From UHGV virus genome UHGV-0106067: a stretch of DNA of 62,562 nt, one strand, 5' to 3'. How positions within the stretch are numbered: position 1 is the first letter of the stretch; each line of letters opens with the position of its first letter. The notes below the pieces were generated by a model. That model made no database searches. It had not been told where the DNA came from and saw nothing but the letters and a program-made list of their open reading frames with translations. The translations under genes and the position numbers were made by a program. Positions 1 to 62,562 of the stretch are shown in pieces. The DNA comes from a virus.

Positions 1-266
1 TGTGTGTCTGTCATATCCGTCACCGGTGACTCCGGCTGAATATCACCATTTTCCGTGGTGACATCTTCCGCCTGTGGTTCCGGAAGCAGTTCCGGGGATG
101 GTTCCGGCTGTGCACCAAGCAATTCATCCAGAATTGAATCCACTTCTGCATCAAGACGCTCTTCCAGATTCTGGCGGAGTTTTTGTTTCAGGACGCTTCT
201 GACTTCTTCAGAGCGAATGACTTCCTTCACTGCCTCAGCAGTGACCAGTTGTTTTATATCTGTCAT
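1..266 (-). CDS. hypothetical protein, N-terminal part only (ORF runs off the window start)
   Basis: ATG at 266 on minus strand, open through position 1 (MTDIKQLVTAEAVKEVIRSEEV...); no family recognised. Confidence 0.3.
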   Translation of the reverse strand, partial: MTDIKQLVTAEAVKEVIRSEEVRSVLKQKLRQNLEERLDAEVDSILDELLGAQPEPSPELLPEPQAEDVTTENGDIQPESPVTDMTDT

Positions 267-291
267 GAGATTTTCTCGTTGAAAGGGGTTA

Positions 292-486
292 TTAAGAAGG
301 TTGTTCCGGAATGAGTGGGGCTTCTGTTTTTGCTCCGGCTGACTGAGTGGCGCTGATTTTCTCAGCGGCCCTTTTGTCAATCTGTCTGCGCCAGAAGTCG
401 CGTACTGCCCTGTATCCACCTGAAAGAAGATACAACACACAGACCACCGTACAGAAGTACAGCATTAACTGGTTGATGAATGTCAT
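292..486 (-). CDS. small hypothetical protein with N-terminal hydrophobic segment
   Basis: 64-aa ORF directly downstream of esterase gene; hydrophobic stretch LMLYFCTVVCVLYLL. Confidence 0.3.
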   Translation of the reverse strand: MTFINQLMLYFCTVVCVLYLLSGGYRAVRDFWRRQIDKRAAEKISATQSAGAKTEAPLIPEQPS

Positions 487-627
487 GGTTTATTACCGTT
501 ACTGTTGACAATGAGAACTGTTTTCATTTAGAAATGATTGATGTCGAAAGCATCCTTTCGTTAGATTCTCCATTGGGATTACCTCCGCCAGTCTCCATTC
601 CTGTTGCTGGCGGTTTTTTTTCGTCTG

Positions 628-2601
628 TTATGCTGCTACGGCATTCACACCAACAGTAAGACTTTCAATCAGCACAGGGTAAGTTGCCGCATTTCCGGTA
701 ATATCCGTAATTGCCAGCGCGTTGGCCTCAAAGGCTGCATTCGTCCATCTGGTCAGCGTAAACGGTTTTCCTGCTGCATTATCAAGCACCGGCGTGACGT
801 TCAGCGAGCCACCACCCGGGAAGCGGAAAGTCAGCGTGTGCCAGTCGTGATCGAACGGACCATAACTACCAAGCCGCTGTGATGTGGTGTTTGCATGATA
901 CATCACATTGATGTTTGTTTTATCAGTCTGCAGATAGAAGGCCGCAATATAACCCTCCTCTGATTCCGCTCCCGGCCATCCACTACCGCGCCAGTAAATA
1001 CCCGCAGAATATTGATTTGCAGAAGCATTGAGAGATACATCATCGGGGATTTTAAAGCGCAGCGTGATTTCACCGCCGTTATCGAACAGCTCCTTCCCCT
1101 TACCGGCATCAATTGCGTGCGATACTTTCCAGGTCTTTTTCTGTGCAAGACCATTTTCTGGTTTTTCAAGACGAAGGGCTTTTTTACCTGAACCACTGTC
1201 ACTGACCAGCGTGTTTTTGACATCTGTCAGCGTCCAGCCCTGCGAAGCCAGAGCGGCATTTTCCGCATTCACATCATAAGCCAGCACTGACTGTATCTTT
1301 GTCGGGACAACGGCTTCAGGCTGAGTATCGCCACTCTCCTGTGCTGGTTGCGATACGCCTCCGCCTGAAGAAACCGCGGCTTTTGTCACTTTCCCGGAAA
1401 CAAAATCTGCCACTCTGCCCACATGCAGAAGAATGGCTGTTGCCAGACGGTCGGAAATAATTCCGCGACGCGCCCATGAACCAAAGTGGGTTTTACGATC
1501 GGATGTTGTCCAGCTCTTCGCATCCGTTCGTCCACCGGAACCATAATACCCGATAGCCGGAATATCCGGGTCTTCTGACGGTTCATTGGTCCCGACTTTC
1601 TGACCATTGTCATCCATCATAAACGGCACAAAGAAGATATTTTTACCGGCTTTGGTTTTGTATGCGCCATAGACGGCATCGTATTGCGCTGAATACGTCT
1701 CCTTCCAGTAGTACGTCGTGTCACCACAAATCCAGGGCACCAGAGAAGGAGAAGCACCAGCGCACTGACCGGATACTCCCGCCAGGTCAGAACGGTATTT
1801 TTCCACCATGGCATCAAACATGGCGGGCTGACTGGCGTACGCTCCCTGTTTTAAATCAAACTCGCCCTGCATCCAGACAACACAAAGCAGTATGTTTTTG
1901 GGGTTTGCCTTCAGCGCGACCTGAGTGCGTGTCAGCAGGTCTTTATACAACGGCTTATCAACGCCCCATCGTTCAGATTTATCCGACGCTCCTGAACTTT
2001 CACTGAACGTTCCGTCAGCACCGGCTGTAAACGCAGAGCCACCACGACAGCACGGCACTAACAAAATACCCGCATTTTCCGGCATAAAGGGCAACAGCTT
2101 TTTGGCAATATGCAATCCCTGTCCGACACACCCATACTGCTCTGCGCTGGCTTTCGGATGAGAAAAACGGCTCAAATCCTGCACATCATGCAGGCAGTGG
2201 TCCGCCGGAATGATGTCGTTATATGCACAGGCCGCACCACCCGGTGTCACCGTACTGCGACGCGCCAGCTGTTTAATACGCGGGTCCGGACGGTCATATG
2301 TCTCCGGCAGCGGCAGGCCTTCACCATACGCCATGCCGTTTGACTGTCCGGCCAGCGCAATGACAAAGTAATATTCTGGTTCAACAACAACAGTCCGGGT
2401 ACCATCTCCCCCCGGTGAAACTACCGGAGAGGTCATATCCCCTTCAGCGACTATAGCCTGGATAAATTCAGCACCATAACCCGCGTTTGAGATAATCGGA
2501 CTACCATAGGGTTGCCAGCCTTCCTTCAGTTTTTGCGTCAGTTTTCCTGCGAGGTCTGACGGCGATGATGCCCTGACCACATCATAATGTTTAAATGCCA
2601 T
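628..2601 (-). CDS. nanS-p: NanS-p-like sialate O-acetylesterase (DUF1737 N-domain + SGNH-type esterase core)
   Basis: 657 aa; N-terminus MAFKHYDVVRASSPSDLAGKLTQKLKEGWQPYG typical of DUF1737; GQSNG esterase motif; location between Q-side cargo and lysis genes as in Stx phages. Confidence 0.7.
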   Translation of the reverse strand: MAFKHYDVVRASSPSDLAGKLTQKLKEGWQPYGSPIISNAGYGAEFIQAIVAEGDMTSPVVSPGGDGTRTVVVEPEYYFVIALAGQSNGMAYGEGLPLPETYDRPDPRIKQLARRSTVTPGGAACAYNDIIPADHCLHDVQDLSRFSHPKASAEQYGCVGQGLHIAKKLLPFMPENAGILLVPCCRGGSAFTAGADGTFSESSGASDKSERWGVDKPLYKDLLTRTQVALKANPKNILLCVVWMQGEFDLKQGAYASQPAMFDAMVEKYRSDLAGVSGQCAGASPSLVPWICGDTTYYWKETYSAQYDAVYGAYKTKAGKNIFFVPFMMDDNGQKVGTNEPSEDPDIPAIGYYGSGGRTDAKSWTTSDRKTHFGSWARRGIISDRLATAILLHVGRVADFVSGKVTKAAVSSGGGVSQPAQESGDTQPEAVVPTKIQSVLAYDVNAENAALASQGWTLTDVKNTLVSDSGSGKKALRLEKPENGLAQKKTWKVSHAIDAGKGKELFDNGGEITLRFKIPDDVSLNASANQYSAGIYWRGSGWPGAESEEGYIAAFYLQTDKTNINVMYHANTTSQRLGSYGPFDHDWHTLTFRFPGGGSLNVTPVLDNAAGKPFTLTRWTNAAFEANALAITDITGNAATYPVLIESLTVGVNAVAA

Positions 2602-2779
2602 GAATCCTCCCGGCCGGGATAGTGGGTTGAATCAGATAAGGACTGACTGAAGTCTGAAAATACAAAAGACAACTGCCAGTAAAAACGAAAAGGCCGCGCA
2701 GTTGCGCAGTCTCATCACCATCGGGTATTATTCACACGGTGAATAATCGAAACTCACTTTCTTTGTTTTATTCCTTGCC

Positions 2780-2809
2780 GCTCGCGCCTCCCGGCGCGGG
2801 CTTTTTTTG
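2780..2809 (+). terminator. intrinsic terminator (plus-strand orientation)
   Basis: hairpin cgcgcc-tccc-ggcgcg followed by gggcttttttt. Confidence 0.45.
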
Positions 2810-2812
2810 CAT

Positions 2813-2839
2813 GTAAAAAGGCCCCTGCGATGAGGGGCC
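2813..2839 (-). terminator. intrinsic terminator downstream of R-M operon
   Basis: hairpin ggcccct-gcgatg-aggggcc; on minus strand followed by ttttta. Confidence 0.5.
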
Positions 2840-3211
2840 TGAGAGTATTACCTGGTTTCAGTTAACTGCATAGTGCCGGGTGCCTCCCGGTGAGTTCAGC
2901 CCGGTGCCACCGAACCCGCGTCTTTCACATTGCCTGTGACATTAAAAATGCCAGCCCGCACCAGCCGCCCCGCCGCTGAGGGGGATTCACCATGCGTTGC
3001 GATTTTTAACAAATTCACCGCCAGCCAGACAATCATCAACTTGCTGAATTGTGAGGTATTTAAAAATTTCCCCGATTAACTGATACCCTGCTAACCACCT
3101 GTTGTTTTCTTTTTCAGCAACAAAAAAGCCCGCTCATCGGCGGATTCGGCTGCGTGGCAATGTAACCATTCTTATCATGATATGAGGATTTTTACGATTG
3201 TAAAATGTTTT

Positions 3212-4306
3212 TTAACTGACACCAGAATCATCATAACCGCGACTTGTTATAGCTTGCCTGTATGCGTTCATTTTGCGTTCTGCGTACTGGACAACATCTT
3301 TAATGACAAGCTTATGAACAACTGAAATAAGGTCATTTATATAACAAAAGTCAGGTGACTTATTTTTCACTGGCAACCAAATAACATCGTTCTTAATTTT
3401 TCTATTACTAACACTATCCCCCCATGAATATTTATGTGAAATAGACCTATAAATACATGAAATAATGCCCAAATAAGCAAACTTTGTCCTTCCATCCTCA
3501 TTGTTAACATAGAGTCGCAAATTATGACTGTCGTTTGAAAAAAAGTCTCGCTCCTGATAAGTTACAACGAATGTCTTACCACCAATAAAAATACAGTTCC
3601 CTTTTTCCAAGAGTGAGTCATCATAGGCGATATAAGAACTAACAGAGTTATTATCACGGCTAGCACAAAGATAAGGAACATCCCCACTATTTTCTATGAT
3701 GTCTCTAGACAATATGTTTCCTGTATTGCACACTGAGAATAACTCAGTAACAGGAAAGCCTGAAAATTCAATATTTTTAAAATGTTCCAGGATAAGATAA
3801 TCTTTTTCCGTTAGTTGGTAATCACTCAGCCCAGCAGCTATCAGGTATGCTTCCAGCTCTTCTATATGGGCCGCTTCCAGCTCTTCTATATAATTATCCA
3901 TAAAAAACCAGTCAATTTCATTATTTTTCACTGGTAATGAGATGAAATATTCTCCATCTCTGAGTTTGGAACTCGATAACTGTTGACCATAATTAAAACG
4001 CCCCTTTAAAGCTTTATTAATCATACTGGCAACATACAGTCCGCGCTTTGCATTAAAGTCGGACTTACTTGATTTTAATGTAAGAACATGCACCTTCATT
4101 TCTACGCTGGCACAATAAGGATGATAAAAAGCATCTCCAAAAAAATTAACGCTTATAAAATTTTCATAATGTCTTGCATCATCCATAAACTCGGTATCAA
4201 ACTCTCCGATGATACCGTTTTGATCGCTCTTTGCTGAAACACGTTTGATTTTGCCTGGTTTTAATCTTCCTGAGGAGATAAGCGAGCCTGTGCTCACATA
4301 GAACAA
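3212..4306 (-). CDS. restriction-modification specificity (S) subunit, two target-recognition domains
   Basis: 364 aa; two internal repeats each ending in an LPVKN...D-type segment (FISLPVKNNEIDWFF and VIWLPVKNKSPDFCYINDL) as in HsdS/BcgIB-type subunits; AT-rich; directly downstream of methyltransferase-nuclease gene. Confidence 0.5.
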   Translation of the reverse strand: MFYVSTGSLISSGRLKPGKIKRVSAKSDQNGIIGEFDTEFMDDARHYENFISVNFFGDAFYHPYCASVEMKVHVLTLKSSKSDFNAKRGLYVASMINKALKGRFNYGQQLSSSKLRDGEYFISLPVKNNEIDWFFMDNYIEELEAAHIEELEAYLIAAGLSDYQLTEKDYLILEHFKNIEFSGFPVTELFSVCNTGNILSRDIIENSGDVPYLCASRDNNSVSSYIAYDDSLLEKGNCIFIGGKTFVVTYQERDFFSNDSHNLRLYVNNEDGRTKFAYLGIISCIYRSISHKYSWGDSVSNRKIKNDVIWLPVKNKSPDFCYINDLISVVHKLVIKDVVQYAERKMNAYRQAITSRGYDDSGVS

Positions 4307-4365
4307 ATCGCCAATCCTGAACTCTCCCCACTCAACGCTTCTTAATTTATCGCTGAGCGGGGAAT

Positions 4366-6327
4366 TTACTTTCCCGCAAAATTGTTTTCACCTTGTTTTT
4401 TCAGTAATTGCGAGACCTCCCATGCAAGGTAATCACCTACCGTCTTTTTGAAATCCTCCAGCGTTGGCCTAGCATCTACTGGCCTGGTCTGATTCCAGTC
4501 CTCACCACTATCAGGATCGATTGTTCCCTCAAAATATTCATCCTCCGTAAAGATATTAAGGCAACCTTTCCCGAAGTGAACCAGATCCACAACCTCCTGA
4601 TAACGCTCTTTTGCACGATCGGCATCAACAAGATTGTTTCTTGCCTTTTTGCGATTAGAGCGAGCGTAGCCGTCATTGGAAAAGTCGATAAACTTAACAG
4701 CCTGTTTCGCGTTATGCGGAATTTTTACCTGAAAAACGTAAATGTACGTCTGAACGCTTGATTTACCAATAAACAGATCCGCAGGCATTTTGATGCTTGC
4801 CAGCAAGGTATTTTCCTTGAGTATTTTTTTGTTGTACTCCGTAGCCTTTCCTGTGCCAGCTGAACTCTGGATAATCACTGCAGCATAGCCTTTATCCATC
4901 ATCGACAGCGCCTTCTGCACGAAAATCATGCCGTTACCTTTAGCTGAATACGGAGGATTGAGAATAAATGCGTCCGCAGGGAATTTTTCTCCTGTTTTCC
5001 CAAATCCATACTTGCCGTCAAAATCGGCCAGCGAGTCTTTATTGAGGATATTCGAGCTACCATCCCCCATCAAAATCATATTCAGGATGGCCAGCATATA
5101 AATACTGGATAACACCTCAAGGCCAAGAAGCTGTTCAGCCTTGATTTGCGCTTCCTTAAGTTGTAGTTCGTTCGGTGAGTGAATATTTTCTCTGGCGTCA
5201 ATGAGCATTTCATTCATTGCAGCCACAAGCAATCCCGCAGAACCTGTAGCAAAATCCCACACATAGGAATCTTTGTTTACTCTGGCGAGTCGTGCCAGCA
5301 ATGTGGCAACATAAGGTGGTGTCAGAACGACGTCATTGAGCTTGTCCTGCGTAAATCCAAGCCAGCGATACATCTCATTAAACAGTTTGCCCGTAAAATC
5401 GGTGGTCAGTCCAATTTTGTAATACTCCCCAAGATCATCAACAACTTTAACAAACACGCGCTTTAACTGGCTTTCACCGTTGACTGGTTTGTTAATGTTT
5501 TCAGTCCACAGCGTATTTTGCAACGAGCGCAAAATCATTTCTCTTTTTGTTTCAGGAACAGCTTTCAGCCTTAAAAAGTTCCTTATTTTCCTGAAAATAA
5601 TATCACCATCACGCAAGTCCTCCTCCGTTGAAGAGGTCAGTTCTTTTTTATCCAGCGGTGCTAACTTTCCCGGAATCCCCAACGTTGCAATAACGGTAGC
5701 CACAACAAGGTAAACACGATCGCTTTCACCAAGCCCCTTTTCATTCTGGTAAATATCGTTATTCAGACGGGAAAGTCGCGTGTCTATCTCTTCCTCTTTG
5801 CTGGCCTTGATTTTTTCCAGTTCTTCGGGAGGAAGATTAAGCAGCTTTATCTTGTTGAGAAATCCATCAACATTTTTGTCAGCAAGGAACGATAAGTCGG
5901 TGAATTCACCAACCTTCTGTCCGGCTCCTAAATTATTCTTTGATACGTACCACACGCCGATTTCATGATGCAGTTCGCCTGTACCATCATCGCGCCAGCC
6001 GGTCATACCAATAGCAATAATATCAGGGTAATTGGTGAACTGAAGAAGTGCGTTGGCATAATGGACTGCGCCATTCACCGCGTATCCATTAATATTTTTA
6101 AAATTCCATTCTTTTCTGGCATCTTTGTTCTCAATAATACCGTTGCTGCCAAGTCTGATAAGCCTGTCCTTGTAGCCTTTATACTCGATGAGAACGGGAT
6201 ACTGCTTGCCGTATTTGTCCTTAACAAGGAGTTTTACGTCGGGACGATTACCGCCTGCGCCGCCATTTTTCGAAAAATAAGCGTCCAGTGCGTTATCGAT
6301 CTCTCCGTTAAGTGATGCATTCTGCAA
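4366..6327 (-). CDS. fused PD-ExK endonuclease / gamma-class N6-adenine methyltransferase (Type IIB BcgI-A-like R-M subunit)
   Basis: 653 aa; N-terminal PD...(x17)...EYK motif (RPDVKLLVKDKYGKQYPVLIEYK); motif I VWDFATGSAGLL; motif IV FILNPPYSAKG; apparent TTG start. Confidence 0.6.
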   Translation of the reverse strand: MQNASLNGEIDNALDAYFSKNGGAGGNRPDVKLLVKDKYGKQYPVLIEYKGYKDRLIRLGSNGIIENKDARKEWNFKNINGYAVNGAVHYANALLQFTNYPDIIAIGMTGWRDDGTGELHHEIGVWYVSKNNLGAGQKVGEFTDLSFLADKNVDGFLNKIKLLNLPPEELEKIKASKEEEIDTRLSRLNNDIYQNEKGLGESDRVYLVVATVIATLGIPGKLAPLDKKELTSSTEEDLRDGDIIFRKIRNFLRLKAVPETKREMILRSLQNTLWTENINKPVNGESQLKRVFVKVVDDLGEYYKIGLTTDFTGKLFNEMYRWLGFTQDKLNDVVLTPPYVATLLARLARVNKDSYVWDFATGSAGLLVAAMNEMLIDARENIHSPNELQLKEAQIKAEQLLGLEVLSSIYMLAILNMILMGDGSSNILNKDSLADFDGKYGFGKTGEKFPADAFILNPPYSAKGNGMIFVQKALSMMDKGYAAVIIQSSAGTGKATEYNKKILKENTLLASIKMPADLFIGKSSVQTYIYVFQVKIPHNAKQAVKFIDFSNDGYARSNRKKARNNLVDADRAKERYQEVVDLVHFGKGCLNIFTEDEYFEGTIDPDSGEDWNQTRPVDARPTLEDFKKTVGDYLAWEVSQLLKKQGENNFAGK

Positions 6328-6416
6328 CTTGTAATCAAGCCTGTAAGATTTAAGCCATGAGTTCGCCAGTTCGGTAATTTCCGGCTCAACAGATTTTACA
6401 GACTTTCTTGATTTAC

Positions 6417-6451
6417 TGCTGGTCGCTGGTCGCTGGTCGCTGGTCGCTGGT
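6417..6451. repeat. heptanucleotide tandem repeat (YGCTGGT x5) upstream of R-M gene
   Basis: tgctggt cgctggt cgctggt cgctggt cgctggt, about 90 bp upstream of the R-M start. Confidence 0.9.
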
Positions 6452-6635
6452 CTGGCAGCATAAAATCATCCTTTTATGAAAATCAACGATTTTTGAGCAC
6501 TCGCACACAAAAAATTACCGCATTGGTTGCAACGACAACCTGCATTTTGCGGAGCATATGACAAATAAAGTACGGGTGCGTTGAGGATGCCAGACACATC
6601 AGAGGTGGCGGGAGATTACTCCCCTGCCTGGTCTC

Positions 6636-6791
6636 TTACTTCTCAGATTCGTAGTCTACGAAGACAGCGACCTCCGTCTGGCCGGTTCGGATTCGTACCT
6701 CGCAGAAGTCTTTCCTCGTTACCAGTGCTATCACTACGACGGTAATACAGATGACGATCAGGGCGATTAACATCGCCTTTTGCTGCTTCAT
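6636..6791 (-). CDS. hok: Hok/Gef-family type I toxin (HokC/HokD-like)
   Basis: 51-aa ORF MKQQKAMLIALIVICITVVVIALVTRKDLCEVRIRTGQTEVAVFVDYESEK; SD aaggaga upstream; absent from ORF track (<60 aa). Confidence 0.75.
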   Translation of the reverse strand: MKQQKAMLIALIVICITVVVIALVTRKDFCEVRIRTGQTEVAVFVDYESEK

Positions 6792-6966
6792 AGCCTACTT
6801 CTCCTTGCCTTTCGGCACGTAAGAGGCTAACCTAAGTTTGTAAGTCATAGATTTGGCCTCAGATTAATGTTAAGCGTCCTGCAAGACGCGTAATGTTAAC
6901 TGGGGCTTTTCTCTGTCTGCCTTACGGCTGCATGCCCGAGGCAGACAGCCTCAAGCACCCGCAGCT

Positions 6967-6994
6967 ATTCTACAGTAAAAACTCGCGCTTTCAA
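6967..6994 (-). promoter_or_regulatory. candidate late promoter (pR-prime-like) immediately downstream of Q
   Basis: minus-strand TTGAAA-16 nt-TAGAAT; -35 overlaps Q stop codon; inverted repeat ctgtctgcc/ggcagacag just downstream could be part of a qut-like element. Confidence 0.45.
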
Positions 6995-7416
6995 TTTCCC
7001 GCACGTCCGGCAAACTGACTGGCCTGTGATCCTGATGGTTCACGCTCAACGTACCTGTCCATTTCCAGCTTTACTCCCTGCATGATCAACATCCCCTCAA
7101 TAACACCTTCTGCTTTTTGCAGTACCCGCCCGGCCCAGCAATCAGAGCGCCCATGCTTACGGCCCAGTGACATAAGCGTCATCCCGAACACATAATAATC
7201 ATACAGAAAATCATGCAAATCGCTGTTGTTGACGTTCAGTTGCGCCATGCAATTGCTGATAATCAGCGCATCGTCATCGGTACACTGAGGCCGTGATTTA
7301 ACCTTTGACGGGATCAGCCCCTTAAATCCGGCGGCAATGGGCGACCAGCTCACATCCTCATGATTATTGGCCACCCATGCGCCCCAGCGTTCAAGCACCT
7401 GCTGAATATCACGCAT
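6991..7416 (-). CDS. Q: late antiterminator Q (933W/phage-21 type)
   Basis: [45 protein letters not shown] matches recalled Q of Stx phages; position after NinH; start placed at internal Met of 6991..7521 ORF. Confidence 0.65.
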
Positions 7417-7609
7417 CAGAGTCTTTACCCTTATCCCATCCACGATGGACCATAAGGACACCGTTGACGACGGCGTGCCGTTTGCCTTCTTTATCGCCAA
7501 TATATTTTCTGACCGTGGCACGATTACAGTTCAGTATTCGGGCCACCTCGGTCTGATTTCCATATGCCTCAACAAGCATGTCAGGAATGATTTTTACGGT
7601 GAACGTCAT
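7409..7609 (-). CDS. ninH: NinH
   Basis: [36 protein letters not shown] closely matches lambda NinH. Confidence 0.8.
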
Positions 7610-8175
7610 GCGGCCTCACTTCTGCTGTTTCGCAGGCCTTTAAATTTCTGTTGATACTCTGCCTTGATCGCCTTGCACTCTTCGACAGTCCAGCGGTGGC
7701 GACTATGGTTTGATTCGATTTCGTCTACTGCTTCCTGCCCGATGCGGTTAATCAGTTCGACGCGATACGGAACGAGATTTCCGCTTTTGTATTGGTTACA
7801 CACCACGCATTGCTTATGGATATTGCGTTCATCAAATCTGAGCTGAGGTGCCGCAGCTGTTGTACGGTAATGGCCAGCATCCCACTGGGCTGAATCTAAC
7901 GTCCCGCATGAAACACACGGCAAATGACGGTCCCGCTCCCTGATATAAGCATTCACAGCCTGTTGTGCCTGCTTAATCCAGTAACTGCGGGGCTGTAAGT
8001 CCCTCCTGCGCGCTTTCAGCTTGTCTGCCTGCTCTTTTGCTGAAGTTATCGCCTTTTCTTTTCTGACCAGTTCCAGTGCGCACTGACCACAGCAAACTTT
8101 CTGATATGAGCGGAACGGCACAAACGAGGAGCCGCACACTTTGCATTTTTTGGGTTTACGTTGCTTCATCATCAC
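7606..8175 (-). CDS. ninG: NinG/Rap recombination protein
   Basis: 189 aa, Cys-rich ([23 protein letters not shown]), position upstream of ninH. Confidence 0.75.
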
Positions 8176-8176
8176 C

Positions 8177-8626
8177 TCAGAAAAACGACAGCAGGCGGTT
8201 ATTCAGTTCAGGGCTGTTTGAGCGCCCAAACACATGCTTTAACGCGGCATTAATTATTGCGTTGTAGCAACGTTCAAACTCATCCTGATCCATATTCGCG
8301 TAACTCAGGCTTTTTGCCCGATATCTCACCTCGCCTCTTATGGTTGTGACCACATCATAGAACCCGGCAAGAATTGTCAGATTTTTACGAAACTCATCAA
8401 ACTGCGTCGCTTCATCAGAGAATTCGTATCCAGCATGTTCAGCGCACCAGTACTGAAAGCAGAAATTAAGAAAAGCGAACATCTTCCGGTGAAAAGATGG
8501 GTTACGGGTAAGTTTTGCTTCCAGTGTATACAGCTCACCGTTTTTAAATTTTGCCAGTCGGGGTAAATCGCGCTCATACGCCGGTACAAATACGCCATTA
8601 GCCGCCTTGATCATCTCTATTTCCAT
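8177..8626 (-). CDS. hypothetical phage protein (DUF1367-like)
   Basis: 149-aa ORF tightly packed between primase and ninG. Confidence 0.5.
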
Positions 8627-9597
8627 CAGGCAGCCTCCGCTTTGAATTTGCGCGTCAACACATGTTCACGGGCTTCACACCCCTGAATGAGCATGTCGTT
8701 AAAATCCGGCAAGTCAGGCCAGCGAATGCTGACCTTCTCAACGTCATTACGACTCATGAGATTCTTATGCCCACATTTAAAGGCAGCCGCCAGACCTGCG
8801 CCGTGCTCATCATTGTCTGCAAAGATAATCAGGTGATTAACGCCTGGTGGCGCAATAAACTTCTCCATAAAACCGGAGTTCATTGTTGACCACACATTGC
8901 AGCGGAAGATTTGACGGCATGAAAGCGCAGTTTCGATACCCTCGGCTATCCCCAGAGTGGACGACACCGGATACAGGCGTATTGCCACCGATTTGGCATG
9001 CTGCAAACCAGGCAACTCCTGTAGCGCAGTCATTTTTTTAGCCGCCTCTACATTCGCCTTGCGATCACCATCCAGCAACGTACGATGCAGATAGCAAAGA
9101 GAACCTTTGTCATCTGTTGCAATGGCGTAAATTGCCTGATATTCGCGCCCGCTGGCGATCTGACGGTCACAGAAACGCACGGATTCGGTCGGTAACTGGA
9201 GTATTCCCCTCCCCTGCAGGTACGCCTCACCTGTTGTGCCCCGCAGACACGGGAGTCCGGCAAACTTATCCATGACCCGCTCCCGTTCTCTGGCAATATC
9301 CGTTACAGTGCGTCTGGCATGCCCTCTCTTCCAGGTATTACCAACCAGTCGATCGACTTCATCGCACAGATCAACCCAGGGCTTACCCGTGGCAAGTTGC
9401 AACAACTTCATCCCGTCCCCGTGACCACAGACACAAATCCATGAACCGGAACCATCCTTATCATCACAGCGAAATTTACCTCTGGCACCACATATCGGGC
9501 AGGGGCCGCTATAATGTTTCAAGCCAGTAACAGGAGGCATGCCGTAATATTCAAAAATTCGCCCCCAATGCCCGGCCGCTGCCTTCTTAGTCTGCAT
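8626..9597 (-). CDS. DNA primase (zinc-binding + Toprim domain)
   Basis: CPICG...CVCGHGDG zinc motif; C-terminal Toprim-like segment IIFADNDEHGAGL. Confidence 0.65.
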   Translation of the reverse strand: MQTKKAAAGHWGRIFEYYGMPPVTGLKHYSGPCPICGARGKFRCDDKDGSGSWICVCGHGDGMKLLQLATGKPWVDLCDEVDRLVGNTWKRGHARRTVTDIARERERVMDKFAGLPCLRGTTGEAYLQGRGILQLPTESVRFCDRQIASGREYQAIYAIATDDKGSLCYLHRTLLDGDRKANVEAAKKMTALQELPGLQHAKSVAIRLYPVSSTLGIAEGIETALSCRQIFRCNVWSTMNSGFMEKFIAPPGVNHLIIFADNDEHGAGLAAAFKCGHKNLMSRNDVEKVSIRWPDLPDFNDMLIQGCEAREHVLTRKFKAEAA

Positions 9598-11107
9598 GCT
9601 GGCCTCCTGTCATGGCTTTCTTGCGCCCTTTGGCATAGGCAATGGTCTTTGACTTGATGAAGTTGTACACTTCAACTGAGGTTTGCAGCGGCGCATTACT
9701 GAAGCCTTTAGGCCACACACCGAACTTCTCCTTGTAGGTATGAGCGCACCATCCGTCACTCAGGGGTTTACCCGTCGCGTTGCGGTAATTCTGATAACCC
9801 TTGATCTCACTCCACCAACGCTGTTTTTCCTCACGGGTGTATTCGCGTTTCCCTTTGTTGACGCGTGAAAGCTTACGATCGCGATCTGTCGCCACGTCAT
9901 CACCACCAAGTGGGCGAAATCCACATTTGGGACACATGTGTACACCAGCAGGCTTCATGAAGTGGCATTTGGGGCATTCTCTGGGAAGTTTTTCAGCTTT
10001 AACCTCGCCACCGCCAGCAGACGCTTTCATTCCGTCATTTTTTCCCGGAAGTTCGTCATACTCGATATCCTCGGGGAAGCCCAGCCGATGAACCGTACCG
10101 GAATGGTCGAAAATCAATGCGCGTTTTTTACCAGACGCAGTACGTAACGCTCTCCCGATGCACTGCAACCAGCGGATTTCTGATTTGGTCGGACGGGCGT
10201 AGATCAGGCAGCGAACATCGCTGTCAAATCCCGCAACCAGTACGCCGACGTTGACAATTATTTTGGTCGCACCATCTTCAAAACGGCGAATGATATCCTG
10301 CCGTTCATCATGGGGGGTATCTGCCGTCATCACCTCTGCGCCAATGCCAGACTGTAAAAACTCACGGGTAACAAAGTTCGCATGAGCCACGTTCACGCAG
10401 AAGCAGATCGTCGGTAAATCCTCGCCATTCTCAAGCCAGTTGCTAACGATATCGCCAACCAGATCCGAACTCCCCATGATGGATGCGAGCTGTTCCTCGT
10501 TGTAATCCCGTCCAAATACGGTGTTACTGGTTTTTACGCCAGTCAGATCAGGCATTGAGGGGGCAAAAAACTCGTAATCGCTCAGATCACCACGCTGAAT
10601 AAGTTCACGAATCGTTGTAGGCTTGATCAGGCATTCGTAGTACTTCCCCATCCAGGCTGCGAATGGGGTGCCGGAAAGTCCAAGAACCCTGATGTCTCTG
10701 TCCCGGATAACCTCAAGTAACGCACGACGCTTCATGTGTGCTTCATCGATGATCAGCAGATCGATGTTGTCAGGAAACTCACGACGGATCAGCGTGTCGG
10801 CACTGGCAATCTGAATCAGTCGTGACGGGTCATAGTTAGGGTGATCACGCCATACAAAACTGATTTCTTCCCACGGTAAACCGTATTCGGTGAAACGTTC
10901 CGCTGTCTGGTTCAGCAGGATGGTGTACGGACAGACAAACATCACCCGCATACCACGTTCAACCATTCCGGCGGTGACGAATGCTGCAAGACCAGTTTTG
11001 CCAGAGCCAGTGGGTGCGTACATCAAGTACGTGCGATGCTGTTTCCACTGGTGCCGCAGCTGGTTTAAACCGCGCTCCTGAGCAAAGTTTGGGATTATTT
11101 TCAGCAT
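9587..11107 (-). CDS. SF2 (DEAD/DEAH-type) replicative helicase
   Basis: Walker A APTGSGKT, DEAH box LIIDEAH, C-terminal zinc-finger-like CPKC..CPKC. Confidence 0.75.
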   Translation of the reverse strand: MLKIIPNFAQERGLNQLRHQWKQHRTYLMYAPTGSGKTGLAAFVTAGMVERGMRVMFVCPYTILLNQTAERFTEYGLPWEEISFVWRDHPNYDPSRLIQIASADTLIRREFPDNIDLLIIDEAHMKRRALLEVIRDRDIRVLGLSGTPFAAWMGKYYECLIKPTTIRELIQRGDLSDYEFFAPSMPDLTGVKTSNTVFGRDYNEEQLASIMGSSDLVGDIVSNWLENGEDLPTICFCVNVAHANFVTREFLQSGIGAEVMTADTPHDERQDIIRRFEDGATKIIVNVGVLVAGFDSDVRCLIYARPTKSEIRWLQCIGRALRTASGKKRALIFDHSGTVHRLGFPEDIEYDELPGKNDGMKASAGGGEVKAEKLPRECPKCHFMKPAGVHMCPKCGFRPLGGDDVATDRDRKLSRVNKGKREYTREEKQRWWSEIKGYQNYRNATGKPLSDGWCAHTYKEKFGVWPKGFSNAPLQTSVEVYNFIKSKTIAYAKGRKKAMTGGQHAD

Positions 11108-11487
11108 GACGCCCCCTTGCTACGTGATTTACCCGTTGCCGGGATCACGTCGATCTCATCGCTAACGTATTGATCCGGATTACGTGAACAGCGCAGAAGC
11201 ACGATACCAGGAATGCCGTATAGCTTGAGTCTGCGCAGTTTCAGTATTGAACGTGCCCGTGGTGACGCTCTGTCCACCTCGATCGCGCACCGTTCACCAG
11301 ATGGGGCAACGACCATGATATCGACGAATCCGCGCTTACCGTTGCCCATATCAACCAGATAATTACGTTCGATCGCCAGTCCGGCATCACGCAATTTGGC
11401 AGCCAGCACATAATCAAACGTGACCTTGTCTTTTCCGGTGTAGAATTTGTTTCCGAGCAGGCTGATAACCACATGTTTGATGAACAT
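11101..11487 (-). CDS. hypothetical early protein
   Basis: 128-aa ORF, start overlaps helicase gene. Confidence 0.4.
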   Translation of the reverse strand: MFIKHVVISLLGNKFYTGKDKVTFDYVLAAKLRDAGLAIERNYLVDMGNGKRGFVDIMVVAPSGERCAIEVDRASPRARSILKLRRLKLYGIPGIVLLRCSRNPDQYVSDEIDVIPATGKSRSKGASC

Positions 11488-11657
11488 GGTACTATTTCCA
11501 CTGTGATAGTTAGCACAATAATAATTTCGCCAGAAACTATCGCGCCCTATACAGTGATCTACCTAACCTATGGAGCTGCCTTCCTCTGGTAGTGCCCTTA
11601 CGGGCACGGATGTTACAGATCTGCCCCCTTACCCCCTTCTTAGTAAAATTTCAAGCC

Positions 11658-11681
11658 AAATAATTTCATATGAAATTATTT
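11658..11681. repeat. perfect 24-bp palindrome aaataatttcat|atgaaattattt in AT-rich intergenic DNA
   Basis: read directly; upstream of the helicase-primase module. Confidence 0.9.
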
Positions 11682-11709
11682 CACAAAAAAATAATCACCT
11701 TGATGAGGT

Positions 11710-11991
11710 CTATTCCTTCCGTATCGCTACTGGCGAAAGCATCCAGCCACGGCTGGCTCTCGCGTACTTCTGGACATACACCCGTAACCGGGTGTTGGCG
11801 CTCCGTCTTGCCCTGTTGCCCTTCCTGAACGATACAGGCTCCTTGTCCCACTCTTCCTGGTACACTCTCGCGTACTCTGCTGCAATTTTTACCCGGGTGG
11901 TCGGGTCTAGCTGTAACAATTGCTCCTGTATCCAGTCCCGATCAGCATCGCTGTACTGATCGGGCATAACCGTTTTGATTTGCCTGTTCAC
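11710..11991 (-). CDS. hypothetical early protein in cII position
   Basis: 93-aa ORF downstream of cro; not similar to lambda CII by eye. Confidence 0.4.
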   Translation of the reverse strand: MNRQIKTVMPDQYSDADRDWIQEQLLQLDPTTRVKIAAEYARVYQEEWDKEPVSFRKGNRARRSANTRLRVYVQKYARASRGWMLSPVAIRKE

Positions 11992-12021
11992 TCACACCTC
12001 CGATGGGCTGTGTGTCCAGGA

Positions 12022-12219
12022 TTAATCATCGCCTCTTACGAACGCAGGGAACGGTCGAACCTCTTCCGCCTCAACTCTGCCGTCATCAAAGGTTTTGACG
12101 TAAATTTCACGTCCGACAAGAAGCGCTTTACTGATCGCGCTCTGCGCCACACCAAAGTCCTTAGCGGCTTTCTTCTGACCGAACCTGTATACGTAATCAG
12201 CCAGGGTCTCTTTTTTCAT
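12022..12219 (-). CDS. cro: Cro repressor
   Basis: [33 protein letters not shown]...EEVRPFP resembles lambda Cro; divergent from cI. Confidence 0.75.
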
Positions 12220-12320
12220 CGCCATAACTGACTCCTTCAAAATGCCCATATCATTACGCACAGTTATTAAAATGTCAACACCGCAGATATTTCATTACAT
12301 ATAACCAAAGGTGATATGGT

Positions 12321-13034
12321 ATGAACATGAAAAAGAAACCGTTAACCCCTGAGCAACTGGAAGACGCCAAGCGTCTGAAAAGTATTTTTAACGCTAAAAA
12401 GAAAGAGTTAGGCCTGTCGCAGGAATCATTAGCCTATGAATTAGGTGTTACCCAAAGCGCTGTTAATCAGCTAATGGCTGGCATCAACGCCATAAATGCC
12501 AGCCACGCAGCACAGCTTGCTAAGATACTGAATGTAAAGGTCGGAGATTTCAGTCCCAGCCTGGCAAAATCTATTGCAGAAATGGCGCTCGCAATTGAAG
12601 AGCCATTAACTCGTGTCCCCGCTTACGAATATCCGTTACTCTCCTGCGTACAAGCTGGCGCATTCTCAATGGATGATATTTCGTACACCGCAAAAGATGC
12701 GATTAAATGGATCTCCACCACCACAAAAGCCAGTGACAGGTCGTTCTGGCTGGAGGTCAAGGGGCATTCAATGACCGCACCGCAGGGTGGTAAACCCAGC
12801 TTCCCTGAAGGTATGCTGATACTCGTTGACCCTGAACGGGAAATCGAGGATGGCGATTTTTGCGTGGCCCGAATGAACGGCGATGAATTTACCTTCAAAC
12901 GATTCATTCGTGAGAGCGGTAAAGCGTACCTGGAGCCGCTCAACCCACGATTCGACATGATTGAGTGTAACGAAAACTGCCAGTTTGTCGGAAAGGTCAT
13001 CAAATCGCAGTGGAATGATGATACTTTTGATTGA
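12321..13034 (+). CDS. cI: CI repressor (lambda CI-like, HTH + S24 LexA-like autopeptidase domain)
   Basis: near-colinear with lambda CI along its whole length ([20 protein letters not shown]... ; [13 protein letters not shown]... ; GMLILVDPE); recognition helix differs. Confidence 0.9.
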
Positions 13035-13130
13035 GCTCACAGAGCGATATTAATAACCTTGCCGGGAGATGCTTGGGAAGCGATTTTCTGGCATTATTAT
13101 CTGAGTTGCCCACAACCTATAGAGTCTTAC

Positions 13131-13292
13131 ATGAAAAAATCATTTGCTGTATTGTTCGTTTTGTTGTCACTGGTAGCTTCGACTCAATCATTCGCTGGTC
13201 GTTGCCAACACGACAATGATACCGCTGCTGACGGCTCTCGTTGTGGTGGTCGTTCTGCTGATTCTCGTCCTGGCGGTGGTGGTATTCGCTAA
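13131..13292 (+). CDS. candidate small secreted peptide (signal peptide + 31-aa Cys-containing tail)
   Basis: MKKSFAVLFVLLSLVASTQSFA-GRCQHDNDTAADGSRCGG...; weak SD; an overlapping alternative frame (13216..13455) encodes a single TM helix, so frame choice is uncertain. Confidence 0.25.
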   Translation: MKKSFAVLFVLLSLVASTQSFAGRCQHDNDTAADGSRCGGRSADSRPGGGGIR

Positions 13293-13296
13293 AAAC

Positions 13297-13322
13297 AAGG
13301 CCGCTTTCCCGGCCTTTATTTC
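13297..13322 (+). terminator. weak terminator/attenuator hairpin inside cI operon
   Basis: aaggccg-ctttcc-cggcctt followed by tatttc. Confidence 0.3.
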
Positions 13323-13471
13323 AATACGTTCAGACAGAATTTTTGGCCTGTTGTTAACTAGTAACCTGAAGAGACGTTTGGGTGATGTTTGGGTGATTTT
13401 AGTTGTGATTAACGAAAACTATGGTGCAACATCTTATAGTAAATTGTTAATATAACAAGGTATTGTATCAA

Positions 13472-14374
13472 ATGAGCCAAAATCTTGATTCAACACTAGA
13501 AACATACATCTCTTGGCAGTTAGAGCAATTTAAGGATAAATTTTTCCCAAACTGTGACGTCATTGCGTACTACGGTGGCATCTTTCCATGGTCAAAAGAA
13601 GTTTACCAGCCAAAACTTGAAGCTATTGGTGAGATGGCTAACAGTCGTACCAATAAATTTCTTGTTATTATACTCAATACAAACGGTGGTTCTGTTGAGT
13701 CTGTAGAAAAAATGGTAGAAATTACAAGGCATTTCTACCAAGAGGTATATTTTATCATTCCAGACATGGCTATGTCGGCAGGTACAATATGGTGCATGTC
13801 TGGAGATAAAATTTACATGGACTATGCTTCTTCATTAGGACCTATTGATCCTCAAGTGCAATCGTCGGACGGTAAATGGGTTCCCGCTTTGGGATACCTT
13901 GATAAAGTTGAAGAAATGATTAATAAATCCAGAGAAGGAACCATTACCCAAGCTGAACTGATGATGCTTAGTCAGTTAGATCTGGCGCACTTGCGGAGAT
14001 ATGAGCAAGCCAGAGAACTATCAATAGACTTGCTTAAGAAATGGCTTGTGGAGTATAAATTTAGAGAGTGGACAGTTCATCAGGGTAACACAAAACGAGG
14101 AAAGCTAGTTACCAAGAGGGAAAAGGAAGCGAGGGCTAAAATGATCGCTACCGCTCTTAGTGACAACGGAAAGTGGCATTCTCACGGAAGAACGATAGGA
14201 ATAAACACTCTTATCAATGACTTAAGGATAAAAGTAGAAGACTTTACATACGATAAAGATTTTAGCATGGCGTTAAAAAATATACATAACGTCATTAATG
14301 AATACATGTATAAAACAAATCGACAGGTTCTTGTTCTGTCTTCTTTCCCTTTTCCAGAACAAAGTGAGTCATAA
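13472..14374 (+). CDS. SDH-family (ClpP/S49-like) serine protease
   Basis: about 300 aa; MSQNLDSTLETYISWQLEQF...NTNGGSVES...MAMSAGTIWCMSGDKIYM pattern recalled for serine dehydrogenase proteinase family; ATG at 13472 preferred over TTG at 13463. Confidence 0.55.
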   Translation: MSQNLDSTLETYISWQLEQFKDKFFPNCDVIAYYGGIFPWSKEVYQPKLEAIGEMANSRTNKFLVIILNTNGGSVESVEKMVEITRHFYQEVYFIIPDMAMSAGTIWCMSGDKIYMDYASSLGPIDPQVQSSDGKWVPALGYLDKVEEMINKSREGTITQAELMMLSQLDLAHLRRYEQARELSIDLLKKWLVEYKFREWTVHQGNTKRGKLVTKREKEARAKMIATALSDNGKWHSHGRTIGINTLINDLRIKVEDFTYDKDFSMALKNIHNVINEYMYKTNRQVLVLSSFPFPEQSES

Positions 14375-14545
14375 ATGAACAAAGACAAATCCCTGACACA
14401 ACAAGTGGAAGAAATACTTAGCAAGCAAAAAGTTAGCGAGCAAGGAAAAATGATTCAATCATTAAAGAACAGGGGCTTGATCAACAAGCCTGTTTTTACT
14501 TTGGCTTATGGACCAGATATTACAACCTGCCAAATGCACCAATAA
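14375..14545 (+). CDS. small hypothetical protein, start abutting protease stop
   Basis: 56-aa ORF MNKDKSLTQQVEEILSKQKV...; ATG immediately follows TAA of protease gene; ends just before terminator. Confidence 0.25.
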   Translation: MNKDKSLTQQVEEILSKQKVSEQGKMIQSLKNRGLINKPVFTLAYGPDITTCQMHQ

Positions 14546-14550
14546 CAAAA

Positions 14551-14577
14551 CCCGGCCTTGGTGCCGGGTTTTGTTTG
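14551..14577. terminator. bidirectional intrinsic terminator between cI operon and hicAB
   Basis: aaaa-cccggc-cttggtg-ccggg-ttttgttt; A-tract and T-tract on either side. Confidence 0.6.
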
Positions 14578-14661
14578 CCTCCTGCTCGCCCCACCATTTA
14601 CCAGTGCGCCGTAAATTCCCCATTCTTCGTGGCGGTGAGGATGTCAAAGACGAAGGGAACA

Positions 14662-15006
14662 TTAAGCCCCTGTGTGATGGTTGACTTCTTTTTCCAGCGC
14701 CTTATTAACAAAGGCGTTCAGTGATAAATCTTCTTCCATCGCCATTTCTGCTACCCGACGATGCAGTTCTGGATCAAGCCTGACGTTAAACACACCTTTA
14801 AACGGGGTATCAGGCTCCTTTCCATCCTCCACACAAGACTGTAAATACAGCTCAACCGATGTCTTAAACTCCTGTTCCAGTTCAGCTAATGTAGAAGCCT
14901 CATAAGTTACCAGGTCTCGAATAAACGCCAGTTTTCCGTACAGGATATTATTTTCAAAATCTGGTTCTACTGTACCTAAATACCCTTTATATTTTAGATG
15001 CTTCAT
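14662..15006 (-). CDS. hicB: HicB-family antitoxin
   Basis: MKHLKYKGYLGTVEPDFENNILYGKLAFIRDLVTYEA... with C-terminal RHH-like segment SLNAFVNKALEKE. Confidence 0.7.
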   Translation of the reverse strand: MKHLKYKGYLGTVEPDFENNILYGKLAFIRDLVTYEASTLAELEQEFKTSVELYLQSCVEDGKEPDTPFKGVFNVRLDPELHRRVAEMAMEEDLSLNAFVNKALEKEVNHHTGA

Positions 15007-15257
15007 AATACCCCAGCCTCTTTCAGATTCTGTTTAATCGCTTTCAGCGTTCCACCTTTAATATAACTTTCTGGATGTGGGCGATGCATTAATATGGTGT
15101 GGTTGATTTCAGCATTGAAAAACCGCACTCTTGAGCCCTGCATTTCCTTTTTGACATCTCCCAGAGAGGAAAACAAAACGACCAGCTCATCCCATTCAAA
15201 CGTTTTTTTACTGTTTAAAAACTTTTCCAGTAGCTTATCTGCTTTCCCCATACCCAC
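15003..15257 (-). CDS. hicA: HicA-family toxin
   Basis: 84 aa, GSRVRFF...HRPHP...GTLKAIKQNLKEAGVL; 4-bp overlap with hicB. Confidence 0.6.
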   Translation of the reverse strand: MGMGKADKLLEKFLNSKKTFEWDELVVLFSSLGDVKKEMQGSRVRFFNAEINHTILMHRPHPESYIKGGTLKAIKQNLKEAGVL

Positions 15258-15502
15258 ATAATCTCATCTTCGCTACATTGCAACTAATTATAGTTACAGG
15301 CAGTGTTTTTGTCAAAAGCCACCAAGCCCGCTGGGTTCTCTTTGACTGTTCGCTGCTTTTCCTGGTGTTATCCGGGGGCTTTTCCCTCACGCCAAATCTC
15401 ACACAGAGTAACCGGCCCGCGCCGGCTTTTCTTTGACCGCACTCCGCTAACCGCCCCCTTGAAAAATAAATCACTTTAAAAATCAGTTAAGTAATATTTT
15501 TT

Positions 15503-15531
15503 TGACCCCAATAACCACCAACGGTATTTAC
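15503..15531 (+). promoter_or_regulatory. pL-like early-left promoter with operator half-sites
   Basis: TTGACC-17 nt-TATTTA resembling lambda pL; flanking CACCGC/CGGTG motifs similar to those between cI and cro. Confidence 0.5.
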
Positions 15532-15577
15532 ACAAAAATCACCGCAAGTTATATTTATTTCAAGCCAGAAACATCGC

Positions 15578-15592
15578 GCCCTTACACAGGGC
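15578..15592 (+). promoter_or_regulatory. boxB-like hairpin (nutL candidate)
   Basis: GCCCT-TACAC-AGGGC about 45 nt downstream of predicted pL start; lambda boxB is GCCCT-GAAAA-AGGGC. Confidence 0.35.
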
Positions 15593-16243
15593 TACATAAA
15601 TCAGTCGTACGGCGCGACTTAACCCGCCGCAAAATGCTCTTTAACAATCTGGAGCTTTACAGCGTCAATGACCTGTTTAGACCCCTACACGTAAACGTGC
15701 TGTATCATCGGGTGCGATCCGGTCGATGAGAGAGTATCCCCGCGCGAGAGCGAGAACGGCGTGAGAACGGGCAACACTGGCAGGAAGTTGGCGCTGACCA
15801 ATACAGGGAATGTTTTGGGGTGTGGTGAAGGGTTCATGGACGGGAATATGTCGCACGTAAAGCGGCGAGGCCCGAGGGACTATTGCTGAAGATAAGTAGG
15901 CCGAATCGGGTCGAAATGGGTCTCCCACCTGCCACATCGCCAAAGCATTTCCGAGAAAGGACGGTATTGACTGCGTGTGATGTCGGGGCTATATTTGGCG
16001 AACACCTCATAAAACGGGTGTCGGGATTCTCACCCCGCTGACAATCGAGGCGATACAGACGCGCCAGCGTCTTTTTTTGTATCGACATACACGCACATCT
16101 TATCAATGGTGGGCTGTATGGGGCCGACTTCGGTCGGGCTGGTTCCCTTGATTGCCAGTTGTGAGAACCCTGTACAGTCCACCGCCAGCGAGCTTCTCAC
16201 CTCCTGCGGTGGTTATTAATCACCAATCAAGGAGGCTGCCATT

Positions 16244-16891
16244 ATGGCTACTATCCCAGTCCTTTCTCAACCTGAAATCACCATTTCCAATGGTCGCGTT
16301 ATCACAACGTCTATTGCTATTGCTGAATTTTTTGACAAGCGGCACGACGACGTTTTAAAAAAAATCCGATTGATGGATTGTTCTACGGAATTTAACGCCC
16401 GCAATTTTTCGGACGTTACCTACACCGACGCCAAAGGCGAACAACGCCCAATGTACCAAATCACCAAAAACGGATTCGTTTTCCTGGTGATGGGGTTCAC
16501 TGGCAAAAAAGCCGCCGCTTTCAAAGAAGCCTACATTGCTGAATTCGATCGCATGGAAAAACAACTATGGGAACAGAAACAACTGGCCCTGTCTTCTCCT
16601 GCGATGAATATCAATTTCCCTTTGTCGTGGTTTTCAGAGCATCACCCCTATGCCACGATGAACTATGTTGATCGCAAGGTTATCAGCCTTGATGCTTCCG
16701 TGCTCTTCGATATGCCAAGCCCAACTATGCGCATCCTCAACGAGCTACACAGCAAGGGCTATAACGTCGACGCAGCTGTCGCTGAATTTAACGCCTTCAA
16801 ACATCTGACGGAAGAAATGCGCCGTAAATTGCTGGATATTTCCCGCACATCGGAAAAGTCTTCCCGCTTTGGTTTCAACGTTAATCTTTAA
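16244..16891 (+). CDS. Rha-family phage regulatory protein
   Basis: 215 aa; strong SD aaggagg; recalled Rha-like N-terminal pattern. Confidence 0.6.
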   Translation: MATIPVLSQPEITISNGRVITTSIAIAEFFDKRHDDVLKKIRLMDCSTEFNARNFSDVTYTDAKGEQRPMYQITKNGFVFLVMGFTGKKAAAFKEAYIAEFDRMEKQLWEQKQLALSSPAMNINFPLSWFSEHHPYATMNYVDRKVISLDASVLFDMPSPTMRILNELHSKGYNVDAAVAEFNAFKHLTEEMRRKLLDISRTSEKSSRFGFNVNL

Positions 16892-16961
16892 TTAACCCCA
16901 TCCCCGACCACATATCGGGGATTAAATTAAATATCTGGATTAATTAACCGGAGGATTTGTC

Positions 16962-17174
16962 ATGCTCAAACCTCACTACGGAACCGCATTAGTTTCTCGC
17001 GAGGACGTTAAACCCGGCACAGCAATTCTTTACAACGGGCGTTATTACATGGCGTCAGCGAACGTTAATAATGCACTTTACGCTCATTCACTGATTGAAA
17101 AAATTCGCATTATCTCAGATGCAATAGAAATTTACCTGAACAATAAAGGCCAACCGTTAATCTCACCAGCCTGA
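16962..17174 (+). CDS. hypothetical protein
   Basis: 70-aa ORF with SD ccggagga. Confidence 0.4.
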   Translation: MLKPHYGTALVSREDVKPGTAILYNGRYYMASANVNNALYAHSLIEKIRIISDAIEIYLNNKGQPLISPA

Positions 17175-17185
17175 AAGGAAATATC

Positions 17186-17467
17186 ATGCTCAATCAAAAA
17201 ATAAATATCAATGTAAAAAGCGTCGTAACTCCAGCAGGAACGATAATGGGAGAAGTTTTTATGGATGATAAAATCATCGCCTATTTTGTCGTCCTGTCTG
17301 ATGAGGCTATTTCTGTTATTGATACGGAAGGCAATGTTATGTTTATCGCAGAACATCCAGAAGACATCGCATTACAGGCCGCTGCATATTTCTTCGCTAA
17401 GGAGCAGGAGGAAGAATGTAACTGCCCTGTATGTCAGCTTTCCCGACAAATTAATTTAATGCATTAA
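17186..17467 (+). CDS. hypothetical protein
   Basis: 93-aa ORF, C-terminal CNCPVC. Confidence 0.4.
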   Translation: MLNQKININVKSVVTPAGTIMGEVFMDDKIIAYFVVLSDEAISVIDTEGNVMFIAEHPEDIALQAAAYFFAKEQEEECNCPVCQLSRQINLMH

Positions 17468-17487
17468 CCGGAATCAGGAGTTCCGCC

Positions 17488-17769
17488 ATGAACGCATACC
17501 TCACCTGCGACCGCATAGAGGAGCGTCGCTGGATTAATCAGCAAATTCAGGATGAAAAGGATAAATGGATTGATGATCGGGCGCAGGAGCTTATCAGCAT
17601 GTTCCCCGATAAACCATTGCTTATGAGCAGCCTTTTTTTACCCAAAGAAGCCCAACTGGCACTCACTGGCGAAAAAGCTGAAGAGGCGTACAACGATTAT
17701 ATCTCAGCGATCGCCTATGCTCGGGCGGAAGAAGAATGGGAGAGAAAATTCTCCCCCTGTCCTTTCTGA
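17488..17769 (+). CDS. hypothetical protein
   Basis: 93-aa ORF in early-left operon. Confidence 0.4.
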   Translation: MNAYLTCDRIEERRWINQQIQDEKDKWIDDRAQELISMFPDKPLLMSSLFLPKEAQLALTGEKAEEAYNDYISAIAYARAEEEWERKFSPCPF

Positions 17770-17785
17770 TTTTCAGGACCAAAAA

Positions 17786-18736
17786 ATGTTCGATATCGTT
17801 GAATTTGTTAAGCAGCAGGAGCGCTTTTTCTGCGAGGCATTAACTGAACCGACGCTGACATGGGCGAAGGAAAGTCAGTTTGCAATTCAGCAATTCCAGA
17901 AAAATGCCTTTCTGGCTGACACAGCACGGGCAAATCTGCCCAGCGCACAGAACGCTATCATCAATGTTGCCGCCATCGGCATAACCCTGAACCCGGCCAG
18001 CAAGCTGGCGTATCTGGTCCCACGAAAAAAGGCTGTATGCCTGGATATCAGTTATATGGGGCTTCTGCATCTGGCACAGGTCACAGGAGCCATTCAGTGG
18101 GGGCAATGCAAACTTGTTTACGAGAAGGACATTTACGAGTCCAACGGTATTGACTGCGCCCCCACGCACAAATACAACCCATTCGTAGACAGGGGCGCAC
18201 GCATTGGCGGTTATTGTGTCGTAAAAACATCCGAAGGCGACTATCTGACCGAAGAGATGAGCAACAGGGAAATCGAGGTCATCAGGGCGTGCAGCAAAGC
18301 CGGAAATAACGGAGGAAGTAGCCCGTGGGATAGTTTCCCCGATGAAATGGCCCGCAAAGCCATTGTTAAACGCGCCAGCAAATACTGGCCCCGTCGCGAT
18401 CGCCTGGATACAGCTATCGACTACCTGAACACTCAGGCCGGTGAAGGTATTATCCTGAATGCTGATCACATCCCTGAGCGCGACGTCACTCCCGCATCAG
18501 ATGAGATTATCAATGAGATCACTCAGGCAATCACCGAAATCAACAAGAAATGGGATGACCTTCTCCCCGTATGTTCCAAAACATTCCGTCGCACGATTGC
18601 ATCACATGAAGATCTCACGCAGGAAGAAGCCGTCAAAACGCTGGATTTTGTCAAAAAGAAAGCTGCCAGAAACAAGGCCACGGCGGAAGCGAAAGTTCAC
18701 GCCACCACGGAAAATAACAGCGAGGCCGTGTCATGA
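17786..18736 (+). CDS. recT: RecT-family single-strand annealing recombinase
   Basis: start placed at internal [11 protein letters not shown] with SD; paired with downstream exonuclease. Confidence 0.65.
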
Positions 18737-19431
18737 CACCAGAAATTATTCTCCAGCGAACTGGCGTGGATATTACCAGCCTCGACCAGGGCGATGATGG
18801 ATGGCACAAGCTGAGACTCGGTGTTATCACTGCTTCAGAAGTTCACAACGTCATAGCCAAACCACGTTCAGGCAGCAAATGGCCTGATACAAAAATGTCA
18901 TACTTCCACACCCTGCTGGCTGAAGTTTGTACTGGCGTGGCACCGGAAGTTAACGCTAAGTCGCTCGCATGGGGAAAGCAATACGAAGATGATGCCCGTG
19001 CCCTCTTCGAATTTATCGCGGATGTTACCGTCTCGGAAACGCCAATAATTTTTCGTGACGAAAGCATGCGCACCGCCTGCTCTCCCGACGGTTTATGCAG
19101 CGACGGTAACGGTCTTGAGCTTAAATGCCCCTTCACTTCCCGCGACTTCATGAAGTTCCGGCTTGGCGGCTTTGACGCTATCAAGCCTGCTTACATGGCC
19201 CAGGTGCAATTCAGCATGTGGGTTACAGACAAGGACGCCTGGTACTTCGCCAACTACGACCCACGTATGAAGCGTGAAGGCCTGCATTATGTCGTGGTCG
19301 AGCGGGATGAAAAGTACATGGCGAGTTTTGATGAGATGGTGCCGGAGTTCATCGACAAAATGGACGAAGCACTGGCGGAAATTGGTTTTGTATTTGGAGA
19401 ACAATGGGGGGGGTTAATAACTAATGGATGA
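18733..19431 (+). CDS. lambda-Exo/YqaJ-type exonuclease
   Basis: 232 aa; translationally coupled to recT. Confidence 0.65.
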
Positions 19432-20011
19432 TGTAATTTTTACTTACAATGAAGAATCAGCACTAACCGCCGGACAAGGTGGTTTTATTACCGAAACGGG
19501 TGCGCATATCATTAACATCACCGAAGCAGAACTCAAGCAATCAGAAAAAGGTGCCCGATTCATTGAGTTTTCTGGAGAATCCGACGACGGACGGAAAATC
19601 CAATATCTCAGTGTTTGTGTTCAGAAGAATGACGGCACTGAAAATAAATTTGGGGCGAGCATTATTCACGCCATGATGGGATGCACAGGAATTGGGCAGT
19701 TAACGCAACATATGGTTTCCGTCAGTAAATATGTTGCACCTGAGTTTCACGGAAAGAAAATCGGGTTAGTGCTCCAGAAAGTATTAACCACAAACAGAAA
19801 GACTGGCGCAGACAGTTACCAGATGGAAATCCGCATTCCATTCATTGCAGAAACAGGGCAGACACTGAAAGAAAAAGCTGAAGGAAAGAAACCAGAAACG
19901 GTAGCAAATATGGTTTCCACTCTCAAAGACAAAGACAATCGCAGCAAAAACGCAAACCCGAATCACACGGACGACCCGGGTTACTGGCAGTACGGTGGCG
20001 ATAACTTTTAA
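19424..20011 (+). CDS. hypothetical protein (possibly DUF669-like)
   Basis: 195-aa ORF overlapping exonuclease stop. Confidence 0.4.
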
Positions 20012-20085
20012 TTCACAAACAAAACCAGGCTTTAAATGCAGTGAACAACTGAAGCCTTAACACACCTCTACACGGAGATATTAAT

Positions 20086-20433
20086 ATGAACCAGCATCAA
20101 ACTGATGTTAATGTTTTCATTAACGACCTCGACGGCGGGGTATTTGTTAACAAACTTGGTGCGGTATTAAGTGAAGTTGCCTTTGGCGTAAACAGCACAA
20201 ACAAAAAAGGAAAGGTATGTGTTGAATTCGAATTATCTTCACTTGATGAAAATCGCGTATCAGTTTCCCATAAACTAAAATTCACACGCCCGACAATGCG
20301 TGGTAGTAAATCAGAAGAAGATACGACTAACACACCAATGTTTGTAAATAAAGGTGGTGAGCTTACTTTGTTCCAGAAAGACCAGGGACAGGTTTTTGAT
20401 AAACAGGGCCAACATGACGCTGTTTTACGCTGA
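20086..20433 (+). CDS. hypothetical protein
   Basis: 115-aa ORF. Confidence 0.4.
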   Translation: MNQHQTDVNVFINDLDGGVFVNKLGAVLSEVAFGVNSTNKKGKVCVEFELSSLDENRVSVSHKLKFTRPTMRGSKSEEDTTNTPMFVNKGGELTLFQKDQGQVFDKQGQHDAVLR

Positions 20434-20496
20434 ATAATCCCCGCCTTAAAACGCTCGCGCATTATCCCTAAATACATAAATTAAAGGTAAACATAC

Positions 20497-21318
20497 ATGT
20501 CTCAGTTAGATAGCAATGCCATTAAAGAAATTGTAAAACTCACCACTACTGCTTTTTCTGGTGAAAATTTGCCGCTTACGGAATGCCCTGTTGCGTTATT
20601 GCCGGACAATGTAAATATCGAAAGTCTGGAACAATTCATGACAGAACGTTTTCGTTTCCGTGGAGTCATGACCACAACCAGTATTGATGACTTTGTTGAA
20701 TACAGCAAAGGGTATGCCGATGAGTGCTCCCGCTGCTTCATTAACGCGGAAACGATGAAAGCAGTCACTGTGTTCAATATCGGCACTCTGGAGCAACCTG
20801 GACACGCTGACAACAAGGCACTGCTGGAACTGAAAGCCACATCACCATATCGCGCATTACGTGACGTGGACGGCAAAAAACAACTCCAGAAATCTCTCGC
20901 TGAATGGCTGGAAGACTGGGCCGACTTCCTCACAGCCTATGACAGCGACGGTAATGTGCTGGATATCAAACAGGCGATCTCTGCTGTCCGTCGTCTTACC
21001 ATCGACGCAAAACGCAGTGCTGAATATGAAGAGCAAAACTTCAGCGGTAGCCGCTCAGTCATGGAGTCCGTTGAGGCTAAAAGCAAAGAAATCATGCCTG
21101 CCACTTTCCGCTTTGAATGCATCCCATACGAGGGCCTGGGCAACAGGGAATTCACGCTGCGATTAAGCATTCTGACAAGCGAACAACCTGTTCTGGTGCT
21201 ACGTATCGTGCGTGTTGAAGCTGCGGAAGAAGAAATTGCCAAAGAGTTCCGTGACCTGCTGAAAGAGCGTTTCGAAGAAGAAGATATCTTAACCTTCATC
21301 GGCACGTTCTCAGTGTGA
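20497..21318 (+). CDS. hypothetical protein (DUF2303/YfdQ-like)
   Basis: 273-aa ORF. Confidence 0.45.
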   Translation: MSQLDSNAIKEIVKLTTTAFSGENLPLTECPVALLPDNVNIESLEQFMTERFRFRGVMTTTSIDDFVEYSKGYADECSRCFINAETMKAVTVFNIGTLEQPGHADNKALLELKATSPYRALRDVDGKKQLQKSLAEWLEDWADFLTAYDSDGNVLDIKQAISAVRRLTIDAKRSAEYEEQNFSGSRSVMESVEAKSKEIMPATFRFECIPYEGLGNREFTLRLSILTSEQPVLVLRIVRVEAAEEEIAKEFRDLLKERFEEEDILTFIGTFSV

Positions 21319-21394
21319 TGAAATCTGTGACAGGGACGTCACGACATATCGCTCATATTTCACGAGAAAATACACAGTTCCAGGAGGGTATACT

Positions 21395-21838
21395 ATGCAA
21401 TTTAAAGATTTACCAGAGGATATTCAGAAAATAGCTGCGGATACGCTTAAAGCCCATTTATCGGTGCTTGATTTAACAAAGGAACCAAAGGCGAATCTGG
21501 AAAATATATCCCGTAACGTGCGAAATGTTTTTGTCGGGCTGTATGCTTATGACAATGAAAAGCACGAGGAACATATTCAAAATGGTTGCATTAATAAATG
21601 TCAACAAAATATCAAACTTCCTGTTGCTGCTAAAACAGAGCAGAAAACAGATGTATTAGTATTCTGGAATACCGTTGAGGCTATCGCCAGGAGCACGATG
21701 TTGGAGTTTAACAACATCAATCATTCCGGGATCGACACTCATCAATCATCACATCGTGAGGGGTTTTCCATTCTTCTAACTCTGTTACAAGAGCAAGGCG
21801 AATATCCTCAGCCGACATCAAACGACACTGGGCAATAG
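21395..21838 (+). CDS. hypothetical protein
   Basis: 147-aa ORF with SD ccaggaggg. Confidence 0.4.
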   Translation: MQFKDLPEDIQKIAADTLKAHLSVLDLTKEPKANLENISRNVRNVFVGLYAYDNEKHEEHIQNGCINKCQQNIKLPVAAKTEQKTDVLVFWNTVEAIARSTMLEFNNINHSGIDTHQSSHREGFSILLTLLQEQGEYPQPTSNDTGQ

Positions 21839-21945
21839 TCTATTCACGTACGCTGCAACGTGAGGTCGTACCCCGGACACGGGTAAACATCCGGCAATTC
21901 CAGCTTACCACCTATTTAACCCCCTCCCCGTAACGAGACGAAGAA

Positions 21946-22824
21946 ATGAGCACTCATCATGTTGTGAGTTTTTCAGGCGGTCGGACATCGGCGTACCTCG
22001 TCCACCTTATGGAGCAACGAAGAAAAGCTGGTGAAAACGTTCATTACATACTCATGGATACGGGATGTGAACACCCGCTGACGTACCGGTTTATTCGGGA
22101 GGTTGTGAAGTTCTGGGATATTCCGCTAACCGTGTTGCAGGTCGATATAAATCCAGAGCTTGGGCAGCCAAATGGTTATACGGAATGGGAACCAAAGGAT
22201 ATTCAGACGCGAATGCCGGTGCTTAAACCGTTTATGGACATGGTAAAAAAATATGGCACGCCATACATCGGCGGCGCGTTCTGCACTGACAGATTAAAAC
22301 TCACCCCCTTCACAAAATACTGCGATGACCATTTCGGACAAGGGAACTACATCACGTGGCTGGGTATTCGTGCAGACGAACCCCGTAGGCTGAAACCGAA
22401 ACCGGGCGTCCGGTATCTTGCCGAACTGTCAGATTTTGATAAGTCGGATGTTATCCGGTGGTGGCGAAAACAACCTTTTGATTTGCAAATCCCGGAGCAC
22501 CTCGGGAACTGTGTTTTCTGCATCAAAAAGTCAACGCAAAAGCTGGGGCTTGCATGTAAAGACGAACCTGGTCTGATGCGGGTTTTTAATGAACTGGTTA
22601 CAGGCAAACACGTCAGGGATGGTCATCGCAGAACAGGTAAAGACGTTATGTACCGTGGTCACCTGACGCTTGACGGGATTGCCAGGATGTATGCCGACAG
22701 CGACTACAGCAATTTGTATCAAGCGATGGTGCTGGCCAAGCGGTTTGATACTGGTTCGTGTTCCGAATCATGTGAAATCTGGGGTGACCAATTGGAGTTG
22801 AAATTCGAAGAGGTAGTGGCATGA
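21946..22824 (+). CDS. PAPS-reductase-like PP-loop ATPase family protein
   Basis: N-terminal VVSFSGGRTSAY PP-loop-like motif; paired cysteines near C-terminus. Confidence 0.6.
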   Translation: MSTHHVVSFSGGRTSAYLVHLMEQRRKAGENVHYILMDTGCEHPLTYRFIREVVKFWDIPLTVLQVDINPELGQPNGYTEWEPKDIQTRMPVLKPFMDMVKKYGTPYIGGAFCTDRLKLTPFTKYCDDHFGQGNYITWLGIRADEPRRLKPKPGVRYLAELSDFDKSDVIRWWRKQPFDLQIPEHLGNCVFCIKKSTQKLGLACKDEPGLMRVFNELVTGKHVRDGHRRTGKDVMYRGHLTLDGIARMYADSDYSNLYQAMVLAKRFDTGSCSESCEIWGDQLELKFEEVVA

Positions 22825-23024
22825 CAATCGTAAAAACCCATACCGGCATTGTGATCACCAAAGACGGCCCGCAGGTAAAAAAACTTCACCAGACAGAGCG
22901 GATGTGGGTCGTCGGCAAAAACGAGTTTTACCACAAAGAAACCGGACGCCGCCACTTTGCAGAAAATACGCGCCGCAGACTGCTGATCGACACAATCAAG
23001 CCTGTCGAGGTGAAGCATGTTTAA
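22821..23024 (+). CDS. hypothetical protein
   Basis: 67-aa ORF coupled to upstream gene. Confidence 0.35.
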   Translation: MTIVKTHTGIVITKDGPQVKKLHQTERMWVVGKNEFYHKETGRRHFAENTRRRLLIDTIKPVEVKHV

Positions 23025-23256
23025 ACAGAACGAAAAATCTATCGCTCAAATTGCTGAGTATATCCCGCGTACGTGCCGGGGTATGCAGTTGCAAGAAGCC
23101 AAAGCGCGCCTGGAGAAAAAAATTGCGCTCTATATCGATGACGGCTGTGATGCTGCCGTTCTTAACGCGGCTTTCGCACCAGCTCTTAACTGTCATACGC
23201 GGGAATCTTTTTTTTCGTGCATCGCAGCGCAGATCCACAAAGGAGGCAACCAGTGA
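23017..23256 (+). CDS. hypothetical protein
   Basis: 79-aa ORF. Confidence 0.3.
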   Translation: MFKQNEKSIAQIAEYIPRTCRGMQLQEAKARLEKKIALYIDDGCDAAVLNAAFAPALNCHTRESFFSCIAAQIHKGGNQ

Positions 23257-23735
23257 GCAAGATTGACTATCAGGCACTGCGTGATGCGGCAGTAGCAATT
23301 GAAACAGTAGCAACGCCTCAGAAATTGCTGGCATTTCGTATGAAAGTCACACCTCAGGTTGTGCTGGCACTGCTGGATGAACGGGAAAGAAACCAGCAAT
23401 ACATCAAACGCCGCGACCATGAGAACGAGGATATTGCGCTAACGGTAGGGAAGCTGCGTGTTGAGCTTGAGGAAGCAAAATCAAAACTCAACGAGCAGCG
23501 TGAGTATTACGAAGGTGTTATCTCGGATGGGAGTAAGCGCATAGCAGAGTTAGAAAGTGATTCTCAGGAACAAAAGTTAGTTGAAGCAATCATTGTTGCG
23601 ATAGAAAACGAACAGGAACGTCTTTTTGATGAAGATTACCTAATGGATTCGAAAGAATGCATTGACGTAATTCGTGAAGAAGTAAAGCGATGGAATGATT
23701 CCCGCGCCGCTGGCATTCGCATCAAAGGAGAGTGA
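23253..23735 (+). CDS. hypothetical coiled-coil protein
   Basis: GTG start 6 nt after SD aggagg; overlaps upstream stop (GTGA). Confidence 0.4.
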   Translation: MSKIDYQALRDAAVAIETVATPQKLLAFRMKVTPQVVLALLDERERNQQYIKRRDHENEDIALTVGKLRVELEEAKSKLNEQREYYEGVISDGSKRIAELESDSQEQKLVEAIIVAIENEQERLFDEDYLMDSKECIDVIREEVKRWNDSRAAGIRIKGE

Positions 23736-23736
23736 G

Positions 23737-24492
23737 ATGATTCACTACCACGGTGGGCCTATTACTCCTGATACGTGCGCAATGAGAGCATGGAAAGGGC
23801 GACATGCGTTTATCAGTTTTGCGCATTCAGGCCAGATCAATCTCGCGGCTGAATACTGTCAGTCGTTCGCGCTGGACAACGGTGCATTCACCGCCTGGAA
23901 AGCAGCTGGCAAAAACAAAATCGACTGGAGCGATTACTACGAGTTTGTTGCTCGCTGGAAGAATCACCCAGGATTCGATTTTGCCATTATCCCGGATGTT
24001 ATTGATGGCGGAGAGGAGGAAAATGATGCGCTTCTGAATGAGTGGCCTCACGGAAAACTAGCTGGCGTTCCAGTGTGGCACATGAATGAAAGTGACGAGC
24101 GATTTATTCATTTGTGCAATGAGTTTCCGCGAGTGGCTATCGGTAGTTGTGGCGACTATGACGTAAAGCGCCCAACTCTTGCGGTAGCCAGAATGAAAGA
24201 CCTGATTCGTCACATTGTTGATGGGCATGGTCAGCCGGTTACGAAACTACATGGATTGCGCATGTTAAATCCGCTGATATTCACAAAATTACCCTTAGCC
24301 AGCGCAGATAGTACGAACGTCGCTCGAAACATCGGTATTGATAAAGCCTGGTCTGGGGCTTATGCACCTGCAAGTAAAGAGACACGCGCAGCATTAATGG
24401 TAGAACGGATTGAGGCACACAATAGCCCTGGTTCTCTTGCGTATTGTGAACAACGCGACCGCTTTGAAATGCAATTGCAACTAGCAGTTTAA
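23737..24492 (+). CDS. hypothetical protein
   Basis: 252 aa from MIHYHGGPITP; SD aaaggagag. Confidence 0.45.
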   Translation: MIHYHGGPITPDTCAMRAWKGRHAFISFAHSGQINLAAEYCQSFALDNGAFTAWKAAGKNKIDWSDYYEFVARWKNHPGFDFAIIPDVIDGGEEENDALLNEWPHGKLAGVPVWHMNESDERFIHLCNEFPRVAIGSCGDYDVKRPTLAVARMKDLIRHIVDGHGQPVTKLHGLRMLNPLIFTKLPLASADSTNVARNIGIDKAWSGAYAPASKETRAALMVERIEAHNSPGSLAYCEQRDRFEMQLQLAV

Positions 24493-24502
24493 GGACTAAC
24501 AA

Positions 24503-24901
24503 ATGACCACTATTACTAAAGAACGTATTGAATTGTTCATTAAAAATCAGCTTGAAAACGGGCTTACTCGTAGCGAACAAATGGAAGTGGCACGGATTGC
24601 TTTGGCATCGCTGGAAGCAGAACCTGTAAGCCAAACTTACAAGTTGAACGAGCTATCTGGCAACTCTCCGGTAACTCCGGATGGTTGGATAAGCTGTAGT
24701 GAGCGAATGCCGAACGATAAACAGTATGTTTGGTGTTGGGGTAAGTCTTACGGCTGGACTGAGTGCGATACCTTCGAAGGGTATTACGATTGGTCGAGAA
24801 ACAAATGGTGGGCAGTTACTGACAATGGGGAAGAACCGGCATCGAAAGTAACCCACTGGATGCCGCTACCAGAACCTCCGCAGGAGGTTAACCGTGGCTA
24901 A
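24503..24901 (+). CDS. DUF551-domain protein
   Basis: C-terminal W..THWMPLPEPP segment typical of DUF551. Confidence 0.55.
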   Translation: MTTITKERIELFIKNQLENGLTRSEQMEVARIALASLEAEPVSQTYKLNELSGNSPVTPDGWISCSERMPNDKQYVWCWGKSYGWTECDTFEGYYDWSRNKWWAVTDNGEEPASKVTHWMPLPEPPQEVNRG

Positions 24902-25175
24902 CCTGCAACTTGCCGTCAAAGGTGAATACTTCGATGCCATGATTCGCGGGGAGAAAACGGAAGAGTATCGCTTGTGTAATGACTACTGGAATAAGCGAAT
25001 CATGTTCCGGGAATATGACCGCCTGATTATCACAAAGGGATATCCGAAGCGCGACGATTCCAGCCGCAGAATTGATATTCCGTATGGCGGATATGAAATC
25101 AAGACAATCACACATCCGCACTTCGGTGATAAACCGGTAAAGGTATACGCGATAAAGGTAAATATTGATGGCTAA
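24894..25175 (+). CDS. ASCH-like small protein
   Basis: 93-aa ORF, overlaps upstream stop. Confidence 0.4.
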   Translation: MANLQLAVKGEYFDAMIRGEKTEEYRLCNDYWNKRIMFREYDRLIITKGYPKRDDSSRRIDIPYGGYEIKTITHPHFGDKPVKVYAIKVNIDG

Positions 25176-25264
25176 ATCAGCAGCAGAGCGCAACTAACAA
25201 TCCTCGCACTCGCGGGGATTTCTTTTATGCGAACTCGCTACGGCGAGCTTGAGAGGTTAACACG

Positions 25265-26002
25265 ATGAAAAATAATATAATGAAAAATGGAACTATCGAC
25301 AGCCAGGCTCTGTTGAAAATGGTGAATGAAGCGCGGAGACTGTGCGGTGAAAAAGAAGTACGCAACAACGACTTCATTGCACGCATCAAAGATGAACTTG
25401 AGGGGGAGGGTTACGAAAATTTCGTAACCCCCATGGATAAGAAAAAAGGTGGTGCGGATCAGGTTGTTATTGTGATGACCTATAAACAAGCGCTTCGGGT
25501 TGCCGCTCGTGAATCTAAATCCGTCCGTCGTTCGCTGGTCGATCAACTGGAGTCAATGCAACAGCAACTGCAACAAAAAACCACCACGAAACATTCGACT
25601 AACGGCCTTGAGGAATTCCGCAAAGCGCGGGCGCTGAAAATGACCGTCGATACAATGAAAGACCTTTTCGGATTCCTCCCCAACCTTGCCCCTGAAGCCA
25701 AACAGGTCGTTGCCGCCAGCCTGGTTAATCCCGTTGTAGGCGCTAACGTAATCCCGCTACCGATGATCAATGAACATTACTATTCGGCGTCAGAAGTTGG
25801 AGTGCAACTCAAAATATCCGCTAACAAGGTTGGTCGCATTGCCAATACCTACATGCTCAAAACAGAACAATACGGGAAATGGTTCATCGACAAATCCCCG
25901 CACTCGGATAAGCAGGTAGAAACCTTTCGCTATAATAATCGGGGAGTACAGAAGATCGAAGAAATCCTGGAGGCGGAGAACAACGCAGAGTTTGGAACAT
26001 GA
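25265..26002 (+). CDS. putative antirepressor-like DNA-binding protein
   Basis: 245-aa ORF at the end of the early-left operon next to the integration module. Confidence 0.35.
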   Translation: MKNNIMKNGTIDSQALLKMVNEARRLCGEKEVRNNDFIARIKDELEGEGYENFVTPMDKKKGGADQVVIVMTYKQALRVAARESKSVRRSLVDQLESMQQQLQQKTTTKHSTNGLEEFRKARALKMTVDTMKDLFGFLPNLAPEAKQVVAASLVNPVVGANVIPLPMINEHYYSASEVGVQLKISANKVGRIANTYMLKTEQYGKWFIDKSPHSDKQVETFRYNNRGVQKIEEILEAENNAEFGT

Positions 26003-26075
26003 CATCCCCGTCGTGAATGACGGGGGGGAGGCTTACTGTGTGTCGGAGTAGTATTTACGTGTTCAGAAAAGAGAT

Positions 26076-26750
26076 TCATATAGAGGCTGAATCTGATCTT
26101 TTTTGGTCACATCTGGCTTCCACCATTGCAGGCAGAGTGAAGGCGTAGACTAAAAACATTTCGGTAAAACTCAGTATCTGGCTTGCCTCAATTGGTGTGA
26201 ATACTTCATCTGTATGAACTGCTTTATTGGCATCTATTCGTACAATATGAGCCCATTCCTTCATCTGTTCAGTGATCAGGCCTTTTTTGTAAATCATCTG
26301 AATACGTTGCGACAGAGATTCTTTTCCTGCTTCATCGCCGAGCAGTTTTTTCGTTGAGATATCGAGGACTCTGCGACAAAGAATAACCACTGTGTCGTAC
26401 CGCCTCCTCTGTAAATCCTCTTTTGCCTCAACAAAAGTACGGTCTGCAACCGGGGGCGTATATTCTGGTGCGGTAATTTTTTTGACCGCAGGATAGATCT
26501 TGCGGAAACGGTACTGGCTATTTCCTGAAATCAGAATATCAAGGTCTTTTTTCTGGCTTTCCGCCATAGGGCCGTGATAGTGGTCTGATGGGATTTCAAC
26601 AATAGCAACACCTCCTTGATGACAACTTCTGCATACAAAAGCGACGTTAAAAAGAGGTGTTTTTTCAATTTGTTTTTCGGCAAATGCCTCAATAACAGCT
26701 CGCTCTTTTAAACAGTGCGGGCATGTAATGTCAAAGGAGACTAAACCCAT
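26076..26750 (-). CDS. zinc-ribbon + DUF4145 (HEPN-like) protein, candidate abortive-infection/defence effector
   Basis: N-terminal CPHC...CRSC; C-terminal SQRIQMIYKKGLITEQMKEWAHIVRIDANKAVH matches recalled DUF4145 signature (R-x2-GN-x-AAH); SD gagg 7 nt upstream of ATG at 26750. Confidence 0.5.
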   Translation of the reverse strand: MGLVSFDITCPHCLKERAVIEAFAEKQIEKTPLFNVAFVCRSCHQGGVAIVEIPSDHYHGPMAESQKKDLDILISGNSQYRFRKIYPAVKKITAPEYTPPVADRTFVEAKEDLQRRRYDTVVILCRRVLDISTKKLLGDEAGKESLSQRIQMIYKKGLITEQMKEWAHIVRIDANKAVHTDEVFTPIEASQILSFTEMFLVYAFTLPAMVEARCDQKRSDSASI

Positions 26751-27030
26751 GGATATTCCTCGCGAAATTAAAGAAATTAACGAAATCATTGAGGTTACTG
26801 ATCGCCCCGAGTTTACCCTCATGTGGCGCTATGAAACAGGAACCGACGAGCAAAAATACATCATGGTTGCAGCATTGGCTGTGATGGCGATAGAAAGGGA
26901 GCGGATGGAAAGGAACGTAATAGTTATTCCTGAGAGAAATGATTCACCGGATCTGAGATGGCAGGGGCCGGAGTGGATGTGGCAATCCGGTGATGATATT
27001 TCTTCTCTGGGGGAAGCGCCGCCAGAATGA
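26749..27030 (+). CDS. small acidic hypothetical protein, divergent from DUF4145 gene with overlapping start codons
   Basis: ATG at 26749 shares the palindromic CCATGG with minus-strand ATG at 26750; SD aaggag upstream; could be a shadow ORF. Confidence 0.25.
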   Translation: MDIPREIKEINEIIEVTDRPEFTLMWRYETGTDEQKYIMVAALAVMAIERERMERNVIVIPERNDSPDLRWQGPEWMWQSGDDISSLGEAPPE

Positions 27031-27277
27031 CGGCGCGGTAGTGAAGGTAATCAAACATTTATGGCCTGAATCCCGTTTTTTTCAATAACGGAAAGAAGCG
27101 CGCCGCGCCGGGCGGAAACAGAAACGATGGGAGGGTGCATGTAAGGCGTTGCAAGAACTGAATAAATACCGTGACTTGATCAACGAATTGTCAGAGTGAG
27201 CGAAGCGGGAATCCACGTCCTTTAGGGCGTGGATGATATCAGGCTGTTGAAATACATGTAGAAAAGGAGCGCATACT

Positions 27278-27445
27278 ATGACCGAAAAAGAGGTTTCTGA
27301 TTTGTTACAAAAAAGGCGCACAGCTTTGTATAATTTGCGAAAAAAACACGGATTCCCGGAACCAGTACTTACTCATCCGGCGCGATATAGTCGTCAGGCC
27401 GTTGAACAATGGCTTAAAGCCGGAGGAATTAACCGAGCTGTTTAG
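27278..27445 (+). CDS. AlpA-family excisionase / DNA-binding regulator
   Basis: 55-aa ORF MTEKEVSDLLQKRRTALYNLRKKHGFPEPVLTHPARYSRQAVEQWLKAGG with SD aaaggag; not in ORF track (<60 aa); convergent with integrase, overlapping its 3-prime end by 17 bp. Confidence 0.55.
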   Translation: MTEKEVSDLLQKRRTALYNLRKKHGFPEPVLTHPARYSRQAVEQWLKAGGINRAV

Positions 27446-28673
27446 CGTGCCAGAAAATTTTATCAGCATACAACTCATACGCATCTTTCTGTTCCGACAA
27501 CCAGTCGTGTTTATTATACACGGCCATAACTCCCCCAAGTTCATGCCCCAGCATTTTTTCAGTGACGTGGGGCATAATTCCTTCCCCAGATAAATTCGTT
27601 ACCAGAGAACGCCTAAAATCATGCGTTCTCCATTCAGGAATATCAATTTTCTCCCTTAACTTTTTCATGTACAAATTAGCCGACGAACGATCAATAGGTT
27701 TATCTATTTCCTGCCCGGGGAATAGCACATCAAAACCCGCATTAAGCAATCTCTCGATATAAGGTTTAACCTGAGTGAATACCGGACGCCGGATAATATT
27801 CCCCATTTTTGAATGCTCTTTTGGGGTTGTCCAGACCAGATCTTCCATGTTGAACTCACTGGCTGTCGCGAGACGTAGCTCAGAAAGTCTGGCCCCCCAT
27901 AGCAATAGCAATTGATGTAACACCTTGTTGGAAGTAACTACTTTTGAGTTCTCCAGCGCCAGCCAAATTTTTGCCAGTTCCGTATAGGTAAGTACACGAC
28001 TCCCTACATCTGGTTTTTTCCCAATATTCTTAACACTAAGCTTGAGTAATTCGCATGATGGGATTAACTGGCGGCTGATACACCAGTTAATAACTGAACG
28101 CAGTTGTAACAACAAAACACGAGCCTTTTTCTTGTTGAGGCTTTCTTGTTTGTCAAAGAAACGAGCCCATGCCGATACTGGGATACTGGCAACTGGCGAG
28201 CCTTCAAACTGTGTGTACATAGTGTTGTACACGACGGATCTGTAAAGCGTCTGTGTATTGGGTTTCAGATCAGTAACATACTTATCCCACCACTGATCCA
28301 GGCATTCTTTTAATGTCAGTTCGCCGTCACTGGGCGCAAAATAATTTTTAGGGTTAACTCCCTTCATGTACAATGCGCGCATCTCACCGACGATAACACG
28401 CGCGTCCTTCAGTGAAGTAGACGGATAGCGCCCGACAGTAAGACGTACTGGCTTACCATTCCAGCGATAACGGTACTGAAACGTGATAGTTCCTGCTGGA
28501 GTAATCCGCACACTTAACCCGTCACCATCGGTGATTTCAGCAGGGCCAGAGTAGGGTTTTCCGTAGAGGCCTCGTAGTTTGGTGTCGCTCAGTGCCAATG
28601 CTTTATATCCTGTACACAAGTTTATAATGTATTCTGTACTCAATATGTACGCATTAGCAAGTGAACAAAACAC
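27429..28673 (-). CDS. int: tyrosine recombinase / phage integrase (P4-like family)
   Basis: 414 aa; C-terminal catalytic region with HDFRRS...GH...Y arrangement; true start uncertain. Confidence 0.8.
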   Translation of the reverse strand: MFCSLANAYILSTEYIINLCTGYKALALSDTKLRGLYGKPYSGPAEITDGDGLSVRITPAGTITFQYRYRWNGKPVRLTVGRYPSTSLKDARVIVGEMRALYMKGVNPKNYFAPSDGELTLKECLDQWWDKYVTDLKPNTQTLYRSVVYNTMYTQFEGSPVASIPVSAWARFFDKQESLNKKKARVLLLQLRSVINWCISRQLIPSCELLKLSVKNIGKKPDVGSRVLTYTELAKIWLALENSKVVTSNKVLHQLLLLWGARLSELRLATASEFNMEDLVWTTPKEHSKMGNIIRRPVFTQVKPYIERLLNAGFDVLFPGQEIDKPIDRSSANLYMKKLREKIDIPEWRTHDFRRSLVTNLSGEGIMPHVTEKMLGHELGGVMAVYNKHDWLSEQKDAYELYADKIFWHAKQLG

Positions 28674-28939
28674 TTTTCAACGCAAAAGAAGATAATCAAC
28701 CATGAACAAAAACGAACTTACACCTTGATTTTAAAACCATAAAGACGGTATTATCAGTCATATGGTGAACAACCAAAATCAATACGCAACAATGTCCTCT
28801 TAGTTAAATGGATATAATGAATACAAGCATTAACTAATTGATTTAAATACAGAAAGCACCAAAATAATCGTCATATCCGTACCCATTTATGTACACATCC
28901 CGTTAAGCATGCCCCGCACTTCCGTACGGGGCATGTTCT
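28674..28939. other. AT-rich intergenic region beside int: candidate attP
   Basis: no ORF; 9-bp inverted repeat catgccccg/cggggcatg at its right edge. Confidence 0.3.
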
Positions 28940-31900
28940 TTACTCCACTCCCACTTTTTTGTTGTACTCGCGGTTAAACCGATCCACGGCAATTTTCATA
29001 TCCCGCTCAACCGATTTCACCATCGCCGACTGTTGCGCCAGACTGAGAGTACTGTCGGCGTAAATGGCATCACGCTGTTTACGCAAATCCTTCAGTCTCT
29101 TCCGGGTATCCTGCATAAGCCCGTTCATCAACAATTTTCCGTTGTTCTCGTCAATGAACGCCGTTCTTTCTGCACCGGTCAGACTCTTCAGCTCTGCGTG
29201 ATACTGCGCAACCTCTGTCATCCGGTCGTACATCTTCTGCTGGTCTGCATACGGCATCACCTCACCCGAAATTTTCCCCAGGAAGGGCACCTGCTGCTCC
29301 GGTATATCAATACCGTTCAGCGATTTCACCGCCGCATCTGTGGTTTTGGAAATGAAGCGCCCTGTCCCTCCGGAGATATAGTCAATCCAGAATTTCAGCG
29401 ATTCCGGTGTGATATCCACCGCGCCGGGACGATACTGGCTGCCACCTGAGAACGCATTCAGCCAGGATGCAAACGCCTTGTACGCCTCAGGCGTTGAACG
29501 TCTGCCCAGCTGGCTGTCCGGTTTCGGTGTGCCAAATGGCATGTTCTCCTGGTAAATCTGCGCCCCCATGAAGTTTTCATTCATGGCAAGGTTCGCAAAC
29601 GGACGCAGAATGGTCGGCGCTGCATTTTTCAGCAATGCCCCGGACAGTGTTTCCGACGTTTCACTGCCCACAGGACTGAATGCCCCCAGGATACCACCGA
29701 CAACATTACCGGCAGCACGTGAAGCAGTCAGGTCGCCCGCTGCCACACCTTCAGCAGTATGCCCGAGCAGGAAGAAAACGTTGTACCCGTAAGGCAGAGG
29801 AATACTCCAGTACTCTCCGGCCTTGCCCCCGAACACCGATTTCATAATGACGAGGTTACGCTCTTTCACATGAGACGGCACCTTGTCATACCAGTTAACC
29901 CCGTCATCATCCTCCCCCGCAACACTGCGGTTAAGCGAGCCAAGCAGATAACCCGCTCCCACAGCTGCAAGCGCGATTTTCTGCGGTACATTGAGATTCT
30001 TCCAGCGAAGGCGCTCCGGTAACGGCCCGTCGCCATTAAGATGTCCGAGCGTTCTCACCAGGTTTGCGGTCCCCTGAATGCTGGCGTTGGCAAACATATA
30101 CAGCGAGTTCATCAGCGCTCCCTGCTCACCACGACGGTTAAAGTTCACCGTCATGTTTTTGGCAAGAGATGCCGCCTGCTGGCGTGACAAACCGGCATCA
30201 CGGGCGTGTTTATAGGCAGAAAGACGCAGAGCGTTTTCAACCGCGCCGTTGGCATCCTCGACCAGGTTCAGGAACGAATGCCATGCACCGATACTCTGGC
30301 CTTTCCATCCTCCCTTCGCCAGCGATACAAGGCGATCCATTTCCTTCTGCTGGCCTTCAAGGTCACCCATGTTAAACCAGCCGGTTTTACCTCCATCCTC
30401 AACAAACTCTTTCCACACCTTCTGCCACTGCGCACCGTTGCCCGTGAGGGTTTTACCACGCAGACTGGCGTATACGGCAGACATGGCAGACCGGCTGTCT
30501 TTCACCACAGCCAGGGCGGATAAGTTATCCAGCCCTTTCAGTTTACCGTCGCTCCTTCCCTGCTCAGCCTTCAGGTTCATCACCGCCGTCTGCACGTCAC
30601 GGATGAAGTTACTGACCAGAAATTCCGGGTTATACGACGTGTTCACCGTTGCCAGGAAACGGTTAACTTTCCCCAGCGTACGGATTACGGCGTTACTGGT
30701 TTCCGGCCCCATGTTCTTCATCGCACGCATCAGGCGCGGGTCATGGAGTTTGATGTAGTAAGTTTTGCCGTCCTTTTTGGTGGTGAAGTAGCGATCCGCC
30801 ATCATTGCCATAGGCACCGGACGTTCAACAACTTCGCGACGGGTTTCGCCGGTTTCCGGATCAACACGCTCTGCAATCGCCCGCATGGTGTCCGGTTTGT
30901 CATCAGTGAATACCTGCCAGTAATCCTTATCGGGATTATCCTGCACCAGTTTCAGGAAGGCGTTACCCACTTCGTTTTTGCGATTGCGGATCAGCGATTC
31001 GCTCAAATCCTGTATCGCCTGAGTGGAAGGAGACTGTGCGCGGGATGCACGCCCCATGGCCTGCCTGCTTTCACGTCCGCCGATGGTGAAGCCCTTACCT
31101 GCACGGGGCAGTGACACCACACCGTCAACATCCTGACCTTTCAGGGGAACGTAGTAACGGTAGGCGTTCTGCCAGGCATCCACCACACCGCTCTCTTCCA
31201 GTCCGGCCTCACGGATAAGCTCACGGCGACGGGCCAGCATATCGTCAACAATCCCTGCCAGACGGTCATACTGTGCCTGTTTGCCACTGTTACGCACACG
31301 CTGCATGATTTCCGCCGCTTCCGCGTTGGTCATCCCCGAACCGCCGTCCGGCATTTTCGGGTTGATTTTCGCGATATGCGCGTTACGTTCCGGCGCGTGA
31401 CGGGCGTAGAGGTACTCATCCAGATCGGCCTGCGCAATTTTGTAGTCCGCCAGTAATTTAGCCAGTGGCTGAACGTAGCGCTCCTTCATCACGTTCAGGT
31501 CGTTTTCCGCCTTCCCGTGGAAGAGTTCTTCAGCCATATAGGCGTTATTGCTGTCATCTATTTTTCCGCCAGTTTTACGGATATTCTCCTGCACCGCCTT
31601 CAGCACCTGGAATTTATCCTGCATCTGGCGAACAAAACGGGATGCAATTGTCTCTTCCGGTGTCAGACTGCTGGTACGGGAGTAATACGGCCCCTTGCGA
31701 ATATCTTCAGGATAGAGTATTTTATCTACAGAGCCGCGATAAGAATGTTCCCCTTTGGGCAATTGAAGCCCTCTGTGCAGAAGGTTATCGCGGCTTAATT
31801 TTTTCTTCCGGTAAAGCGTTAATCCGGCTTTATCCAGACTATTTGCCTTATTCATTCCTCCTTCCGTACCGTAAACCGAAGCTACCTTGTTGATTTCCAG

Positions 31901-34900
31901 GCGCGACCGGACAGCCTTCATGTGTACCGCTGACACTACAGGATCACCATTTTTATCCATGGCATCAAGCAGCATCACAACCGCATTTCTTTCTGTCGCG
32001 GAACGGTAAATTGCATCCGGATCGTGCATCAGTTCCGGTAGTCTCTCGATAACATCCATCGGCACCACATGTTTCACTCCATTGGTGGCCTTACGCACAG
32101 TGTCGCGGGAGATAACCAGCGGCAAATCTGGTGCGCCAAGGTGACGCAATACCGGCGGCGTACGCCCGATGTTTACCGTTAAATCTGTGGTGCGCAGAGA
32201 CTTCATCATTCTGGCAAGGTCATCACGATAACGCTCGCCCTCACCTTCCGGCACTTTGAACGGATCAGTCTTACCGCTACGGGAGTACTGAGACGATGCG
32301 CCAGCGCCATCCTCACGCGGCGTGTAACCTTCCCGCACACGCTGGCCTAACGTGCGAATAGTTTCGCGAACAAGTCTGATATCGTTCAGCTCTGTCGGCT
32401 TCAGTAACCCCGTGCGACGCAGTACCCCTTTGACCAGGGCAACAACACGCTCCCACGCCGCCACAAATTTATTCGGCTGTTTCTCCGCCATATGTGCCAG
32501 AAATTCACCTGCCTGCACTTCCGGTGATTCCTTAGCATAAGACGCATCAACCTTACGCCAGGCTTCACGGATGGTGGCGTTATCACTGTCACGGGTTTTC
32601 AGCACGGTCTTAATAATCGTCTGATATTCCGCTGGCGTGACTACATGCTCCATTGCATGGTGAATAATCTCGTGACGTAACTTCTCGCGAACGGTCCGCC
32701 CATCAGGGATGTTATCCGCCACCAGGACAATTTCACGTTTATCCGGACGATAGAACGCGTGCACCTTGCCGTAACCGTCGAATGATTCACCCGCCAGTGC
32801 TTCAGCCTCTTTCTGTGACTTCACCACGCGGACCTTCAGGTCACTGTCCTTAATGCCACTAATCACGCCACGGGCAACAGCTTCAACCTGCGGGACCGGA
32901 CTGCCTTTGGCTTCCGCACTACGGTTAACATCCGAAATCAGATTGCCTTCAGGTGTGCGGGTCACGCCCTTACGGGAATAAAACGCAACTCCCTTGTCCG
33001 TCTCACGGGTTTTCAGTGTTCGGAACAAGTGATCGAATGCCTCACGAATACCGCCATCCAGTTCTGCATTCGTCGGATAAGCGTAGGTGTCCGGCTGTCC
33101 ATGGTCATCCGCCTTACGGATATTGACCAGATAATCATTCTCCACGCCAGCCATACGCGCTTTATCCTGAACATAACGCTCAAAGGCTCGCGCCGCCATT
33201 TCAACATCCGTTGACCAGTACGGTTTTGAACGAACGCCATCCAGGCGTTCAGAACGACGCAACATGTCACTGCTGTTAATGGCTTTCATCACGCCTTTAA
33301 ACGCGTCGTAAACCTCCTGACGTACCGGATATTCCGCATCAACATACCTGCCGTCTTTAAATACGCGCCCGGCACGCTGTGCTTCCGTCATATAGTCGCC
33401 ACCTGACGTGATCTTCCCGTCAGTGGAAACATCATAACGACCAAAATAATTATCCAGTGAATGGAACCATTCGTGGGCCAGCGCCCCCGGTCCGTTACCT
33501 TTTGTCAGGTTGATTGCCACCTCACCCGGCTCATAGTGTGCCGCCGCCTTACCCTTACCACGGGCACCAAAAGCAAGCCCAAGACGACCGTTCAGAGAAA
33601 GCGCTTTTGTCGGCACGTTCAGCACGTCAGCCAGGTCATGCAGCGAGTCATAAGCCCGGTTCAAATCAGCCTGACGACGCGGACTTTCCACATAATTACC
33701 AAACTGCACACCACAAAAACCAAACGCATCACTGAACTGCTCCGGCGAAACATCCCCCTTGCGGCGTTCTGGTCCGGTACGATCGCGGTTGGTGGCGTTA
33801 CGCTGCTCCTCACGCGAGACTTCACGCAGCGCCTTCACCTGATTAACCAGCTCATCACGATGTGTGCGCACATAATCATGTGCATCACGGGCAGACTCAA
33901 AACCGCCCTTCAGTTTCTGCCTGTTTTTGCCATAACCGATAAAAATGTCGCCACTGGCCTTATGCCGGTACACGTCAAAGGTTATTCTGTCATCAGCAGA
34001 GGTTGCTGGCGTTTCCCTTTCTCTGGAGCCTTGTTCATCGAAATATGCTTTCGCCTTTTTCAGTAACTCATCCCGGCTTTCCGAGAAAAAGAGGTCGCGC
34101 CCCTTGCTATCACGAAGCGAATACATCATTTGCGGCGGATCGTAACGTTTTCCCCCGACAAACGAATAAACACCGGACCTGACACGATAGCCGGATGCTT
34201 TATCAATCTGCAATGCAGAAAGCGTACGGAGCAGTTTCCAGGTATCCGACATGCTCCGTAACCCCGGCTTACTGTCCATCATATCAGCCAGTTTCGCTGC
34301 CGGAATTTTCCCCTCCAGCATACCGGCAGTAGCTTCGCGACCGCTTTTAACAATGCTGATCCATTTCTGCATGTTACGGCTTGTTCTGGTGGGAATTTCA
34401 CTGCGATACAACGCCATCATTGCCAGCGTGTCACTATCCACACCTTCTTTTTCCAGACGGGCATAATCCGGCTTTGGAAACAGTTTGCTCAGTGGTTGTG
34501 TCGCGTACTCCCCATCCTCCAGCGTTTTACCCATAGCTTCAGCAAGCTGCGCATAACGGTGTTTTGCCGCGCCCTTAATCTCCTCGCCAAAGTCTTCAAT
34601 TTTCGCACCACGCGCCTGCTGGTGAGTGCTCGGTTTATCTACCGGCACCGGCACCTCAGTATCCGGAACATCGGTTATGGTCTGGCGATTATCCCCGGTC
34701 TGTCTGCGCGCTTCTGCCTGCTGTGCCAGTTCCGGAAGGGAGTCACGAACCATACGAGGGAGTGATTCAGGCTGTGGCATATCAACCCCACGCTGACTTT
34801 CAGGTGCAGGAAGTCCTTCACGCATTGGTGCTGTGGCGTTCTGCTCATCCGGTGACGGCAGACCACGACGAACTGTTTCGCCCTCCAGTATTTCCCCCTG

Positions 34901-37291
34901 GCGACCAGCGGCATTTTCCGGTGCCTGCGCACGTCCTTTCTGGAAACTCTGGCCCTTCACCTCACCGGTTGTGGTAAAACGACCACCACGTCCGGCCTGA
35001 TTTTCATCCGGCGTACGCGCTACTTCTCCTGGTAACGGATATCCCTGTCCGGGATGAATATCGCCGGGAGCGGGAAGGCGTGGACGCTCAGTTAACTCCT
35101 GTGCTGTCGGACCGGCATCACCTTCAGCCATCTGGGAACGCACCAGTTCTTCCGCCGTCGGCGCGTTGCCACGGGCAAGACGGGCCTGCACTTCTGTATC
35201 ATCCCCCGTAAAACCACGGAATCGCGGGTCACGCATGAACGCGGGCTGTTCCATCGGATCAGCATCAGTAATACGCTCTCCGTCAGCCAGAGTGTTAATG
35301 GTCTCCGTTGCCACATCTTCAGAGAACGCAGGATTATCCATTTCAACGGCATACTGATTCTCGCCTTTCTTCACTACGGACGGTTTCAGGCCGGTGGCGC
35401 TGGCATTGCGGAAAACGTCGCTCCCCAGAGCACTTTTTTCATCCGTGAAATAACGGTTGTCCGGACGCACCTTTTCAATGCGTTCTGCTGGTCTGGACGC
35501 ACCACTCCCGTTAATTTCAATACGAACTTCATCCGGATCGCGGAACCGCACCGTCGGGTAAATACTCCCGTCGCCATCATCCGCATTTTCCGGCTGTGGC
35601 TGTGCCTCCGGTCTGGCCTCCTGCTGAGGGCGAAGCACATCACGGATAGCCTGTAACTGCTGCTCTTCAGTATCAGTACGCCCTTCCTTCAGGCTGAGTT
35701 TTCGGTATTCCTCAAGCAGTTCAGGGCGCGGCTTCGCCTTCAGCTCATCCATCACCGCCTGTCGCTTCGCCTGTTCATCCAGTTCATTTAACAGCTGGCT
35801 GGCGGCTTCCCGGCGATGAACGGCAGACGTGTCTCCCTCAGGTGCCATATCCGCATCAGCATACTGTTCCAGAAGTTGCTCGCGATTCATGCCCTGCATG
35901 GATTCGCGATGCTGTGCCACCGGATCAGCCGGTTCGGGTTGCGGGGCTGCTTCACCCTGCTGTACGACTTCAGCCTCACGCATGGCGGTTTCTTCTGCGG
36001 CCTGACGTTTTCCACGATATCCGGCAACCGCACCGAACGGTGCGCCCATCGCTGCACCAAGAGCGGCTCCTTCGATCGTTGCGTCAGCTACCCCCTCCCA
36101 TGGTGATACATCCATTCCGGCAGTCTCACGCAACGTCATATTTTCCTGGTAACGCGAATAGCCGCCCTGCGCCGCATTAATCGTCCCCTGTTCCGTGGCA
36201 TTTCTGACAATGCCGCTTTTAACGGTCTTCGCCGTGCCCCGCATCGCCAGATTAAACAACTGAGCATCGCCCAGTTTTGCCGCCATGGCATTCACAGCCA
36301 GCAATTCAGGATCGGTTGCCAGCTGCGCGCGCACCTCATCGGCAACACGCTCTTTTGCCAGATCCATTTTCTGGCGATCAGTAAGCTGTGCGTGCTGCGG
36401 ATCTGCATCAATTGACAAAAACGTCTGCTGAAATTTCGGGGACTTCGCCAGCTCAGAGTAATCCGCGTTAAGAACAGAGTCTGCTGCTGCCATTGCACTC
36501 TGCCCCTGTGCGCTGGCTGAGGAATGGGTGATCAGGCCTGCCTGGAATAAATCCGGCATTTTTTTATCGACAGCTTCTGCTGCCAGTGCGGTAGCTCTTT
36601 CCGGCTGCATCCCTGCCGCAATGTATTTTTTCTCCAGCCCGGCGGTCAGCACTTTTCGCAGAGTGACTTCACCCAGCTTTTTAGTCACACCGCCTGCAAC
36701 CATATCAGGTACAAGGGCACCAATCAGGTTTACGCCCTTCGCCACCCAGACCGCAGAATCATCATAGCCTTCAGTCATCGGTGTATTCAGCGCCCGCTGC
36801 GCCCCCGGCGACATCTTGCCAGTCAGCCATTCATCCGAGGCTTTAGCGCCGCCACTGACTGCCTTGCCTGTGACCTTCAGACCTTTACCGACAGTATCAG
36901 TAACCGCATTTTTTCCATCAGGCAGAGTGTCGATGACCTCATCCGCCCCCTTGCTGCCACCGACAAAAATATCCTGAACAGTTGCGACTCCCGGCAGCCC
37001 CATACGGCTGAACTCATTTAAAATACGCGCCCCTGTTTTTACCGGGCTCTGAATCATCGCATCACCGAGTCCACGGGCCATTTCCCCTGCCCCCCGGACA
37101 GACTGGGCGACACCTTTCCCCATCGTTGGTAATACATCACTCAGGCTGAACGATGTGCTGTGATCAACAGCGTTCTCCGGGTTGTTGAAAAAATCCTGCC
37201 AGTAATTTTCGCCCGGCTGCTTAATGTTCAGGCTGCTGCGGTTCCGGTTACCCAATTGTGCTTCAGGGCGCTGTTCATCTGAATAAGCCAT
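28940..37291 (-). CDS. giant polyvalent virion/ejection protein (2783 aa) with two HExxH zincin-like motifs
   Basis: single uninterrupted ORF; ALAHEWFHSLDNYFGRY and LRHEIIHHAMEH motifs; Pro/Glu-rich low-complexity linker; last and largest gene of the structural block. Confidence 0.65.
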   Translation of the reverse strand: MAYSDEQRPEAQLGNRNRSSLNIKQPGENYWQDFFNNPENAVDHSTSFSLSDVLPTMGKGVAQSVRGAGEMARGLGDAMIQSPVKTGARILNEFSRMGLPGVATVQDIFVGGSKGADEVIDTLPDGKNAVTDTVGKGLKVTGKAVSGGAKASDEWLTGKMSPGAQRALNTPMTEGYDDSAVWVAKGVNLIGALVPDMVAGGVTKKLGEVTLRKVLTAGLEKKYIAAGMQPERATALAAEAVDKKMPDLFQAGLITHSSASAQGQSAMAAADSVLNADYSELAKSPKFQQTFLSIDADPQHAQLTDRQKMDLAKERVADEVRAQLATDPELLAVNAMAAKLGDAQLFNLAMRGTAKTVKSGIVRNATEQGTINAAQGGYSRYQENMTLRETAGMDVSPWEGVADATIEGAALGAAMGAPFGAVAGYRGKRQAAEETAMREAEVVQQGEAAPQPEPADPVAQHRESMQGMNREQLLEQYADADMAPEGDTSAVHRREAASQLLNELDEQAKRQAVMDELKAKPRPELLEEYRKLSLKEGRTDTEEQQLQAIRDVLRPQQEARPEAQPQPENADDGDGSIYPTVRFRDPDEVRIEINGSGASRPAERIEKVRPDNRYFTDEKSALGSDVFRNASATGLKPSVVKKGENQYAVEMDNPAFSEDVATETINTLADGERITDADPMEQPAFMRDPRFRGFTGDDTEVQARLARGNAPTAEELVRSQMAEGDAGPTAQELTERPRLPAPGDIHPGQGYPLPGEVARTPDENQAGRGGRFTTTGEVKGQSFQKGRAQAPENAAGRQGEILEGETVRRGLPSPDEQNATAPMREGLPAPESQRGVDMPQPESLPRMVRDSLPELAQQAEARRQTGDNRQTITDVPDTEVPVPVDKPSTHQQARGAKIEDFGEEIKGAAKHRYAQLAEAMGKTLEDGEYATQPLSKLFPKPDYARLEKEGVDSDTLAMMALYRSEIPTRTSRNMQKWISIVKSGREATAGMLEGKIPAAKLADMMDSKPGLRSMSDTWKLLRTLSALQIDKASGYRVRSGVYSFVGGKRYDPPQMMYSLRDSKGRDLFFSESRDELLKKAKAYFDEQGSRERETPATSADDRITFDVYRHKASGDIFIGYGKNRQKLKGGFESARDAHDYVRTHRDELVNQVKALREVSREEQRNATNRDRTGPERRKGDVSPEQFSDAFGFCGVQFGNYVESPRRQADLNRAYDSLHDLADVLNVPTKALSLNGRLGLAFGARGKGKAAAHYEPGEVAINLTKGNGPGALAHEWFHSLDNYFGRYDVSTDGKITSGGDYMTEAQRAGRVFKDGRYVDAEYPVRQEVYDAFKGVMKAINSSDMLRRSERLDGVRSKPYWSTDVEMAARAFERYVQDKARMAGVENDYLVNIRKADDHGQPDTYAYPTNAELDGGIREAFDHLFRTLKTRETDKGVAFYSRKGVTRTPEGNLISDVNRSAEAKGSPVPQVEAVARGVISGIKDSDLKVRVVKSQKEAEALAGESFDGYGKVHAFYRPDKREIVLVADNIPDGRTVREKLRHEIIHHAMEHVVTPAEYQTIIKTVLKTRDSDNATIREAWRKVDASYAKESPEVQAGEFLAHMAEKQPNKFVAAWERVVALVKGVLRRTGLLKPTELNDIRLVRETIRTLGQRVREGYTPREDGAGASSQYSRSGKTDPFKVPEGEGERYRDDLARMMKSLRTTDLTVNIGRTPPVLRHLGAPDLPLVISRDTVRKATNGVKHVVPMDVIERLPELMHDPDAIYRSATERNAVVMLLDAMDKNGDPVVSAVHMKAVRSRLEINKVASVYGTEGGMNKANSLDKAGLTLYRKKKLSRDNLLHRGLQLPKGEHSYRGSVDKILYPEDIRKGPYYSRTSSLTPEETIASRFVRQMQDKFQVLKAVQENIRKTGGKIDDSNNAYMAEELFHGKAENDLNVMKERYVQPLAKLLADYKIAQADLDEYLYARHAPERNAHIAKINPKMPDGGSGMTNAEAAEIMQRVRNSGKQAQYDRLAGIVDDMLARRRELIREAGLEESGVVDAWQNAYRYYVPLKGQDVDGVVSLPRAGKGFTIGGRESRQAMGRASRAQSPSTQAIQDLSESLIRNRKNEVGNAFLKLVQDNPDKDYWQVFTDDKPDTMRAIAERVDPETGETRREVVERPVPMAMMADRYFTTKKDGKTYYIKLHDPRLMRAMKNMGPETSNAVIRTLGKVNRFLATVNTSYNPEFLVSNFIRDVQTAVMNLKAEQGRSDGKLKGLDNLSALAVVKDSRSAMSAVYASLRGKTLTGNGAQWQKVWKEFVEDGGKTGWFNMGDLEGQQKEMDRLVSLAKGGWKGQSIGAWHSFLNLVEDANGAVENALRLSAYKHARDAGLSRQQAASLAKNMTVNFNRRGEQGALMNSLYMFANASIQGTANLVRTLGHLNGDGPLPERLRWKNLNVPQKIALAAVGAGYLLGSLNRSVAGEDDDGVNWYDKVPSHVKERNLVIMKSVFGGKAGEYWSIPLPYGYNVFFLLGHTAEGVAAGDLTASRAAGNVVGGILGAFSPVGSETSETLSGALLKNAAPTILRPFANLAMNENFMGAQIYQENMPFGTPKPDSQLGRRSTPEAYKAFASWLNAFSGGSQYRPGAVDITPESLKFWIDYISGGTGRFISKTTDAAVKSLNGIDIPEQQVPFLGKISGEVMPYADQQKMYDRMTEVAQYHAELKSLTGAERTAFIDENNGKLLMNGLMQDTRKRLKDLRKQRDAIYADSTLSLAQQSAMVKSVERDMKIAVDRFNREYNKKVGVE

Positions 37292-37303
37292 ACAGACTCC
37301 AGT

Positions 37304-37331
37304 AAAAAAAAGCCCGACGCGATGGTCGGGC
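37304..37331 (-). terminator. intrinsic terminator immediately upstream of the polyvalent-protein gene
   Basis: hairpin gcccgac-catcgc-gtcgggc followed on minus strand by tttttttt. Confidence 0.55.
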
Positions 37332-37376
37332 GTAAGTGAACGAGATTAACGGGAAGTGCGTTACTGCCGCGTAACT

Positions 37377-38639
37377 TTACTTCATCCAGCCTCTGATCTC
37401 TTCGGCTGATGCAGCAGCGCTATAATTCTTCGCTTTTTCCTGTTCGGCTTTTTTATCCCGGAGGTGATTCTGGTACCAAATTTCCAGCTCCTTTTCACGC
37501 CCCGGTTCCAGCAAGGCTGGCATATTGGCGGCAGTCGCTTTGACAAACTCCAGTTTGACCGGATCGCCCTCCGCCCAGGTCTGCCCCTTCTGTAAAAGCT
37601 GTTCAAATTTCTGTTGCTGAATTTTCTGCTGATATTCCGGTAAACCATGCGCAGCTAAAAATTCATCCCTCGCAGCCTGAGCATTACCGCCGTTCTTGAT
37701 CGCTTCCGCTGCTACCTGGCTGGCTTCTTTCTGAATATCTTTCAGAGAAAGCCCCTCCTGCTTCGGCGTGAAATAACCGAAATTTTTCGAAATTTCCGCG
37801 AATTTACTGCGATCCCTGACAAGCTCAACAGCCTTATCAACAGGCACCGCCAGCACGGTTTGATCATCAGGATGTGCACTGCCGTATTCTGTTACAGGTT
37901 TATGCGCGGTGGAGCCATCGCTGTATGTGAGATCAAGGCCAATAAGTACGTACCCTTCCTGCTGCGCCGGTACGATACTGCCAATCCTGGCCTCTTTTAT
38001 CGTCTTTTTCCCGGTTGAATCGGGCATGCCAATACGCTGTTGCAGTTCCGGGGCAAACACACCAGAAAGCGCATCAAGACTTTCCGGGGTATTGAGTGAA
38101 GCGATCGCCCTGTCCGGCTTGTCATCAAAGATTTTTTGCAGGTTGTTCACGGCCTGACCCGCTTTCGCTGCATAGCCTTCACTTGACATAAGAGTTAATG
38201 GATGTCCCTTTGGTAACTGCCCGTAAATACGCATTGCAGCCTCCTGATCGCCAGCATCAATTGCTTTTCCAAGCGCTGTCATTAATGGCTGGCTGTGGGC
38301 AATCATATCGTTATACTCAAGCCGTCGCTGGTTGTATTTTTCCAGTTGCAGCCTCTGCTGAGAAATGCCAAGTGACGCATTCCGGTAATTCTGCGCTGCG
38401 GCGTGTTCCCTCTCTTTCAGCGCATATTCACGATCGGCATTTTTGACATTAAGATCATATGTACGCTGATCATTTTCCTTTCGATGCTCAAACTGCGACT
38501 GCGCAAATTCAAAATCGCGCTCGTTATTTTTCTGTTGTTGAGCAAGCTGTGCTTCACGCAGACCAAGCTCCTTACGACGGGTCATGGCCTGGTCAACGGT
38601 GCTGAATCCGGCAAGTAACCCCTGTGCAAATCCGCTCAT
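37377..38639 (-). CDS. hypothetical virion protein
   Basis: 420-aa ORF, coiled-coil-rich. Confidence 0.45.
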   Translation of the reverse strand: MSGFAQGLLAGFSTVDQAMTRRKELGLREAQLAQQQKNNERDFEFAQSQFEHRKENDQRTYDLNVKNADREYALKEREHAAAQNYRNASLGISQQRLQLEKYNQRRLEYNDMIAHSQPLMTALGKAIDAGDQEAAMRIYGQLPKGHPLTLMSSEGYAAKAGQAVNNLQKIFDDKPDRAIASLNTPESLDALSGVFAPELQQRIGMPDSTGKKTIKEARIGSIVPAQQEGYVLIGLDLTYSDGSTAHKPVTEYGSAHPDDQTVLAVPVDKAVELVRDRSKFAEISKNFGYFTPKQEGLSLKDIQKEASQVAAEAIKNGGNAQAARDEFLAAHGLPEYQQKIQQQKFEQLLQKGQTWAEGDPVKLEFVKATAANMPALLEPGREKELEIWYQNHLRDKKAEQEKAKNYSAAASAEEIRGWMK

Positions 38640-38649
38640 TCACCACTCC

Positions 38650-38901
38650 TTAAAACAACGAACCAGCAAGACCACCGATGACTGCACCAATAGCGGCACC
38701 GGGGAGACCACCAACAGCAGCGCCCATAGCTGCACCCGTACCAATTCCCGTGCCGATATTCTGTTTGTTCTGCGCTTTCTGTTGCGCCGCCATCTGTTTG
38801 TTCGCGGCCTCAATTTCTTCACGTCGTCTGTCGGCATCACTTATTCCCTGTAATGCCTCACGCCGCGACTGATTCGCAATATCCAGTAAACCGTATCCCA
38901 T
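38650..38901 (-). CDS. small glycine-zipper membrane protein
   Basis: C-terminal GTGIGTGAAMGAAVGGLPGAAIGAVIGGLAG. Confidence 0.45.
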   Translation of the reverse strand: MGYGLLDIANQSRREALQGISDADRRREEIEAANKQMAAQQKAQNKQNIGTGIGTGAAMGAAVGGLPGAAIGAVIGGLAGSLF

Positions 38902-38910
38902 ATTTCCTCC

Positions 38911-39363
38911 TTACGCTGACACCAGTTGTCCGCCAACACTCAGTTGCTGTCTTGCAGGTGCAGAAGCCCCCGTCAGTATGTTCATCTGGCGATCCTGCTC
39001 TGCTTCACGGATACCATTTTTCGCGCCAGCAATTGCCAGGGCATTACGTAACCCCAGCGTATTACTGTTGGGATTATCAGGTCGGTTAACGCCATATCGT
39101 GCCATCTGGTTATCCTGCGCCATCTGCGCTGTACGGAGACTGGAAGTGGCAAGGCCGCCCACCCGGGCAAGCTGCGCATTCATCAGGCTGTTGTTCTCGC
39201 CAAGGTCAGCCAGCCTTGCCACGCGGGGCAAATATCTGGTTCGCCAGTCGTCGTATTGTTGGCGTGTCAGCGCTGCTGACGTCTGCCAGTCACCCTGTGG
39301 GCGGGCTGCTCCTGAATAACCAGCCCTTGCGAGAGTTTCGTATTTACCGTACTCCATAATCAC
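38911..39363 (-). CDS. hypothetical virion protein
   Basis: 150-aa ORF in structural block. Confidence 0.4.
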   Translation of the reverse strand: MIMEYGKYETLARAGYSGAARPQGDWQTSAALTRQQYDDWRTRYLPRVARLADLGENNSLMNAQLARVGGLATSSLRTAQMAQDNQMARYGVNRPDNPNSNTLGLRNALAIAGAKNGIREAEQDRQMNILTGASAPARQQLSVGGQLVSA

Positions 39364-40013
39364 AGTCTCCAGTTCTGAGCCTGATGCTGAATGGCATTAG
39401 CGCCGGTGCCTGGCGTTTTAGCGCCACCACCTCCGTTACCGCCAGCCTTATGCATCGCGTACGCACCTACAGCTCCCAGACCAGCGCCAACAAGAGAAGC
39501 TCGCCCCTGCTGTTTCGTAAACGCAGCCTGTGCGTCCGATTTAGCTTTTGCCAGACTGCTGTCTGCCAGCGAGTTAAAACTCTGTAACGCATCTGCCTTC
39601 TGACCGGAACCGAGAGCAGCAACATCCTGTAGCCCGGCAACATACTTATCTGCCTGCGATACCTGCCCCCGTGTGGTTGTGTCAATCTGCCCGGTTACCT
39701 GATCACTCTGGTTCGCATTCATTACCGCGTTAAAGCGACCACTGGACGGGTCAACACCGGACTGAGCAAGATTACCCGCCAGCTCCTTCCGTGCTTCGCC
39801 AAACTGTTTCTGATACCCCAGATTTGTGGTGCCAGCAATATTGTCGTACTGCTGCTCACTGTTAAGGTCATCGACCTTTTTCATGAAGTTATCTTCTGCC
39901 GGACGGAGAATATTTTTGTAATCCTGCCACCCTTTCCAGGCCACCTCTTCCTGTGCTATTTGCGCTGCTGTTGGTTTTACTTTGGTATCACCACCACCTT
40001 TACTTCCGCCCAT
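39360..40013 (-). CDS. hypothetical virion protein
   Basis: 217-aa ORF; Gly-rich ends. Confidence 0.45.
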   Translation of the reverse strand: MGGSKGGGDTKVKPTAAQIAQEEVAWKGWQDYKNILRPAEDNFMKKVDDLNSEQQYDNIAGTTNLGYQKQFGEARKELAGNLAQSGVDPSSGRFNAVMNANQSDQVTGQIDTTTRGQVSQADKYVAGLQDVAALGSGQKADALQSFNSLADSSLAKAKSDAQAAFTKQQGRASLVGAGLGAVGAYAMHKAGGNGGGGAKTPGTGANAIQHQAQNWRL

Positions 40014-49178: not shown

Positions 49179-51242
49179 TCAGTATGCGCGCTGGAACAGC
49201 CCGATGCCTTCATTGTCATTTGTCGACGTAATTTCATTACACACCATCCATGAGCCCGGAACTGAGGATAGGTTGCCGTCAATGCCATCGGTGTTAGCTT
49301 TCATATAGTTCCCGCTTGCATCTTTGATTATGGCGCATCGCTTAAGGCGTGAACCCTGTACAGTTTCTCCTGGCTGATAGGTTCTGCCGATGTCGGTTGT
49401 ATACGGGGCTAGTGCGGCAATAATGTATGTTCCGATGCTGTAAATTTCCCCGGGTACCAGCCTTCCGGTTGGCCCTTGTGGTCCCTGTGGTCCGGTTTTA
49501 CCATCCAACCCGGGCAGTCCCATCGGCCCTCGCCCTCCGGCAGGGCCCTGTGGCCCCGTTTTACCCGCAGGACCTGCCGGACCAACCGGCCCCGGAACAC
49601 CCTGTGCCCCCGCTGGTCCCCTTTCACCTCGTGGCCCTGCCGGGCCTGCATCACCTTTGGGACCAGCTGCACCAGCCGGTCCCTGTGGGCCTGCGGGCCC
49701 CACTGCTCCCGCAGGTCCTGTCGCCCCCTGCAGCCCACGGAGGCCCTGCTCACCTTTCTGTCCTGCAGGCCCCTGAGGTCCGGGTTCACCGCGCTCACCT
49801 TTCGGACCTGTGGGACCTGCCGGTCCTTGCTCGCCCCTGTCACCTTTCGGTCCAGGTATGCTTTCTCCCGACGGGCGGGTTGTCGCAACCTCTTCTGCCT
49901 TCTGTTTCGCTGCCCTGGCCTCATCCATTGCCGCCTTCACAGCTTTCGGTGTGGCTGCCTTCGTTTCATCATCACTGTCCGTTGCGCTGCTTAACTGCAC
50001 AATTCCCTTCTGTGCCGTCGTCGCATCTGCCACATTTGCTGCGCTGCCCGCCGGGCCTGGCTCCCCACGAGGTCCCTGAGGTCCAGCTTCGCCTCGTTCA
50101 CCTTTCGGACCTGCCGGACCCGGTTCACCTCTCTCTCCGGCGGGGCCCTGTAATCCTTGCGGACCACGTTCCCCGGGTTCCCCTTTCGGCCCCGCAGGTC
50201 CGGTCTCACCGCGCTCTCCCTTTGCTCCTGCCGGCCCCGGCTCACCTCTCGGACCAGTATCCCCCTTTGGTCCCTGAGGCCCCCCCGGGTCTCCTTTTTC
50301 GCCTCTGGCCCCGGTTTCACCACGCGGCCCCATTGCTCCCTGTGGCCCGGTCGCACCACGTGGGCCAGATGGCCCTGTTGCGCCAGCTGGCCCCTGCACT
50401 CCCTGAGGTCCCCGTTCTCCTGTATCACCTTTCTGGCCCGGTATGCCCTGAGGTCCGCGCTCTCCCTGCTCACCTTTCTCCCCACGCGGACCCGCCGGAC
50501 CTGTTTCACCACGAGGACCAGCATCACCTTTCGGCCCTGTATCGCCTTTAGGTCCTCGTGCATTCTCAGCCATACGTCTGGCTTCTTCAGCACTAACCGT
50601 AGCAGCCTCAGCACGTTTAAGAACGTCTCCGGCGGCTTCCTGAGCCACTCTGGCGGTTTCAGCATGTTGTCTGGCCTCTTTAGCGTCAGCTGCCGCTGCC
50701 TTTTCAGACTCACCTGCCCGGGTCGCCGCCTCTGCAGCCTCACTGGCTTTTTGTGCAGACTCCGTCGCTTTGCTGGTCGCAGCCTTCGCGCTTTCTGATG
50801 CAGTCTTCGCACTGGCAGCAGCGCTTTCCTTCGACTGTGAAGCCTGATTATTTTTCACCGCCGTGTCTTCGTTCAGACGACGAATCGTGGCAAGGTCATC
50901 CGCCACATTGTTCTGTATCTGCCGGAAATCTGTCAGCAGTTCTCCGGGTATGCTCACCTCAACAAGACTGCGGCGTAACAGCATATTGAGCGTCACCGTA
51001 CTTTCAGTCCCCTCAATACGCACACGTCCGTAGACAGCAGTCTTCCCTTTCACCGTCACAGAAACCGCATACTCCCCCGGCTCCAGCGTCATTCCGTAAT
51101 ACCCGCCGTCACGAGTCACTGCTGACGCACTGGTGCCGCTGAGCGCATCCGGTGAAACTGTCAGCGCCGTCAGGGTAATATTTGCGCCTGATATCGCCTC
51201 ACCATCAGGAGATTTCAGCGTCCCCGAAACAACAACACTCAC
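49179..51242 (-). CDS. tail fibre protein with collagen-like Gly-X-Y repeats
   Basis: two long GXX tracts ([37 protein letters not shown]...); Ala/Glu-rich coiled-coil segment; C-terminal globular domain. Confidence 0.7.
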
Positions 51243-51889
51243 ATTTCACCTCCGTTAAACACCTTCTTGCGGGCCGACAATGTACTGTCAGCCCCCTGTT
51301 TAATCCCGAGCTGCTCAACAAAACTCTGATAATGTTGTGCTGCCAGTCCTGACTCTGCACCACCGGCAGCATCCTTACTGAATGCGCGGAACAACATCCA
51401 GTCAACCAGCGGGTTAACATAAGCCTCTTCCAGCGGTACAGGCGTGTCATCATCCTGCGTCAGAACATACACCGCCTCCGGAATGCGGCTGACCACAGCA
51501 TCAACACTCACAGCCTCCTCCGGTGCCGGAAACAGCCAGAACACGCGCGGGGCAAGGTCACTGCTGATAAAGCATTCCGGTTTCCCCCTCAGCATGTGCC
51601 AGTCGGGATACTGTGCATCAAGCACCTTACGGGATTGCGGTTTTATAGCACTGCCATCGCTGAGGCATATCACGTCAAGAAGCTGTATTGCGCCATCAGG
51701 CAAAGTCTGACGTGCACCAGGAACACAATTCAGCGTCTCCAGACTTGCGCCTGCATCCGGCCTTGCCAGAATCACCGCCCGCACAGCATCATTGTAATAA
51801 TCACACAGCTCAGCCAGAGGCCAGCGCACCATCATCGGGTCAACCAGTTGCGTGTTCACTCGTCCGATGATTTCAGTAATCGTCGTCAT
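51239..51889 (-). CDS. hypothetical structural protein
   Basis: 216-aa ORF coupled to neighbours. Confidence 0.45.
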
Positions 51890-52452
51890 CAGTAAAACCT
51901 TTGTCTGCGGACAGGATTGCGGTATGAGGAGTACGGACTTGTCGCCAGTGTGTCGCGATATGCCCGACGGATACCCTCAGAAAACAGCACAGAGAAATAC
52001 TGTGCGCGCGACGGGTCTGACCATGAAACCCCGGTCTGCATGAACAACCGTTCAAGCGCCCCTGCAGCCACTTCTTCAGACCATGCCCGCAGTTCATCCT
52101 GCACCTGACGGCTCCCTGCTTTCGGAGCAACGGCATAAAGCACACTCACCTCTCCGGGCGAACAGGCAAAATGCATTACCCGCCCCGGGCGGATTTCCAC
52201 ATCATGACCGGCAAAAAGCTCACGCCCGTCAGCGAGGATACGAATAATATGTACGCACTCTTCATTCTCCGCGTCATATGGCAGCACACAGTCCTCTCCG
52301 GCTGACGGTGACAGCGTGGCTTCACGGCGGCACAACAGGGACTGACGGCAGAATGCCACTGCCGACATGGATAACGCATCCGTCATCATAATGTTCAGCG
52401 GACCACTGATATGGCGACGGACATACGGTAAAAAATCAGTCAGTTCCGCCAT
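51889..52452 (-). CDS. hypothetical structural protein
   Basis: ORF 51889..52512; start probably internal Met (MAELTDFLPY). Confidence 0.4.
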   Translation of the reverse strand: MAELTDFLPYVRRHISGPLNIMMTDALSMSAVAFCRQSLLCRREATLSPSAGEDCVLPYDAENEECVHIIRILADGRELFAGHDVEIRPGRVMHFACSPGEVSVLYAVAPKAGSRQVQDELRAWSEEVAAGALERLFMQTGVSWSDPSRAQYFSVLFSEGIRRAYRDTLATSPYSSYRNPVRRQRFY

Positions 52453-52897
52453 GCTGTTCAGTCTCCGCAACACGACGGCGAAATGCCTCACGCACACGGA
52501 CACGAAATGCATCAGCCGTTTCTTTCGGGTCTTTGTGAATATTCAGCTCTTCTGCCTCACACAACGTTGCCAGCCGTGCGGACGTGAGTTTGCTCAAATC
52601 CACATCCTGACCACCAACGCTAACCACAAAACTGTTCTCCGCTTCTGCAAGAGCAACCTGTTCTCTTTCCTGCGCCTGCTGTGCCTGCCGCAACTGCTCA
52701 TCCTGTTGTTGCTTTTTGAGCACACCATCAAGCTCTTCATGACGAACCCAGACATCCGGAAAGGCCAGCAACTGCCAGGCAAGCGCGCTGTCAACATGCA
52801 CCGGCTCAAGACGCGGGAACAGTGTACGACTCCCGGTAAGGGTATCCTTTTTCACGGGTTTGGGGCCGATATAGACAACGGCAATTTTCTCGCTCAT
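52436..52897 (-). CDS. hypothetical structural protein
   Basis: 153-aa ORF. Confidence 0.45.
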   Translation of the reverse strand: MSEKIAVVYIGPKPVKKDTLTGSRTLFPRLEPVHVDSALAWQLLAFPDVWVRHEELDGVLKKQQQDEQLRQAQQAQEREQVALAEAENSFVVSVGGQDVDLSKLTSARLATLCEAEELNIHKDPKETADAFRVRVREAFRRRVAETEQHGGTD

Positions 52898-52911
52898 ATA
52901 ATTCCCCGGAT

Positions 52912-52935
52912 AAAAAAGCCCGCATGACGCGGGCC
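52912..52935 (-). terminator. intrinsic terminator within late operon
   Basis: gcccgc-gtcat-gcgggc followed on minus strand by ttttttat. Confidence 0.5.
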
Positions 52936-52947
52936 GGAAGGTTTATA

Positions 52948-53340
52948 TCAGTATCCCACCACGGTATAACGCAGCAGAACATTCAGGGTACCGGTCGCAG
53001 CAGCTGTCTTAATGGTGACCGTAACCAGCTCTCCATCACTCTGTGTGGTGTACGGCTCCACTGGCACATATTTAGCAAAGCTGGCAGTTACTGCACCACT
53101 GTCACCAATGAGCTCATGCTTGCCAGATTTAACGCTGACGGTCGCCGTACCACCAAGACCACCTTTTGAAATCAGTTGGATCCCATTAATGCGAACGCCA
53201 GTCGGCAGTGAGAGAAGATTAATAACGGTTTCCTGTTCGGCAGCATTCACTGTAAACACACCTTCTGCCACCGACTCATTACCATGCGTACCTGAATAAA
53301 CCCGCTCACTCAGTGACGGAGCAAGGATAGTCTTTGCCAT
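52948..53340 (-). CDS. small capsid-associated (decoration-like) protein
   Basis: 130-aa ORF right after major capsid gene, flanked by terminators. Confidence 0.4.
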   Translation of the reverse strand: MAKTILAPSLSERVYSGTHGNESVAEGVFTVNAAEQETVINLLSLPTGVRINGIQLISKGGLGGTATVSVKSGKHELIGDSGAVTASFAKYVPVEPYTTQSDGELVTVTIKTAAATGTLNVLLRYTVVGY

Positions 53341-53354
53341 AATTAATGACTCCT

Positions 53355-53378
53355 GAAAAAGCCGGGCGATAACCCGGC
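53355..53378 (-). terminator. intrinsic terminator after major capsid gene
   Basis: gccggg-ttatc-gcccggc followed on minus strand by tttttcagg. Confidence 0.5.
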
Positions 53379-53394
53379 ATGGGGAAAGGAAAAA

Positions 53395-54609
53395 TCACAG
53401 CTTCACTGCGGTATCAACGGCAATAACACCGTGATCCTGCATCTTGCCGCTCTTCTCGGGGAAACGGATTTTTTTCAGACCGTTGATCCAGCTGATTGCT
53501 ATCTCAGTACGGTTATCCATATCCGTTTTCTTCTCAACCATGTTGAAGTGGCCGCCGCCCTTCTGGCCGTACGCATTCGCCAGCGCCTGAGCCCCCAGCA
53601 GCATGGCACGGTCGATGTTGGTCTTGGCCTGCTTCTCCTCTGTGGTTGCTGCCATATCGTTTTTCGATACAAGGACCTTTGAGTCCTTATAGAAACGGAT
53701 CGGCATCCCCGCATACTTACGGACCAGAATATTGCGCCACATCGCACATTCGCCTTTGAACAGCGGATGGTTAAACCCTTTTGAGCGGTTTACGGCACGC
53801 GTCATCATCTGGTTCCAGTCCTTGCCGGACGTGGAGGTGTACCAGTCATTCCACTGACGCGGCGTGACGTAGAGGACGTAATACGGATCTTCGCCATACA
53901 GCTCATCACCGGACAGGCGTACCGGTTGTAACGGATGAGCCATCTCGTCAATAAACAACGAGAGATTATCGACCAGCGCAAGAGTGAACAGGTCAGACTG
54001 GTCAATACTCTCAAAACTCGTCGCATCCCCACCGAAAAAATGACGATCATGCGTCGGCGGCAGTACGTCGTTGATCATGATTTTTTTGAATTCAGGGTGA
54101 TCTGCCGTTGGCAGAATGGTGTCATCAGCAACAAAATCACCGCGGGCACCGGCAAGATGCACTATCGCACACTGGTCCTGCAGGTCGTTAAAGTACGTAC
54201 CCAGCAGCGTTCTGGCAGAGGATGCCAGGTTGAACTTCGTACGCTGTTGGCTCATACGTCCGCCCGCATCCACCAGGTGACGGCCCTGATTAATTTTCAG
54301 GGAAAAATCAGCATGGCTGAGGTCTTCACCACGGCCTTCAACGCGCTCATCCCCCATCGTCGGACGTTTAGAGAGTTTGTGCATGATGCTGAACGTCACT
54401 TCATCACCGGCCTGTTTGTTGAGGTCCGTGATTCGCACAACCGGTGCACCGGCACTGGTCTGCTTCGTGCTTTTCTTGTCAGGCGAAACTGCTTTTGGTG
54501 CATCCTGCTGTTCAGTGAGTATATTCACCATTGAGCGGTTGCGGTTGGCAGCCGTGAAAAGCGCCACCTGATACAGCTTATTCGCCTGGGCTGTTGTTAC
54601 TGTGGTCAT
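53395..54609 (-). CDS. major capsid protein (by position and size)
   Basis: 404-aa ORF following scaffold-like gene; family not confirmed. Confidence 0.55.
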   Translation of the reverse strand: MTTVTTAQANKLYQVALFTAANRNRSMVNILTEQQDAPKAVSPDKKSTKQTSAGAPVVRITDLNKQAGDEVTFSIMHKLSKRPTMGDERVEGRGEDLSHADFSLKINQGRHLVDAGGRMSQQRTKFNLASSARTLLGTYFNDLQDQCAIVHLAGARGDFVADDTILPTADHPEFKKIMINDVLPPTHDRHFFGGDATSFESIDQSDLFTLALVDNLSLFIDEMAHPLQPVRLSGDELYGEDPYYVLYVTPRQWNDWYTSTSGKDWNQMMTRAVNRSKGFNHPLFKGECAMWRNILVRKYAGMPIRFYKDSKVLVSKNDMAATTEEKQAKTNIDRAMLLGAQALANAYGQKGGGHFNMVEKKTDMDNRTEIAISWINGLKKIRFPEKSGKMQDHGVIAVDTAVKL

Positions 54610-54631
54610 TACGTCAGTACTCCTTCAGTGG

Positions 54632-55639
54632 TTACCCGAGTTTTTCCAGAATCGCGTCAATTTCAGCGTCCGTCATGCCTCGCATGGCTGCTTCAATTTC
54701 GGTATGGGAAGCACCAAGTAACCGTTCAAAATTATCACCGGTTCCGACGGAAGCCGTGTTGCCAAGCTCTGACGGGGAAGCAGGCACTGCCATCTCCCGT
54801 TCAGCGGCTTTCACTTTTTCTTCCGCCGTTTTCCGGATATCCGTGTTGTCTGCCTTGTCATCAGAAGGCGGCTCACTGGCTTCACCAAAAGCGAGCTGCG
54901 TACGGCGGGCCACTTCGGCGAAACGTTCAGTGAGCGGTTTGTCTTTCCATGCGGGGTCATTCTGGAGCTTCCCGTCGATGGATACGGCAACCGAGAAGCG
55001 ATCCGGATCGGAGTTCTGCCACGTTTTCAGCACCGGCACGGCATTCATCGCATCAAGAACCGGTGATAAATCCTCACCACCATGACCTTCTGCCTGCTGT
55101 GCTGATTGCTGAACACGGGACTGGAGATAGTTATTTTTACGGATGAGCGAAGCCACCGCGTCACCAATTTCCGGATACATATCCCTGATACGGGCAATCT
55201 TCTCATCAGAGATTTTTTCGTTTTCCGGTAACGGTGCGGGTTTCATACCGGCCTGGTGGATCTGAGACGTCAGCAGTTCAACCAGGCGTTTTTCTTCGGC
55301 TATCTGTCCCCGAAGAAGTGCGGCTTCCTGTTCGGCCCGCTGCTTACCGGAACGTTCAGCCTCAAGGACTTCATAGGGAATGACGTGTTTACCATCGCGG
55401 GTGAGCACACCCTTCGCCTCCGGCTCCTTCACGTCCTGCGTCTGCTCAGCACTGGCATCCGGCGTCGGTGCCGCAGTGTTATCGCCCGTCTGTGTCTGTG
55501 CTGCCTCATCCGCATGATTTTCTGTGGCGGCCTCTGTCACGCCGTCCTGTTCGTGACCGTCAATATCCACATCCCCAAGTCCTTCCAGCATTTTTTCCAG
55601 TTGTTCCGGGGTTTCTTCACCCGTAAATTCAAAATCCAT
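54632..55639 (-). CDS. scaffolding-like protein
   Basis: 335-aa acidic, helix-rich ORF between portal and capsid genes. Confidence 0.5.
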   Translation of the reverse strand: MDFEFTGEETPEQLEKMLEGLGDVDIDGHEQDGVTEAATENHADEAAQTQTGDNTAAPTPDASAEQTQDVKEPEAKGVLTRDGKHVIPYEVLEAERSGKQRAEQEAALLRGQIAEEKRLVELLTSQIHQAGMKPAPLPENEKISDEKIARIRDMYPEIGDAVASLIRKNNYLQSRVQQSAQQAEGHGGEDLSPVLDAMNAVPVLKTWQNSDPDRFSVAVSIDGKLQNDPAWKDKPLTERFAEVARRTQLAFGEASEPPSDDKADNTDIRKTAEEKVKAAEREMAVPASPSELGNTASVGTGDNFERLLGASHTEIEAAMRGMTDAEIDAILEKLG

Positions 55640-55751
55640 AAATAACTCCGCATGGTCTGTTTATCGGACAGATCCGAATGGTTGAGTAAATAAGGCTTAT
55701 CGCTGCCCCCGCGAATAAGCGCACCGCTCCCGGAACGCTTATCTCCGGAAA

Positions 55752-55776
55752 CAAAAAACCCCGTACGATGACGGGG
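55752..55776 (-). terminator. intrinsic terminator after portal gene
   Basis: ccccgt-catcg-tacgggg followed on minus strand by tttttttg. Confidence 0.5.
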
Positions 55777-55796
55777 TTCCGTTAAGTTCAGGATTT

Positions 55797-57941
55797 TCAG
55801 AGCGGCATTTCATGCATCCGCTGTTGTAGTGTATGCAGCATCTGTTGCTGAAGAACTTCCTGCTCCTGTTCCATATTCTGTATGCCGGTAATGATTTCTG
55901 CCGTATGTGCCTGGTTAAGCGCATCCACATAACGCTGTCCCTGTGCCGCGGCGACATCCCGTTGTGCGCCAGCATTATCCCGTTGCGCAGCCGCGCGTGC
56001 CCTGGCAGCTTCTGCTTCCAGTTTAGCCACCCGGCCTGTCATTTCGCGCATCTGAAGTTCTGCCTGCTGTTGCTCCAGCGCTTGCTGTTGTGCTGCCGCT
56101 TCCTGCTCTTCCGGAGTCATCTCATCCGGTGATTTTGGCGTCCCCAGCGCCGCACGAATACGTTCGACAAATTCCTGTTTCTGCGGCACATCCAGAAGAT
56201 TAACCCACAGATCGAGCACAACAGCCTGCACCTGAGGCGGCAGCCCCTGAATAACCTCTGACATTCTCTGTGCAAGCTGTGCCTTAAACGCCGGTGTCTG
56301 CTGAACAGGAGCCAGCGCAATATGTGTATTTAACCTTGAAATATCATTGGTCAGTTCACCATTATCACCTTCAGCATTGAGGACAATGGTCTGGCGACGC
56401 TGACGATCATCGCGATTAATCACCACCGCATGATTGCGCCGCTTTTTCAGGTCATCAAGAAGATAAGCGAGCAACAGCCTTCCCACCTGCTGGCAGGCAA
56501 ACTGGTAGTTATCGTTGATTTCGGCAAGGGTTGTGGCTCCCTGCTCCACCAGGTTGCTGATCGCCACACCGGACGATGCATTTGAATCCTGCCCGAGAAA
56601 TGCGGAATAAACCCCCATCGTGTCCTGGATAAGTTTTTCCGACTCCTGCATGACCTGAAACTGCTGGCTGGCAACCTGAAAATCCTGTTCAACCCGGAAA
56701 ACATCAGCAACGCTTTTCTGATTTTTTCGGGCCGGATTCAGTTTAATAATGCCATCCGGACGCTCGATCTGCTCCATCAGCTCGTTGTCTGACAACTGGG
56801 TGGCATCCTCGTCCATAATCACGCGTTTGGCCTGAAGCAACCACGTCAGTTTTATACGACGAAAATTCACCTCATCCTGTGCCGGAATGGCCCGGGAAAT
56901 CAGCCCGTAAGGCTCCCCGGTTTTATCCTTCCGGTATCCCCAGAAGGGAACCAGCGGGAACATCCCCTGCGGCGCACTGCAGGGGCGATCCACAATAAAG
57001 TGCGGTCCCACAAACCAGGCTTCACGAATACGACTTACCCGCCCGACTCTCACCTGCACCCGCCCGGATGCCACAGCCACCGCATGCATCAGATTATTTT
57101 TATCAAAGGCCACCACCCGTCCATTACTGAGTTCAATCACCGGAAGACGCTCGAATGTACGGTAATAAACCACCTGAAGCAGCACACGACGGCGTTCACG
57201 CTGAAGCCATTCGTTCTGCTGTCGATCCCATGACTGATACTCTTCCCATGCACTCATCAACGGACTGGGCTGGCCTTCAGTAACCGTGGTATCGACAAAA
57301 CCACGCCAGTCATCAATGGCATAATCGATAACCTGAGCCATTCCCGGAAATGTGGCTTTTGCCTCATCGGTATCCATCCAGCGGCGGCGCATCAGCCAGC
57401 GGCAGTCACTTAAATCAGCCTCCCGGCTGAGCCAGTCCCAGAACACTTCATTCCGGCTGACAGTAGACACCTTAAACTCAGGCCCGAACGGATCGCTGTT
57501 CCGTCTGACCTCCACCCAGCTGAGCCCCGCTTTGATTTGTTCCGCATAGGCATCAGAACGGGCTTTATTCATATTTCCAAGGCGGCAAGCATCGGCAAAT
57601 TCAGCATTAATAGCTTCAGCCAGTTTTTCTGTTTCATCATCAGGATCATCTGATATCACCAACAGATCAGTCCGCGTTTTGGCCTCCATACCCAGAACAC
57701 CATCAACGGTAGGCGCGATGAGGTTATGGATGGTCATCGGCTGACCGCGATCTTTCAACACCTGGAGAACTTCCAGTGGCAACTGGTCACCATCGTAATA
57801 CGCACAGGCCTTGTTTGCGGCATCGCGCCATTTAGGCTGACTGTCAATATCAGAACAAAGCGCCTGTAACTGGCGCTGAGAAAAACGCGGCGTGGCTCCG
57901 TTGTCGTTTTTCGTCGCCATGGTATTAGTTTCATTTTTCAT
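55797..57941 (-). CDS. portal protein
   Basis: 714-aa ORF immediately downstream of terminase large subunit, start overlapping its stop. Confidence 0.65.
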   Translation of the reverse strand: MKNETNTMATKNDNGATPRFSQRQLQALCSDIDSQPKWRDAANKACAYYDGDQLPLEVLQVLKDRGQPMTIHNLIAPTVDGVLGMEAKTRTDLLVISDDPDDETEKLAEAINAEFADACRLGNMNKARSDAYAEQIKAGLSWVEVRRNSDPFGPEFKVSTVSRNEVFWDWLSREADLSDCRWLMRRRWMDTDEAKATFPGMAQVIDYAIDDWRGFVDTTVTEGQPSPLMSAWEEYQSWDRQQNEWLQRERRRVLLQVVYYRTFERLPVIELSNGRVVAFDKNNLMHAVAVASGRVQVRVGRVSRIREAWFVGPHFIVDRPCSAPQGMFPLVPFWGYRKDKTGEPYGLISRAIPAQDEVNFRRIKLTWLLQAKRVIMDEDATQLSDNELMEQIERPDGIIKLNPARKNQKSVADVFRVEQDFQVASQQFQVMQESEKLIQDTMGVYSAFLGQDSNASSGVAISNLVEQGATTLAEINDNYQFACQQVGRLLLAYLLDDLKKRRNHAVVINRDDRQRRQTIVLNAEGDNGELTNDISRLNTHIALAPVQQTPAFKAQLAQRMSEVIQGLPPQVQAVVLDLWVNLLDVPQKQEFVERIRAALGTPKSPDEMTPEEQEAAAQQQALEQQQAELQMREMTGRVAKLEAEAARARAAAQRDNAGAQRDVAAAQGQRYVDALNQAHTAEIITGIQNMEQEQEVLQQQMLHTLQQRMHEMPL

Positions 57942-59647
57942 CAGTGAGCCATCCAGTGTGTGGTTCTGCGTTTATCCGTTTTCTGTTTTACCCTCACCGG
58001 CATTCTGGCGCGCATCTCCTGGGCAATCATGTAGCTCATAAGCTGATCATCAAAACAGCCTTCCTGTGCATTCATGGAGCCTTTCGCGTCATAAACGTAG
58101 GTGTTCATTTCTGATAATGTGCCCGACCAGCGGATCCCCGACAGGCCGTTATTCAGCAGCGTTTTCATTCCCTCTGTCAGGACCGGTTTACTCTGGCGGG
58201 TTGTCAGCCAGCCAAGACGGGGCGTATCGTCGTCATATGCCTGGTCAAGGTGCTGTTCGTTGTAGATATAACGCGTCGGATAGAGTTCCCTGAGTTTCAG
58301 GATAACGGCATGTCCGTGATTGTTACGCTCCGGCCCCACAAACGCATTGTTGTACATACGGCAGACCTGCGCAATGAGATGAGCGAAAAGCTCCGCATCG
58401 AGATGACCAAACCAGTGAGCCACCTGCTCACCATTACTGCATCTGATGATATCCAGCGATGAGCGGTCTCCGTGCTCCAGCCCCTCAGCGGTATCCGCTC
58501 CGCATACATACTCTTCATCCGGATCCGGCAGCTCCCAGACCAGCAGATAATTCATCAGCGTCCGGTGCTGTTCGGCTTTATTCCCGTCACGCAGAGACTG
58601 CGCCTTGGTCTTCGTTCCTGTAACCGGTTCAATGTCATAAACAATCAGCGGTGGCGAACAGAATGACTCTGCCTGCAGCGTGCTTTCCGCACTGAACACC
58701 CGTCGTCCTGACGTCAGAAACGCCTCCTGTGGCGTTGAGGGAAATTCCTGCTTCATTTCCTCACGCTGTTCAGTTTCCTTGCAGATGTACCAGTGTTTCT
58801 GCTCATCGGTAAGCGTGATGTTCATTGCTTTTTCAACCGCAGAAAAATACGCTGTTTTTTCCCGTGACAGCTTAAGTCCGCTTTCCGGCACTCTGGCGCT
58901 GTATTTGAGATCCTGCCACCAGGCGTAAAAATGGAATTTATAATCCTGTGGCGTCAGCGCCAGCCCTGATGCAGTGATTTCCTGTGCCCGGTTACTCATC
59001 TCGTAAAAATCGCCACCCACACCTTCAGCAGTGGATTCATCAAAAATAATGCACTCATCAGAGACGGCATTAAGTGTACCGGTTCGCAGTTCTTTCGCCT
59101 TAGCCGGATATTTTGCGCAAATTTTGCCGTGCTCTGAGATATGCAGGCGCTGCACCGTACCTGAACGGAATGAGGTTGCCACCTGGATACTCGAGCCGTG
59201 ACCAAACAGGATATAGCCACCGCTGGCTCCGCTACGACGTTCAACGATGGTGAATGAGGCTCTCAGCCAGTCAGGAAGATGATCAAACGGTACAGCAATT
59301 TTGGTGCGGAAAATTTCACTGGCAGCCTGTTTATCCTGAGCGACAATCCCGCATTTGAGATGCGGTATGAATAATGCCTGGTCGAGAAGATAAATATCAA
59401 TGGCTGTGGAAAATCCCAGCTGGCGCGCTTTCAGGATAATGTTTTTATTATGCATGTTACGAAACAACTGACGTTGCGCCGGTCGCATTCTGAAGGTGAC
59501 CAGTTCACCTTTTTCGTTCTGTATTTTGTAGAGATGATTGAGGCGCCACCAGGGATTGCTCAGTTTTGTCATAATGAACAGACGTTGTTCGGTCTCAGTC
59601 ATTTCTGCAGATTCATCACATCGCGGTTTATTCTTCCGGAATGTCAT
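57941..59647 (-). CDS. terL: terminase large subunit
   Basis: 568 aa; ATPase then nuclease segments; position after small subunit. Confidence 0.75.
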   Translation of the reverse strand: MTFRKNKPRCDESAEMTETEQRLFIMTKLSNPWWRLNHLYKIQNEKGELVTFRMRPAQRQLFRNMHNKNIILKARQLGFSTAIDIYLLDQALFIPHLKCGIVAQDKQAASEIFRTKIAVPFDHLPDWLRASFTIVERRSGASGGYILFGHGSSIQVATSFRSGTVQRLHISEHGKICAKYPAKAKELRTGTLNAVSDECIIFDESTAEGVGGDFYEMSNRAQEITASGLALTPQDYKFHFYAWWQDLKYSARVPESGLKLSREKTAYFSAVEKAMNITLTDEQKHWYICKETEQREEMKQEFPSTPQEAFLTSGRRVFSAESTLQAESFCSPPLIVYDIEPVTGTKTKAQSLRDGNKAEQHRTLMNYLLVWELPDPDEEYVCGADTAEGLEHGDRSSLDIIRCSNGEQVAHWFGHLDAELFAHLIAQVCRMYNNAFVGPERNNHGHAVILKLRELYPTRYIYNEQHLDQAYDDDTPRLGWLTTRQSKPVLTEGMKTLLNNGLSGIRWSGTLSEMNTYVYDAKGSMNAQEGCFDDQLMSYMIAQEMRARMPVRVKQKTDKRRTTHWMAH

Positions 59648-60446
59648 CCAGTCTCCCCGAATTACTCATTTCATGCAGCGATGACACGATGTCACTGACA
59701 GGCGTAACAACGCCCCGACGCTGGCTGGTCAGAATATCGGTTTCCGCTCTGAGTTTATCTCTGGCGGCGTTGATTCTTTCCCGGTCAGCACGAAGTTTTG
59801 GTGCTGTTTCCGCCAGAACGTCCAGCGTCAGCAATGAGCGTTCAATTGACTCGATACGGGCAATATTCCGGTCAAGAGCCTGTTCGGCTTTAAGTATTTT
59901 GTCGTACAGGGCAACACGGGTTTCCACGTCAGCCGCCTCTTTCAGGTCGGCGAACATTTTTTTCAGTGTTCCTGTTACTGAAAGTGCGCGGGCACGGGTG
60001 AACACCAGTTCATCGAACAGCACCATATCGGACGCATCATCCATGAGGTTATCTGCCTCAAGATACTTCGCATATCCACGGTGTCTCACGGCGTGGGTGT
60101 TACGGTCGCTAAACCGGGCAACGGGGTGAGGATTGCCCGATCTGCTGTTGCGTTTCGTTTCTGCCGAATTTGCGCAGTTTTTTTCAGAATTTTTTGCGCA
60201 TTTTTCATCGTCGGAACCCGCGTCATTGCTGGGTTCTTCATCTGAGATGTCATGATCGATTTCATGATCGATTTCATGATCGGTTTTATGATCGATTTCA
60301 TGATCGATTTTGCCCATTTTTATACGGGTTCTGGCGGTGTTGTAATTAATCTTTTTCTTACGGCACCACTCCAGTAATGTTATTCCCGTTTCGGCATGTT
60401 CGCGTCGGAATGCCTGCTCCAGTTTTTTCCAGTCCAGCTTTGCCAT
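59628..60446 (-). CDS. terminase small subunit-like protein containing (IDHE)n repeat
   Basis: 272-aa ORF upstream of and overlapping terL. Confidence 0.5.
   Translation of the reverse strand: MAKLDWKKLEQAFRREHAETGITLLEWCRKKKINYNTARTRIKMGKIDHEIDHKTDHEIDHEIDHDISDEEPSNDAGSDDEKCAKNSEKNCANSAETKRNSRSGNPHPVARFSDRNTHAVRHRGYAKYLEADNLMDDASDMVLFDELVFTRARALSVTGTLKKMFADLKEAADVETRVALYDKILKAEQALDRNIARIESIERSLLTLDVLAETAPKLRADRERINAARDKLRAETDILTSQRRGVVTPVSDIVSSLHEMSNSGRLDDIPEE
60251..60310. repeat. 12-bp tandem repeat x5 (atgatcgatttc) inside terS coding region
   Basis: read directly; encodes IDHEIDHKTDHEIDHEIDHD. Confidence 0.9.
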
Positions 60447-60747
60447 GTCACTTTCTGACGTCCTCTGTTAAAAACTGACGCATAATGACCGCTGTGATTT
60501 TTCAGAATTCACACAGCAGCGTCTTGTTTGATTGATATTTACACAATATGGTTGTTTTATCCGGTTTCTTCCACCACCGCACCGGACAGGCGGCCATGCG
60601 GGAAAACGCTCACGTTACCTGAAAACGTGGAAAGCCCGGTGTGCATCGTTTTTGATTATCCCCACACACTCGCGCAGGAGGTCCAGTGTCTGGCTGAGGT
60701 CTCTGTTAATGCGGGAATACTGCGACGATACGGCGCATCAGCAAAAC

Positions 60748-61215
60748 TTATTTCAGGCACTGAGTGCGGATATATTCCTGTGCCCCTTCCAGCTGCTTCT
60801 GCATCATCATCAACCGCTCTCTGAGGGTGAAATAATCCCGTTCAGCGGTGTCTGCCAGTCGGGGGCCGGTTGCATTATCCATGCCGGAGGTGCCGGTGGC
60901 TTCACGCACGGTACCGGAGCAGGTGGCGTTGATCCGCAGGCGCTTACGACCAGCAGCAACATCAGCACGCAGAGTTTCATTTTCAGCTCTCGCATCGGCT
61001 AATTCCCTCGAGTATTTTGCATCGAGCGCAGCAACATCGCGCTGGCGCACCTGCATATCAGTAATGGTGGCGTTTGCCAGCTCCAGCTCTCTGGCTTTTT
61101 TATCGCGCTGCGCTTTGTAGGTGATGGCGTTATCGCGGTAATGGTCTGTTGCCAGCCACAGCGCACCACAGCCACCCGCCAGGACAATAATCACCACACA
61201 CAGAACACGGCTCAT
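60748..61215 (-). CDS. Rz: Rz i-spanin
   Basis: N-terminal TM, coiled-coil periplasmic domain; contains embedded Rz1 frame. Confidence 0.75.
60810..60995 (-). CDS. Rz1: Rz1 o-spanin lipoprotein, embedded in Rz in +1 frame
   Basis: lipobox LLLVVSAC then Pro-rich [17 protein letters not shown]; likely start at internal Met (60980). Confidence 0.65.
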
Positions 61216-61222
61216 CTCTCTT

Positions 61223-61354
61223 TCACCCCACCAGTCCCGATAACGTCAGGACTCGCCAGGCGGTGGAAAAGAAAATGGCAACCAGCATTAGTGAAAATGA
61301 AATGCCGACAATTACACAGAGGATCTTCGCCAGCGTTATGAGTTTGTCTGACAT
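61223..61354 (-). CDS. small single-TM membrane protein between endolysin and Rz
   Basis: 43-aa [46 protein letters not shown] with SD agggagga. Confidence 0.4.
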
Positions 61355-61368
61355 GCTTAATCCTCCCT

Positions 61369-61551
61369 TCACGATTTCAACGCAATGACCAGTTTTGCCA
61401 GCCCATACAGCATCGGGGACACAGCAACACCGACCGCCACCCACTTAATGGCAAAAGCCAGTGCTCTGCTGATGTCATCAGTTACAGGCGCTTTCAGTTC
61501 AAGGCCGTTTTTCATAGTCAACCTCAACAGAATTCGTTTATACTTTTCCAT
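61369..61551 (-). CDS. small hypothetical protein with C-terminal hydrophobic segment
   Basis: 60-aa ORF MEKYKRILLRL... with SD aagggag. Confidence 0.35.
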   Translation of the reverse strand: MEKYKRILLRLTMKNGLELKAPVTDDISRALAFAIKWVAVGVAVSPMLYGLAKLVIALKS

Positions 61552-61707
61552 GTTCTCCCTTGCCTTATCCAAGGTCAGAAACACAAAACCCCGCTTGCAG
61601 CCAACAAACGGGGTTTTTACTTTTATTCACTTAGTTTTTGTCAGTTCGCAGGATTTCGTGTTATCCGTCCGTGTGAGCAAACCGCATTTTTCAGCAAAAT
61701 ATTCTGC

Positions 61708-62241
61708 TTATCTGTCAATTCCCCAGCACGCCAGCGCGCTCTCCTGGTCACGCCGCGATACCTGCCCGTAACAGTTATTTGAGCGATTCCGACAGTCCCT
61801 GCCGCCGTCATATATCCATCGGCGGATTTCAGCACATGCACCTTTCCGGTCTCCGGCGTTCAGTTTCCGGTAAAACGTTGAGGTGAAGCATTTCGAAGGC
61901 CCGATGTTGTACGGACAGAATGACGCGATGCCCGCTTTCTGCGGTTCAGTCAGTGGCACTCTGATGTTTTTCTCCACCCATGCCAGCGCCTTATCACGTT
62001 CAATGGCATTAACCTGAGCGCATTTTTCCTTCGACAACTTCATGCCCGGGACGACAGGTTTGCCATCCACCATGATGGCACCACGGCAGATGGTCCAGAT
62101 CCCCGCACCATCACGGTATGCCGTGGTGTGGTTACCTTCTTTTTCGTCAAGAAACTGGTCGAGGATTTCAGGCGCAGAAGCACCTGTGGCAATCAGCGCC
62201 AGAACGGCTACCGATAAACCATAGTGGAGTTTCCTGCTCAT
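61708..62241 (-). CDS. R: SAR endolysin (lysozyme R, phage-21 type)
   Basis: N-terminal signal-anchor-release segment then E-x8-D-x5-T (EGNHTTAYRDGAGIWT); matches recalled Stx-phage R. Confidence 0.85.
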   Translation of the reverse strand: MSRKLHYGLSVAVLALIATGASAPEILDQFLDEKEGNHTTAYRDGAGIWTICRGAIMVDGKPVVPGMKLSKEKCAQVNAIERDKALAWVEKNIRVPLTEPQKAGIASFCPYNIGPSKCFTSTFYRKLNAGDRKGACAEIRRWIYDGGRDCRNRSNNCYGQVSRRDQESALACWGIDR

Positions 62242-62245
62242 CAGC

Positions 62246-62461
62246 TTACTCTCCCCGCGCAGCTTTGCGCCGGTCTTCTTTAATCTTGAAATACAGATTC
62301 GTCAGGTATGTCAGGAACCCCAGACACAGGCTCCCCAAAACCCCGATAGCAGCCCACTGTGACGGAGTAACCTGATCCAACCACTGTAGAAACCAGTAAC
62401 CCGCACTGCCCGCAGAAGTACCATAGGCTATGCCCGTTGATATTTTTTCCATCTGATACAT
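62246..62461 (-). CDS. S: class II pinholin (S21-like) with dual-start motif
   Basis: [31 protein letters not shown]... matches recalled S21; Met1 and Met4 starts. Confidence 0.8.
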
Positions 62462-62492
62462 ATCCCCGCCCCGACAGACCTGTGCTACCGGA

Positions 62493-62526
62493 AATAAAAA
62501 AGGCCATCAGTGTTTTACTGATGGCC
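62493..62526 (-). terminator. intrinsic terminator 32 bp upstream of S
   Basis: ggccatcag-taaaaca-ctgatggcc followed on minus strand by tttttt. Confidence 0.55.
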
Positions 62527-62562
62527 CTGCCCCGCCGTTACAGCATTGTGCCCGGTTCGGGT

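Follow-up and report, generated by a model that had tools for sequence, protein, structure and literature searches.

The stretch of viral DNA analysed here (UHGV virus genome UHGV-0106067, 62,562 nucleotides, in the following referred to as the window) carries two short, overlapping open reading frames on the minus strand between positions 14662 and 15257, to the right of its cI gene. Do these frames encode a genuine toxin-antitoxin pair and, if so, how would the pair be expressed, to what lineage does it belong and what would it do for its carrier? The features needed to answer these questions are listed below.

12321-13034, plus strand: cI, with HTH and S24 peptidase
13049-15411: variable cargo slot of 2.4 kb, from the cI stop codon to the conserved terminator
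13463-14374, plus strand: gene of an SDH-family Clp-fold serine protease of 303 aa
14544-14575, both strands: two-way intrinsic-terminator-like hairpin with a 13-bp stem, a CCCGGC/GCCGGG core and A-/U-tract flanks
14646-15317, minus strand: mobile hicAB cassette, from the promoter through 16 nt beyond the hicB stop, DNA shared with IncX4 plasmids
15006..14662, minus strand: hicB, antitoxin gene, 114 aa
15251..15003, minus strand: hicA, toxin gene, starting with the ATG at 15251 and encoding 82 aa
15279..15298: likely HicB operator, an imperfect palindrome TGTAACTA-TAAT-TAGTTGCA lying over the -10 box
15315..15287, minus strand: hicAB promoter, TTGACA, 17-nt spacer and TATAAT, matching 12/12 consensus positions
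15346-15417, plus strand: 72-bp 3′ remnant of the SocA/Panacea partner gene, adjoining the hicAB promoter
15412-15425, plus strand: terminator-like hairpin, CCGGCCCGCGCCGG followed by CTTTTCTTTG, forming the right edge of the slot at the position of lambda Timm
15527-15555, plus strand: candidate pL, TTTACA, 17-nt spacer and TATATT, 10/12 in the promoter scan

Both products are recognised by profile searches. HicA matches the Pfam family HicA_toxin (PF07927) over profile positions 1-58 of 58 with 39.1 bits (gathering cut-off 27 bits, E 8e-10) and aligns over its full length with PHROG 8887 'toxin' (E 1e-33). HicB reaches 71 bits against Pfam HicB PF05534 (gathering cut-off 21 bits, E 7.5e-20) and aligns over its full length with PHROG 9151 'HicB-like antitoxin' (E 4e-50). 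Residues 72-112 of HicB additionally match Arc-like ribbon-helix-helix repressor PHROGs, and its C-terminal region weakly matches the CopG-family structure 9kkd (E 0.05). The initial annotation, which had read the frames as a HicA-like toxin and a HicB-like antitoxin, is thus borne out by Pfam and PHROG, and likewise by the predicted folds and by the 95-96% identity to a tested IncX4 plasmid pair, both described below.

As no solved structure is close in sequence, structure prediction from homologue alignments and fold comparison were employed. Single-sequence searches of solved structures gave no match for HicA and marginal matches only for HicB, and in a profile search of the PDB HicA entries appeared just at E about 0.4-0.5, ranked under spurious matches. 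The AlphaFold model of HicA (pLDDT 90) comprises a helix (residues 20-29), three strands (32-36, 41-46 and 51-56) and a second helix (66-79), namely the helix, three strands, helix order of a small double-stranded-RNA-binding-like fold, preceded by an additional N-terminal helix (3-13). Its best counterparts in the PDB are the HicA chain of the B. pseudomallei HicAB complex (6g26_E, probability 1.00, TM 0.71 on the target) and the Thermus entry 1whz as well as 4c26. The HicB model (pLDDT 90.6) contains strands within residues 4-37 and a helix (40-60), and after an FNVRL segment two further helices (79-91 and 96-112) follow. HicB is thereby predicted to consist of an N-terminal partial RNase-H-like domain and a C-terminal ribbon-helix-helix domain. 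The best folds are HicB of 6g26, TTHA0281 (2dsy) and Y. pestis HicB3 (4p78_A), and the rmsd to the N-domain of B. pseudomallei HicB (6g1c_B) is 1.7.

The toxin gene lies upstream and the two ORFs overlap by 4 bp (ATGA); homologues in Photorhabdus, Salmonella and Acinetobacter show this hicA-hicB order and this 4-bp overlap, too. The upstream frame is open from an in-frame GTG (15257..15003). This GTG is not conserved among homologues, and in the IncX4 plasmid copy it is taken out by a 7-nt deletion. The ATG at 15251 is the start common to all close homologues and is also the choice of RefSeq. In an Acinetobacter contig (L016, 1501-1572) the annotated 'HicA' of 106 aa starts within the operator palindrome; its additional 24 residues are probably an annotation artefact, with the conserved MGK as the true start. 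The ribosome-binding site is good for hicB (AAGAGG) and poor for hicA.

Upstream of hicA lies the sole 12/12 sigma-70 match found by the promoter scan within 12000-16400. It is located 36 nt upstream of the hicA ATG, with a predicted transcript start near 15280. The imperfect palindrome over its -10 box has the form GTAACTA-N4-TAGTTRC and is perfect in E. coli KY204. Homologues from Photorhabdus and Salmonella, whose HicA proteins are 70-74% identical, carry its arms as well (GTRACTA/TAGTTAC), at 35-47 nt before hicA, and the Acinetobacter homologue has one or more related palindromes upstream of hicA. Among the homologues the centre and the flanks of the palindrome vary while the arms stay conserved, and in the IncX4 copy both promoter hexamers and the palindrome are kept exactly, with diverged spacer and leader. 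The palindrome over the -10 box is the likely HicB operator, since it is found again in front of homologues in other genera; positions 15279-15298 fit the operator of a dimeric ribbon-helix-helix repressor, to which HicB would bind.

At the other end of the operon, the hairpin 14544-14575 begins at the stop codon of the last ORF of the cI operon and lies 87 nt beyond the hicB stop. Folding energies are -23.2 kcal/mol for the plus strand (z -3.9) and -26.1 kcal/mol for the minus strand (z -2.7). It is the sole strong terminator-like element between the cI operon and hicAB, and it was missed by the consensus terminator scan because its U-tract falls within the stem. Inside the hicAB operon the only terminator-like site seen is a weak one, located at the hicB stop. 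The cI operon is on the plus strand and hicAB on the minus strand, so the two are convergent as originally proposed, and the bidirectional terminator which they had been suggested to share is consistent with this hairpin, a plausible two-way terminator for both. Past cI, the cI operon was observed to continue over 13059-14545 on the plus strand with a small membrane-anchored peptide, the protease and a 56-aa ORF. The protease is encoded by one intact gene here, whereas the annotation of UCPROB-002 has two separate genes of 534 and 327 bp instead.

The surroundings show what kind of element carries the pair. Phage PA2 (Oslovirus) shares the flanks of the slot (11506-13048 and 15412-19000) at about 95% identity, cro (Pfam Cro) is directed leftward and cI rightward, and to the right of hicAB the genes Rha, kil, gam, recT and exo follow on the plus strand after isrK-/C4-like RNAs. 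Judged by its sequence, the carrier is an Oslovirus-like (Stx-phage-like) lambdoid prophage. For stx itself, a search with motif strings, which are unreliable as queries, gave no match. An isrK-like (61 bits) and a C4 antisense-like RNA (77 bits) stand in tandem at 16002-16189, upstream of the Rha/antirepressor-like gene at 16244, and a promoter-like site (15967-15995) precedes the isrK-like RNA; this layout resembles the P1 immI / Gifsy isrK arrangement. An STnc100 sRNA match (149 bits) is located at 2809-3025.

Between these flanks the content of the slot changes from phage to phage. In the window its cargo comprises the membrane peptide, the SDH protease, the 56-aa ORF and hicAB. In PA2 these 2.4 kb are replaced by a methyltransferase and a BsuBI-like endonuclease, a restriction-modification (R-M) system that also fills the slot of P13374. 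Lyz12581Vzw has this R-M system together with a SocA/Panacea pair, and PhiR12_3 an R-M remnant; in E. coli KY204 the protease is missing, and the slot contains hicAB along with the membrane peptide and a Panacea pair. In several other phages the slot is likewise about 2.5 kb long, a figure which concerns length only and is computed from match coordinates. Position 15412 is the first base of the sequence common to all slot variants. A trace of other cargo persists beside the hicAB promoter, where 15346-15417 matches, at 98.6% identity, the terminal part of the gene that follows socA in Lyz12581Vzw and in 22 further phages; at the position of this remnant the SocA/Panacea pair is intact in Lyz12581Vzw and E. 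coli KY204 (L004 4373-4753; L007 5372-6222). Five slot fillings with the same flanks and differing accessory or defence cargo have thus been seen; they show that R-M and toxin-antitoxin cargo is truly exchanged at this slot, within which hicAB is one independent unit. The slot adjoining cI in Stx-phage-like prophages, in other words, swaps restriction-modification and toxin-antitoxin modules.

Two statements of the initial annotation about this neighbourhood have to be narrowed. It had counted three stacked accessory units in the immunity region: the peptide/protease module and hicAB are indeed found there, but the hok/sok unit lies 5.5 kb away and outside it, as a hok-type gene of a 51-aa peptide with a sok RNA match (118 bits) at 6636-6960, across cro. 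The description as a defence hotspot holds insofar as an accessory swap slot with five fillings exists. PADLOC-DB 2.0, however, gave at E up to 0.01 no match for HicA, HicB or the neighbouring genes including the peptide, the protease and the 56-aa ORF, and it is from the neighbourhood only that defence is suggested.

The pair had further been placed between the cI operon and pL. It does lie past the end of the cI operon and before the early-left genes, but pL itself is only a candidate, situated about 100 nt beyond the Timm-like hairpin. A 15-bp palindrome, ATCACCGCAAGTTAT (15538-15552), overlaps the -10 box of this candidate, and a second one, ATAACCAAAGGTGAT (12301-12315), lies beside the start of cI. 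No other site in the window matches ATMACC-N3-RGTKAT exactly, but this pattern was derived post hoc from the two, which are candidate cI/Cro operators. A local alignment of the pL region with the cI-cro operator region scored 31, not significantly above the 24.8 +/- 3.4 of shuffled sequences, and a search for pL by shared 13-mers and 5-bp palindromes found nothing.

In order to place the pair among known lineages, the cassette was compared at the DNA level. It is about 91% identical to roughly 440 places in E. coli plasmids and to 798 PLSDB records, mostly conjugative; the plasmids with a matching hicAB number in the hundreds, are conjugative and measure about 30-35 kb. The IncX4 replicon was confirmed for the one plasmid checked, the mcr-1-type pECGD-8-33. 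Identity to the IncX4 pair amounts to 78/82 residues for HicA and 110/115 for HicB. The G+C content is 40.6% for the cassette and 38.4% for the protease module, as compared with 49.5% for the whole window. Lin et al. (2025) named a hicA(O)B lineage with overlapping ORFs and no internal terminator (PMC11878559), whose IncX4 representatives (pJIE143, p14EC007a, pECGD-8-33) share with the prophage copy the 4-bp overlap, the promoter hexamers and the palindrome. The prophage copy differs from them in its carrier, a prophage instead of a plasmid, in its 5′ leader including the 7-nt indel, in a HicB that is one residue shorter at the C terminus, and in a Y32D exchange in HicA. With overlapping frames, no strong internal terminator and about 91% DNA identity to the IncX4 copies, the pair is assigned on sequence grounds to hicA(O)B, the lineage characteristic of IncX4 plasmids. 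One hicAB cassette is accordingly common to Stx-phage-like prophages and to the IncX4 plasmids by which resistance to colistin and carbapenems is spread.

The plasmid pair has been characterised experimentally. In E. coli K-12, HicA of IncX4 p14EC007a proved toxic, and its cognate HicB neutralised it completely (PMC11878559). The IncX4 pair gives the plasmid a slight competitive advantage only (PMC11878559), namely 3:1 after 80 generations (PMC11594946; PMC11878559), and for the pJIE143 hicAB a role in plasmid maintenance had been discarded earlier (PMC11594946). On the chromosomal side, nine complete E. coli chromosomes share the prophage arrangement at an identity of at least 98.6%, with both frames intact in all nine and the genes labelled HicA and HicB by RefSeq. 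Among deposited phages none carries the cassette at the DNA level, and the phage copies recovered by protein search are all distant, with at most 50% identity.

The putative active site of HicA departs from that of the toxins studied so far. In those the catalytic histidine belongs to a GSH/GSNH motif (His24 in B. pseudomallei HicA, His23 in E. coli HicA; PMC11594946), in the turn before strand 2, whereas the segment G39-F45 of the present HicA contains no histidine at all and has the motif G39-S40-R41-V42 instead (residues 39-41, positions 15129-15137). A profile-profile alignment with E. coli K-12 HicA places no histidine here either, at a probability of 6-13%, which is too weak to fix the register. 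Among 130 representatives of the long-form HicA subfamily, which comprises about 1500 cluster representatives at E ≤ 0.001, position 41 is Arg in 114, and His is absent from the residues counted there. The subfamily keeps G39-S40-R41 together with H56-[R/K]-P-H59-P (residues 56-59, positions 15075-15086), in which H56 and H59 are near-invariant. Membership in the canonical short HicA subgroup (E. coli K-12, B. pseudomallei, Y. pestis HicA3) was considered and rejected for lack of the GSH histidine; by its motifs HicA groups with the long-form lineage. Since the IncX4 orthologue with the same G-S-R motif is toxic (PMC11878559), the active site of the long-form lineage may differ from that of the toxins studied, and, with no histidine at the canonical GSH position, RNase chemistry is an assumption for this HicA subfamily.

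The second peculiarity concerns residue 32 (codon 15156-15158), which is Asp here and Tyr or Phe in 104 of the 130 subfamily representatives. The IncX4 plasmids and two sister prophages have Tyr32, and Asp32 is otherwise present only in E. coli UCPROB-002. In the model D32 sits at the start of the first β-strand. As it replaces a conserved Tyr/Phe, the toxin may be attenuated by Y32D. Both points lend themselves to cheap follow-up, namely a toxic long-form HicA without the supposed catalytic histidine and the unusual Y32D in the prophage copy.

Taken together, the locus is with good confidence a complete, self-contained type II HicAB cassette, inserted as an independent cargo pair downstream of cI. 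It would, with the same high confidence, act as an autorepressed module with its own promoter in the lysogen, in which HicB both blocks HicA and represses the operon. Transcription in the lysogen would start at this promoter and would not depend on cI. By analogy to the family and to the plasmid pair, HicB dimers would bind the palindrome and repress the operon, and HicB would bind and neutralise HicA, as expected also from the 95-96% identity to the plasmid proteins. HicA, a small toxin with a predicted RNA-binding fold, would arrest growth when free of HicB, presumably by cutting RNA. That the frames are instead chance ORFs or a dead remnant without function is next to impossible: apart from the general caution that an ORF is not necessarily a gene, nothing speaks for this reading, while HMM E-values from 1e-10 to 1e-50, the conservation of the gene pair across genera, a perfect promoter with a conserved operator and intact frames in all nine RefSeq-annotated chromosomal copies speak against it. 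On the strength of HMM, fold and synteny evidence it was ruled out.

What the cassette does for its carrier is less certain, and abortive-infection or exclusion cargo benefiting the lysogen is ranked before a selfish addiction or passenger module. We tentatively place foremost an anti-phage role, in which an incoming phage would upset the HicA/HicB balance and free HicA would shut down the cell. The slot elsewhere holds R-M systems and Panacea/SocA pairs, an independent and constitutive promoter, as predicted here, suits expression in a lysogen, HicA genes are enriched in defence islands (PMC10865869), and mEp234 and HK106 carry hicAB at the rexAB position. Against these points stand the missing PADLOC match mentioned above, the fact that a phage block has so far been shown for no HicAB system and the finding that the HicAB-like pair of Adephagia protected against none of the phages tested (PMC11594946). 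HicB of IncI2, moreover, is stable for 12 h in lysate (PMC11878559), so that the usual trigger by a labile antitoxin may not apply. Rather less probable is a selfish stabilisation, by which HicA would kill or arrest cells that lose the prophage or the slot. Such behaviour is classical for type II toxin-antitoxin systems, a plasmid was stabilised by the HicAB of a Paracoccus prophage (PMC11594946), and a minimal promoter-toxin-antitoxin unit moves between plasmids and prophages; the near-identical IncX4 pair, however, is dispensable for plasmid maintenance, with its 3:1 advantage only (PMC11594946; PMC11878559), and segregational loss of an integrated prophage is rare. The Y32D exchange opens a further, improbable reading as an anti-addiction element, according to which HicA is weakened and the retained HicB neutralises HicA of incoming or lost IncX4 plasmids. 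D32 in place of an aromatic residue conserved in 104 of 130 representatives, the co-occurrence of Y32D in UCPROB-002 with a neighbouring protease annotated as two genes, and a HicB 96% identical to that of IncX4 are in line with it, but both frames, the promoter and the operator are intact and the sister prophages keep Y32. Slightly more doubtful still is that the prophage copy acts mainly via its antitoxin and renders lysogens immune to the addiction or competition effect of IncX4 plasmids. If true, it would represent cross-talk between prophage and plasmid and could influence the carriage of mcr-1-type plasmids.

Among the known systems, the pair corresponds to class 4 hicAB as defined by Gerdes (2024), with the toxin gene first and a HicB carrying a ribbon-helix-helix tail (PMC10865869); to judge from gene order and the modelled HicB, it is a classical member of this class. 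The closest precedents by location are the lambdoid phages mEp234, HK106 and mEp506 (GenBank EF120460, EF120461), in which a long-form HicA and a HicB are likewise encoded between cI and pL. Their proteins share just 35% (HicA) and 42% (HicB) identity with those described here, and their hicAB occupies the position of lambda rexAB, co-oriented with cI and ending at Timm within the cI transcription unit, whereas the present hicAB is convergent with cI and has a promoter of its own. Since GenBank annotates hicA and hicB between cI and Timm/pL in mEp234 and HK106, hicAB in a lambdoid immunity region is not new. Considering this precedent together with the RefSeq annotation, the finding is correct but ordinary, the kind of element being already annotated and well understood, and the result matters little beyond annotation.

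The likeness to the founding 'hif-contiguous' hicAB locus of Haemophilus influenzae, which lies in a chromosomal island, was assessed on HicB: both HicB proteins belong to PF05534, and HicB of the prophage is 62% identical to H. influenzae HicB Q9LA69 over 95% of its length. With the structurally solved pairs of B. pseudomallei (6G26), Y. pestis HicA3B3 (4P78) and E. coli K-12 HicAB, both folds and the toxin-first order are shared, and in solved HicAB pairs HicB with a DNA-binding tail represses via a palindromic operator (PMC10865869). Sequence similarity to them is nevertheless marginal (best PDB profile E about 0.4), and HicA of the prophage differs by its additional N-terminal helix and by Arg41 in place of the catalytic histidine. 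Lambda rexAB, finally, is accessory cargo expressed in the lysogen and maps to the same place between cI and pL, but its proteins are unrelated and it is transcribed together with cI.

Follow-up and report, generated by a model that had tools for sequence, protein, structure and literature searches.

Antisense RNAs of the C4 class are processed by RNase P from a longer transcript and repress ant in vivo, and their specificity variants are kept by compensatory changes, as in the heteroimmunity of phages P1 and P7. In N15 and P4, a small RNA is reported to act mainly via premature termination; the anti-immunity region of N15, which Ravin and co-workers are said to have described in 1999, reportedly has the organization Pa - CA RNA - icd/antA. 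Concerning antitermination, rrn operons display the order boxB-boxA, and an rrn-type site also entails NusB/NusE binding and a dependence on Nus factors and SuhB. The put RNA of HK022 consists of two stem-loops, needs neither boxA nor Nus factors and is present in both early operons. In CRISPR arrays, boxA shields long untranslated RNA from Rho (PMC7665894). The mechanism of the isrK-orf45(STnc1160)-anrP unit has been published for Gifsy-1: in this prophage only, IsrK was found to bind Hfq and, acting in trans, to activate the antirepressor encoded downstream at the translational level (Hershko-Shalev et al. 2016, PMC4825925). The IsrK and C4 families are already published, as is the lack of N, CII and CIII in the Eru1/Oslovirus Stx phages considered here.

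The window analyzed in this work is the whole stretch of 62,562 nucleotides of the UHGV virus genome UHGV-0106067. Its interval 15258-16243 is a mosaic of four RNA-level elements rather than one leader. From 5′ to 3′ on the plus strand, these are (i) a CI-operated pL (15527-15555; promoter scan and homology), (ii) a phi80-type nutL, made of boxA (15635-15647) and of a six-helix RNA (15660-15796), (iii) a homologue of the lambda N-leader hairpin (15806-15952), and (iv) a module of the P1-immI/N15/Gifsy-1 type that includes a promoter (15967-15995), IsrK, C4, their target sites and rha (from 16244). The interval probably represents the early-left (pL) leader of a lambdoid prophage that lacks N and belongs to the Eru1/Oslovirus Stx-phage type; mosaic recombination would have assembled this leader from the four elements. 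The original prediction had correctly recognized a CI-controlled early-left leader, as well as its richness in G+C (53-55.5% across 15600-16199 compared to 39-48% in the flanks). Its suggestion that the interval is a structured regulatory RNA and not a coding region is also borne out: none of the seven ORFs of the interval has a convincing family match in Pfam, and the Rfam covariance scan that it had proposed recovered IsrK and C4 above their gathering scores. A sensitive Rfam scan of 15000-16500 (E up to 10) gave these two RNAs and otherwise noise, and a tRNA/tmRNA scan found none. A weak Pfam match of one ORF of the interval to Phage_ASH was discarded, as it is a translation of the C4 gene. 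By contrast, the view of about 0.7 kb as a single untranslated leader had to be abandoned, since a conserved promoter at 15967-15995 initiates another transcription unit from about 16002 onwards. For the window, the promoters, RNA ends and processing sites given here are all inferred from the sequence; papers on PA2/PA8 and on the transcriptomes of phiO104 lysogens do not address this region. In highly virulent E. coli, stx2a is carried by N-less phages of this kind (TL-2011c, O104:H4 phage P13374, PA2/PA8 and VT2phi_272 types), whose induction governs the release of the toxin. In this context, a seemingly "empty" 0.7 kb is resolved into defined, mutable parts.

Upstream of the operator region OL, two terminator-like hairpins retrieved by the terminator scan (15359-15387 and 15412-15434, plus strand) end the cI-side transcription unit, and homology to related Stx phages starts at 15346 or 15412. 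The promoter scan identified pL as TTTACA-17-TATATT at 15527-15555 on the plus strand (10/12 matches), with an inferred start near 15562. These hexamers align with the annotated pL hexamers of phi80 and with the F039 promoter TTGACT/TATATT, and the conservation across different immunity types starts at about 15563. The sequence initially proposed as a pL-like promoter, TTGACC-17-TATTTA, does exist (15503-15531), but its −10 ends in A and the scan does not call it; the homology-supported pL sits 24 bp downstream of these hexamers, which overlap it upstream. The CI-operator-like sites that had been noticed are supported. OL (15510-15554, strand not applicable), supported by its match to the OR palindrome and by the positions of the phi80 operators, contains a 19-bp near-palindrome, AAATCACCGCAAGTTATAT, at 15536-15554 and a weaker site, AATAACCACCAACGGTATT, at 15510-15528. 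The former matches a 19-bp palindrome of OR, ATATAACCAAAGGTGATAT, at 12299-12317; these two sites, from which the search pattern was derived, are its only matches with at most one mismatch in the window. In F039, the DNA-binding domain of CI is only 32% identical and OR and OL both carry another, shared sequence, so the operator sequence changes in step with this domain. In phi80, the annotated operators are found at equivalent positions, over its −10 and −35.

The third element, at 15806-15952 (plus strand), is a long hairpin (fold z-score of −4.3) closed at its base by a stem of about 21 bp. It aligns with lambda, Louie, 933W and phi80 and is the homologue of the N-leader hairpin that immediately precedes the ribosome site of N in lambda, 933W and phi80. 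Its base stem is homologous to that of the lambda N-leader hairpin, which is the RNase III site in lambda. P13374 and F039 retain this stem but have a deletion of the interior, which is swapped in other prophages; as the two phages that lost it are close relatives of this one, that part may be vestigial. Homology with phi80 covers 15635-15951 (95% identity, M11919 698-1014) and homology with 933W covers 15814-15945 (92% identity). The order of pL/OL, boxA, RNA structure, long hairpin and first-gene ribosome site is the same as in lambda. However, the window has a 137-nt multi-helix RNA where lambda has a 15-nt boxB, carries neither N nor nutR, and has a boxA identical to the full rrn consensus compared to CGCTCTTA in lambda.

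The absence of N reported in the original prediction was confirmed: tblastn searches of the whole window with the N proteins of lambda, 933W and phi80 gave no match, and a scan of all ORFs for arginine-rich motifs gave no candidate in the pL operon. The pL operon therefore carries no lambda-type N with an N-terminal arginine-rich motif, and the window has a phi80-type nutL devoid of its cognate phi80 N. A decay of N in place, leaving a frameshifted pseudogene within 15560-16240, had also been envisaged. The interval does occupy the position of N in lambda-like phages and the over-extended N annotation of phi315 overlaps the homologous leader, but the alignment proposed for detecting frameshifted remnants, run by tblastn with the N proteins of lambda, 933W, phi80 and phi315, recovered none. 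Its sole matches concern the mis-annotated N-terminal extension of phi315 N, i.e. leader sequence, and were rejected. Furthermore, the homologous stretches of phi80, 933W and lambda are non-coding leaders upstream of N, the homology ends exactly where the N Shine-Dalgarno sequence would start, an intact IsrK-C4-rha module follows, and the rest of the interval is fully covered by IsrK and C4. Decay in place is therefore extremely improbable; as judged from sequence comparisons, N is replaced, not decayed.

The module found instead begins with a promoter (TTGACT-17-TATATT, 15967-15995, plus strand, 10/12 in the scan, inferred start at about 16002) whose position upstream of IsrK is conserved in 10 phages including N15. 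The IsrK-type RNA extends over 16002-16079 on the plus strand (RF01394, 61 bits over 16002-16077 compared to a gathering score of 50). It is the equivalent of the a1/b1 leader of P1 immI and contains the sites a1 (UUCUCAC, 16027-33) and b1 (CAAUCGAGG, 16043-51). The terminator scan located its intrinsic terminator, a hairpin plus T7, at 16057-16079. This structure had been correctly spotted near 16060-16080 but taken as the end of the leader, whereas it is the IsrK terminator; it is also the first strong same-strand terminator after pL. Promoter and terminator are both conserved in the 10 phages. The features that define the IsrK class, namely a score above the gathering score, an own promoter and a Rho-independent terminator, are all found here.

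Downstream, a C4-type antisense RNA is encoded at 16102-16189 on the plus strand (RF01695, full length 1-87, 77.1 bits compared to a gathering score of 45), with the sites b′ (CCUUGAUUG, 16146-54) and a′ (GUGAGAA, 16161-67). These are exactly complementary to two plus-strand sites of the rha 5′ untranslated region (16194-16243): a2 (UUCUCAC, 16194-200) and b2 (CAAUCAAGG, 16224-32), the latter overlapping the Shine-Dalgarno sequence AAGGAGG (16229-35) and covering the rha ribosome site. The covariance match, the two complementary segments and the upstream a1/b1 duplicates that characterize the C4 class are thus all present. Site a shows a three-way covariation (IsrK loop, C4 a′ and a2) across eight sequence variants, and site b covaries too. 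Both pairings are maintained by compensatory changes in nine relatives, including F039 (specificity UAGGAC/GUCCUA), P13374, phiP27, D6, phi296 and N15. The tandem of IsrK followed by C4 is found in nine related loci, including N15, D6 and phiP27, and the homologous region of phi296 also matches RF03163, "a1, b1 targets of C4". The gene that follows on the plus strand, rha (16244-16891), encodes a Rha-family (antirepressor-type) protein of 215 aa (Pfam Phage_pRha, E = 1e-30). As the regulated output of the module, this gene stands in the position of N. Antirepressor or Rha is a widespread annotation among its homologues; from this annotation and the likeness to Gifsy-1, Rha is a putative antirepressor.

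With the immI region of P1 and P7 (c4-icd-ant; RF01695, RF03163), the module shares the a′/b′ segments of C4, the upstream a1/b1 and downstream a2/b2 segments, the location of b2 over the first-gene ribosome site and the preservation of specificity variants by compensatory changes. Unlike in P1, it has no icd-like gene, C4 probably acting directly on the Rha-family gene; its a1/b1 segment is a terminated sRNA (IsrK), and the cassette lies in a lambdoid pL operon and not in a plasmid prophage. The same succession is found in Gifsy-1 (PMC4825925): a promoter precedes IsrK and its leaky terminator, after which come a stable RNA produced by processing, which overlaps a small "ORF", and an antirepressor-like gene whose translation is off by default. 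However, the Gifsy-1 unit is located downstream of antQ and that of the window downstream of pL, where the 37-aa "ORF" over C4 (16106-16219) stops before rha. In the N15 anti-immunity region, IsrK and C4 are likewise arranged in tandem and accompanied by a promoter and a terminator, and both N15 and the P4 CI RNA (seqA/B/C) resemble this module in that a processed small RNA governs antirepressor expression. By analogy with P1, N15, P4 and Gifsy-1, the cassette promoter would be active in the lysogen; most transcripts would end at the IsrK terminator and those reading through would be processed into C4, whose pairing with a2/b2 would block rha translation. IsrK, bearing copies of the C4 target sites, would compete for C4 and may be the site of C4-promoted termination. 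An antisense-RNA switch with identifiable specificity determinants would thereby guard a putative antirepressor.

The pL-proximal part includes boxA, TGCTCTTTAACAA, at 15635-15647 on the plus strand, an exact 13/13 match to the E. coli rrn boxA consensus. It is the sole exact match in the window, both strands searched, whereas simple arithmetic gives about 0.002 exact matches expected by chance for a 13-mer in 125 kb. The minus strand of the window is devoid of boxA, and neither the window nor the 24-46 kb region of phi80 contains a nutR-like second copy of boxA or of the RNA. At the equivalent position, phi80 has TGCTTTTTA, annotated as "nutL boxA", which is less close to the consensus than the boxA of the window. 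Furthermore, boxA is present in 13 of the 13 relatives found without requiring it. As at rrn-type sites, it belongs to the 5′ portion of an extended untranslated transcript (about 680 nt from the inferred start to the rha ATG). Its place near the 5′ end of such a transcript is shared with the consensus boxA of rrn operons and CRISPR arrays (PMC7665894). A hairpin precedes it, as in the rrn order. It differs from these in being phage-encoded and CI-controlled, and rrn leaders have no counterpart of the conserved structured RNA of the window. No boxC was identified.

Two hairpins read from the plus strand precede boxA: GCCCU-UACAC-AGGGC (15578-15592) and AGUCG-N7-CGACU (15603-15619). Their conservation is limited to phages of the Oslovirus type, whereas another hairpin precedes boxA in phi80-type leaders. 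The first one was originally described as a boxB-like hairpin. It is indeed present, but it is located upstream of boxA, is restricted to Oslovirus phages and has a loop unlike that of lambda boxB (GAAAA or GAAGA), so that its identification as boxB is not supported; such a 5-bp hairpin is no more than expected by chance. The exact boxA, 42-43 nt downstream of this hairpin, had been missed. The place following boxA, where a GNRA-like pentaloop boxB would lie within about 10 nt, is occupied by the six-helix RNA.

This RNA, delineated by covariation and by a covariance model (R1), lies directly 3′ of boxA (15660-15796). It comprises helices P1 (15660-67/15789-96), P2 (15672-77/15779-84) and P3 (15683-85/15769-71) and hairpins P4 (15688-99), P5 (15705-29) and P6 with a nested GAGA-loop hairpin (15740-59); G-U pairs assign the structure to the plus strand. 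P4 is the 12-nt "nutL core" hairpin of phi80, CACGTAAACGTG, found identical at 15688-15699, with boxA in the equivalent place in both phages. Our statements on phi80 nutL rest on the GenBank annotations M11919 and JX871397; these only include boxA and the 12-nt hairpin, not the 137-nt six-helix structure, and the window, like 33 of the 35 loci bearing the element, has no phi80 N gene. With covariation drawn from only about three lineages, alignment A2 has 93.3% of its cells paired, compared to 30-43% when partners are slid, and 11 pairs changed on both sides; these values reach 95.8% and 13 pairs in the model-fitted alignment A3. Rfam contains no match for the six-helix RNA with E up to 10. 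This boxA-linked conserved RNA, carried by phages that mostly lack a recognisable N, is a new lead and apparently undescribed.

A first, tentative reading, along the lines of the RNA-based (put-like) option raised in the original prediction, is that of a protein-independent antitermination in which the six-helix RNA and host Nus factors would form the early-left antiterminator, as an analogue of put or of rrn leaders. The maintenance of the structure by compensatory changes and its constant spacing of 12-15 nt from boxA are in favor of this possibility. The element is also shared by the pL leaders of phages whose immunity regions and first genes are unrelated, a phi80-N homologue being found at only 2 of the 35 loci, and strong sense-strand terminators are found within 1.5 kb at about half of these loci. 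Like put, the RNA is a candidate RNA element through which a lambdoid phage may achieve early antitermination without N. However, it differs from put in its six helices, in its association with boxA and in its restriction to pL: the model R1 detects one copy per phage, including a single one in the window, and none in the pR operon. Neither the likeness to put nor the copies in both early operons that define the put class are found; BLAST gives no similarity to the HK022 pL-nun leader, and R1, even when run without filters, matches nothing in HK022, lambda, 933W or Louie. Besides, an N-like protein is encoded at two of the element-bearing loci, Edno5 and L059.

It is rather unlikely that the leader is vestigial, i.e. 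that the nutL-like RNA and the N-leader hairpin are phi80-like relics acting as a recombination "linker", with pL relying on leaky termination. Mosaic junctions on both sides of the segment, the deletion of the hairpin interior in P13374 and F039 and the loss of the 3′ strand of P1 in HK225 would fit with such relics, and the IsrK terminator of Gifsy-1 is read through without any such leader (PMC4825925). Nevertheless, the six-helix segment is 100% identical across Oslovirus phages whereas the flanks are unrelated or, for the adjacent cassette, down to 71% identical. Moreover, 11-13 base pairs are kept between genera by double substitutions and the 13/13 boxA is a better consensus match than that of phi80.

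The RNA could also be the nut partner of a hidden or unconventional antiterminator protein, either a small fast-evolving first-gene product or Rha itself. Phi80 is annotated with N plus a nutL bearing the same RNA, the first ORFs after the leader at element-bearing loci are small and diverse, and the N-like ORF of Edno5 has an arginine-rich motif. Yet no protein family is common to the 35 loci, the commonest ones (Kil, a 93-aa protein and RecT) being encoded by at most 15. The window has no homologue of the N proteins of phi80, lambda or 933W and no ORF with an arginine-rich motif in the pL operon, and its first gene encodes a 215-aa Rha-family protein that C4 would hold off. We consider such a protein improbable.

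In the reading of the upstream leader favored here, pL polymerases would, once CI is inactivated, acquire NusB/NusE and other Nus factors at boxA, and the folded RNA next to it, whose function is putative, may assist. This modification would protect the approximately 680 nt of untranslated RNA from Rho. The modified polymerase may read past the IsrK terminator and continue through rha, kil, recT and exo, whereas polymerases from the internal promoter, devoid of the modification, would terminate. Nus/boxA antitermination is best documented against Rho, and its extension to the intrinsic terminator of IsrK is an assumption. The consensus boxA and the conserved folded RNA are a concrete candidate for N-independent antitermination, and the six-helix RNA may explain terminator read-through in N-less phages. 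It is conceivable, albeit speculative, that the boxA-linked RNA (15635-15796) represents an undescribed class of phage processive antitermination, a "giant boxB" that would enable the pL polymerase to withstand Rho and the IsrK terminator in a Nus-dependent and N-free manner. If true, this would explain early-left expression in N-less Stx phages, including the O104:H4 outbreak phage type, and in phi80/HK225 relatives, and the phage could distinguish transcripts started at pL from those started at the internal IsrK promoter.

A strict anticorrelation between the RNA and N was rejected, since the RNA is accompanied in both Edno5 and L059 by an N-like ORF that has an arginine-rich motif. The element cannot therefore be regarded strictly as a substitute for N. 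Besides the Oslovirus phages, the RNA was found in phi80, in HK225 and in prophages of Enterobacter, Klebsiella, Kluyvera and Edwardsiella. Therefore, any function would generalise beyond Stx phages, and the boxA-linked motif could be added to RNA family databases.

The original prediction, a pL leader without N between 15258 and 16243, was largely correct. This leader resolves into (i) pL and OL, (ii) a phi80-type RNA linked to a boxA, (iii) an N-leader hairpin and (iv) an IsrK-C4 switch of the P1/N15/Gifsy-1 type on the Rha gene. The switch and the lack of N in such phages are already known. The boxA-linked RNA, carried by mostly N-less phages, is a candidate element for early antitermination in Stx phages of clinical importance, and this role can be tested. 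The interval is bordered on the left by a hicAB pair (14662-15257, minus strand; Pfam HicA/HicB) and on the right by the Rha-family gene rha (16244-16891, plus strand; Pfam Phage_pRha, E = 1e-30). Since cI (12321-13034, plus strand, divergent from a cro-like gene) and cargo genes lie upstream and kil-, recT- and exo-like genes lie downstream, all on the plus strand, the orientation fits a lambdoid early-left operon read from left to right. The interval has close relatives in Sepvirinae/Oslovirus Stx phages (TL-2011c, P13374, PA2/PA8, VT2phi_272) and in PhiR12_3, and 668 of the 5426 complete E. coli genomes contain the region. As predicted, it is GC-rich (53-55% G+C over 15600-16199 versus 39-48% around), and none of the six-frame ORFs regarded as noise has a credible Pfam match.

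The predicted pL hexamers (TTGACC-17-TATTTA) are present at 15503-15531 but were not called by a consensus promoter scan because their -10 hexamer ends in A; the scan called TTTACA-17-TATATT at 15527-15555. When aligned, the hexamers of this second promoter fall on the annotated -35 and -10 of phi80 pL and on TTGACT/TATATT of the heteroimmune relative F039. Furthermore, conservation among phages with different immunity begins at about 15563, the transcript start expected from this promoter. In agreement with the CI-operator-like sites noticed initially, a 19-bp near-palindrome (15536-15554) matches the OR palindrome (12299-12317); no other site of the window matches their shared operator pattern with at most one mismatch; the pattern itself was derived from these two sites. 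The CI proteins of F039 and of the window are 32% identical in their N-terminal domain and 95% in their C-terminal domain, and OR and OL of F039 both carry one shared sequence that differs from that of the window. Hexamer alignment, start of conservation, palindrome match and the operator/CI pattern of F039 thus support the OL/pL assignment, shifted by 24 bp from the hexamers proposed initially.

No N homologue or remnant was detected anywhere in the window by tblastn with N of lambda, 933W and phi80, and a motif scan of the pL operon found no candidate ORF with an N-terminal arginine-rich motif. The DNA shared with other phages corresponds to their leader before N: 15635-15951 shares 95% identity with the pL leader of phi80 (annotated "nutL regulatory signal"), which stops 36 nt short of the N start of that phage, and 15814-15945 shares 92% identity with the 933W DNA that separates nutL from N. 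The phi80 homology ends at the 3′ arm of a hairpin (15806-15952), and the promoter of the IsrK-C4 cassette begins about 15 nt further. The decay of N, one of the explanations first proposed, is therefore rejected; these comparisons indicate that N was replaced, not degraded. The boxB-like hairpin (GCCCT-TACAC-AGGGC) does exist at 15578-15592, but the "boxB" label was misplaced.

The long hairpin at 15806-15952 (plus strand; fold z = -4.3) has a base stem that aligns with a stem of lambda, Louie and 933W ending directly before the N Shine-Dalgarno sequence; in lambda, this is the RNase III-sensitive N-leader hairpin. Homologous hairpins were compared in the phage and prophage loci L007 (P13374), L001, L018, L025, L028, L033 and L036. 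The base stem of about 20 bp (GGGAAUGUUUUGGGGUG / CACNUCGCCAAAGCAUUUC) is kept in many phages; the interior is unrelated between phages, being swapped in other prophages or deleted (112 nt gone in P13374 and F039). The hairpin behaves like a cassette site within a conserved stem. These deletions and swaps would also be compatible with a vestigial hairpin, which is conceivable, although the base stem is nonetheless kept.

The only exact boxA of the window, TGCTCTTTAACAA, which we take to be the E. coli rrn boxA consensus, lies at 15635-15647 on the plus strand, with no exact copy on the minus strand. At this position phi80 carries TGCTTTTTA, annotated "nutL boxA", and its "nutL core" (CACGTAAACGTG) is identical to 15688-15699. 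Almost every Oslovirus-type record keeps 15625-15815 at 99.5-100% identity; JNE122398 is one of them, with an IsrK/C4 cassette that is only 71% identical. Identity is 95% in phi80, 93% in both HK225 and Klebsiella phage KO-TP1 and, for a shorter segment, 78% in Edwardsiella phage Edno5. When one genome per species was scanned with a pattern from which boxA was left out, the element turned up in prophages of Enterobacter, Kluyvera and Escherichia, always with a boxA at the same distance; more divergent copies were found in IMG/VR. A covariance model detected exactly one copy per phage and none in lambda, 933W, Louie and HK022, even with filters off. Rfam has no match to this RNA, which appears undescribed beyond the 12-nt "core" annotation of phi80. 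Just 3′ of the element, L022, L026, L027, L029 and L034 (Enterobacter and Kluyvera prophages) carry a second leader type, TTCAACTTAGAGGAGTGATTCCAATGAAGCACTAA, which includes a good Shine-Dalgarno sequence as well as a mini-ORF of three codons (Met-Lys-His-stop).

The collected copies yield a structure of six helices (P1-P6; 15660-15796, plus strand). Standard pairs occupy 93.3% of cells in a MAFFT alignment of 20 sequences (A2) and 95.8% in an alignment fitted to the model and therefore biased towards the structure (A3), versus 30-43% and 30-42% when 3′ partners were slid by 1-3 columns. Pairs changed on both sides number 11 (A2) and 13 (A3), versus 1-4 and 0-4 in slid controls, and none of 500 shuffles of either alignment attained the covariation score; about three lineages account for the variation, hence few independent substitution events. 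The frequent G-U pairs assign the structure to the plus (pL) strand. P1 of HK225 lacks its 3′ strand.

The first genes 3′ of the leader are wholly different among element-bearing phages: no protein family is common to all 35 loci, and a phi80-N homologue is found in two. A strong intrinsic terminator on the sense strand lies within 1.5 kb in about half of these loci; in the window, the first one after pL is that of IsrK. Long untranslated RNAs can be shielded from Rho by boxA-dependent Nus complexes (PMC7665894). In the simplest reading, boxA would keep the untranslated pL transcript of about 680 nt alive. In a bolder one, boxA and the folded RNA would form an N-independent antitermination site. 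This site would also let polymerases pass the IsrK terminator, provided that they started at pL and not at the internal promoter. A strict substitution for N is at odds with Edno5 (L009) and L059, which carry both the element and, about 0.6-1 kb downstream, an N-like ORF with an arginine-rich motif (~3780-4007 and ~9295-9381, respectively). This ORF has an arginine-rich N-terminus (MNSRQRRAMRYRA...) and weakly matches the 933W N protein.

The Rfam covariance scan suggested in the original prediction found IsrK (RF01394; 16002-16077; 61 bits, gathering score 50) and the C4 antisense RNA (RF01695; 16102-16189; 77 bits, gathering score 45), both on the plus strand. A promoter called by the promoter scan (TTGACT-17-TATATT; 15967-15995, plus strand) has its predicted start exactly where the IsrK match begins, and the hairpin with a T7 tract noticed near 16060-16080 is the IsrK terminator (16057-16079, plus strand; terminator scan). 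The tandem, with a gap of about 25 nt, occurs in nine related loci (F039, P13374, PA8, JNE122398, phiP27, Stx1_14040, P1-like phage D6, phi296 and N15); the IsrK region of phi296 also matches RF03163, "a1, b1 targets of C4". In the aligned cassettes, the IsrK hairpin loop, a C4 segment and a site just 3′ of C4 covary: UUCUCAC/GUGAGAA/UUCUCAC in the window, UUAGGAC/GUCCUAA/UUAGGAC in F039 and GCUAC/GUAGC/GCUAC in P13374, with matched sets also in phiP27, Stx1_14040, D6, phi296 and N15. A second C4 segment, CCUUGAUUG (16146-54), is complementary to CAAUCAAGG (16224-32), which overlaps the rha Shine-Dalgarno sequence, and also pairs with IsrK CAAUCGAGG with one G-U. This order of sites is the a1/b1 - a′/b′ - a2/b2 layout of P1 immI. 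The Gifsy-1 counterpart, isrK-orf45/STnc1160-anrP, has been experimentally dissected: transcription past the IsrK terminator yields an mRNA that is translationally silent, the antirepressor is turned on in trans by short IsrK, and a parallel was drawn with P4 seqA/CI RNA (PMC4825925).

The counterpart of Gifsy-1 "orf45" is a 37-aa ORF over C4 (16106-16219, plus strand) weakly matching Pfam Phage_ASH (PF10554). In P13374, an annotated 261-aa "regulatory protein" (L007 3522-4307) runs through the C4 gene into rha, its residues 1-56 matching Phage_ASH; F039 has an equivalent 261-aa frame (L001 6519-7304; element end, 6481; offset, 203-988). Because the C4-overlapping ORFs of the window and P13374 match PF10554, the Ash "protein family" looks like the translation of a C4/CI-type RNA gene. 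P13374 also has an Rfam sRNA-Xcc1 match (RF02221, 79.6 bits; L007 4441-4524) inside its annotated "antB2" ORF, flanked by the Rha gene and by a gene with an ORF6N domain labelled "antitermination".

Between cI and pL, 13463-14545 (plus strand) holds a 303-aa ClpP-like SDH-type serine protease ORF (Pfam PF01972) followed immediately by a 56-aa ORF. In lambda this is where rexAB lies, and the protease ORF may therefore be a cargo or defence gene expressed in the lysogen. The hicA/hicB toxin-antitoxin pair (14662-15315, minus strand), with a perfect consensus promoter (TTGACA-17-TATAAT; 15315..15287), is situated between OL and the cargo genes on the cI side; this version of the junction occurs in only a few E. 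coli genomes, most relatives carrying a restriction-modification pair there. Two tandem terminator-like hairpins on the opposite strand to the adjacent hicAB (15359-15434, plus strand), just upstream of OL and comparable to the annotated tM terminator of 933W, probably represent the conserved end of the transcription unit of cI and the cargo genes, left behind at the hicAB insertion. On the pR/late side of the prophage, Rfam matches to STnc100 (2809-3025, minus strand; 149 bits) and to the sok antitoxin RNA (6786-6960, minus strand; 118 bits) were found, the latter implying a hok/sok killer locus.

Follow-up and report, generated by a model that had tools for sequence, protein, structure and literature searches.

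The closest described relative of the locus analysed here is PD-T7-4, a single-gene defence system now renamed RAZR, for ring-activated zinc-finger RNase (Zhang et al., Nature 2026, PMC13017515; PDB 9y9c). RAZR joins a Cys4 zinc finger to a DUF4145/HEPN domain. It forms a 24-mer that surrounds ring proteins of the phage, either an Erf-like recombinase or the portal, whereupon it cuts single-stranded RNA; overproduced alone, it is non-toxic (PMC13017515). The substitutions R146A and H154A abolish its defence, and the zinc-finger domain, which is its most variable region, sets specificity (PMC13017515). The combination of HEPN and zinc-ribbon domains has been listed since 2013 (PMC3710099), and a second HEPN and zinc-finger system, DS-38 of DefensePredictor, has been validated in E. 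coli and reported to be distinct from PD-T7-4 (PMC13092281). Two further precedents bear on what follows: the HEPN RNases RnlA and LsoA are directly inhibited by a small phage protein, Dmd (PDB 5hy3), and in BstA/aba a prophage defence is paired with a self-immunity of its own (Owen et al. 2021, PMC8585504).

We examined a 62,562-nucleotide stretch of viral DNA (UHGV-0106067; hereafter, the window), a 933W/Stx-like lambdoid prophage in which the cargo slot adjoining int holds two divergent genes whose start codons overlap. One encodes a predicted HEPN ribonuclease with a zinc ribbon (hereafter, the RNase gene) and the other a small protein (the small gene); as a module, the two are 99.9% identical to their counterparts in Escherichia phage PhiR12_3 (PV340552.1), from ECOR13. 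Judged by profile comparison, the locus is a new, distant, prophage-borne variant of RAZR, and we found no description of its conserved head-to-head partner in the searchable literature. The reading that we favour, with a probability of roughly 0.55, is that the locus encodes a RAZR-type prophage defence RNase together with a partner that is made from the lytic transcript and would confer self-immunity.

The RNase gene occupies positions 26076-26750 on the minus strand, including the stop codon at 26076-26078, and from its ATG at 26750 encodes a 224-residue protein that begins MGLVSFDITCPHC. A longer reading of 248 residues from an ATG at 26822 is unlikely, because all 37 of the 37 aligned homologues start at the MG/MA/MS position and because a GAGGA Shine-Dalgarno sequence lies 6 nt upstream of the ATG at 26750. 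A preliminary description, made from the sequence alone, had proposed a 224-residue protein with an N-terminal cysteine ribbon and a DUF4145 (HEPN-like) domain. Its length, the ribbon cysteines and the motifs CRSC (residues 40-43) and VRIDANKAVH (residues 170-179) can all be read directly, and the domain assignment is upheld by profile search, structure prediction and fold search alike, as well as by homology to RAZR.

The N-terminal zinc-ribbon domain (residues 1-58; 26577-26750, minus strand) carries two CxxC knuckles, C10-C13 at 26712-26723 and C40-C43 at 26622-26633. It is modelled by AlphaFold2 as four beta strands, and we presume it to be the sensor. The HEPN (DUF4145) ribonuclease domain (residues 99-212; 26115-26456, minus strand) is a helical bundle in the model, and within it residues 118-197 match Pfam DUF4145 (PF13643, HEPN clan) with E=3.4e-9 and 37.1 bits against a cut-off of 23.1. 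The AlphaFold2 model as a whole (pLDDT 90.2, pTM 0.81) consists of the four-stranded N-terminal ribbon, a short middle element and the helical C-terminal domain; HEPN structures rank top in both fold searches with it, and its C-terminal domain has the alpha-helical fold expected of HEPN proteins. The sole low-confidence stretch, residues 173-178, falls inside the catalytic loop.

The predicted catalytic motif, R171-I-D-A-N175-K-A-V-H179 (26214-26240, minus strand), aligns with RIVGNQAVH of PDB 9y9c. In an alignment of 38 homologues, whose identity to the window protein was 36-97% when they were searched for, R171, N175 and H179 are invariant, as are C10, C13, C40 and C43 among others. The R171-x7-H179 spacing with its invariant N175 falls outside the canonical HEPN spacing of R-x4-6-H and matches that of R146 and H154 in RAZR. 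An HMM search of 1.84 billion representatives returned 3350 relatives at E<=1e-3, mostly full-length proteins of about 210-230 residues. We also note that PHROG 1305 labels the family 'DNA binding protein', a name that we could trace to no experiment.

Direct comparisons of the window RNase with RAZR score weakly. The PADLOC model for PD-T7-4 matches it with E=1.4e-3 and 16 bits, phmmer against PDB 9y9c gives E=1.6, a narrow profile of the RNase against 9y9c gives E=0.11, and hhalign of that narrow profile against four RAZR-family proteins reaches a probability of 46%. When the profile was broadened by the addition of 129 full-length representatives and compared with an alignment of RAZR residues 11-208 and four relatives, hhalign returned a probability of 98.2% (E=3.9e-14, 172 columns) over an alignment that spans both CxxC knuckles, a YP...P...P linker, the whole HEPN domain and the R-x3-N-x3-H motif. 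On the strength of this broadened match, we take the window protein to be a distant, full-length RAZR homologue that forms a subfamily of its own; the weak direct scores indicate that its mechanism may differ from that of RAZR.

The two proteins share their size (about 210-220 residues) and their layout, with an N-terminal Cys4 zinc ribbon, a linker and a C-terminal DUF4145 HEPN domain, and they share the R-x3-N-x3-H catalytic spacing. In both, the zinc-finger domain is the most variable, and the matches to RPB9-type zinc ribbons that we obtained with the RNase profile have been reported for RAZR too. However, they are only ~22% identical, the window RNase has an extra insert of ~30 residues, which follows the second zinc knuckle and precedes the linker, and its gene is prophage-embedded and reverse-oriented. 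Moreover, in contrast to single-gene RAZR, with no such partner at the four RAZR-family loci inspected, the clade of the window RNase has a conserved head-to-head partner, present in 68 of 98 loci, dispensable, and absent from a sister clade. DS-38 was considered as a possible identity for the window RNase and rejected: DS-38 (WP_001313577.1) is the product of a 1101-nt gene and has ~366 residues, against 224 here.

We consider it likely that the window RNase is a defence protein with ribonuclease chemistry, given its homology to RAZR, its invariant catalytic residues and zinc ligands, its moron-like reverse orientation, the toxin-antitoxin modules in its neighbourhood and the turnover of its sensor domain. 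That its trigger would resemble that of RAZR, an oligomeric phage protein, is plausible by analogy, at a little under even odds.

On the plus strand, the small gene (26749-27030) encodes a protein that begins MDIPREIK and has 93 residues in the window, a conserved three-helix core at residues 1-56 (26749-26916) being followed by a variable disordered tail. It is a real, conserved coding gene. With an HMM built from seven examples, it was found directly upstream of the RNase gene in those 68 of 98 loci, drawn from genomes and viral contigs, and all 38 of its 38 unique sequences are intact. The median dN/dS is ~0.26 over 63 unsaturated pairs, and at invariant amino acids the entropy is close to zero for codon positions 1 and 2 but 1.5-1.9 bits for position 3. 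The preliminary description had made its proposed pairing depend on the conservation of this reading frame, and conserved the frame proves to be. Past the first ~8 codons, codon-position entropy shows no embedded conserved element, and synonymous sites vary freely.

The small protein's core is marked by the motif (A/S)DRPEFTLMQRYE..QK....ALIGKLIEQDR, and AlphaFold2 models it as a three-helix bundle (helices 3-16, 20-30 and 33-56; pLDDT >90 over residues 1-55) with a disordered tail. All 19 of the 19 members tested match PHROG 8371, a family of no known function, the window protein with E=7.4e-48. There was no match in Pfam or NCBIfam and no MNT or HTH signature, Foldseek against the PDB found no fold neighbour below E=3, and a PADLOC match to CARF_HEPN (E=0.035) was dismissed as noise. 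A tblastn search located the small gene in six temperate-phage records only and in no virulent phage. Relatives have 54-81 residues, usually 54-71, of which the core makes up ~55, and their median pI is 6.6. The acidic 93-residue product of the preliminary description is correct for the window but not typical of the family: here a G run at 26975-26976 has lost 1 nt, and the resulting frameshift, as compared with the 81-residue form of other E. coli, explains why the window protein is so long and so acidic (pI 4.3).

The two genes meet within a CCATGG palindrome (26747-26752) where, as had been noticed at the outset, the start codons overlap, the plus-strand ATG lying at 26749-26751 and the minus-strand ATG at 26750-26748, with 2 nt in common. 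What is conserved at the junction is the CATG only and not the full CCATGG. It is kept in all loci that pair the small gene with the RNase gene except one (L012, where the position reads ATA), and the 2-nt overlap persists across RNase alleles down to ~39% identity. Since the CATG overlap is present across the 38 unique small-gene sequences tabulated, it is beyond chance. Divergent overlaps are very rare in general, accounting for 2 of 663 overlapping pairs in E. coli (PMC4161906). Each gene also carries the Shine-Dalgarno sequence that the preliminary description had assigned to it, and in each case the sequence lies inside the other gene. That of the RNase gene, GAGGA at 26757-26761 on the minus strand, falls within codons 3-5 of the small gene, and a similar motif is present 6-11 nt upstream in all loci with the small gene. 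That of the small gene, AAGGAG (26734-26739, plus strand; 9 nt ahead of the ATG), falls within codons 4-6 of the RNase gene; a similar motif occurs in 25 of 32 unique contexts and is weaker or absent in the other 7.

In the window, the RNase gene is opposed to the early operon and lies in the int-proximal cargo slot, both as had been proposed. More generally, in nearly all loci the genes on both flanks are antiparallel to the RNase gene and parallel to the small gene, an arrangement in which operon transcription would cross the whole RNase gene antisense and then enter the small gene. In the reading that we favour, the lysogen would produce the RNase, which, by analogy with RAZR, would be harmless alone. 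Upon infection, its zinc ribbon would bind an oligomeric protein of the incoming phage, thereby bringing HEPN domains together, and the activated RNase would cut RNA and abort the infection. The small gene would form part of the phage's own lytic transcription unit, such that, upon prophage induction, transcription of the operon would shut off the RNase gene, by way of collision and of antisense RNA, and at the same time yield the small protein, which may also neutralise RNase already present. The switch would provide self-immunity against a defence that the prophage's own ring-forming proteins might otherwise trigger.

The two genes would be mutually exclusive in expression by virtue of the junction geometry, in which the mRNAs are complementary across both ribosome-binding sites, and by the position of the small gene downstream of the antisense RNase gene in the operon; we take this geometry as our best pointer to what the partner does. 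Direct inhibition by the small protein is suggested by analogy with the action of Dmd on RnlA and LsoA and with BstA/aba self-immunity. Either-or expression with self-immunity on induction, in which the small protein is perhaps a direct inhibitor, is a tentative proposal: we hold it to be possible, with the odds against it. Dmd comes from the attacking phage and not from the element that encodes the RNase, and it resembles the small protein, here a putative inhibitor, in neither sequence nor fold. BstA/aba offers a likeness in genetic layout: a prophage abortive-infection protein has, embedded in its locus, a cognate device by which the prophage's own lytic cycle escapes harm, as the small gene would allow here; BstA, however, is not a HEPN protein. 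The aba device is reportedly not a protein of its own but a stretch of DNA within bstA.

Of the competing explanations, the one that survives best takes the small gene to be an ordinary phage backbone gene of unrelated function, and the junction to be a compact insertion point for a reverse-oriented moron. Rates of divergence speak for it. The small gene diverges as its flanks do (~92% nucleotide identity, pS 0.09-0.23), whereas the RNase gene is far more diverged (pS 0.5-0.8), a disparity which implies that recombination separates the two at the junction; evolution at the backbone rate and recombination at the junction are also what one would expect of an unrelated neighbour. Sensor turnover, counted above among the grounds for a defence role, shows in these comparisons too. 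Among prophages whose flanks and small gene are 91-93% identical in nucleotide sequence, the RNase gene has exchanged its zinc-ribbon half wholesale, such that this region retains no detectable nucleotide similarity and the HEPN region is ~80% identical. High identity extends across the small gene and a further ~50 nt of the RNase gene, an interval that includes the ribosome-binding site of the small gene. Across the family, mean pairwise identity is 0.51 for residues 1-58, 0.33 for residues 59-98 and 0.70 for the HEPN domain. The replacement of the zinc ribbon parallels RAZR, in which the zinc finger is likewise the most variable part and the one that sets specificity.

A small gene that belongs to the backbone would also be in keeping with its frequent solo form in E. 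coli, which has a new GTG start and in which the RNase gene is replaced by unrelated DNA, as in phiSTEC1589-Stx1c; solo copies occur in ~255 index blocks of contigs. The stop codon of the small gene in Yersinia and Morganella overlaps the next nin-region gene by 4 nt, as would suit a resident of that operon, and the small protein has neither a functional annotation nor a fold match (Pfam, PHROG, Foldseek against the PDB). Divergence of the small protein correlates with that of the HEPN domain (Spearman 0.76) and not with that of the zinc ribbon (0.27). As evidence of interaction between the two proteins this co-evolution was rejected, since synonymous-site and blastn comparisons attribute it to backbone relatedness and strong constraint on the HEPN domain.

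The distribution of the pair, however, sits poorly with a chance neighbour. The two genes form a cassette with a shared extent of 992 bp (26055-27046) that recurs with ~96% identity at other prophage positions; its bounds were set by megablast against E. coli genomes, in which the query 26000-27100 aligns at 56-1047 and the flanks differ between loci. The block common to these contexts holds just the two genes. The pair occurs in more than 15 enterobacterial genera, including Escherichia/Shigella, Klebsiella, Enterobacter, Cronobacter, Yersinia, Serratia, Proteus and Morganella, as well as Tatumella, Rosenbergiella, Symbiopectobacterium, Photorhabdus, Xenorhabdus and others. The two genes have moved jointly into at least four prophage slots: one adjoins int, as in this window; one separates the replication genes from the nin region, as in Yersinia and Morganella among others; one follows an anti-repressor gene; and one, in Klebsiella, falls between the lysis and terminase genes. 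Every context examined outside E. coli has the small gene beside the RNase gene, and the exact overlap of the start codons outlasts extensive divergence of the RNase alleles. With these observations against it, we regard the backbone explanation as doubtful.

The preliminary description had suggested a toxin and its regulator. In the classical form of this idea, the HEPN protein would be constitutively dangerous and the small protein its obligatory antitoxin or repressor, and both the tight linkage of the genes and the RelE/HigA modules that the cassette adjoins in other prophages would suit it. Yet in three loci (L037, L039 and L040) the small gene is truncated or lost and the RNase keeps its Cys4 ligands and R-N-H triad. 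A whole sister clade of RNases, 43-44% identical and with N-termini of the form MAMxS, has no small gene, its members in the genome loci examined (L008 and L015) standing head-to-head with terS instead. The solo small genes tell against the idea from the other side. Moreover, the two genes are divergent and not co-transcribed, whereas a type II pair is co-transcribed and its antitoxin always required; RAZR is non-toxic when overproduced (PMC13017515); and the small protein lacks an MNT or HTH signature. Likewise, when compared with the HEPN-MNT type II/VII toxin-antitoxin systems (PDB 5yep, 7ae2), the window pair has no MNT nucleotidyltransferase and no operon, and its partner is dispensable and unrelated in sequence. 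Because the small gene is dispensable and sometimes stands alone, a classical toxin-antitoxin pair is unsupported, and we judge it improbable; of the earlier suggestion, it is the regulatory or inhibitory link that we continue to favour, as the arrangement of the genes may suggest.

That the small protein is instead a positive co-factor, an adaptor or co-sensor in a two-gene defence system, would agree with the strong co-occurrence and the conserved junction but is very improbable, given that the direction of the small gene assigns it to the lytic operon and not to a lysogen-expressed moron, that overlapping 5' ends would make simultaneous expression self-interfering, that a large RNase clade lacks the small gene, that RAZR works as a single gene and that the same small-gene allele is paired with unrelated zinc-ribbon domains. 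Taken together, these data exclude the partner as an obligate antitoxin and speak against it as a required co-factor.

A defence RNase with a self-immunity partner, the reading that we favour, would bear on a system that was characterised only in 2026, and then as a single-gene sensor of large phage protein rings. By its profile match, a distant branch of RAZR lives in temperate phages, Stx-type phages of E. coli and Shigella among them, and has its sensor domain swapped between otherwise near-identical prophages. This raises the question of how a tailed prophage, which builds a portal ring of its own, yet tolerates a sensor of ring proteins, and the partner gene, with its head-to-head start and its lytic orientation, is an obvious candidate for the answer. 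Should the partner prove to be an inhibitor, it would be the first anti-RAZR-type protein, and the cassette would exemplify compact expression control through overlapping divergent start codons, an arrangement very rare in bacteria. In its most far-reaching and, as we see it, unlikely form, the proposal would make the cassette a self-contained 'defence with an off-switch', in which the small protein represents a new family of direct HEPN/RAZR inhibitors made from the lytic transcript only, the start overlap enforces either-or expression, and the solo copies are orphan anti-defence genes. If true, it would show why a prophage that carries a phage-ring sensor does not kill itself upon induction.

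Finally, we surveyed the cassette for other expression signals. An Rfam search found no known RNAs in the module, 38 loci scanned with relaxed criteria yielded no sigma-70 site at a conserved position for either gene, and in a consensus scan of 25800-27500 promoter sites were no more numerous than in shuffled sequence. The consensus scan did pick out one candidate promoter site on the minus strand, at 27262-27233, which lies outside the cassette.

The two halves of the RNase gene have diverged to very different degrees between prophages that are otherwise closely related. Where the flanks are 91-93% identical, similarity in the zinc-ribbon half is undetectable at the nucleotide level, and the HEPN half is ~80% identical between the same prophages. 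The segment concerned spans codons 18-98 of the RNase gene (loci L059, L068, L073, L079, L047, and L050 of our comparison set), and such divergence between near-identical flanks looks, from these alignments, like replacement of a sensor-domain cassette. In the predicted structure of the RNase, pLDDT falls below 50 only at residues 173-178 (window 26214-26240, minus strand), the loop that joins the predicted catalytic residues R171 and H179; on this model, the active site could become ordered only upon assembly.

Upstream of the RNase gene there is a sole promoter-like site, TCTACA-18-TATCAT with an extended TG (window 27233-27262, minus strand). As this site lies outside the shared cassette, the two-gene block of RNase gene and small gene that recurs in other prophages, any promoter for the RNase would come from the local context. 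In other prophages, RelE/ParE-HigA toxin-antitoxin modules directly adjoin the cassette (L001 6043-6994, L002 5988-6571, L003 5995-6622, and L110 6052-6735) in the same orientation as the RNase gene, and these modules could drive its transcription. We also note two GC hairpins. One, GCGCCG...CGGCGC (window 27016-27036), has the small gene's stop codon within it, is not followed by a T-run, and is conserved in the cassette at L002. The other, with a 7-bp stem (CCCCGTC-GTGAAT-GACGGGG; window 26006-26028), separates the RNase gene from the convergent anti-repressor-like gene (25265-26002), and because it has no T-run on either strand it is not a canonical terminator.

The small gene also occurs without the RNase gene, in phage phiSTEC1589-Stx1c (L109 2182-3242) and in L111-L116. 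This solo copy encodes 85 aa from a GTG start and begins MNNKINIPLEIK. In place of the DUF4145 gene, the solo loci carry ~0.8 kb of unrelated DNA that codes for a 166-aa ORF on the plus strand and an overlapping 96-aa ORF on the minus strand, the latter with a good Shine-Dalgarno sequence; neither ORF has a Pfam match. The gene that follows the small gene in a Morganella prophage (L117 3207-3422), overlapping it by 4 nt, is a restriction-alleviation gene of the Lar type, and this function is an anti-defence one.

The intergenic stretch that separates the small gene from the xis-like gene holds an Rfam match to the HgcC family RNA (window 27133-27255, plus strand); at 26 bits (E=0.0015) this match falls short of the gathering score, which is 50, and is probably due to chance. 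Just past the integrase gene lies a 2783-aa ORF (window 28940-37291, minus strand) for a 'large polyvalent protein'; its domains include LPD38, LPD5, LPD1, and MuF_C.

Follow-up and report, generated by a model that had tools for sequence, protein, structure and literature searches.

The integrase gene, the small gene that converges on it and the AT-rich gap beside them, all within the 62,562 nt of phage DNA that we analysed (the window), are as a whole very probably best explained as the integration and excision module of a short-tailed lambdoid phage of the Φ24B type. This module is already known and has been characterised experimentally in Φ24B, so that in itself it is an ordinary feature. 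In a megablast search 242 phage records, mostly of Stx-converting phages, matched the region with 95-99% identity. The gene anatomy, the identity with Φ24B, the crossover core and the prophage junctions are established here. The int promoter and start codon, independence of CI, the requirement for Xis in excision, the size of attP and independence of IHF are taken over from experiments on Φ24B and would apply here by analogy. What is new is comparative only and amounts to two modest hypotheses, one on the arm-type sites of the integrase and one on the displacement of the promoter of the host gene argW.

The maximal int ORF occupies 27429..28673 on the minus strand and would encode 414 aa from a GTG at 28673. 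It has the same length as the 1245 bp int ORF predicted in silico for Φ24B, which could not be expressed; active Int was obtained there with a TTG as start codon (Fogg et al., 2011; PMC3064807). As the GTG start has been discredited experimentally in this near-identical gene, we dropped it in favour of the TTG at 28598. By analogy with Φ24B, int most likely starts there and encodes 389 aa (27429..28598, minus strand), and the part of the ORF upstream to the GTG is probably not translated. The protein read from the TTG begins MALSDTK, with AGGA about 10 nt upstream of the start codon, and is identical to Φ24B Int at 379 of 389 positions (97%) in an ungapped alignment. It matches PHROG 1 (integrase, 8e-69), the Pfam family Phage_integrase (PF00589; 63.4 bits against a cut-off of 27.1, residues 227-389 of the 414 aa form) and, in its N-terminal arm-binding domain, Arm-DNA-bind_3 (PF13356, 62.6 bits). 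The catalytic residues, which were read off the sequence with no structural alignment, are R237 (WGARLSE), H326 and R329 (THDFRRS), H352 (MLGHE) and Y361 (AVYNK).

The initial annotation had described a 55 aa ORF converging on int with a 17 bp overlap and had proposed that it encodes the directionality factor. Both points are borne out. The ORF lies at 27278..27445 on the plus strand and shares 27429..27445 with int. The overlap is also 17 bp in P27 and in the Φ24B record, where int occupies 236..1405 and xis 1389..1571 on the opposite strand. A Shine-Dalgarno sequence, AAGGAG, is found at 27264..27269, 8 nt before the ATG. At least 104 phage records contain a copy with 100% identity, and homologues with 35-61% identity occur in phages of Hafnia, Klebsiella, Proteus, Cronobacter and Salmonella. 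In all four of the distant relatives that were inspected in full (mEp234, SEN34, Hafnia yong2 and Proteus Brookers) the xis homologue overlaps the 3' end of the integrase gene. The ribosome-binding site, the identical copies, the homologues and the conserved overlap show that this small ORF is a real gene and not a chance reading frame. Its product matches PHROG 66 (excisionase and transcriptional regulator), and 52 of its 55 residues are identical to residues 6-60 of the 60 aa Xis of Φ24B. In that phage the small convergent ORF supplies the excisionase function: Int alone integrates but cannot excise, and Xis is required for excision (PMC3064807).

The label 'AlpA-like', also given to this ORF, is looser. 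The best Pfam match of its product is HTH_17, which covers residues 1-48 and is just over threshold (27.8 bits, cut-off 27), and the Pfam search gave no match to Phage_AlpA (PF05930) at E <= 0.1. Matches to Phage_AlpA appear only below threshold in relatives of 48% and 35% identity (17.8 and 15.1 bits, cut-off 21). A search of the PDB sequences with the 55 aa protein returned chance matches only (E > 1), and a search of NCBIfam returned nothing useful. We set aside a single-sequence AlphaFold2 model of the protein, which was of low confidence (pLDDT 74, pTM 0.42) and had the wrong topology, one long helix and no helix-turn-helix. If the label were taken literally, the protein would be a transcriptional activator with an indirect effect on excision, through induction of int in the way that AlpA induces intA of prophage CP4-57, and not an architectural excisionase acting at the att sites. 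The same two relatives are annotated as AlpA family regulatory proteins, and HHpred tied Φ24B Xis to PF05930 (PMC3064807). However, when Φ24B Int was expressed from an arabinose promoter there was integration without excision, and excision followed when Xis was added on the same construct (PMC3064807). Xis thus acts beyond int transcription. With this result, and with the window protein matching HTH_17 and not Phage_AlpA, we regard the activator reading as improbable and treat the protein as Xis.

The window xis differs from its relatives at the 5' end. An in-frame deletion of 15 bp (ATGGAA[A/G]TCAACTTA), located around 27263..27280, has removed the first five codons (MEINL or MEVNL), and these 15 bp are present in Φ24B, in P27 and in all 24 of the displayed relatives from phages and E. 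coli. The ORF is thereby reduced from 60 to 55 aa, perhaps the reason why an ORF track with a 60 aa limit missed it. The loss of the annotated start codon and five residues, seen in none of the 24 displayed relatives, could mean that the ORF is a truncated, inactive remnant and that the phage is impaired in excision. This is unlikely: after the deletion the second ATG sits exactly where the first was, 8 nt from AAGGAG, the Hafnia homologue begins at the same position as the 55 aa form, and the HTH_17 match lies wholly within the short form. Full activity of the window Xis is nevertheless only assumed, because the five N-terminal residues of every displayed relative are absent from it.

The strand layout agrees with the earlier description of int as lying on the late-gene strand, opposite to the early-left operon. 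int shares the minus strand with the portal gene, NinG and Q, and the plus strand carries cI (12321..13034) and RecT (17717..18736), with xis as the last gene of the early-left block. Since int and xis are on opposite strands, they are not co-transcribed from pL, as had also been claimed. In Φ24B, int is transcribed from a promoter of its own, does not respond to CI and is active in lysogens (PMC3064807; PMC3430580); the gene is inverted relative to that of lambda and was unaffected by overexpression of CI (PMC3064807). 5'-RACE placed the Φ24B int transcription start '46 bp downstream of the expected start codon' of the 1245 bp ORF (PMC3064807). Transferred to the window, this would put the start near 28627 and the promoter region, pInt, at 28627..28660 on the minus strand, where TTGCTA (28660..28655) and CAGAAT (28636..28631) are candidate -35 and -10 hexamers read from the minus-strand sequence. 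With a promoter of its own on the late-gene strand, int would stand outside the CI/pL circuit and could be expressed in lysogens.

Upstream of xis the early-left block contains a minus-strand gene, 26076..26822, which encodes a DUF4145 protein (PHROG 1305, 'DNA binding protein'). The 5' ends of this gene and of the orf at 26728..27030, just upstream of xis, abut or overlap, and the Φ24B genes differ there. Because the DUF4145 gene interrupts the plus-strand operon upstream of xis, transcription of xis from pL in this phage is only presumed, from Φ24B. A hairpin at 27211..27234 on the plus strand, 44 nt upstream of the xis ATG, folds at -20.6 kcal/mol (z -2.6) and has no U tract. A search of Rfam over 26900..29200 gave nothing at the gathering score; the best match, HgcC (26 bits against 50), overlaps this hairpin and is probably due to chance. 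A search for a terminator of int on the minus strand, downstream of 27429, gave no convincing candidate: the scan match at 27109..27097 folds no better than shuffled sequences (z +1.2), and the hairpin at 27211..27234 lacks the U tract.

The gap beside int is AT-rich, as the initial annotation had stated, but its length depends on the int start. Measured from the maximal ORF it is 266 bp (28674..28939, 35.3% GC against 49.5% for the window). This figure rests on the GTG start discredited for Φ24B, so we take the gap to be 341 bp (28599..28939), with a GC content of 34.6%, a value within the bottom 1.2% for windows of the same size. The suggestion that attP lies in this gap holds for the crossover. 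We defined the core by aligning the window with K-12 argW and with both junctions of the prophage VT2phi_272, and the sole block common to all of these is TGTCCTCTTAGTTAAATGGATATAA at 28793..28817 on the plus strand. Its last 24 nt (28794..28817) are nt 1-24 of argW, the gene for tRNA-Arg(CCU). The two VT2phi_272 junctions are clean P-O-B' and B-O-P' recombinants. The VT2phi_272 record annotates attL, attR and a tRNA-Arg at the ends of the match, the LC6160xx records annotate a 24 nt 'duplication due to insertion' at the core, and many prophage records cease to match at window position 28820. The gap sequence is carried by 230 of 5426 complete E. coli genomes; it is split in all 230, with no match crossing the core, and among the E. 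coli matches listed every int-side arm ends at query position 258-261 under a tRNA-Arg.

If the Φ24B results are transferred, a working attP may extend past the gap. The smallest Φ24B fragment that recombines, attP427, maps to 28607..29033 through primers that match the window exactly (PMC7581858, supplementary table 2) and so runs into the giant gene on the right. Of the ten attP primers published for Φ24B, nine have exact matches in the window and the tenth, attP140 F, has two mismatches. The published Φ24B attB primers flank argW in K-12, from which it follows that the 'primary attB' of Φ24B is argW; the name argW is absent from both Φ24B papers (PMC3064807, PMC7581858). The Hafnia phage yong2 has the same argW 5' core in its attP. 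In E. coli K-12, argW (L007, 710..784) is targeted at both ends by different elements. It is a well-known insertion site of Stx phages.

A match (AATCAATTAGTTA) to the IHF consensus WATCAANNNNTTR lies at 28831..28843 on the minus strand, 14 nt right of the core. The window contains five such matches where 2.65 are expected, which is weak alone, and IHF was reported not to be required for Φ24B integration (PMC7581858); we mention the site as a remark only.

The most conspicuous symmetric element in the gap is a 9 bp inverted repeat that had been noted earlier as part of the likely attP. It exists, as CATGCCCCG and CGGGGCATG within 12 nt arms at 28908..28935, and it forms a stable hairpin (28906..28937) with predicted folding energies of -21 kcal/mol on the plus strand and -25 kcal/mol on the minus strand (z about -5.4; none of 200 shuffled sequences was as stable). 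Its prominence would make it a candidate for the recombination site or for a core-type Int binding site, but we give this reading next to no credence. The repeat is some 90 nt away from the core, on its right, remains wholly on the phage side at both prophage junctions and is not duplicated, so that the junction alignment rules it out as the crossover site. In the four-phage alignment it is not conserved in SEN34, mEp234 or Hafnia yong2. It starts 3 nt past the stop codon (28940..28942) of a 2783 aa gene and is followed by TTCTTTAC on the plus strand. We therefore read the hairpin as lying at the end of a transcription unit and not as a part of the crossover; it is a putative terminator, although a terminator scan did not call it. 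The 2783 aa gene (28940..37291, minus strand) encodes a polyvalent protein with LPD38, LPD5, LPD1 and MuF_C domains and is the last late gene before attP.

Comparison of related phages points to candidate sites for binding by the N-terminal domain of Int. Five motifs centred on GTAC are found around the core, all on the plus strand: P1, CTGTACACAA (28610..28619); P2, CTGTACTCAA (28634..28643); P3, ATGTACGCAT (28645..28654); P'1, CCGTACCCAT (28877..28886); and P'2, ATGTACACAT (28889..28898), 12 nt from P'1. The motif TGTACNCA has 10 matches in the window, of which four fall in the 341 bp gap, all four on the plus strand. In the four-phage alignment the five motifs are invariant, against a mean column identity of 65% in the DNA around them. 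Counted from the int start, they lie at offsets (about +12, +36, +47, +279 and +291) that match in seven of seven phages from six host genera, namely the window phage, P27, mEp234, SEN34, Hafnia yong2, Proteus Brookers and Cronobacter ENT39118, a set in which Xis is 35-100% identical to that of the window and at least two different cores are used. From this conservation we infer that the five kGTACnCA motifs, three in the P arm overlapping pInt and two in the P' arm, are candidate arm-type sites of Int.

Published deletions of the Φ24B attP can be set beside this proposal. Recombination was found with attP427 but not with attP350 (Mohaisen et al., 2020; PMC7581858), and the same paper describes the sequences supporting binding of the Φ24B integrase as still undefined. 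Mapped onto the window, attP350 corresponds to 28639..28988, so that on the left it lacks precisely P1 and the P2 GTAC. The result agrees with a need for P1 and P2 but is not proof of it, as there is a further difference of 45 bp between the two constructs on the right. The five conserved motifs and their fit with the deletion series make this a concrete, testable hypothesis. P1 to P3 span about -27 to +18 of the transferred int transcription start, a position that suggests that Int may regulate its own expression.

The position of the core has a consequence for the host gene. As the core is the 5' end of argW, in a lysogen the intact argW would lie downstream of P-arm DNA and would have lost its native promoter. 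A consensus scan found a promoter-like element, TTGATT-18-TATTAT, at 28725..28754 on the plus strand (9/12), reading toward the core and argW, and the argW-type Hafnia phage has TTGATG-18-TAACAT at the aligned position. It is a speculative suggestion from the consensus match that this element could be a replacement promoter for argW in lysogens. One might extend this to a dual control in the P arm, in which Int bound at P1 to P3 would repress the CI-independent pInt, the rightward promoter at 28725..28754 would keep argW on, and the hairpin beside the giant gene would block antisense transcription from the orphan argW promoter into the late genes; we offer this combined scheme tentatively and think it more doubtful than not.

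The module would then work as follows. A promoter within the P arm of attP would drive int, which is read away from attP on the strand of the late genes, and the integrase would recombine the 24-25 bp core (28793..28817) with the first 24 nt of argW in the host, which have the same sequence. The prophage would come to lie upstream of an intact argW, and the far junction would hold a 24 nt argW stub together with the native argW promoter, which would drive the stub into the P' arm. Xis, a 55 aa DNA-binding protein probably of the winged-helix type, would be made only after induction and would turn Int toward excision.

The placing of Int outside repressor control is the published explanation for superinfection and multiple lysogeny by Stx phages of the Φ24B type, which aid the spread of toxin genes. 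The window contains no stx operon and no tRNA genes. Downstream of Q (6991..7521, minus strand), in the slot for tRNA genes and stxAB in Stx phages, are an N6_Mtase gene (4366..6327) and a type I Methylase_S specificity gene (3212..4306), after which comes an esterase gene of the DUF1737/SASA kind (628..2601). In its early and replication region (1..25000) the window is most similar to the ECOR13 phage PhiR12_3 (98.4% identity over 77%), and the int-attP module is closest to phi345/346/349 and to Stx phages of the PA2 type. As these two parts are closest to different phages, the genome is a mosaic. The presence of the same module in a phage without stx shows the cassette moving among lambdoid phages by mosaic exchange.

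Among known systems the window module is closest to that of Φ24B (vB_EcoP_24B, HM208303), with which it shares Int (97%), Xis (52 of 55 residues), the 24 bp core, both arms of attP and the use of argW as primary attB. The modules of Stx2 phage 86, P27, PA2, VT2phi_272 and ArgO145 also belong with these closest systems. Unlike its Φ24B-type relatives, the window phage has an xis without the first five codons and is a mosaic with neither stx nor tRNA genes, and its early-left region is different and includes the minus-strand DUF4145 gene.

Lambda transcribes int and xis together, leftward toward attP, from pL or pI, and has retroregulation by sib. The window module resembles that of lambda in having a tyrosine integrase with an arm-binding domain, a small directionality factor probably of the winged-helix type and a complex attP in which arm sites flank the core, and in lying between the late genes and the early-left operon. 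It differs in that int is inverted: the gene reads away from attP from a promoter in the P arm and converges on xis, so that the lambda-type int-xis operon is not found here, the two genes being on opposite strands with the 5' end of int facing attP. The identity block is also longer, 24-25 bp against 15 bp in lambda, and the reported dispensability of IHF in Φ24B (PMC7581858) is a further difference.

AlpA of CP4-57 and TorI of KplE1/CPS-53 are small helix-turn-helix proteins, as the window Xis probably is too, and are likewise encoded beside a P4-like integrase. TorI was the modelling template for Φ24B Xis (PMC3064807), but the Pfam and PDB searches gave no significant direct match between either protein and the window Xis. 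CPS-53 also uses argW, but it is annotated from nt 61 of the 75 nt gene and thus at the 3' end, whereas the window module uses the 5' 24 nt.

Finally, the phages of the sbcB type (mEp234, phage 2851 and Sf101), SEN34, Hafnia yong2, Proteus Brookers and Cronobacter ENT39118 have the same convergent, overlapping xis and int, with an attP beside the 5' end of int (annotated there in mEp234) and the five GTAC motifs at the same offsets, although their Xis proteins are only 35-61% identical to that of the window. The overlap is 20 bp in mEp234 and SEN34. The core differs from that of the window in the sbcB-type phages and SEN34, whereas Hafnia yong2 shares the argW core. As the layout is kept in mEp234, SEN34, Hafnia yong2 and Proteus Brookers, it is a conserved type of module and no accident of this genome.

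Follow-up and report, generated by a model that had tools for sequence, protein, structure and literature searches.

The largest open reading frame of a 62,562-nt phage sequence (the window, that is, the whole stretch of DNA analysed) takes up approx. 13% of the genome and raises the question of what a single protein of 2783 amino acids contributes to a virus of this type. The gene is one frame with an ATG start and a stop codon, preceded by GGAG 6 nt 5' of the ATG, and it closes the minus-strand late block, after which the integrase gene (27429-28673) comes next (Table 1). A sequence-only reading of this DNA had described one 8.3-kb ORF as the last and largest late gene, with no tail tube or sheath genes nearby, and both statements were borne out. 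In particular, the neighbours turn out to be podovirus-type tail-fibre, nozzle, and virion genes, the needle gene is separate, and the gene content of the window includes no tail tube, sheath, or tape-measure gene near the giant gene. The window is related to the 933W/phi24B phages (Sepvirinae) but lacks stx, and its nearest relative is PhiR12_3. The upstream partner gene has homologues that are essential in Sp5 (ORF79; PMC5155283) and represented by 1634 PSMs in phi24B virions (gp48; bioRxiv 10.64898/2026.04.10.717836). Vibrio phage D62 also has a weak homologue of the partner gene 5' of its giant gene.

Table 1. Positions in the window of the giant gene, the parts of its product, and the elements upstream of it.
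Feature	Coordinates	Strand	Basis or detail
Whole giant ORF, 2783 aa	28940..37291	minus	phrog_616 match over the full length
Putative N-terminal scaffold domain, aa 1-440	35972..37291	minus	present in 40/149 giant homologues
Low-complexity linker, aa 441-894	34610..35971	minus	composition; kept in just 6/149 homologues
Helical X domain, aa 895-1045	34157..34609	minus	opens the MP1 module with DFGxxIxGAxK (aa 899-910)
Pfam LPD5, aa 1046-1189	33725..34156	minus	E = 2e-43
Predicted MP1 zincin core, aa 1190-1349	33245..33724	minus	AAHYEP, INLTK, HEWFHSLD; HEWFH at 33461-33475
Pfam LPD1, aa 1350-1435	32987..33244	minus	Glu-bearing C-terminal helix region of MP1
Predicted MP2 zincin module, aa 1459-1674	32270..32917	minus	HEIIHH, aa 1540-1545, at 32657-32674
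MuF-C/PBECR domain, aa 1700-1870 (Pfam match 1739-1831)	31682..32194	minus	E = 1.1e-16
Putative C-terminal scaffold module, aa 1871-2783	28943..31681	minus	C1, LPD38 region (Pfam 2466-2671), helical tail
Terminator-like hairpin and T8	37312..37331	minus	20 nt 5' of the giant-gene start codon
Upstream partner gene, 420 aa	37377..38639	minus	phrog_601; homologue of Sp5 ORF79 and phi24B gp48

The giant protein has been described before: it is a polyvalent protein found in virions of short-tailed E. coli phages of the 933W/phi24B type. It is identical to protein P0137 in public collections, and the RefSeq name "LPD5/LPD38 domain-containing protein" is already in use for it. LPD38 (164.8 bits), LPD5 (148.6), LPD1 (80.9), and MuF_C (61.3) all exceed their Pfam cut-offs of approx. 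27 bits and, with the two modules of zincin topology described below, they support the multi-domain polyvalent protein proposed in the sequence-only reading. Both the gene and its class are known, and the classification is unaltered by the present analysis. Searches of the PDB by sequence and by profile (whole protein; MP1, MP2, N-domain, and C-module profiles) returned nothing significant. When homologues were retrieved, the full-length query in an indexed search gave near-identical copies only, and the MP1 and MP2 segments gave short fragments only; distant relatives of MP2 were obtained by exhaustive HMMER.

The N-terminal domain, where present, invariably lies at the N-terminus. It ends in a glycine zipper, GxxxGxxxG, formed by G412, G416, and G420 (window 36017-36082), which is invariant in the alignment (A6). 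Pfam gave only sub-threshold Gly-zipper matches for this domain and its family, and no match to it was found in the PDB. Hydrophobic segments of the giant protein are weak, and insertion into a membrane is therefore speculative. The domain is followed by a linker enriched in Glu, Ala, Pro, Arg, and Gln (E 11%, P 9.5%, Q 8%), in agreement with the Pro/Glu-rich low-complexity linkers noted earlier.

Beyond the linker lies a module in which an X domain and LPD5 precede, and LPD1 follows, a core designated MP1, which no Pfam model covers. The DFGxxIxGAxK motif of the X domain is common to stand-alone LPD5-MP1-LPD1 proteins and to the giants; the genes for the stand-alone proteins lie within small-ORF arrays divergent from terminase and portal genes. 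In the predicted structure, the X domain is helical (pLDDT approx. 90), and LPD5 consists of helices and a β-sheet. The core is modelled as a helix (1203-1224), strands 1238-41, 1251-54, and 1259-62, and a helix (1271-1286) that contains HEWFH, which is the gluzincin topology of an N-terminal helix, a three-stranded sheet, and then the HExxH helix. AAHYEP, INLTK, HEWFHSLD, and the Glu helix are near-invariant among 28 diverse sequences (alignment A1), in which the H, E, W, and H of HEWFH are each kept in at least 90% of sequences. The putative third-ligand Glu lies on modelled helix 1362-1380, where E1364 is invariant and E1371 is kept in at least 90%. The candidate catalytic residues are H1273, E1274, H1277, and E1364 or E1371, and the HExxH with Asp at +3 matches a clade described in PMC5512222. 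LPD5 and LPD1 are the flanks of one predicted zincin module.

The second module, MP2, has 379 homologues by exhaustive HMMER, nearly all of which lie inside proteins of 2000-6000 amino acids. An alignment in which H1544 appeared invariant (148/148 aligned) proved to be an artefact of gap placement: in an alignment-free count, HE...H is found in 145 of 150 MP2-homologous domains and HE..H additionally in just 8. Since the family keeps HExxxH, the conserved second His is H1545 rather than H1544. A downstream Glu, E1596 (window 32504-32506), is conserved in 147/147 MP2 homologues, and MP2 thus fits the HExxxH clade of polyvalent-protein MPTases, with H1540, E1541, H1545, and E1596 as candidate catalytic residues. 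The model shows zincin topology. No match to MP2 was found in Pfam or among PDB sequences, and a Pfam scan of the family members gave only sub-threshold Peptidase_M76 and MATCAP.

Both of the HExxH motifs in the sequence-only reading (HEWFH and HEIIH) were found, at aa 1273 and 1540; their spacing is 267 residues and not the "about 200" that it gave. By composition, 0.039 HExxH motifs per protein are expected, and the probability of two or more is approx. 7e-4. When MP1 and MP2 were compared by hhalign, just a strand and the His-motif helix were aligned (E = 0.008, probability 5%); the two are not demonstrably close paralogues. Both modules resemble protein endopeptidases, namely lethal factor, MtfA, and PPEP, at a sequence identity of 11-15%.

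The MuF-C domain that follows corresponds to the PBECR (barnase/EndoU-like) domain, a predicted RNase and not a peptidase. K1734, H1741, S1805, and Y1827 are invariant among 24 MuF-C homologues, and, compared at the level of sequence, H1741 and S1805 may correspond to the His on the N-terminal helix and the Ser/Thr on strand 4 by which PBECR is defined. The strict conservation of both zincin motifs and of the PBECR residues argues that the predicted enzymes matter.

The C-terminal module contains approx. 110 invariant columns (alignment A5), and its LPD38 match has an E-value of 3e-48. It is common to giant proteins of Vibrio, Ralstonia, Burkholderia, and Methanosarcina phages and is also found in prophages from many bacterial phyla, a spread that would be expected for a core virion function. 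The module was modelled with moderate confidence (pLDDT 68.9), and no relative was found among solved structures, including ejection proteins of the T7, P22, and N4 types.

How these parts are arranged in other phages is informative about their roles. Among the 149 giant homologues, the N-terminal domain comes first in all 40 that have it and C1-LPD38-tail always comes last, the distance from the N-terminal domain to MP2 varies from approx. 400 to 2800 aa, and distant scaffold homologues carry alternative cargo, including a Sno/DarB-type helicase (AAA_34, Helicase_C_4). Thus, when homologues were checked for domain shuffling, as had been suggested earlier, they were found to keep the N- and C-terminal modules and to swap the central cargo. 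MP2 typically lies just 5' (on the N-terminal side) of the C module: among 55 loci picked by the C module alone, it is at most 1000 aa upstream in 31, and the median gap is 195 aa.

The behaviour of the protein in virions is known from homologues. In phi24B, gp47 is the second most abundant virion protein by PSMs (10,962), its peptides span aa 108 to 2625, it is distributed over several gel slices above 80 kDa, and it is not seen in symmetric cryo-EM maps (bioRxiv 10.64898/2026.04.10.717836); the proteome supplement gives whole-protein counts per slice and pooled peptide counts. Packaging of the giant protein into virions is taken from the proteomics of this 90%-identical homologue. The JC1 giant protein, gp69, is represented by 51 unique peptides in CsCl-purified virions. 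In Sp5, both plaque formation and lysogenisation require ORF80, even on laboratory K-12, but DNA packaging does not (PMC5155283).

Taken with the domain analysis, these findings make it likely that the giant protein is an encapsidated, ejected scaffold and effector of 933W/phi24B-type podoviruses. The N-terminal domain with its terminal glycine zipper and the approx. 900-aa LPD38 module would form a fixed scaffold that loads the protein into the capsid, passes it out via the tail at infection, and possibly helps to form a trans-envelope conduit. The segment between them would be exchangeable cargo with three predicted activities. The lethal-factor/MtfA-like module X-LPD5-MP1(HEWFH...E1364)-LPD1 would act on a host or defence protein, probably in trans, since elsewhere it is a free-standing phage early-region protein. 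MP2, of the HExxxH clade, would be the best candidate for cleaving the polyprotein into working parts. The third activity would come from the PBECR/MuF-C domain, which has the predicted His/Ser arrangement of an active RNase. We put forward a broader proposal only tentatively and consider it rather doubtful: that the glycine-zipper domain and the LPD38 module are an unrecognised single-polypeptide "ejectosome" of 933W-, GP4-, and Bcep22-like podoviruses, with relatives from Proteobacteria to a Methanosarcina virus and no solved structural relative, and serve as a universal chassis for swappable effectors. MP2 would then be a dedicated release protease and LPD5-MP1-LPD1 a trans-acting effector protease with a host target.

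It has been concluded for Sp5 ORF80 that the protein is a tail-assembly or tail-structural component that builds or attaches the short tail, in which case the enzymatic-looking domains would be incidental. The giant gene does close the tail-gene block, and the heads made by the Sp5 ORF80 deletion mutant look normal and are filled with DNA but fail to bind antibody against the tail fibre (PMC5155283). This points to a part in attaching or assembling the tail, which is not expected of a simple "passenger" ejection protein. However, the phi24B cryo-EM structure accounts for the portal, adaptors, nozzle, needle, and fibres without gp47, and residues of incidental domains would hardly be conserved as strictly as those of the zincin motifs and PBECR. 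Moreover, the COG1483 "AAA+ ATPase" call behind the energy-requiring step proposed for Sp5 ORF80 is absent from the Pfam results for the giant protein. We therefore regard a purely structural role as unlikely.

The sequence-only reading also suggested that the protein is injected to counter host defences. This may be the case, and the published facts on homologues favour a role in ejection or assembly at least as much as one in anti-defence. The strongest form of the idea, a pure anti-defence or host-takeover effector resembling P1 DarB or ArdC and having no mechanical part in genome delivery, would agree with membership in the polyvalent-protein class (PMC5512222), with the stand-alone MP1 modules in phage early regions, and with the DarB-like annotation and the Sno-type helicase of C-module homologues. 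Nevertheless, it is improbable: the N- and C-terminal modules are kept across phyla whatever the cargo, Pfam detects no methyltransferase or helicase domain in the giant protein, and the Sp5 homologue, unlike P1 DarB, is essential even on K-12.

A still less probable role, put forward in the phi24B study (bioRxiv 10.64898/2026.04.10.717836), is that of a "MuF-C metallopeptidase" that degrades peptidoglycan and so opens the way for the ejection conduit. Although cell-wall hydrolases are frequent among podovirus ejection proteins, the giant protein gave no lysozyme, transglycosylase, M23, or M15 matches. The metallopeptidase label is probably wrong, because the fold of MuF-C is that of an RNase and the zincins proper resemble endopeptidases that act on proteins. 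Finally, a tape-measure or tail-spike protein, for which only size and late-gene position speak and which the sequence-only reading had named as the outcome that profile searches might give instead, is refuted by those searches, since neither Pfam nor PHROGs contains such a match and the phage is of a short-tailed type with separate tail-fibre and needle genes.

An ejected scaffold with effector cargo, the reading preferred here, bears on the biology of 933W/phi24B-type phages, which spread Shiga toxin genes; the giant gene is essential in Sp5. The division into scaffold and cargo also yields a prediction as to which parts the phage requires in order to infect at all and which it requires only in hosts with defences. 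Furthermore, as candidate catalytic residues of MP1, MP2, and PBECR (H1741, S1805) have been placed, point mutants can be designed.

Several known systems invite comparison. The behaviour proposed here is like that of podovirus ejection proteins (T7 gp14-16, P22 gp7/16/20, N4 vRNAP), which are capsid-internal, unseen in symmetric maps, and ejected before or with the DNA; however, no similarity of fold or sequence to them was detected, and a single polypeptide stands in place of three proteins. From anthrax lethal factor, MtfA, and PPEP, MP2 differs by its HExxxH motif, and no PDB chain was matched by sequence. P1 DarB, like the giant protein, is large and presumed to travel in the capsid and to enter the host together with the DNA, but its N6-adenine methyltransferase and helicase are both missing from the giant protein. 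Hosts that do not restrict can be infected without P1 DarB, in contrast to the essential Sp5 ORF80. The PHROG label of the C-module family is "DarB-like".

The "DarB-like" giants Bcep22 gp75, JC1 gp69, and their Ralstonia GP4-like counterparts share the approx. 900-aa C module at 26-28% identity and are virion-associated by proteomics. Their genes are last or near-last in the morphogenesis block of podoviruses that have portal and capsid genes akin to the 933W ones. These proteins are longer (4500-4600 aa versus 2783) and carry a methyltransferase and a Sno/SNF2-type helicase, where the window protein carries LPD5-MP1-LPD1 and PBECR. Closer still, phi24B gp47 (vb_24B_48), Sp5 ORF80 (ECs1242), and the giant ORF of the 933W group are orthologues that share the position of last late gene before int, and many copies in Stx phages and E. 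coli prophages show 95-97% DNA identity to the giant gene. The phi24B protein is 90% identical over the full length, with a mosaic patch (aa approx. 801-1200) of just 60-75% identity.

The polyvalent proteins of Iyer, Burroughs, Anand, de Souza, and Aravind (2017; PMC5512222) are also multi-domain giants encoded among virion genes, and N4 vRNAP, likewise giant and polyvalent, also contains an MPTase (PMC5512222). The giant protein shares LPD5, LPD1, LPD38, and MuF-C/PBECR with this class, has two predicted zincin MPTases of types known from it (one with His at the end of strand 2 and Asp 3 after HExxH, the other HExxxH), and does not differ from it in kind. What the present analysis adds is the assignment of LPD5 and LPD1 as flanks of one predicted zincin module and the proposal of a fixed N- and C-terminal scaffold around variable cargo.

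The largest ORF of the window encodes a giant protein, its ATG preceded at 6 nt by GGAG, and because the integrase gene is the next one downstream, this single 8.3-kb ORF is the last late gene, as the sequence-only reading had claimed. The product had been taken for a polyvalent, multi-domain virion protein, and this view holds: Pfam recognizes LPD5, LPD1, MuF_C and LPD38, all four matches far exceeding the gathering cut-offs. A tape measure or tail spike lacking enzymatic domains does not agree with this content. PHROGs assigns a full-length family of function unknown and, on the C-terminal part, a 'DarB-like' family. The low-complexity linker described earlier was also confirmed; Glu, Pro, Gln and Arg abound in it.

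Features of the window (nucleotide positions) and of the giant protein (aa positions)
Feature	Position	Strand	Remarks
NanS-like esterase	628-2601		
Slot between esterase and Q	2601-6991	minus	
Protein of unknown function	3212-4306	minus	364 aa
'DNA methyltransferase'	4366-6327	minus	653 aa, phrog_13671
Q antiterminator	6991-7521		
Primase	8626-9597	minus	replication module
Helicase	9587-11107	minus	replication module
Integrase	27429-28673		
Giant ORF	37291 (ATG) to 28940 (stop)	minus	2783 aa
Antisense ORFs	29033-36180	plus	e.g. 33461-34066
Terminator-like hairpin	37312-37331	minus	20 nt upstream of giant ATG
420-aa gene	37377-38639	minus	homologue of Sp5 ORF79
150-aa and 217-aa ORFs	38911-40013	minus	homologues of phi24B gp50, gp51
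Linker	aa ~441-894		low-complexity
LPD5	aa 1046-1189		Pfam
MP1 model	aa 1203-1224; 1271-1286; 1362-1380		N-terminal helix, then three strands; HExxH helix; Glu helix
LPD1	aa 1350-1429		Pfam
MP2 model	aa 1466-1478; 1531-1550; 1590-1603		N-terminal helix, then three strands; His-motif helix; Glu helix
MuF_C	aa 1739-1831		Pfam
LPD38	aa 2466-2671		Pfam

Two zincin-like motifs had been proposed, HEWFH (starting at aa 1273) and HEIIH (aa 1540); composition predicts 0.039 HExxH per protein (P of two or more, about 7e-4), and no Pfam match covers either. HEWFH stands, and HEIIH is literally present, but the motif of its family is HExxxH rather than HExxH. Aligning 28 diverse members of the module around HEWFH (MP1) showed little or no variation in AAHYEP, INLTK, AHEWFHxxD and E..ARAFE. 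This pattern matches the phage-type MPTase clade, in which strand 2 ends with a conserved His and HExxH is followed, three residues on, by an Asp (Iyer et al. 2017, PMC5512222); judged by its motifs, MP1 belongs exactly to that clade, so that Pfam's LPD5 and LPD1 form two flanks of a single zincin-like module, whose Glu helix lies in LPD1. LPD5-HEWFH-LPD1 is also encoded on its own in many contigs, in stand-alone proteins about 335 aa long, and a shared motif, DFGxxIxGAxK, places the true start of the module at aa ~899. The stand-alone genes sit within long arrays of small ORFs, divergent from terminase and portal genes, and these arrays are phage early regions. At five metagenomic loci (L006-L010), the ~335-aa proteins open with DFGxKIGGAxKD, the arrays consist of 60-140-aa ORFs adjoining an HTH gene and diverging from terminase/portal, and one terminase contains a LAGLIDADG intein-like insert.

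An exhaustive HMMER search retrieved 379 relatives of the module around HEIIHH (MP2), almost all within proteins of 2000-6000 aa. An alignment-based count had given an invariant HExxH, which was overturned by an alignment-free recount of 150 domains: HE...H occurs in 145, and HE..H also occurs in only 8. As the giant protein reads HEIIHH, the conserved second His is H1545; Glu1596 is kept in 147/147 sequences. MP2 thus fits the HEXXXH clade of polyvalent-protein MPTases described by Iyer et al. (PMC5512222). In an AlphaFold2 model (mean pLDDT 84.8) built from an alignment of aa 895-1700 (A4), anchored on proteins containing both modules, a zincin core is seen in MP1 and MP2 alike. MuF-C is a PBECR domain, a predicted RNase of barnase/EndoU fold and not a peptidase (Iyer et al. 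2017, PMC5512222); K1734, H1741, S1805 and Y1827 are invariant in 24 homologues, which would fit the active His plus Ser/Thr configuration. Each of the three enzymatic modules now has candidate catalytic residues.

Shuffling among homologues, a check proposed with the sequence-only reading, was found. The 149 giants retrieved with MP2 share a fixed order: N domain, variable cargo, (X-LPD5-MP1-LPD1, where X is a helical domain), MP2, (MuF-C) and C1-LPD38-tail. Between the N domain and MP2 lie anywhere from about 400 to 2800 aa, MP2 is duplicated in some, and two carry a Sno/DarB-type helicase (AAA_34 + Helicase_C_4) as cargo. Among 55 loci from different species, picked by the C-terminal (C) module alone and hence free of MP2 bias, MP2 lies within 1000 aa upstream in 31 (median gap 195 aa), MP1-LPD1 occurs in 14 and MuF-C in 5; this linkage supports a scaffold-plus-cargo architecture. 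The C module is found in giants of Vibrio phages (42% identity), Ralstonia GP4-like and Burkholderia Bcep22-like phages (26-28%; annotated 'DarB-like') and Methanosarcina virus MetMV (28%), in part in Bacillus megaterium podophages, and in prophages of Gamma-, Alpha- and Betaproteobacteria, Bacteroidota, Planctomycetota, Verrucomicrobiota, Gemmatimonadota, Acidobacteriota, Campylobacterota, Actinomycetota and Cyanobacteria.

Orthologues have been studied in two relatives. ORF80 (ECs1242, 2793 aa) of Sp5, a prophage of O157:H7 Sakai, is required for plaque formation and lysogenisation, and phages lacking it still package DNA normally into heads of normal morphology (PMC5155283). In phi24B, gp47 (90% identical over its full length) yielded 10,962 PSMs, a count that only the capsid protein exceeds; it was found mainly in the four gel slices that lie above the portal peak at 80 kDa, and its peptides, with both zincin modules represented, span aa 108 to 2625 (bioRxiv 10.64898/2026.04.10.717836). 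The cryo-EM maps do not contain gp47, and the authors of that preprint propose an encapsidated ejection protein. In Bcep22-like phage JC1, the giant protein was found in CsCl-purified virions (51 unique peptides; PMC9144972). Gene position, domain content, conservation, virion abundance and essentiality are shown here or published, and the giant protein is most likely encapsidated and ejected at infection. The N and C modules would serve packaging and exit via the portal and tail, and might also form part of an envelope-spanning conduit, whereas the centre would hold exchangeable enzymes. Its linkage to the C module, together with its place in a clade whose members are believed to process polyvalent proteins, makes MP2 the best candidate to release parts of the giant protein, presumably by proteolysis. 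MP1 can occur as a free early-region protein and thus more likely acts in trans, its putative target being a protein of the host or of a defence system; for the PBECR domain, the candidate activity is that of an RNase. A part in structure or assembly stays in contention, since heads of Sp5 lacking ORF80 do not bind anti-tail-fibre antibody, from which its authors concluded a role in tail formation (PMC5155283); this is the main observation that ejection does not directly explain. The preprint's idea that a 'MuF-C metallopeptidase' degrades peptidoglycan is not supported, because MuF-C is not a peptidase, so the name is likely a mislabel, and the zincin modules resemble protein endopeptidases, not cell-wall hydrolases.

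The 420-aa gene probably encodes a true virion protein that partners the giant one. Its Sp5 homologue, ORF79, is essential, with normal DNA packaging (PMC5155283); phi24B gp48 yielded 1634 PSMs in virions, more than nozzle or adaptors, and was labelled 'Transcription factor?' in the preprint and apparently dismissed as a contaminant. Vibrio phage D62 likewise has a weak homologue ahead of its giant gene. Further upstream, the 150-aa and 217-aa ORFs, whose homologues were detected in the phi24B virion proteome and left undiscussed, may form an 'internal protein' block with these two genes. Within the late operon lies a strong hairpin (GCCCGAC / GTCGGGC + T8), which Q-modified polymerase presumably reads through and which could lower giant-gene expression relative to upstream genes. 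Opposite the giant gene, several mechanical ORFs of 100-200 aa show no sign of being genes; the phi24B record annotates their equivalents as hypothetical proteins.

At 90-95% DNA identity, the giant gene has counterparts in 186 phage records, almost all from Stx-converting members of the 933W/phi24B group (Sepvirinae, Traversvirus); out of 5426 complete E. coli genomes, 427 have a prophage that it matches, and public collections already contain an identical protein (P0137). Compared with the phi24B allele, aa ~801-1200 (window 33692-34891; linker end, X and LPD5) are only 60-75% identical and the rest 90-100%; over the first ~100 aa, identity is about 80% in each of the three close comparisons. 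This pattern looks like mosaicism by recombination within the gene. For the rest of the window, Escherichia phage PhiR12_3 is the nearest relative. Where 933W-type phages carry stxAB between Q and the NanS-like gene, the window has the methyltransferase and the 364-aa gene, possibly a modification or defence pair; it is a relative that lacks stx and bears another moron. Its replication module also differs, with primase and helicase instead of the lambda-type O/P genes annotated in Stx2 phage 86. Both the giant gene and the class it belongs to were known before, and are so named in Pfam and in RefSeq ('LPD5 domain-containing protein' or 'LPD38 domain-containing protein'). The definitions of polyvalent proteins, MPTase clades, PBECR and LPD domains go back to Iyer et al. 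2017 (PMC5512222), and genetic and proteomic data are published for orthologues; to these the present analysis adds, as refinements, the LPD5/LPD1 flanks, the HExxxH type, candidate residues, scaffold-plus-cargo linkage and the likely MuF-C mislabel.

Follow-up and report, generated by a model that had tools for sequence, protein, structure and literature searches.

The usual description of a lambdoid lysis cassette contains a holin, an endolysin and the spanins only. In the window (the whole stretch of 62,562 nt that was analysed), two small open reading frames, ORF-A and ORF-B, lie between the endolysin gene and Rz. The question is whether these are genes, and what such genes might do inside a lysis cassette.

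ORF-A and ORF-B are genuine genes

The lysis genes are encoded by the minus strand at the end of the window, and the small and large terminase genes are located downstream of Rz/Rz1. The features are:

62461..62246, minus strand: holin, 71 aa (PF04971, E 5e-35), S21-type class II (pinholin family)
62241..61708, minus strand: lysozyme R, 177 aa, GH24 (PF00959), SAR-type
61618..61707, minus strand: spacer of 90 nt, lysozyme stop to hairpin
61585..61617, minus strand: terminator-like hairpin found by the hairpin scan; left edge of the mobile module
61552..61584, minus strand: ORF-A leader, 33 nt, with the Shine-Dalgarno (SD) string aagggag
61551..61369, minus strand: ORF-A, 60 aa; ATG at 61551, stop at 61371..61369
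61513..61525, minus strand: possible internal start of ORF-A; GAGG at 61525..61522, Met13 ATG at 61515..61513; 48-aa form
61368..61361, minus strand: SD of ORF-B, AGGGAGGA, directly 3' of the ORF-A stop codon
61354..61223, minus strand: ORF-B, 43 aa; ATG at 61354, stop at 61225..61223
61216..61222, minus strand: spacer aagagag, 7 nt from the ORF-B stop to the Rz ATG
61215..60748, minus strand: Rz i-spanin (PF03245)
60995..60810, minus strand: Rz1 o-spanin, inside Rz (PF06085)

The interval from the lysozyme gene to Rz is 492 nt. The holin itself has a dual start (MYQMEK...); the N-terminus of lysozyme R is weakly hydrophobic and G/A-rich, and its translation contains the motif E35-8-D44-5-T50. 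At the edge of the window (62500-62528, minus strand), a second terminator-like hairpin lies a short way upstream of the holin gene; the late-promoter terminator of lambdoid phages has this position. Rfam gave no match for this hairpin. In related prophages, Pas sRNA genes were reported between the esterase and holin genes (2026 preprint). The small terminase gene contains a 12-nt tandem repeat GATTTCATGATC at 60246-60310 (5.4 copies, 90% matches), which encodes the acidic (I/T)DHE repeat IDHEIDHKTDHEIDHEIDHD.

An earlier reading of the letters alone (the sequence-only reading) had placed two small ORFs with good ribosome-binding sites between endolysin and Rz. Its coordinates and both SD strings were exact (aagggag for A, AGGGAGGA for B), and the ORF track indeed mis-starts both frames, as 71 aa from a GTG and as 73 aa from a GTG inside ORF-A. 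In an E. coli chromosome with identical DNA, the PGAP CDSs are exactly 60 and 43 aa, labelled as hypothetical proteins (RefSeq WP_021566721.1 for A and WP_001280930.1 for B). Both proteins matched PHROG families over their full length: A with phrog_1115 (residues 1-60, E 1.4e-42) and B with phrog_4906 (residues 1-43, E 2.5e-27). These families have no assigned function, and they were the only families in which A and B could be placed. Homologues, all unnamed, were found in E. coli, E. marmotae, Salmonella, Shigella, Citrobacter and Cronobacter; the closest isolated phage is PhiR12_3 (PV340552; 99.8% identity). Of 5426 complete E. coli genomes, 1786 (about a third) contained the hairpin+A DNA and 1257 (about a quarter) the B DNA.

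Purifying selection acts in the annotated frame. The dN/dS was 0.23 for A (36 unique sequences) and 0.30 for B (28 unique sequences), and ranged from 0.63 to 2.5 in the two other frames; the variable sites of A per codon position were 15/6/36. Among related loci from IMG/VR, no copy was disrupted (0/167 for A, 0/145 for B). The PGAP CDSs, the PHROG matches, the homologues, the intact copies and the in-frame purifying selection thus establish ORF-A and ORF-B as genes. The genes themselves are already catalogued and uncharacterised. No model of Pfam, NCBIfam or PADLOC matched A or B (E <= 1), and PADLOC also gave no defence-system match for three sister mini-genes at the same threshold. A profile search of 1.84 billion representatives returned only 17 clusters and thus no informative remote homologues; A was not found in the GTDB representative genomes (one per species). 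No paper on the function of A or B was found in the literature on R-Rz interval genes, Stx lysis cassettes and prophage sRNAs (AsxR, AgvB, Pas). The Pas sRNAs are located upstream of the holin, not in the A/B slot.

Both products are single-TM proteins. The A protein has a basic N-terminal segment, MEKYKRILLRLTMKNGLELKAPVTDD, with 8 K/R ahead of the helix, followed by a C-terminal TM helix (best hydrophobic 19-mer, residues 38-56). It ends with ALKS, 4 residues past the TM, with a net charge of +1. The AlphaFold (AF2) model predicts a helix at residues 2-15, a loop, and a helix at residues 22-59 (mean pLDDT 76). The basic N-terminus and the C-terminal hydrophobic helix ending in ALKS suggest that A could be tail-anchored with an N-in topology. 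In the B protein, a single TM helix (residues 11-29, mean Kyte-Doolittle 2.9) occupies the centre and the flanks are short; 14 residues follow the TM, and the C-terminus has a net charge of +1. The sequence-only reading, which described the 43-aa ORF as single-TM, was right about B, but the TM helix is not limited to B. Both the helix and the soluble motif YKRIL.RLTMKNGLxVDAPVT are conserved in A relatives of about 50% identity, and this conservation argues for a specific protein function over mere hydrophobicity.

A might be made from two starts. Met13, with GAGG 7 nt upstream, is kept in every A relative (GAGA in 2 of 55 unique sequences); the upstream start varies among relatives and may be ATG, GTG, TTG or absent. 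The 48-aa form is the choice of many gene callers. Since the 12-codon extension stays in frame and its changes are conservative, it is probably translated where an upstream start exists. We infer from these patterns that a long basic form and a short form could both be produced. In two A variants (L085 and L146), an 8-codon leader ORF (MCREVYSL* and MDMEIFRE*, respectively) is inserted past the usual SD and lengthens the gap between hairpin and A. It lies about 30 nt upstream of the A start, and its stop overlaps or abuts the GTG of A; the layout suggests termination-reinitiation.

Hairpin-led mini-gene arrays and the pairing of B

The hairpin before A has the form AAAACCCCGTTTG-loop-CAAGCGGGGTTTT; since an A-run precedes it and a T-run follows it, it could act in either direction. 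Its stem is of the type CCCCG...CGGGG and lies about 33-35 nt before the A start in most contexts. It is present whatever lies upstream, including GH24, GH108, M15, Ig-like protein and tail-fibre genes, and the sequence upstream of it is context-specific. The 90-nt spacer (61618..61707) accompanies the lysozyme R type, not ORF-A: it recurs after R in Stx2a phages having an antirepressor gene (ant) instead of A, and the sequence at its position differs behind GH108, M15 and other upstream genes. The inner stem differs by lineage with complementarity kept (TTTG/CAAG, CTG/CAG, ACG/CGT, GTG/CAC), and double changes occur in 4 of 8 predicted hairpin pairs. The 101-nt stretch containing the hairpin of the window had a fold z of -4.3. 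The first mini-gene of array-type loci, whichever it is, has the hairpin before it; at one prophage end (L197), each successive cassette is preceded by such a hairpin. The ant-carrying phages have a different hairpin behind the same R-proximal spacer. The hairpin is read as an intrinsic terminator or insulator, which might also serve as a joint for cassette exchange. The Rfam search of 60400..62562 on both strands gave sub-threshold, terminator-shaped hits (rimP leader, BTnc005), which were rejected as family matches.

The A leader is about 90% conserved between cassette types, and a weak second stem (CCUUG/CAAGG) in the leader partly covers the A SD in the predicted fold. The promoter scan found no sigma70-like site on the coding strand from the hairpin to A, so the expression of A and B should depend on the late transcript. 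The only candidate for a sense promoter picked by eye in the leader or the R-hairpin spacer (CTGACA-19-TAAAAA) has a poor spacer and was not reported by the scan; it was rejected. The sole sigma70-like match in the region is on the plus strand at 61515..61544 (TAGTCA-18-TATACT, 9/12), and 1 match was found vs 1.6 expected in shuffles.

To describe the contexts, 120 distinct A-bearing loci were sorted by their neighbours; the counts refer to full-length architectures, and the remainder are loci truncated at one end. The architecture of the window (S21 holin, GH24 R, A, B, Rz) accounted for 58 loci. A further 28 loci had Phage_holin_8 (+ Phage_holin_3_7), a GH108+PG_binding_3 endolysin, A, B and a 60-aa lipoprotein, and 10 loci had S, R, sm50, an A C-terminal variant, sm49, sm57 and Rz. 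Rarer loci contained a Peptidase_M15_4 endolysin, or a second GH24 lysozyme with 37% identity to R. Three unrelated holin sets occur with A, the third being a putative one: in L085, a holin-like gene of 90 aa lies ahead of the lysozyme. A fifth endolysin type (PG_binding_1, phrog_181) was seen with a distant A relative, which lies behind it and ahead of two small lipoproteins on a contig with sheath and tube genes. The shared plan is an endolysin, a hairpin, one to four variable single-TM mini-genes, and then Rz/Rz1 or a lipoprotein, and this plan is independent of the holin and endolysin type. The sequence-only reading had looked to S21-type cassettes for conservation; it is found there, but is not specific to them.

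The mini-genes are exchanged within the array. Sister mini-genes of 50 aa (MQVKDNNKTF...), 49 aa (MIKAETT...) and 57 aa occupy the slot in L133, L129, L142 and L084 (e.g. L133:2814-3363). The helix of the 57-aa sister gene, FIRATAFAIRLVAVAVLVWAIRWW, looks like a paralogue of the A helix, and several relatives end with RWW. Natural fusions were observed in P0094, P0107 and P0112, joining a B-like N-terminus to the A C-terminus, or the sm49 N-terminus to the A helix; recombinant forms such as P0094 and P0107 point to frequent recombination within the array. The junction between holin and lysozyme also accepts inserts, because a DUF1327/YdfR-family gene (with an antisense DUF1823 ORF) lies there in relatives (L001:1203-1544, L003:1320-2037). 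In Cronobacter-labelled prophages (L281-L284:241-1359), heat-labile enterotoxin type II-like A (PF01375) and B (PF06453) subunit genes are immediately upstream of the holin, which is the position of the stx genes in Stx phages.

ORF-B is more strictly placed. It is directly upstream of Rz in all of the best 80 B loci, preceded by A or the antirepressor gene. In all 68 distinct B loci, Rz or the lipoprotein starts -4 to +12 nt from the B stop; for the 60-aa lipoprotein the spacing is 4-5 nt. B was present in 276 phage records vs 299 records with an Rz at least 80% identical to that of the window; lambda-type Rz (60-80% identical) adjoins R without an intervening gene. The Rz SD in the window is weak (aagagag, immediately before the ATG), and together with the tight spacing this makes it likely that Rz is translationally coupled to B. 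Stx2a phages and BP-4795 have the 189-aa ant gene in place of the hairpin and A while B is kept, and the B start overlaps the ant stop; B is often unannotated in Stx phage records. In these loci (L187:1150-2141, L280:947-1932), the R spacer is followed by the different terminator-like hairpin, GGCACCGTAATGGTGCC with a T-run, and then by ant and B. The slot is empty in lambda-type cassettes, in line with the description of an interrupted cassette in the sequence-only reading; it also takes cargo unrelated to lysis. As for absence or disruption in close relatives, which had been named as evidence against a lysis role, A is absent from the Stx2a phages, but B is present there and neither was ever disrupted.

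A lipoprotein of 60-72 aa (MxRKHWTHR...LVGC, phrog_7528, three Cys in the mature part) replaces Rz/Rz1 directly after B in cassettes with GH108 or M15 endolysins (L089, L097, L129, L130, L282 and L285; e.g. L285:3140-3322). No Rz-like i-spanin was found within about 3 kb in these cassettes. In L210 the lipoprotein follows Rz (S-R-A-B-Rz-LP). A or B as a minimal i-spanin partner of the lipoprotein was rejected on geometry, because the residues outside the TM are too few.

Distant A relatives were also found outside complete cassettes. In a decayed prophage (L191-L193:3001-3601), a 49-aa relative that has the Met13 form only, with no upstream start, directly precedes Rz. The prophage adjoins an IS110 transposase, the chromosomes carry sopD, and the protein occurs in 1647 collection blocks. 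Three other distant relatives have no recognisable adjoining lysis genes: two are the last gene behind tail-fibre genes at a prophage end, and one is upstream of a tape-measure-like gene. Since distant relatives are also at tail-fibre ends, A is not strictly tied to lysis. What is new in this locus is the modular hairpin-led array, the possible dual start of A, and the fixed pairing of B with Rz or the lipoprotein, which is shared by most Stx phages.

Possible role in lysis and alternative explanations

The reading that we prefer, with confidence somewhat short of even, is that A and B are late-expressed accessory proteins of the inner membrane which take part in the lysis step. We infer late expression, membrane insertion, the topology, the B-Rz coupling and a lysis-related function as its parts, and they might be joined as follows. 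Read-through of terminators by Q-modified polymerase is established lambda biology, and Q-modified late transcription would read through the terminator-like hairpin behind the lysozyme gene. A would be translated from its own SD, possibly from both Met1 and Met13, and B from the strong SD that starts directly after the A stop. Rz, with a poor SD 7 nt past the B stop, would be translated via coupling to B. A would insert N-in by its C-terminal helix, and B by its central helix. In the inner membrane, the two proteins may tune when or how the envelope is breached, as accessory and not essential lysis proteins. The absence of a coding-strand promoter from the hairpin to A and the packing with Rz suggest that A and B are made late and sent to the inner membrane; this expected late expression and the repeated placement after five endolysin types make an accessory lysis role the best-supported reading.

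Several findings speak against a lysis role. A and B are not bound to one holin, endolysin or spanin type and have no obvious partner; the slot of Stx phages holds an antirepressor gene, which is cargo unrelated to lysis; distant A relatives are found at tail-fibre ends and adjacent to a tape-measure-like gene; and lambda-type cassettes function without such genes. The sequence-only reading had proposed an accessory lysis-timing or membrane function from position. The link with lysis cassettes is real, spanning five endolysin types, and makes such a function a candidate by position. Its two specific suggestions are not favoured. An antiholin-like regulator for S21 is disfavoured because A and B show no holin specificity: they occur equally with Phage_holin_8 + Phage_holin_3_7 and with the soluble GH108 and M15 endolysins. 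The spanin accessory finds no spanin-family match, and the proteins do not have the build of a spanin; their geometry excludes a spanin role.

A bolder form of the preferred reading is unlikely. It holds that A, B and their sisters are unrecognised, holin-independent modulators of lysis timing or envelope breach, exchanged by way of the hairpin among enterobacterial prophages. B would then influence the timing of Shiga toxin release, because it lies directly before Rz in most Stx phages; most of the 276 B-carrying phage records are Stx-converting phages. If A and B do alter lysis timing, they would have a bearing on burst size and on toxin release by STEC. If they are exclusion or lysogen-benefit genes, the slot would mark a new hot spot for such cargo.

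The latter possibility is the main alternative, and we consider it doubtful but worth weighing. A, B and the sisters might be moron-type cargo, namely small envelope proteins which benefit the lysogen or phage (e.g. by superinfection exclusion) and have no part in lysis. Such cargo would occupy a junction of the late operon that is permissive for recombination. Their patchy presence among close relatives, in a slot common to the antirepressor gene, would fit this, as would the combinatorial shuffling of the mini-genes and their occurrence as fusions. A relatives occupy a classic site of morons, last behind the tail fibres at the ends of prophages; hairpins punctuate the successive cassettes in L197; other junctions of the cassette take inserts, e.g. 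DUF1327 between S and R; and an A-like gene is retained in the decayed prophage remnant (1647 collection blocks). However, no promoter was detected before A, and the only hairpin is upstream, not downstream, which gives no sign of expression in the lysogen. B was always next to Rz or the lipoprotein, and the spacing is tight. A PADLOC match is absent for A and B, and five independent endolysin associations are hard to explain by chance placement.

It is improbable that the locus is a type I toxin-like cassette, in which an RNA of about 75 nt on the plus strand, from near the A start codon to the hairpin, would mask the A SD, and a membrane-toxic peptide would be made only when late transcription outruns the antisense RNA. 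The layout resembles that of the sar RNA of phage P22. In favour of this, the bidirectional hairpin has a fixed distance to A in every context, also in those without a recognisable adjoining lysis gene. The only sigma70-like match (plus strand, 61515..61544) is placed to start an RNA at the A ATG, but at 9/12 it is not above shuffles. Most divergent lineages have a -10-like hexamer (TATACT or TATAAT), and codons 4-6 and 10-13 of A show almost no synonymous change, whereas later codons do change; however, the hexamers overlap conserved codons and the Met13 SD, which could explain the conservation. Although A is small and hydrophobic, neither a type I toxin model nor an Rfam entry was matched. 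Moreover, type I loci are free-standing, whereas A is packed tightly with B and Rz, and the first gene past the hairpin is sometimes another mini-gene.

Very improbable, in our judgement, is an unconventional outer-membrane-disruption set formed by the mini-proteins with the 60-aa lipoprotein, which in the window would be accessory to Rz/Rz1. The GH108/M15 cassettes do have the order A-B-lipoprotein with no Rz-like gene within 3 kb, B is 4-5 nt from the lipoprotein, and two small lipoproteins lie behind a distant A relative. However, on the non-basic side no more than about 14 residues of either protein lie outside the membrane, far too few to span the periplasm; the S-R-A-B-Rz-LP locus indicates that the lipoprotein is not simply a substitute for Rz; and Rz/Rz1 is complete in the window. 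It is hardly credible that the two ORFs arose by chance or are dead remnants without a protein product: they are very short and have no domain match, but selection is purifying in the annotated frame only, all copies are intact, the SD sites are strong, and relatives at about 50% identity keep MKNGLxVDAPVT.

Comparison with known systems

Returning to the preferred reading of accessory lysis proteins, A and B were compared with the known classes. They showed no sequence relation to holins or antiholins, with no lysis match in Pfam, NCBIfam or PHROG (E <= 1), and they do not go with one consistent holin type (S21-type; Phage_holin_8 + Phage_holin_3_7; the 90-aa holin-like gene of L085). They have a TM as holins do, but no charged hydrophilic tail (net +1 each) and no holin family match. 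Neither has the N-terminal TM plus long periplasmic coiled coil of an i-spanin type, nor a lipobox. Both are hydrophobic single-TM peptides, but no type I toxin model was matched. Variable presence, a feature of morons, was seen; no promoter was found, and the hairpin is upstream of A.

By build, the nearest analogues may be the dual-start antiholins, the Mu releasin and the lambdoid morons (bor, HK97 gp15). Dual-start holin/antiholin pairs reportedly include S107/S105 of lambda and S71/S68 of phage 21. They resemble A in having two candidate in-frame starts, of which the longer form adds a basic N-terminal extension. However, their starts are 2-3 codons apart, compared with 12 in A, and they have a charged C-terminal tail; A is without such a tail and has no holin family match.

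Lambda bor, lom and HK97 gp15 are morons or exclusion genes of lambdoid phages. Like A and B, these genes encode small envelope proteins, are patchy, and are found at late-operon junctions and behind tail fibres. The classic morons have their own promoter and a downstream terminator; whereas no promoter was found for A and B, the hairpin is upstream, and B is tight to Rz.

The 'releasin' gp25 of phage Mu is described as a small membrane protein of a SAR-endolysin cassette which acts at the membrane step (PMC9239132). A and B differ from it in that they also accompany the soluble GH108 and M15 endolysins, which makes a SAR-specific role for A and B unlikely.

By position, the nearest analogue might be lysA of phage P2. 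This gene for a membrane protein is reportedly located between the endolysin gene K and the spanin genes lysB/lysC, and its mutants are said to shift lysis timing slightly. No sequence similarity of LysA to A or B was shown, and A and B matched no lysis family of Pfam or PHROG. LysA is larger with several TM segments, whereas A and B are single-TM proteins of a shuffled array. Nevertheless, LysA and the A/B proteins share the slot past the endolysin and before the spanin, and each could be a non-essential membrane protein and candidate modulator of lysis timing.
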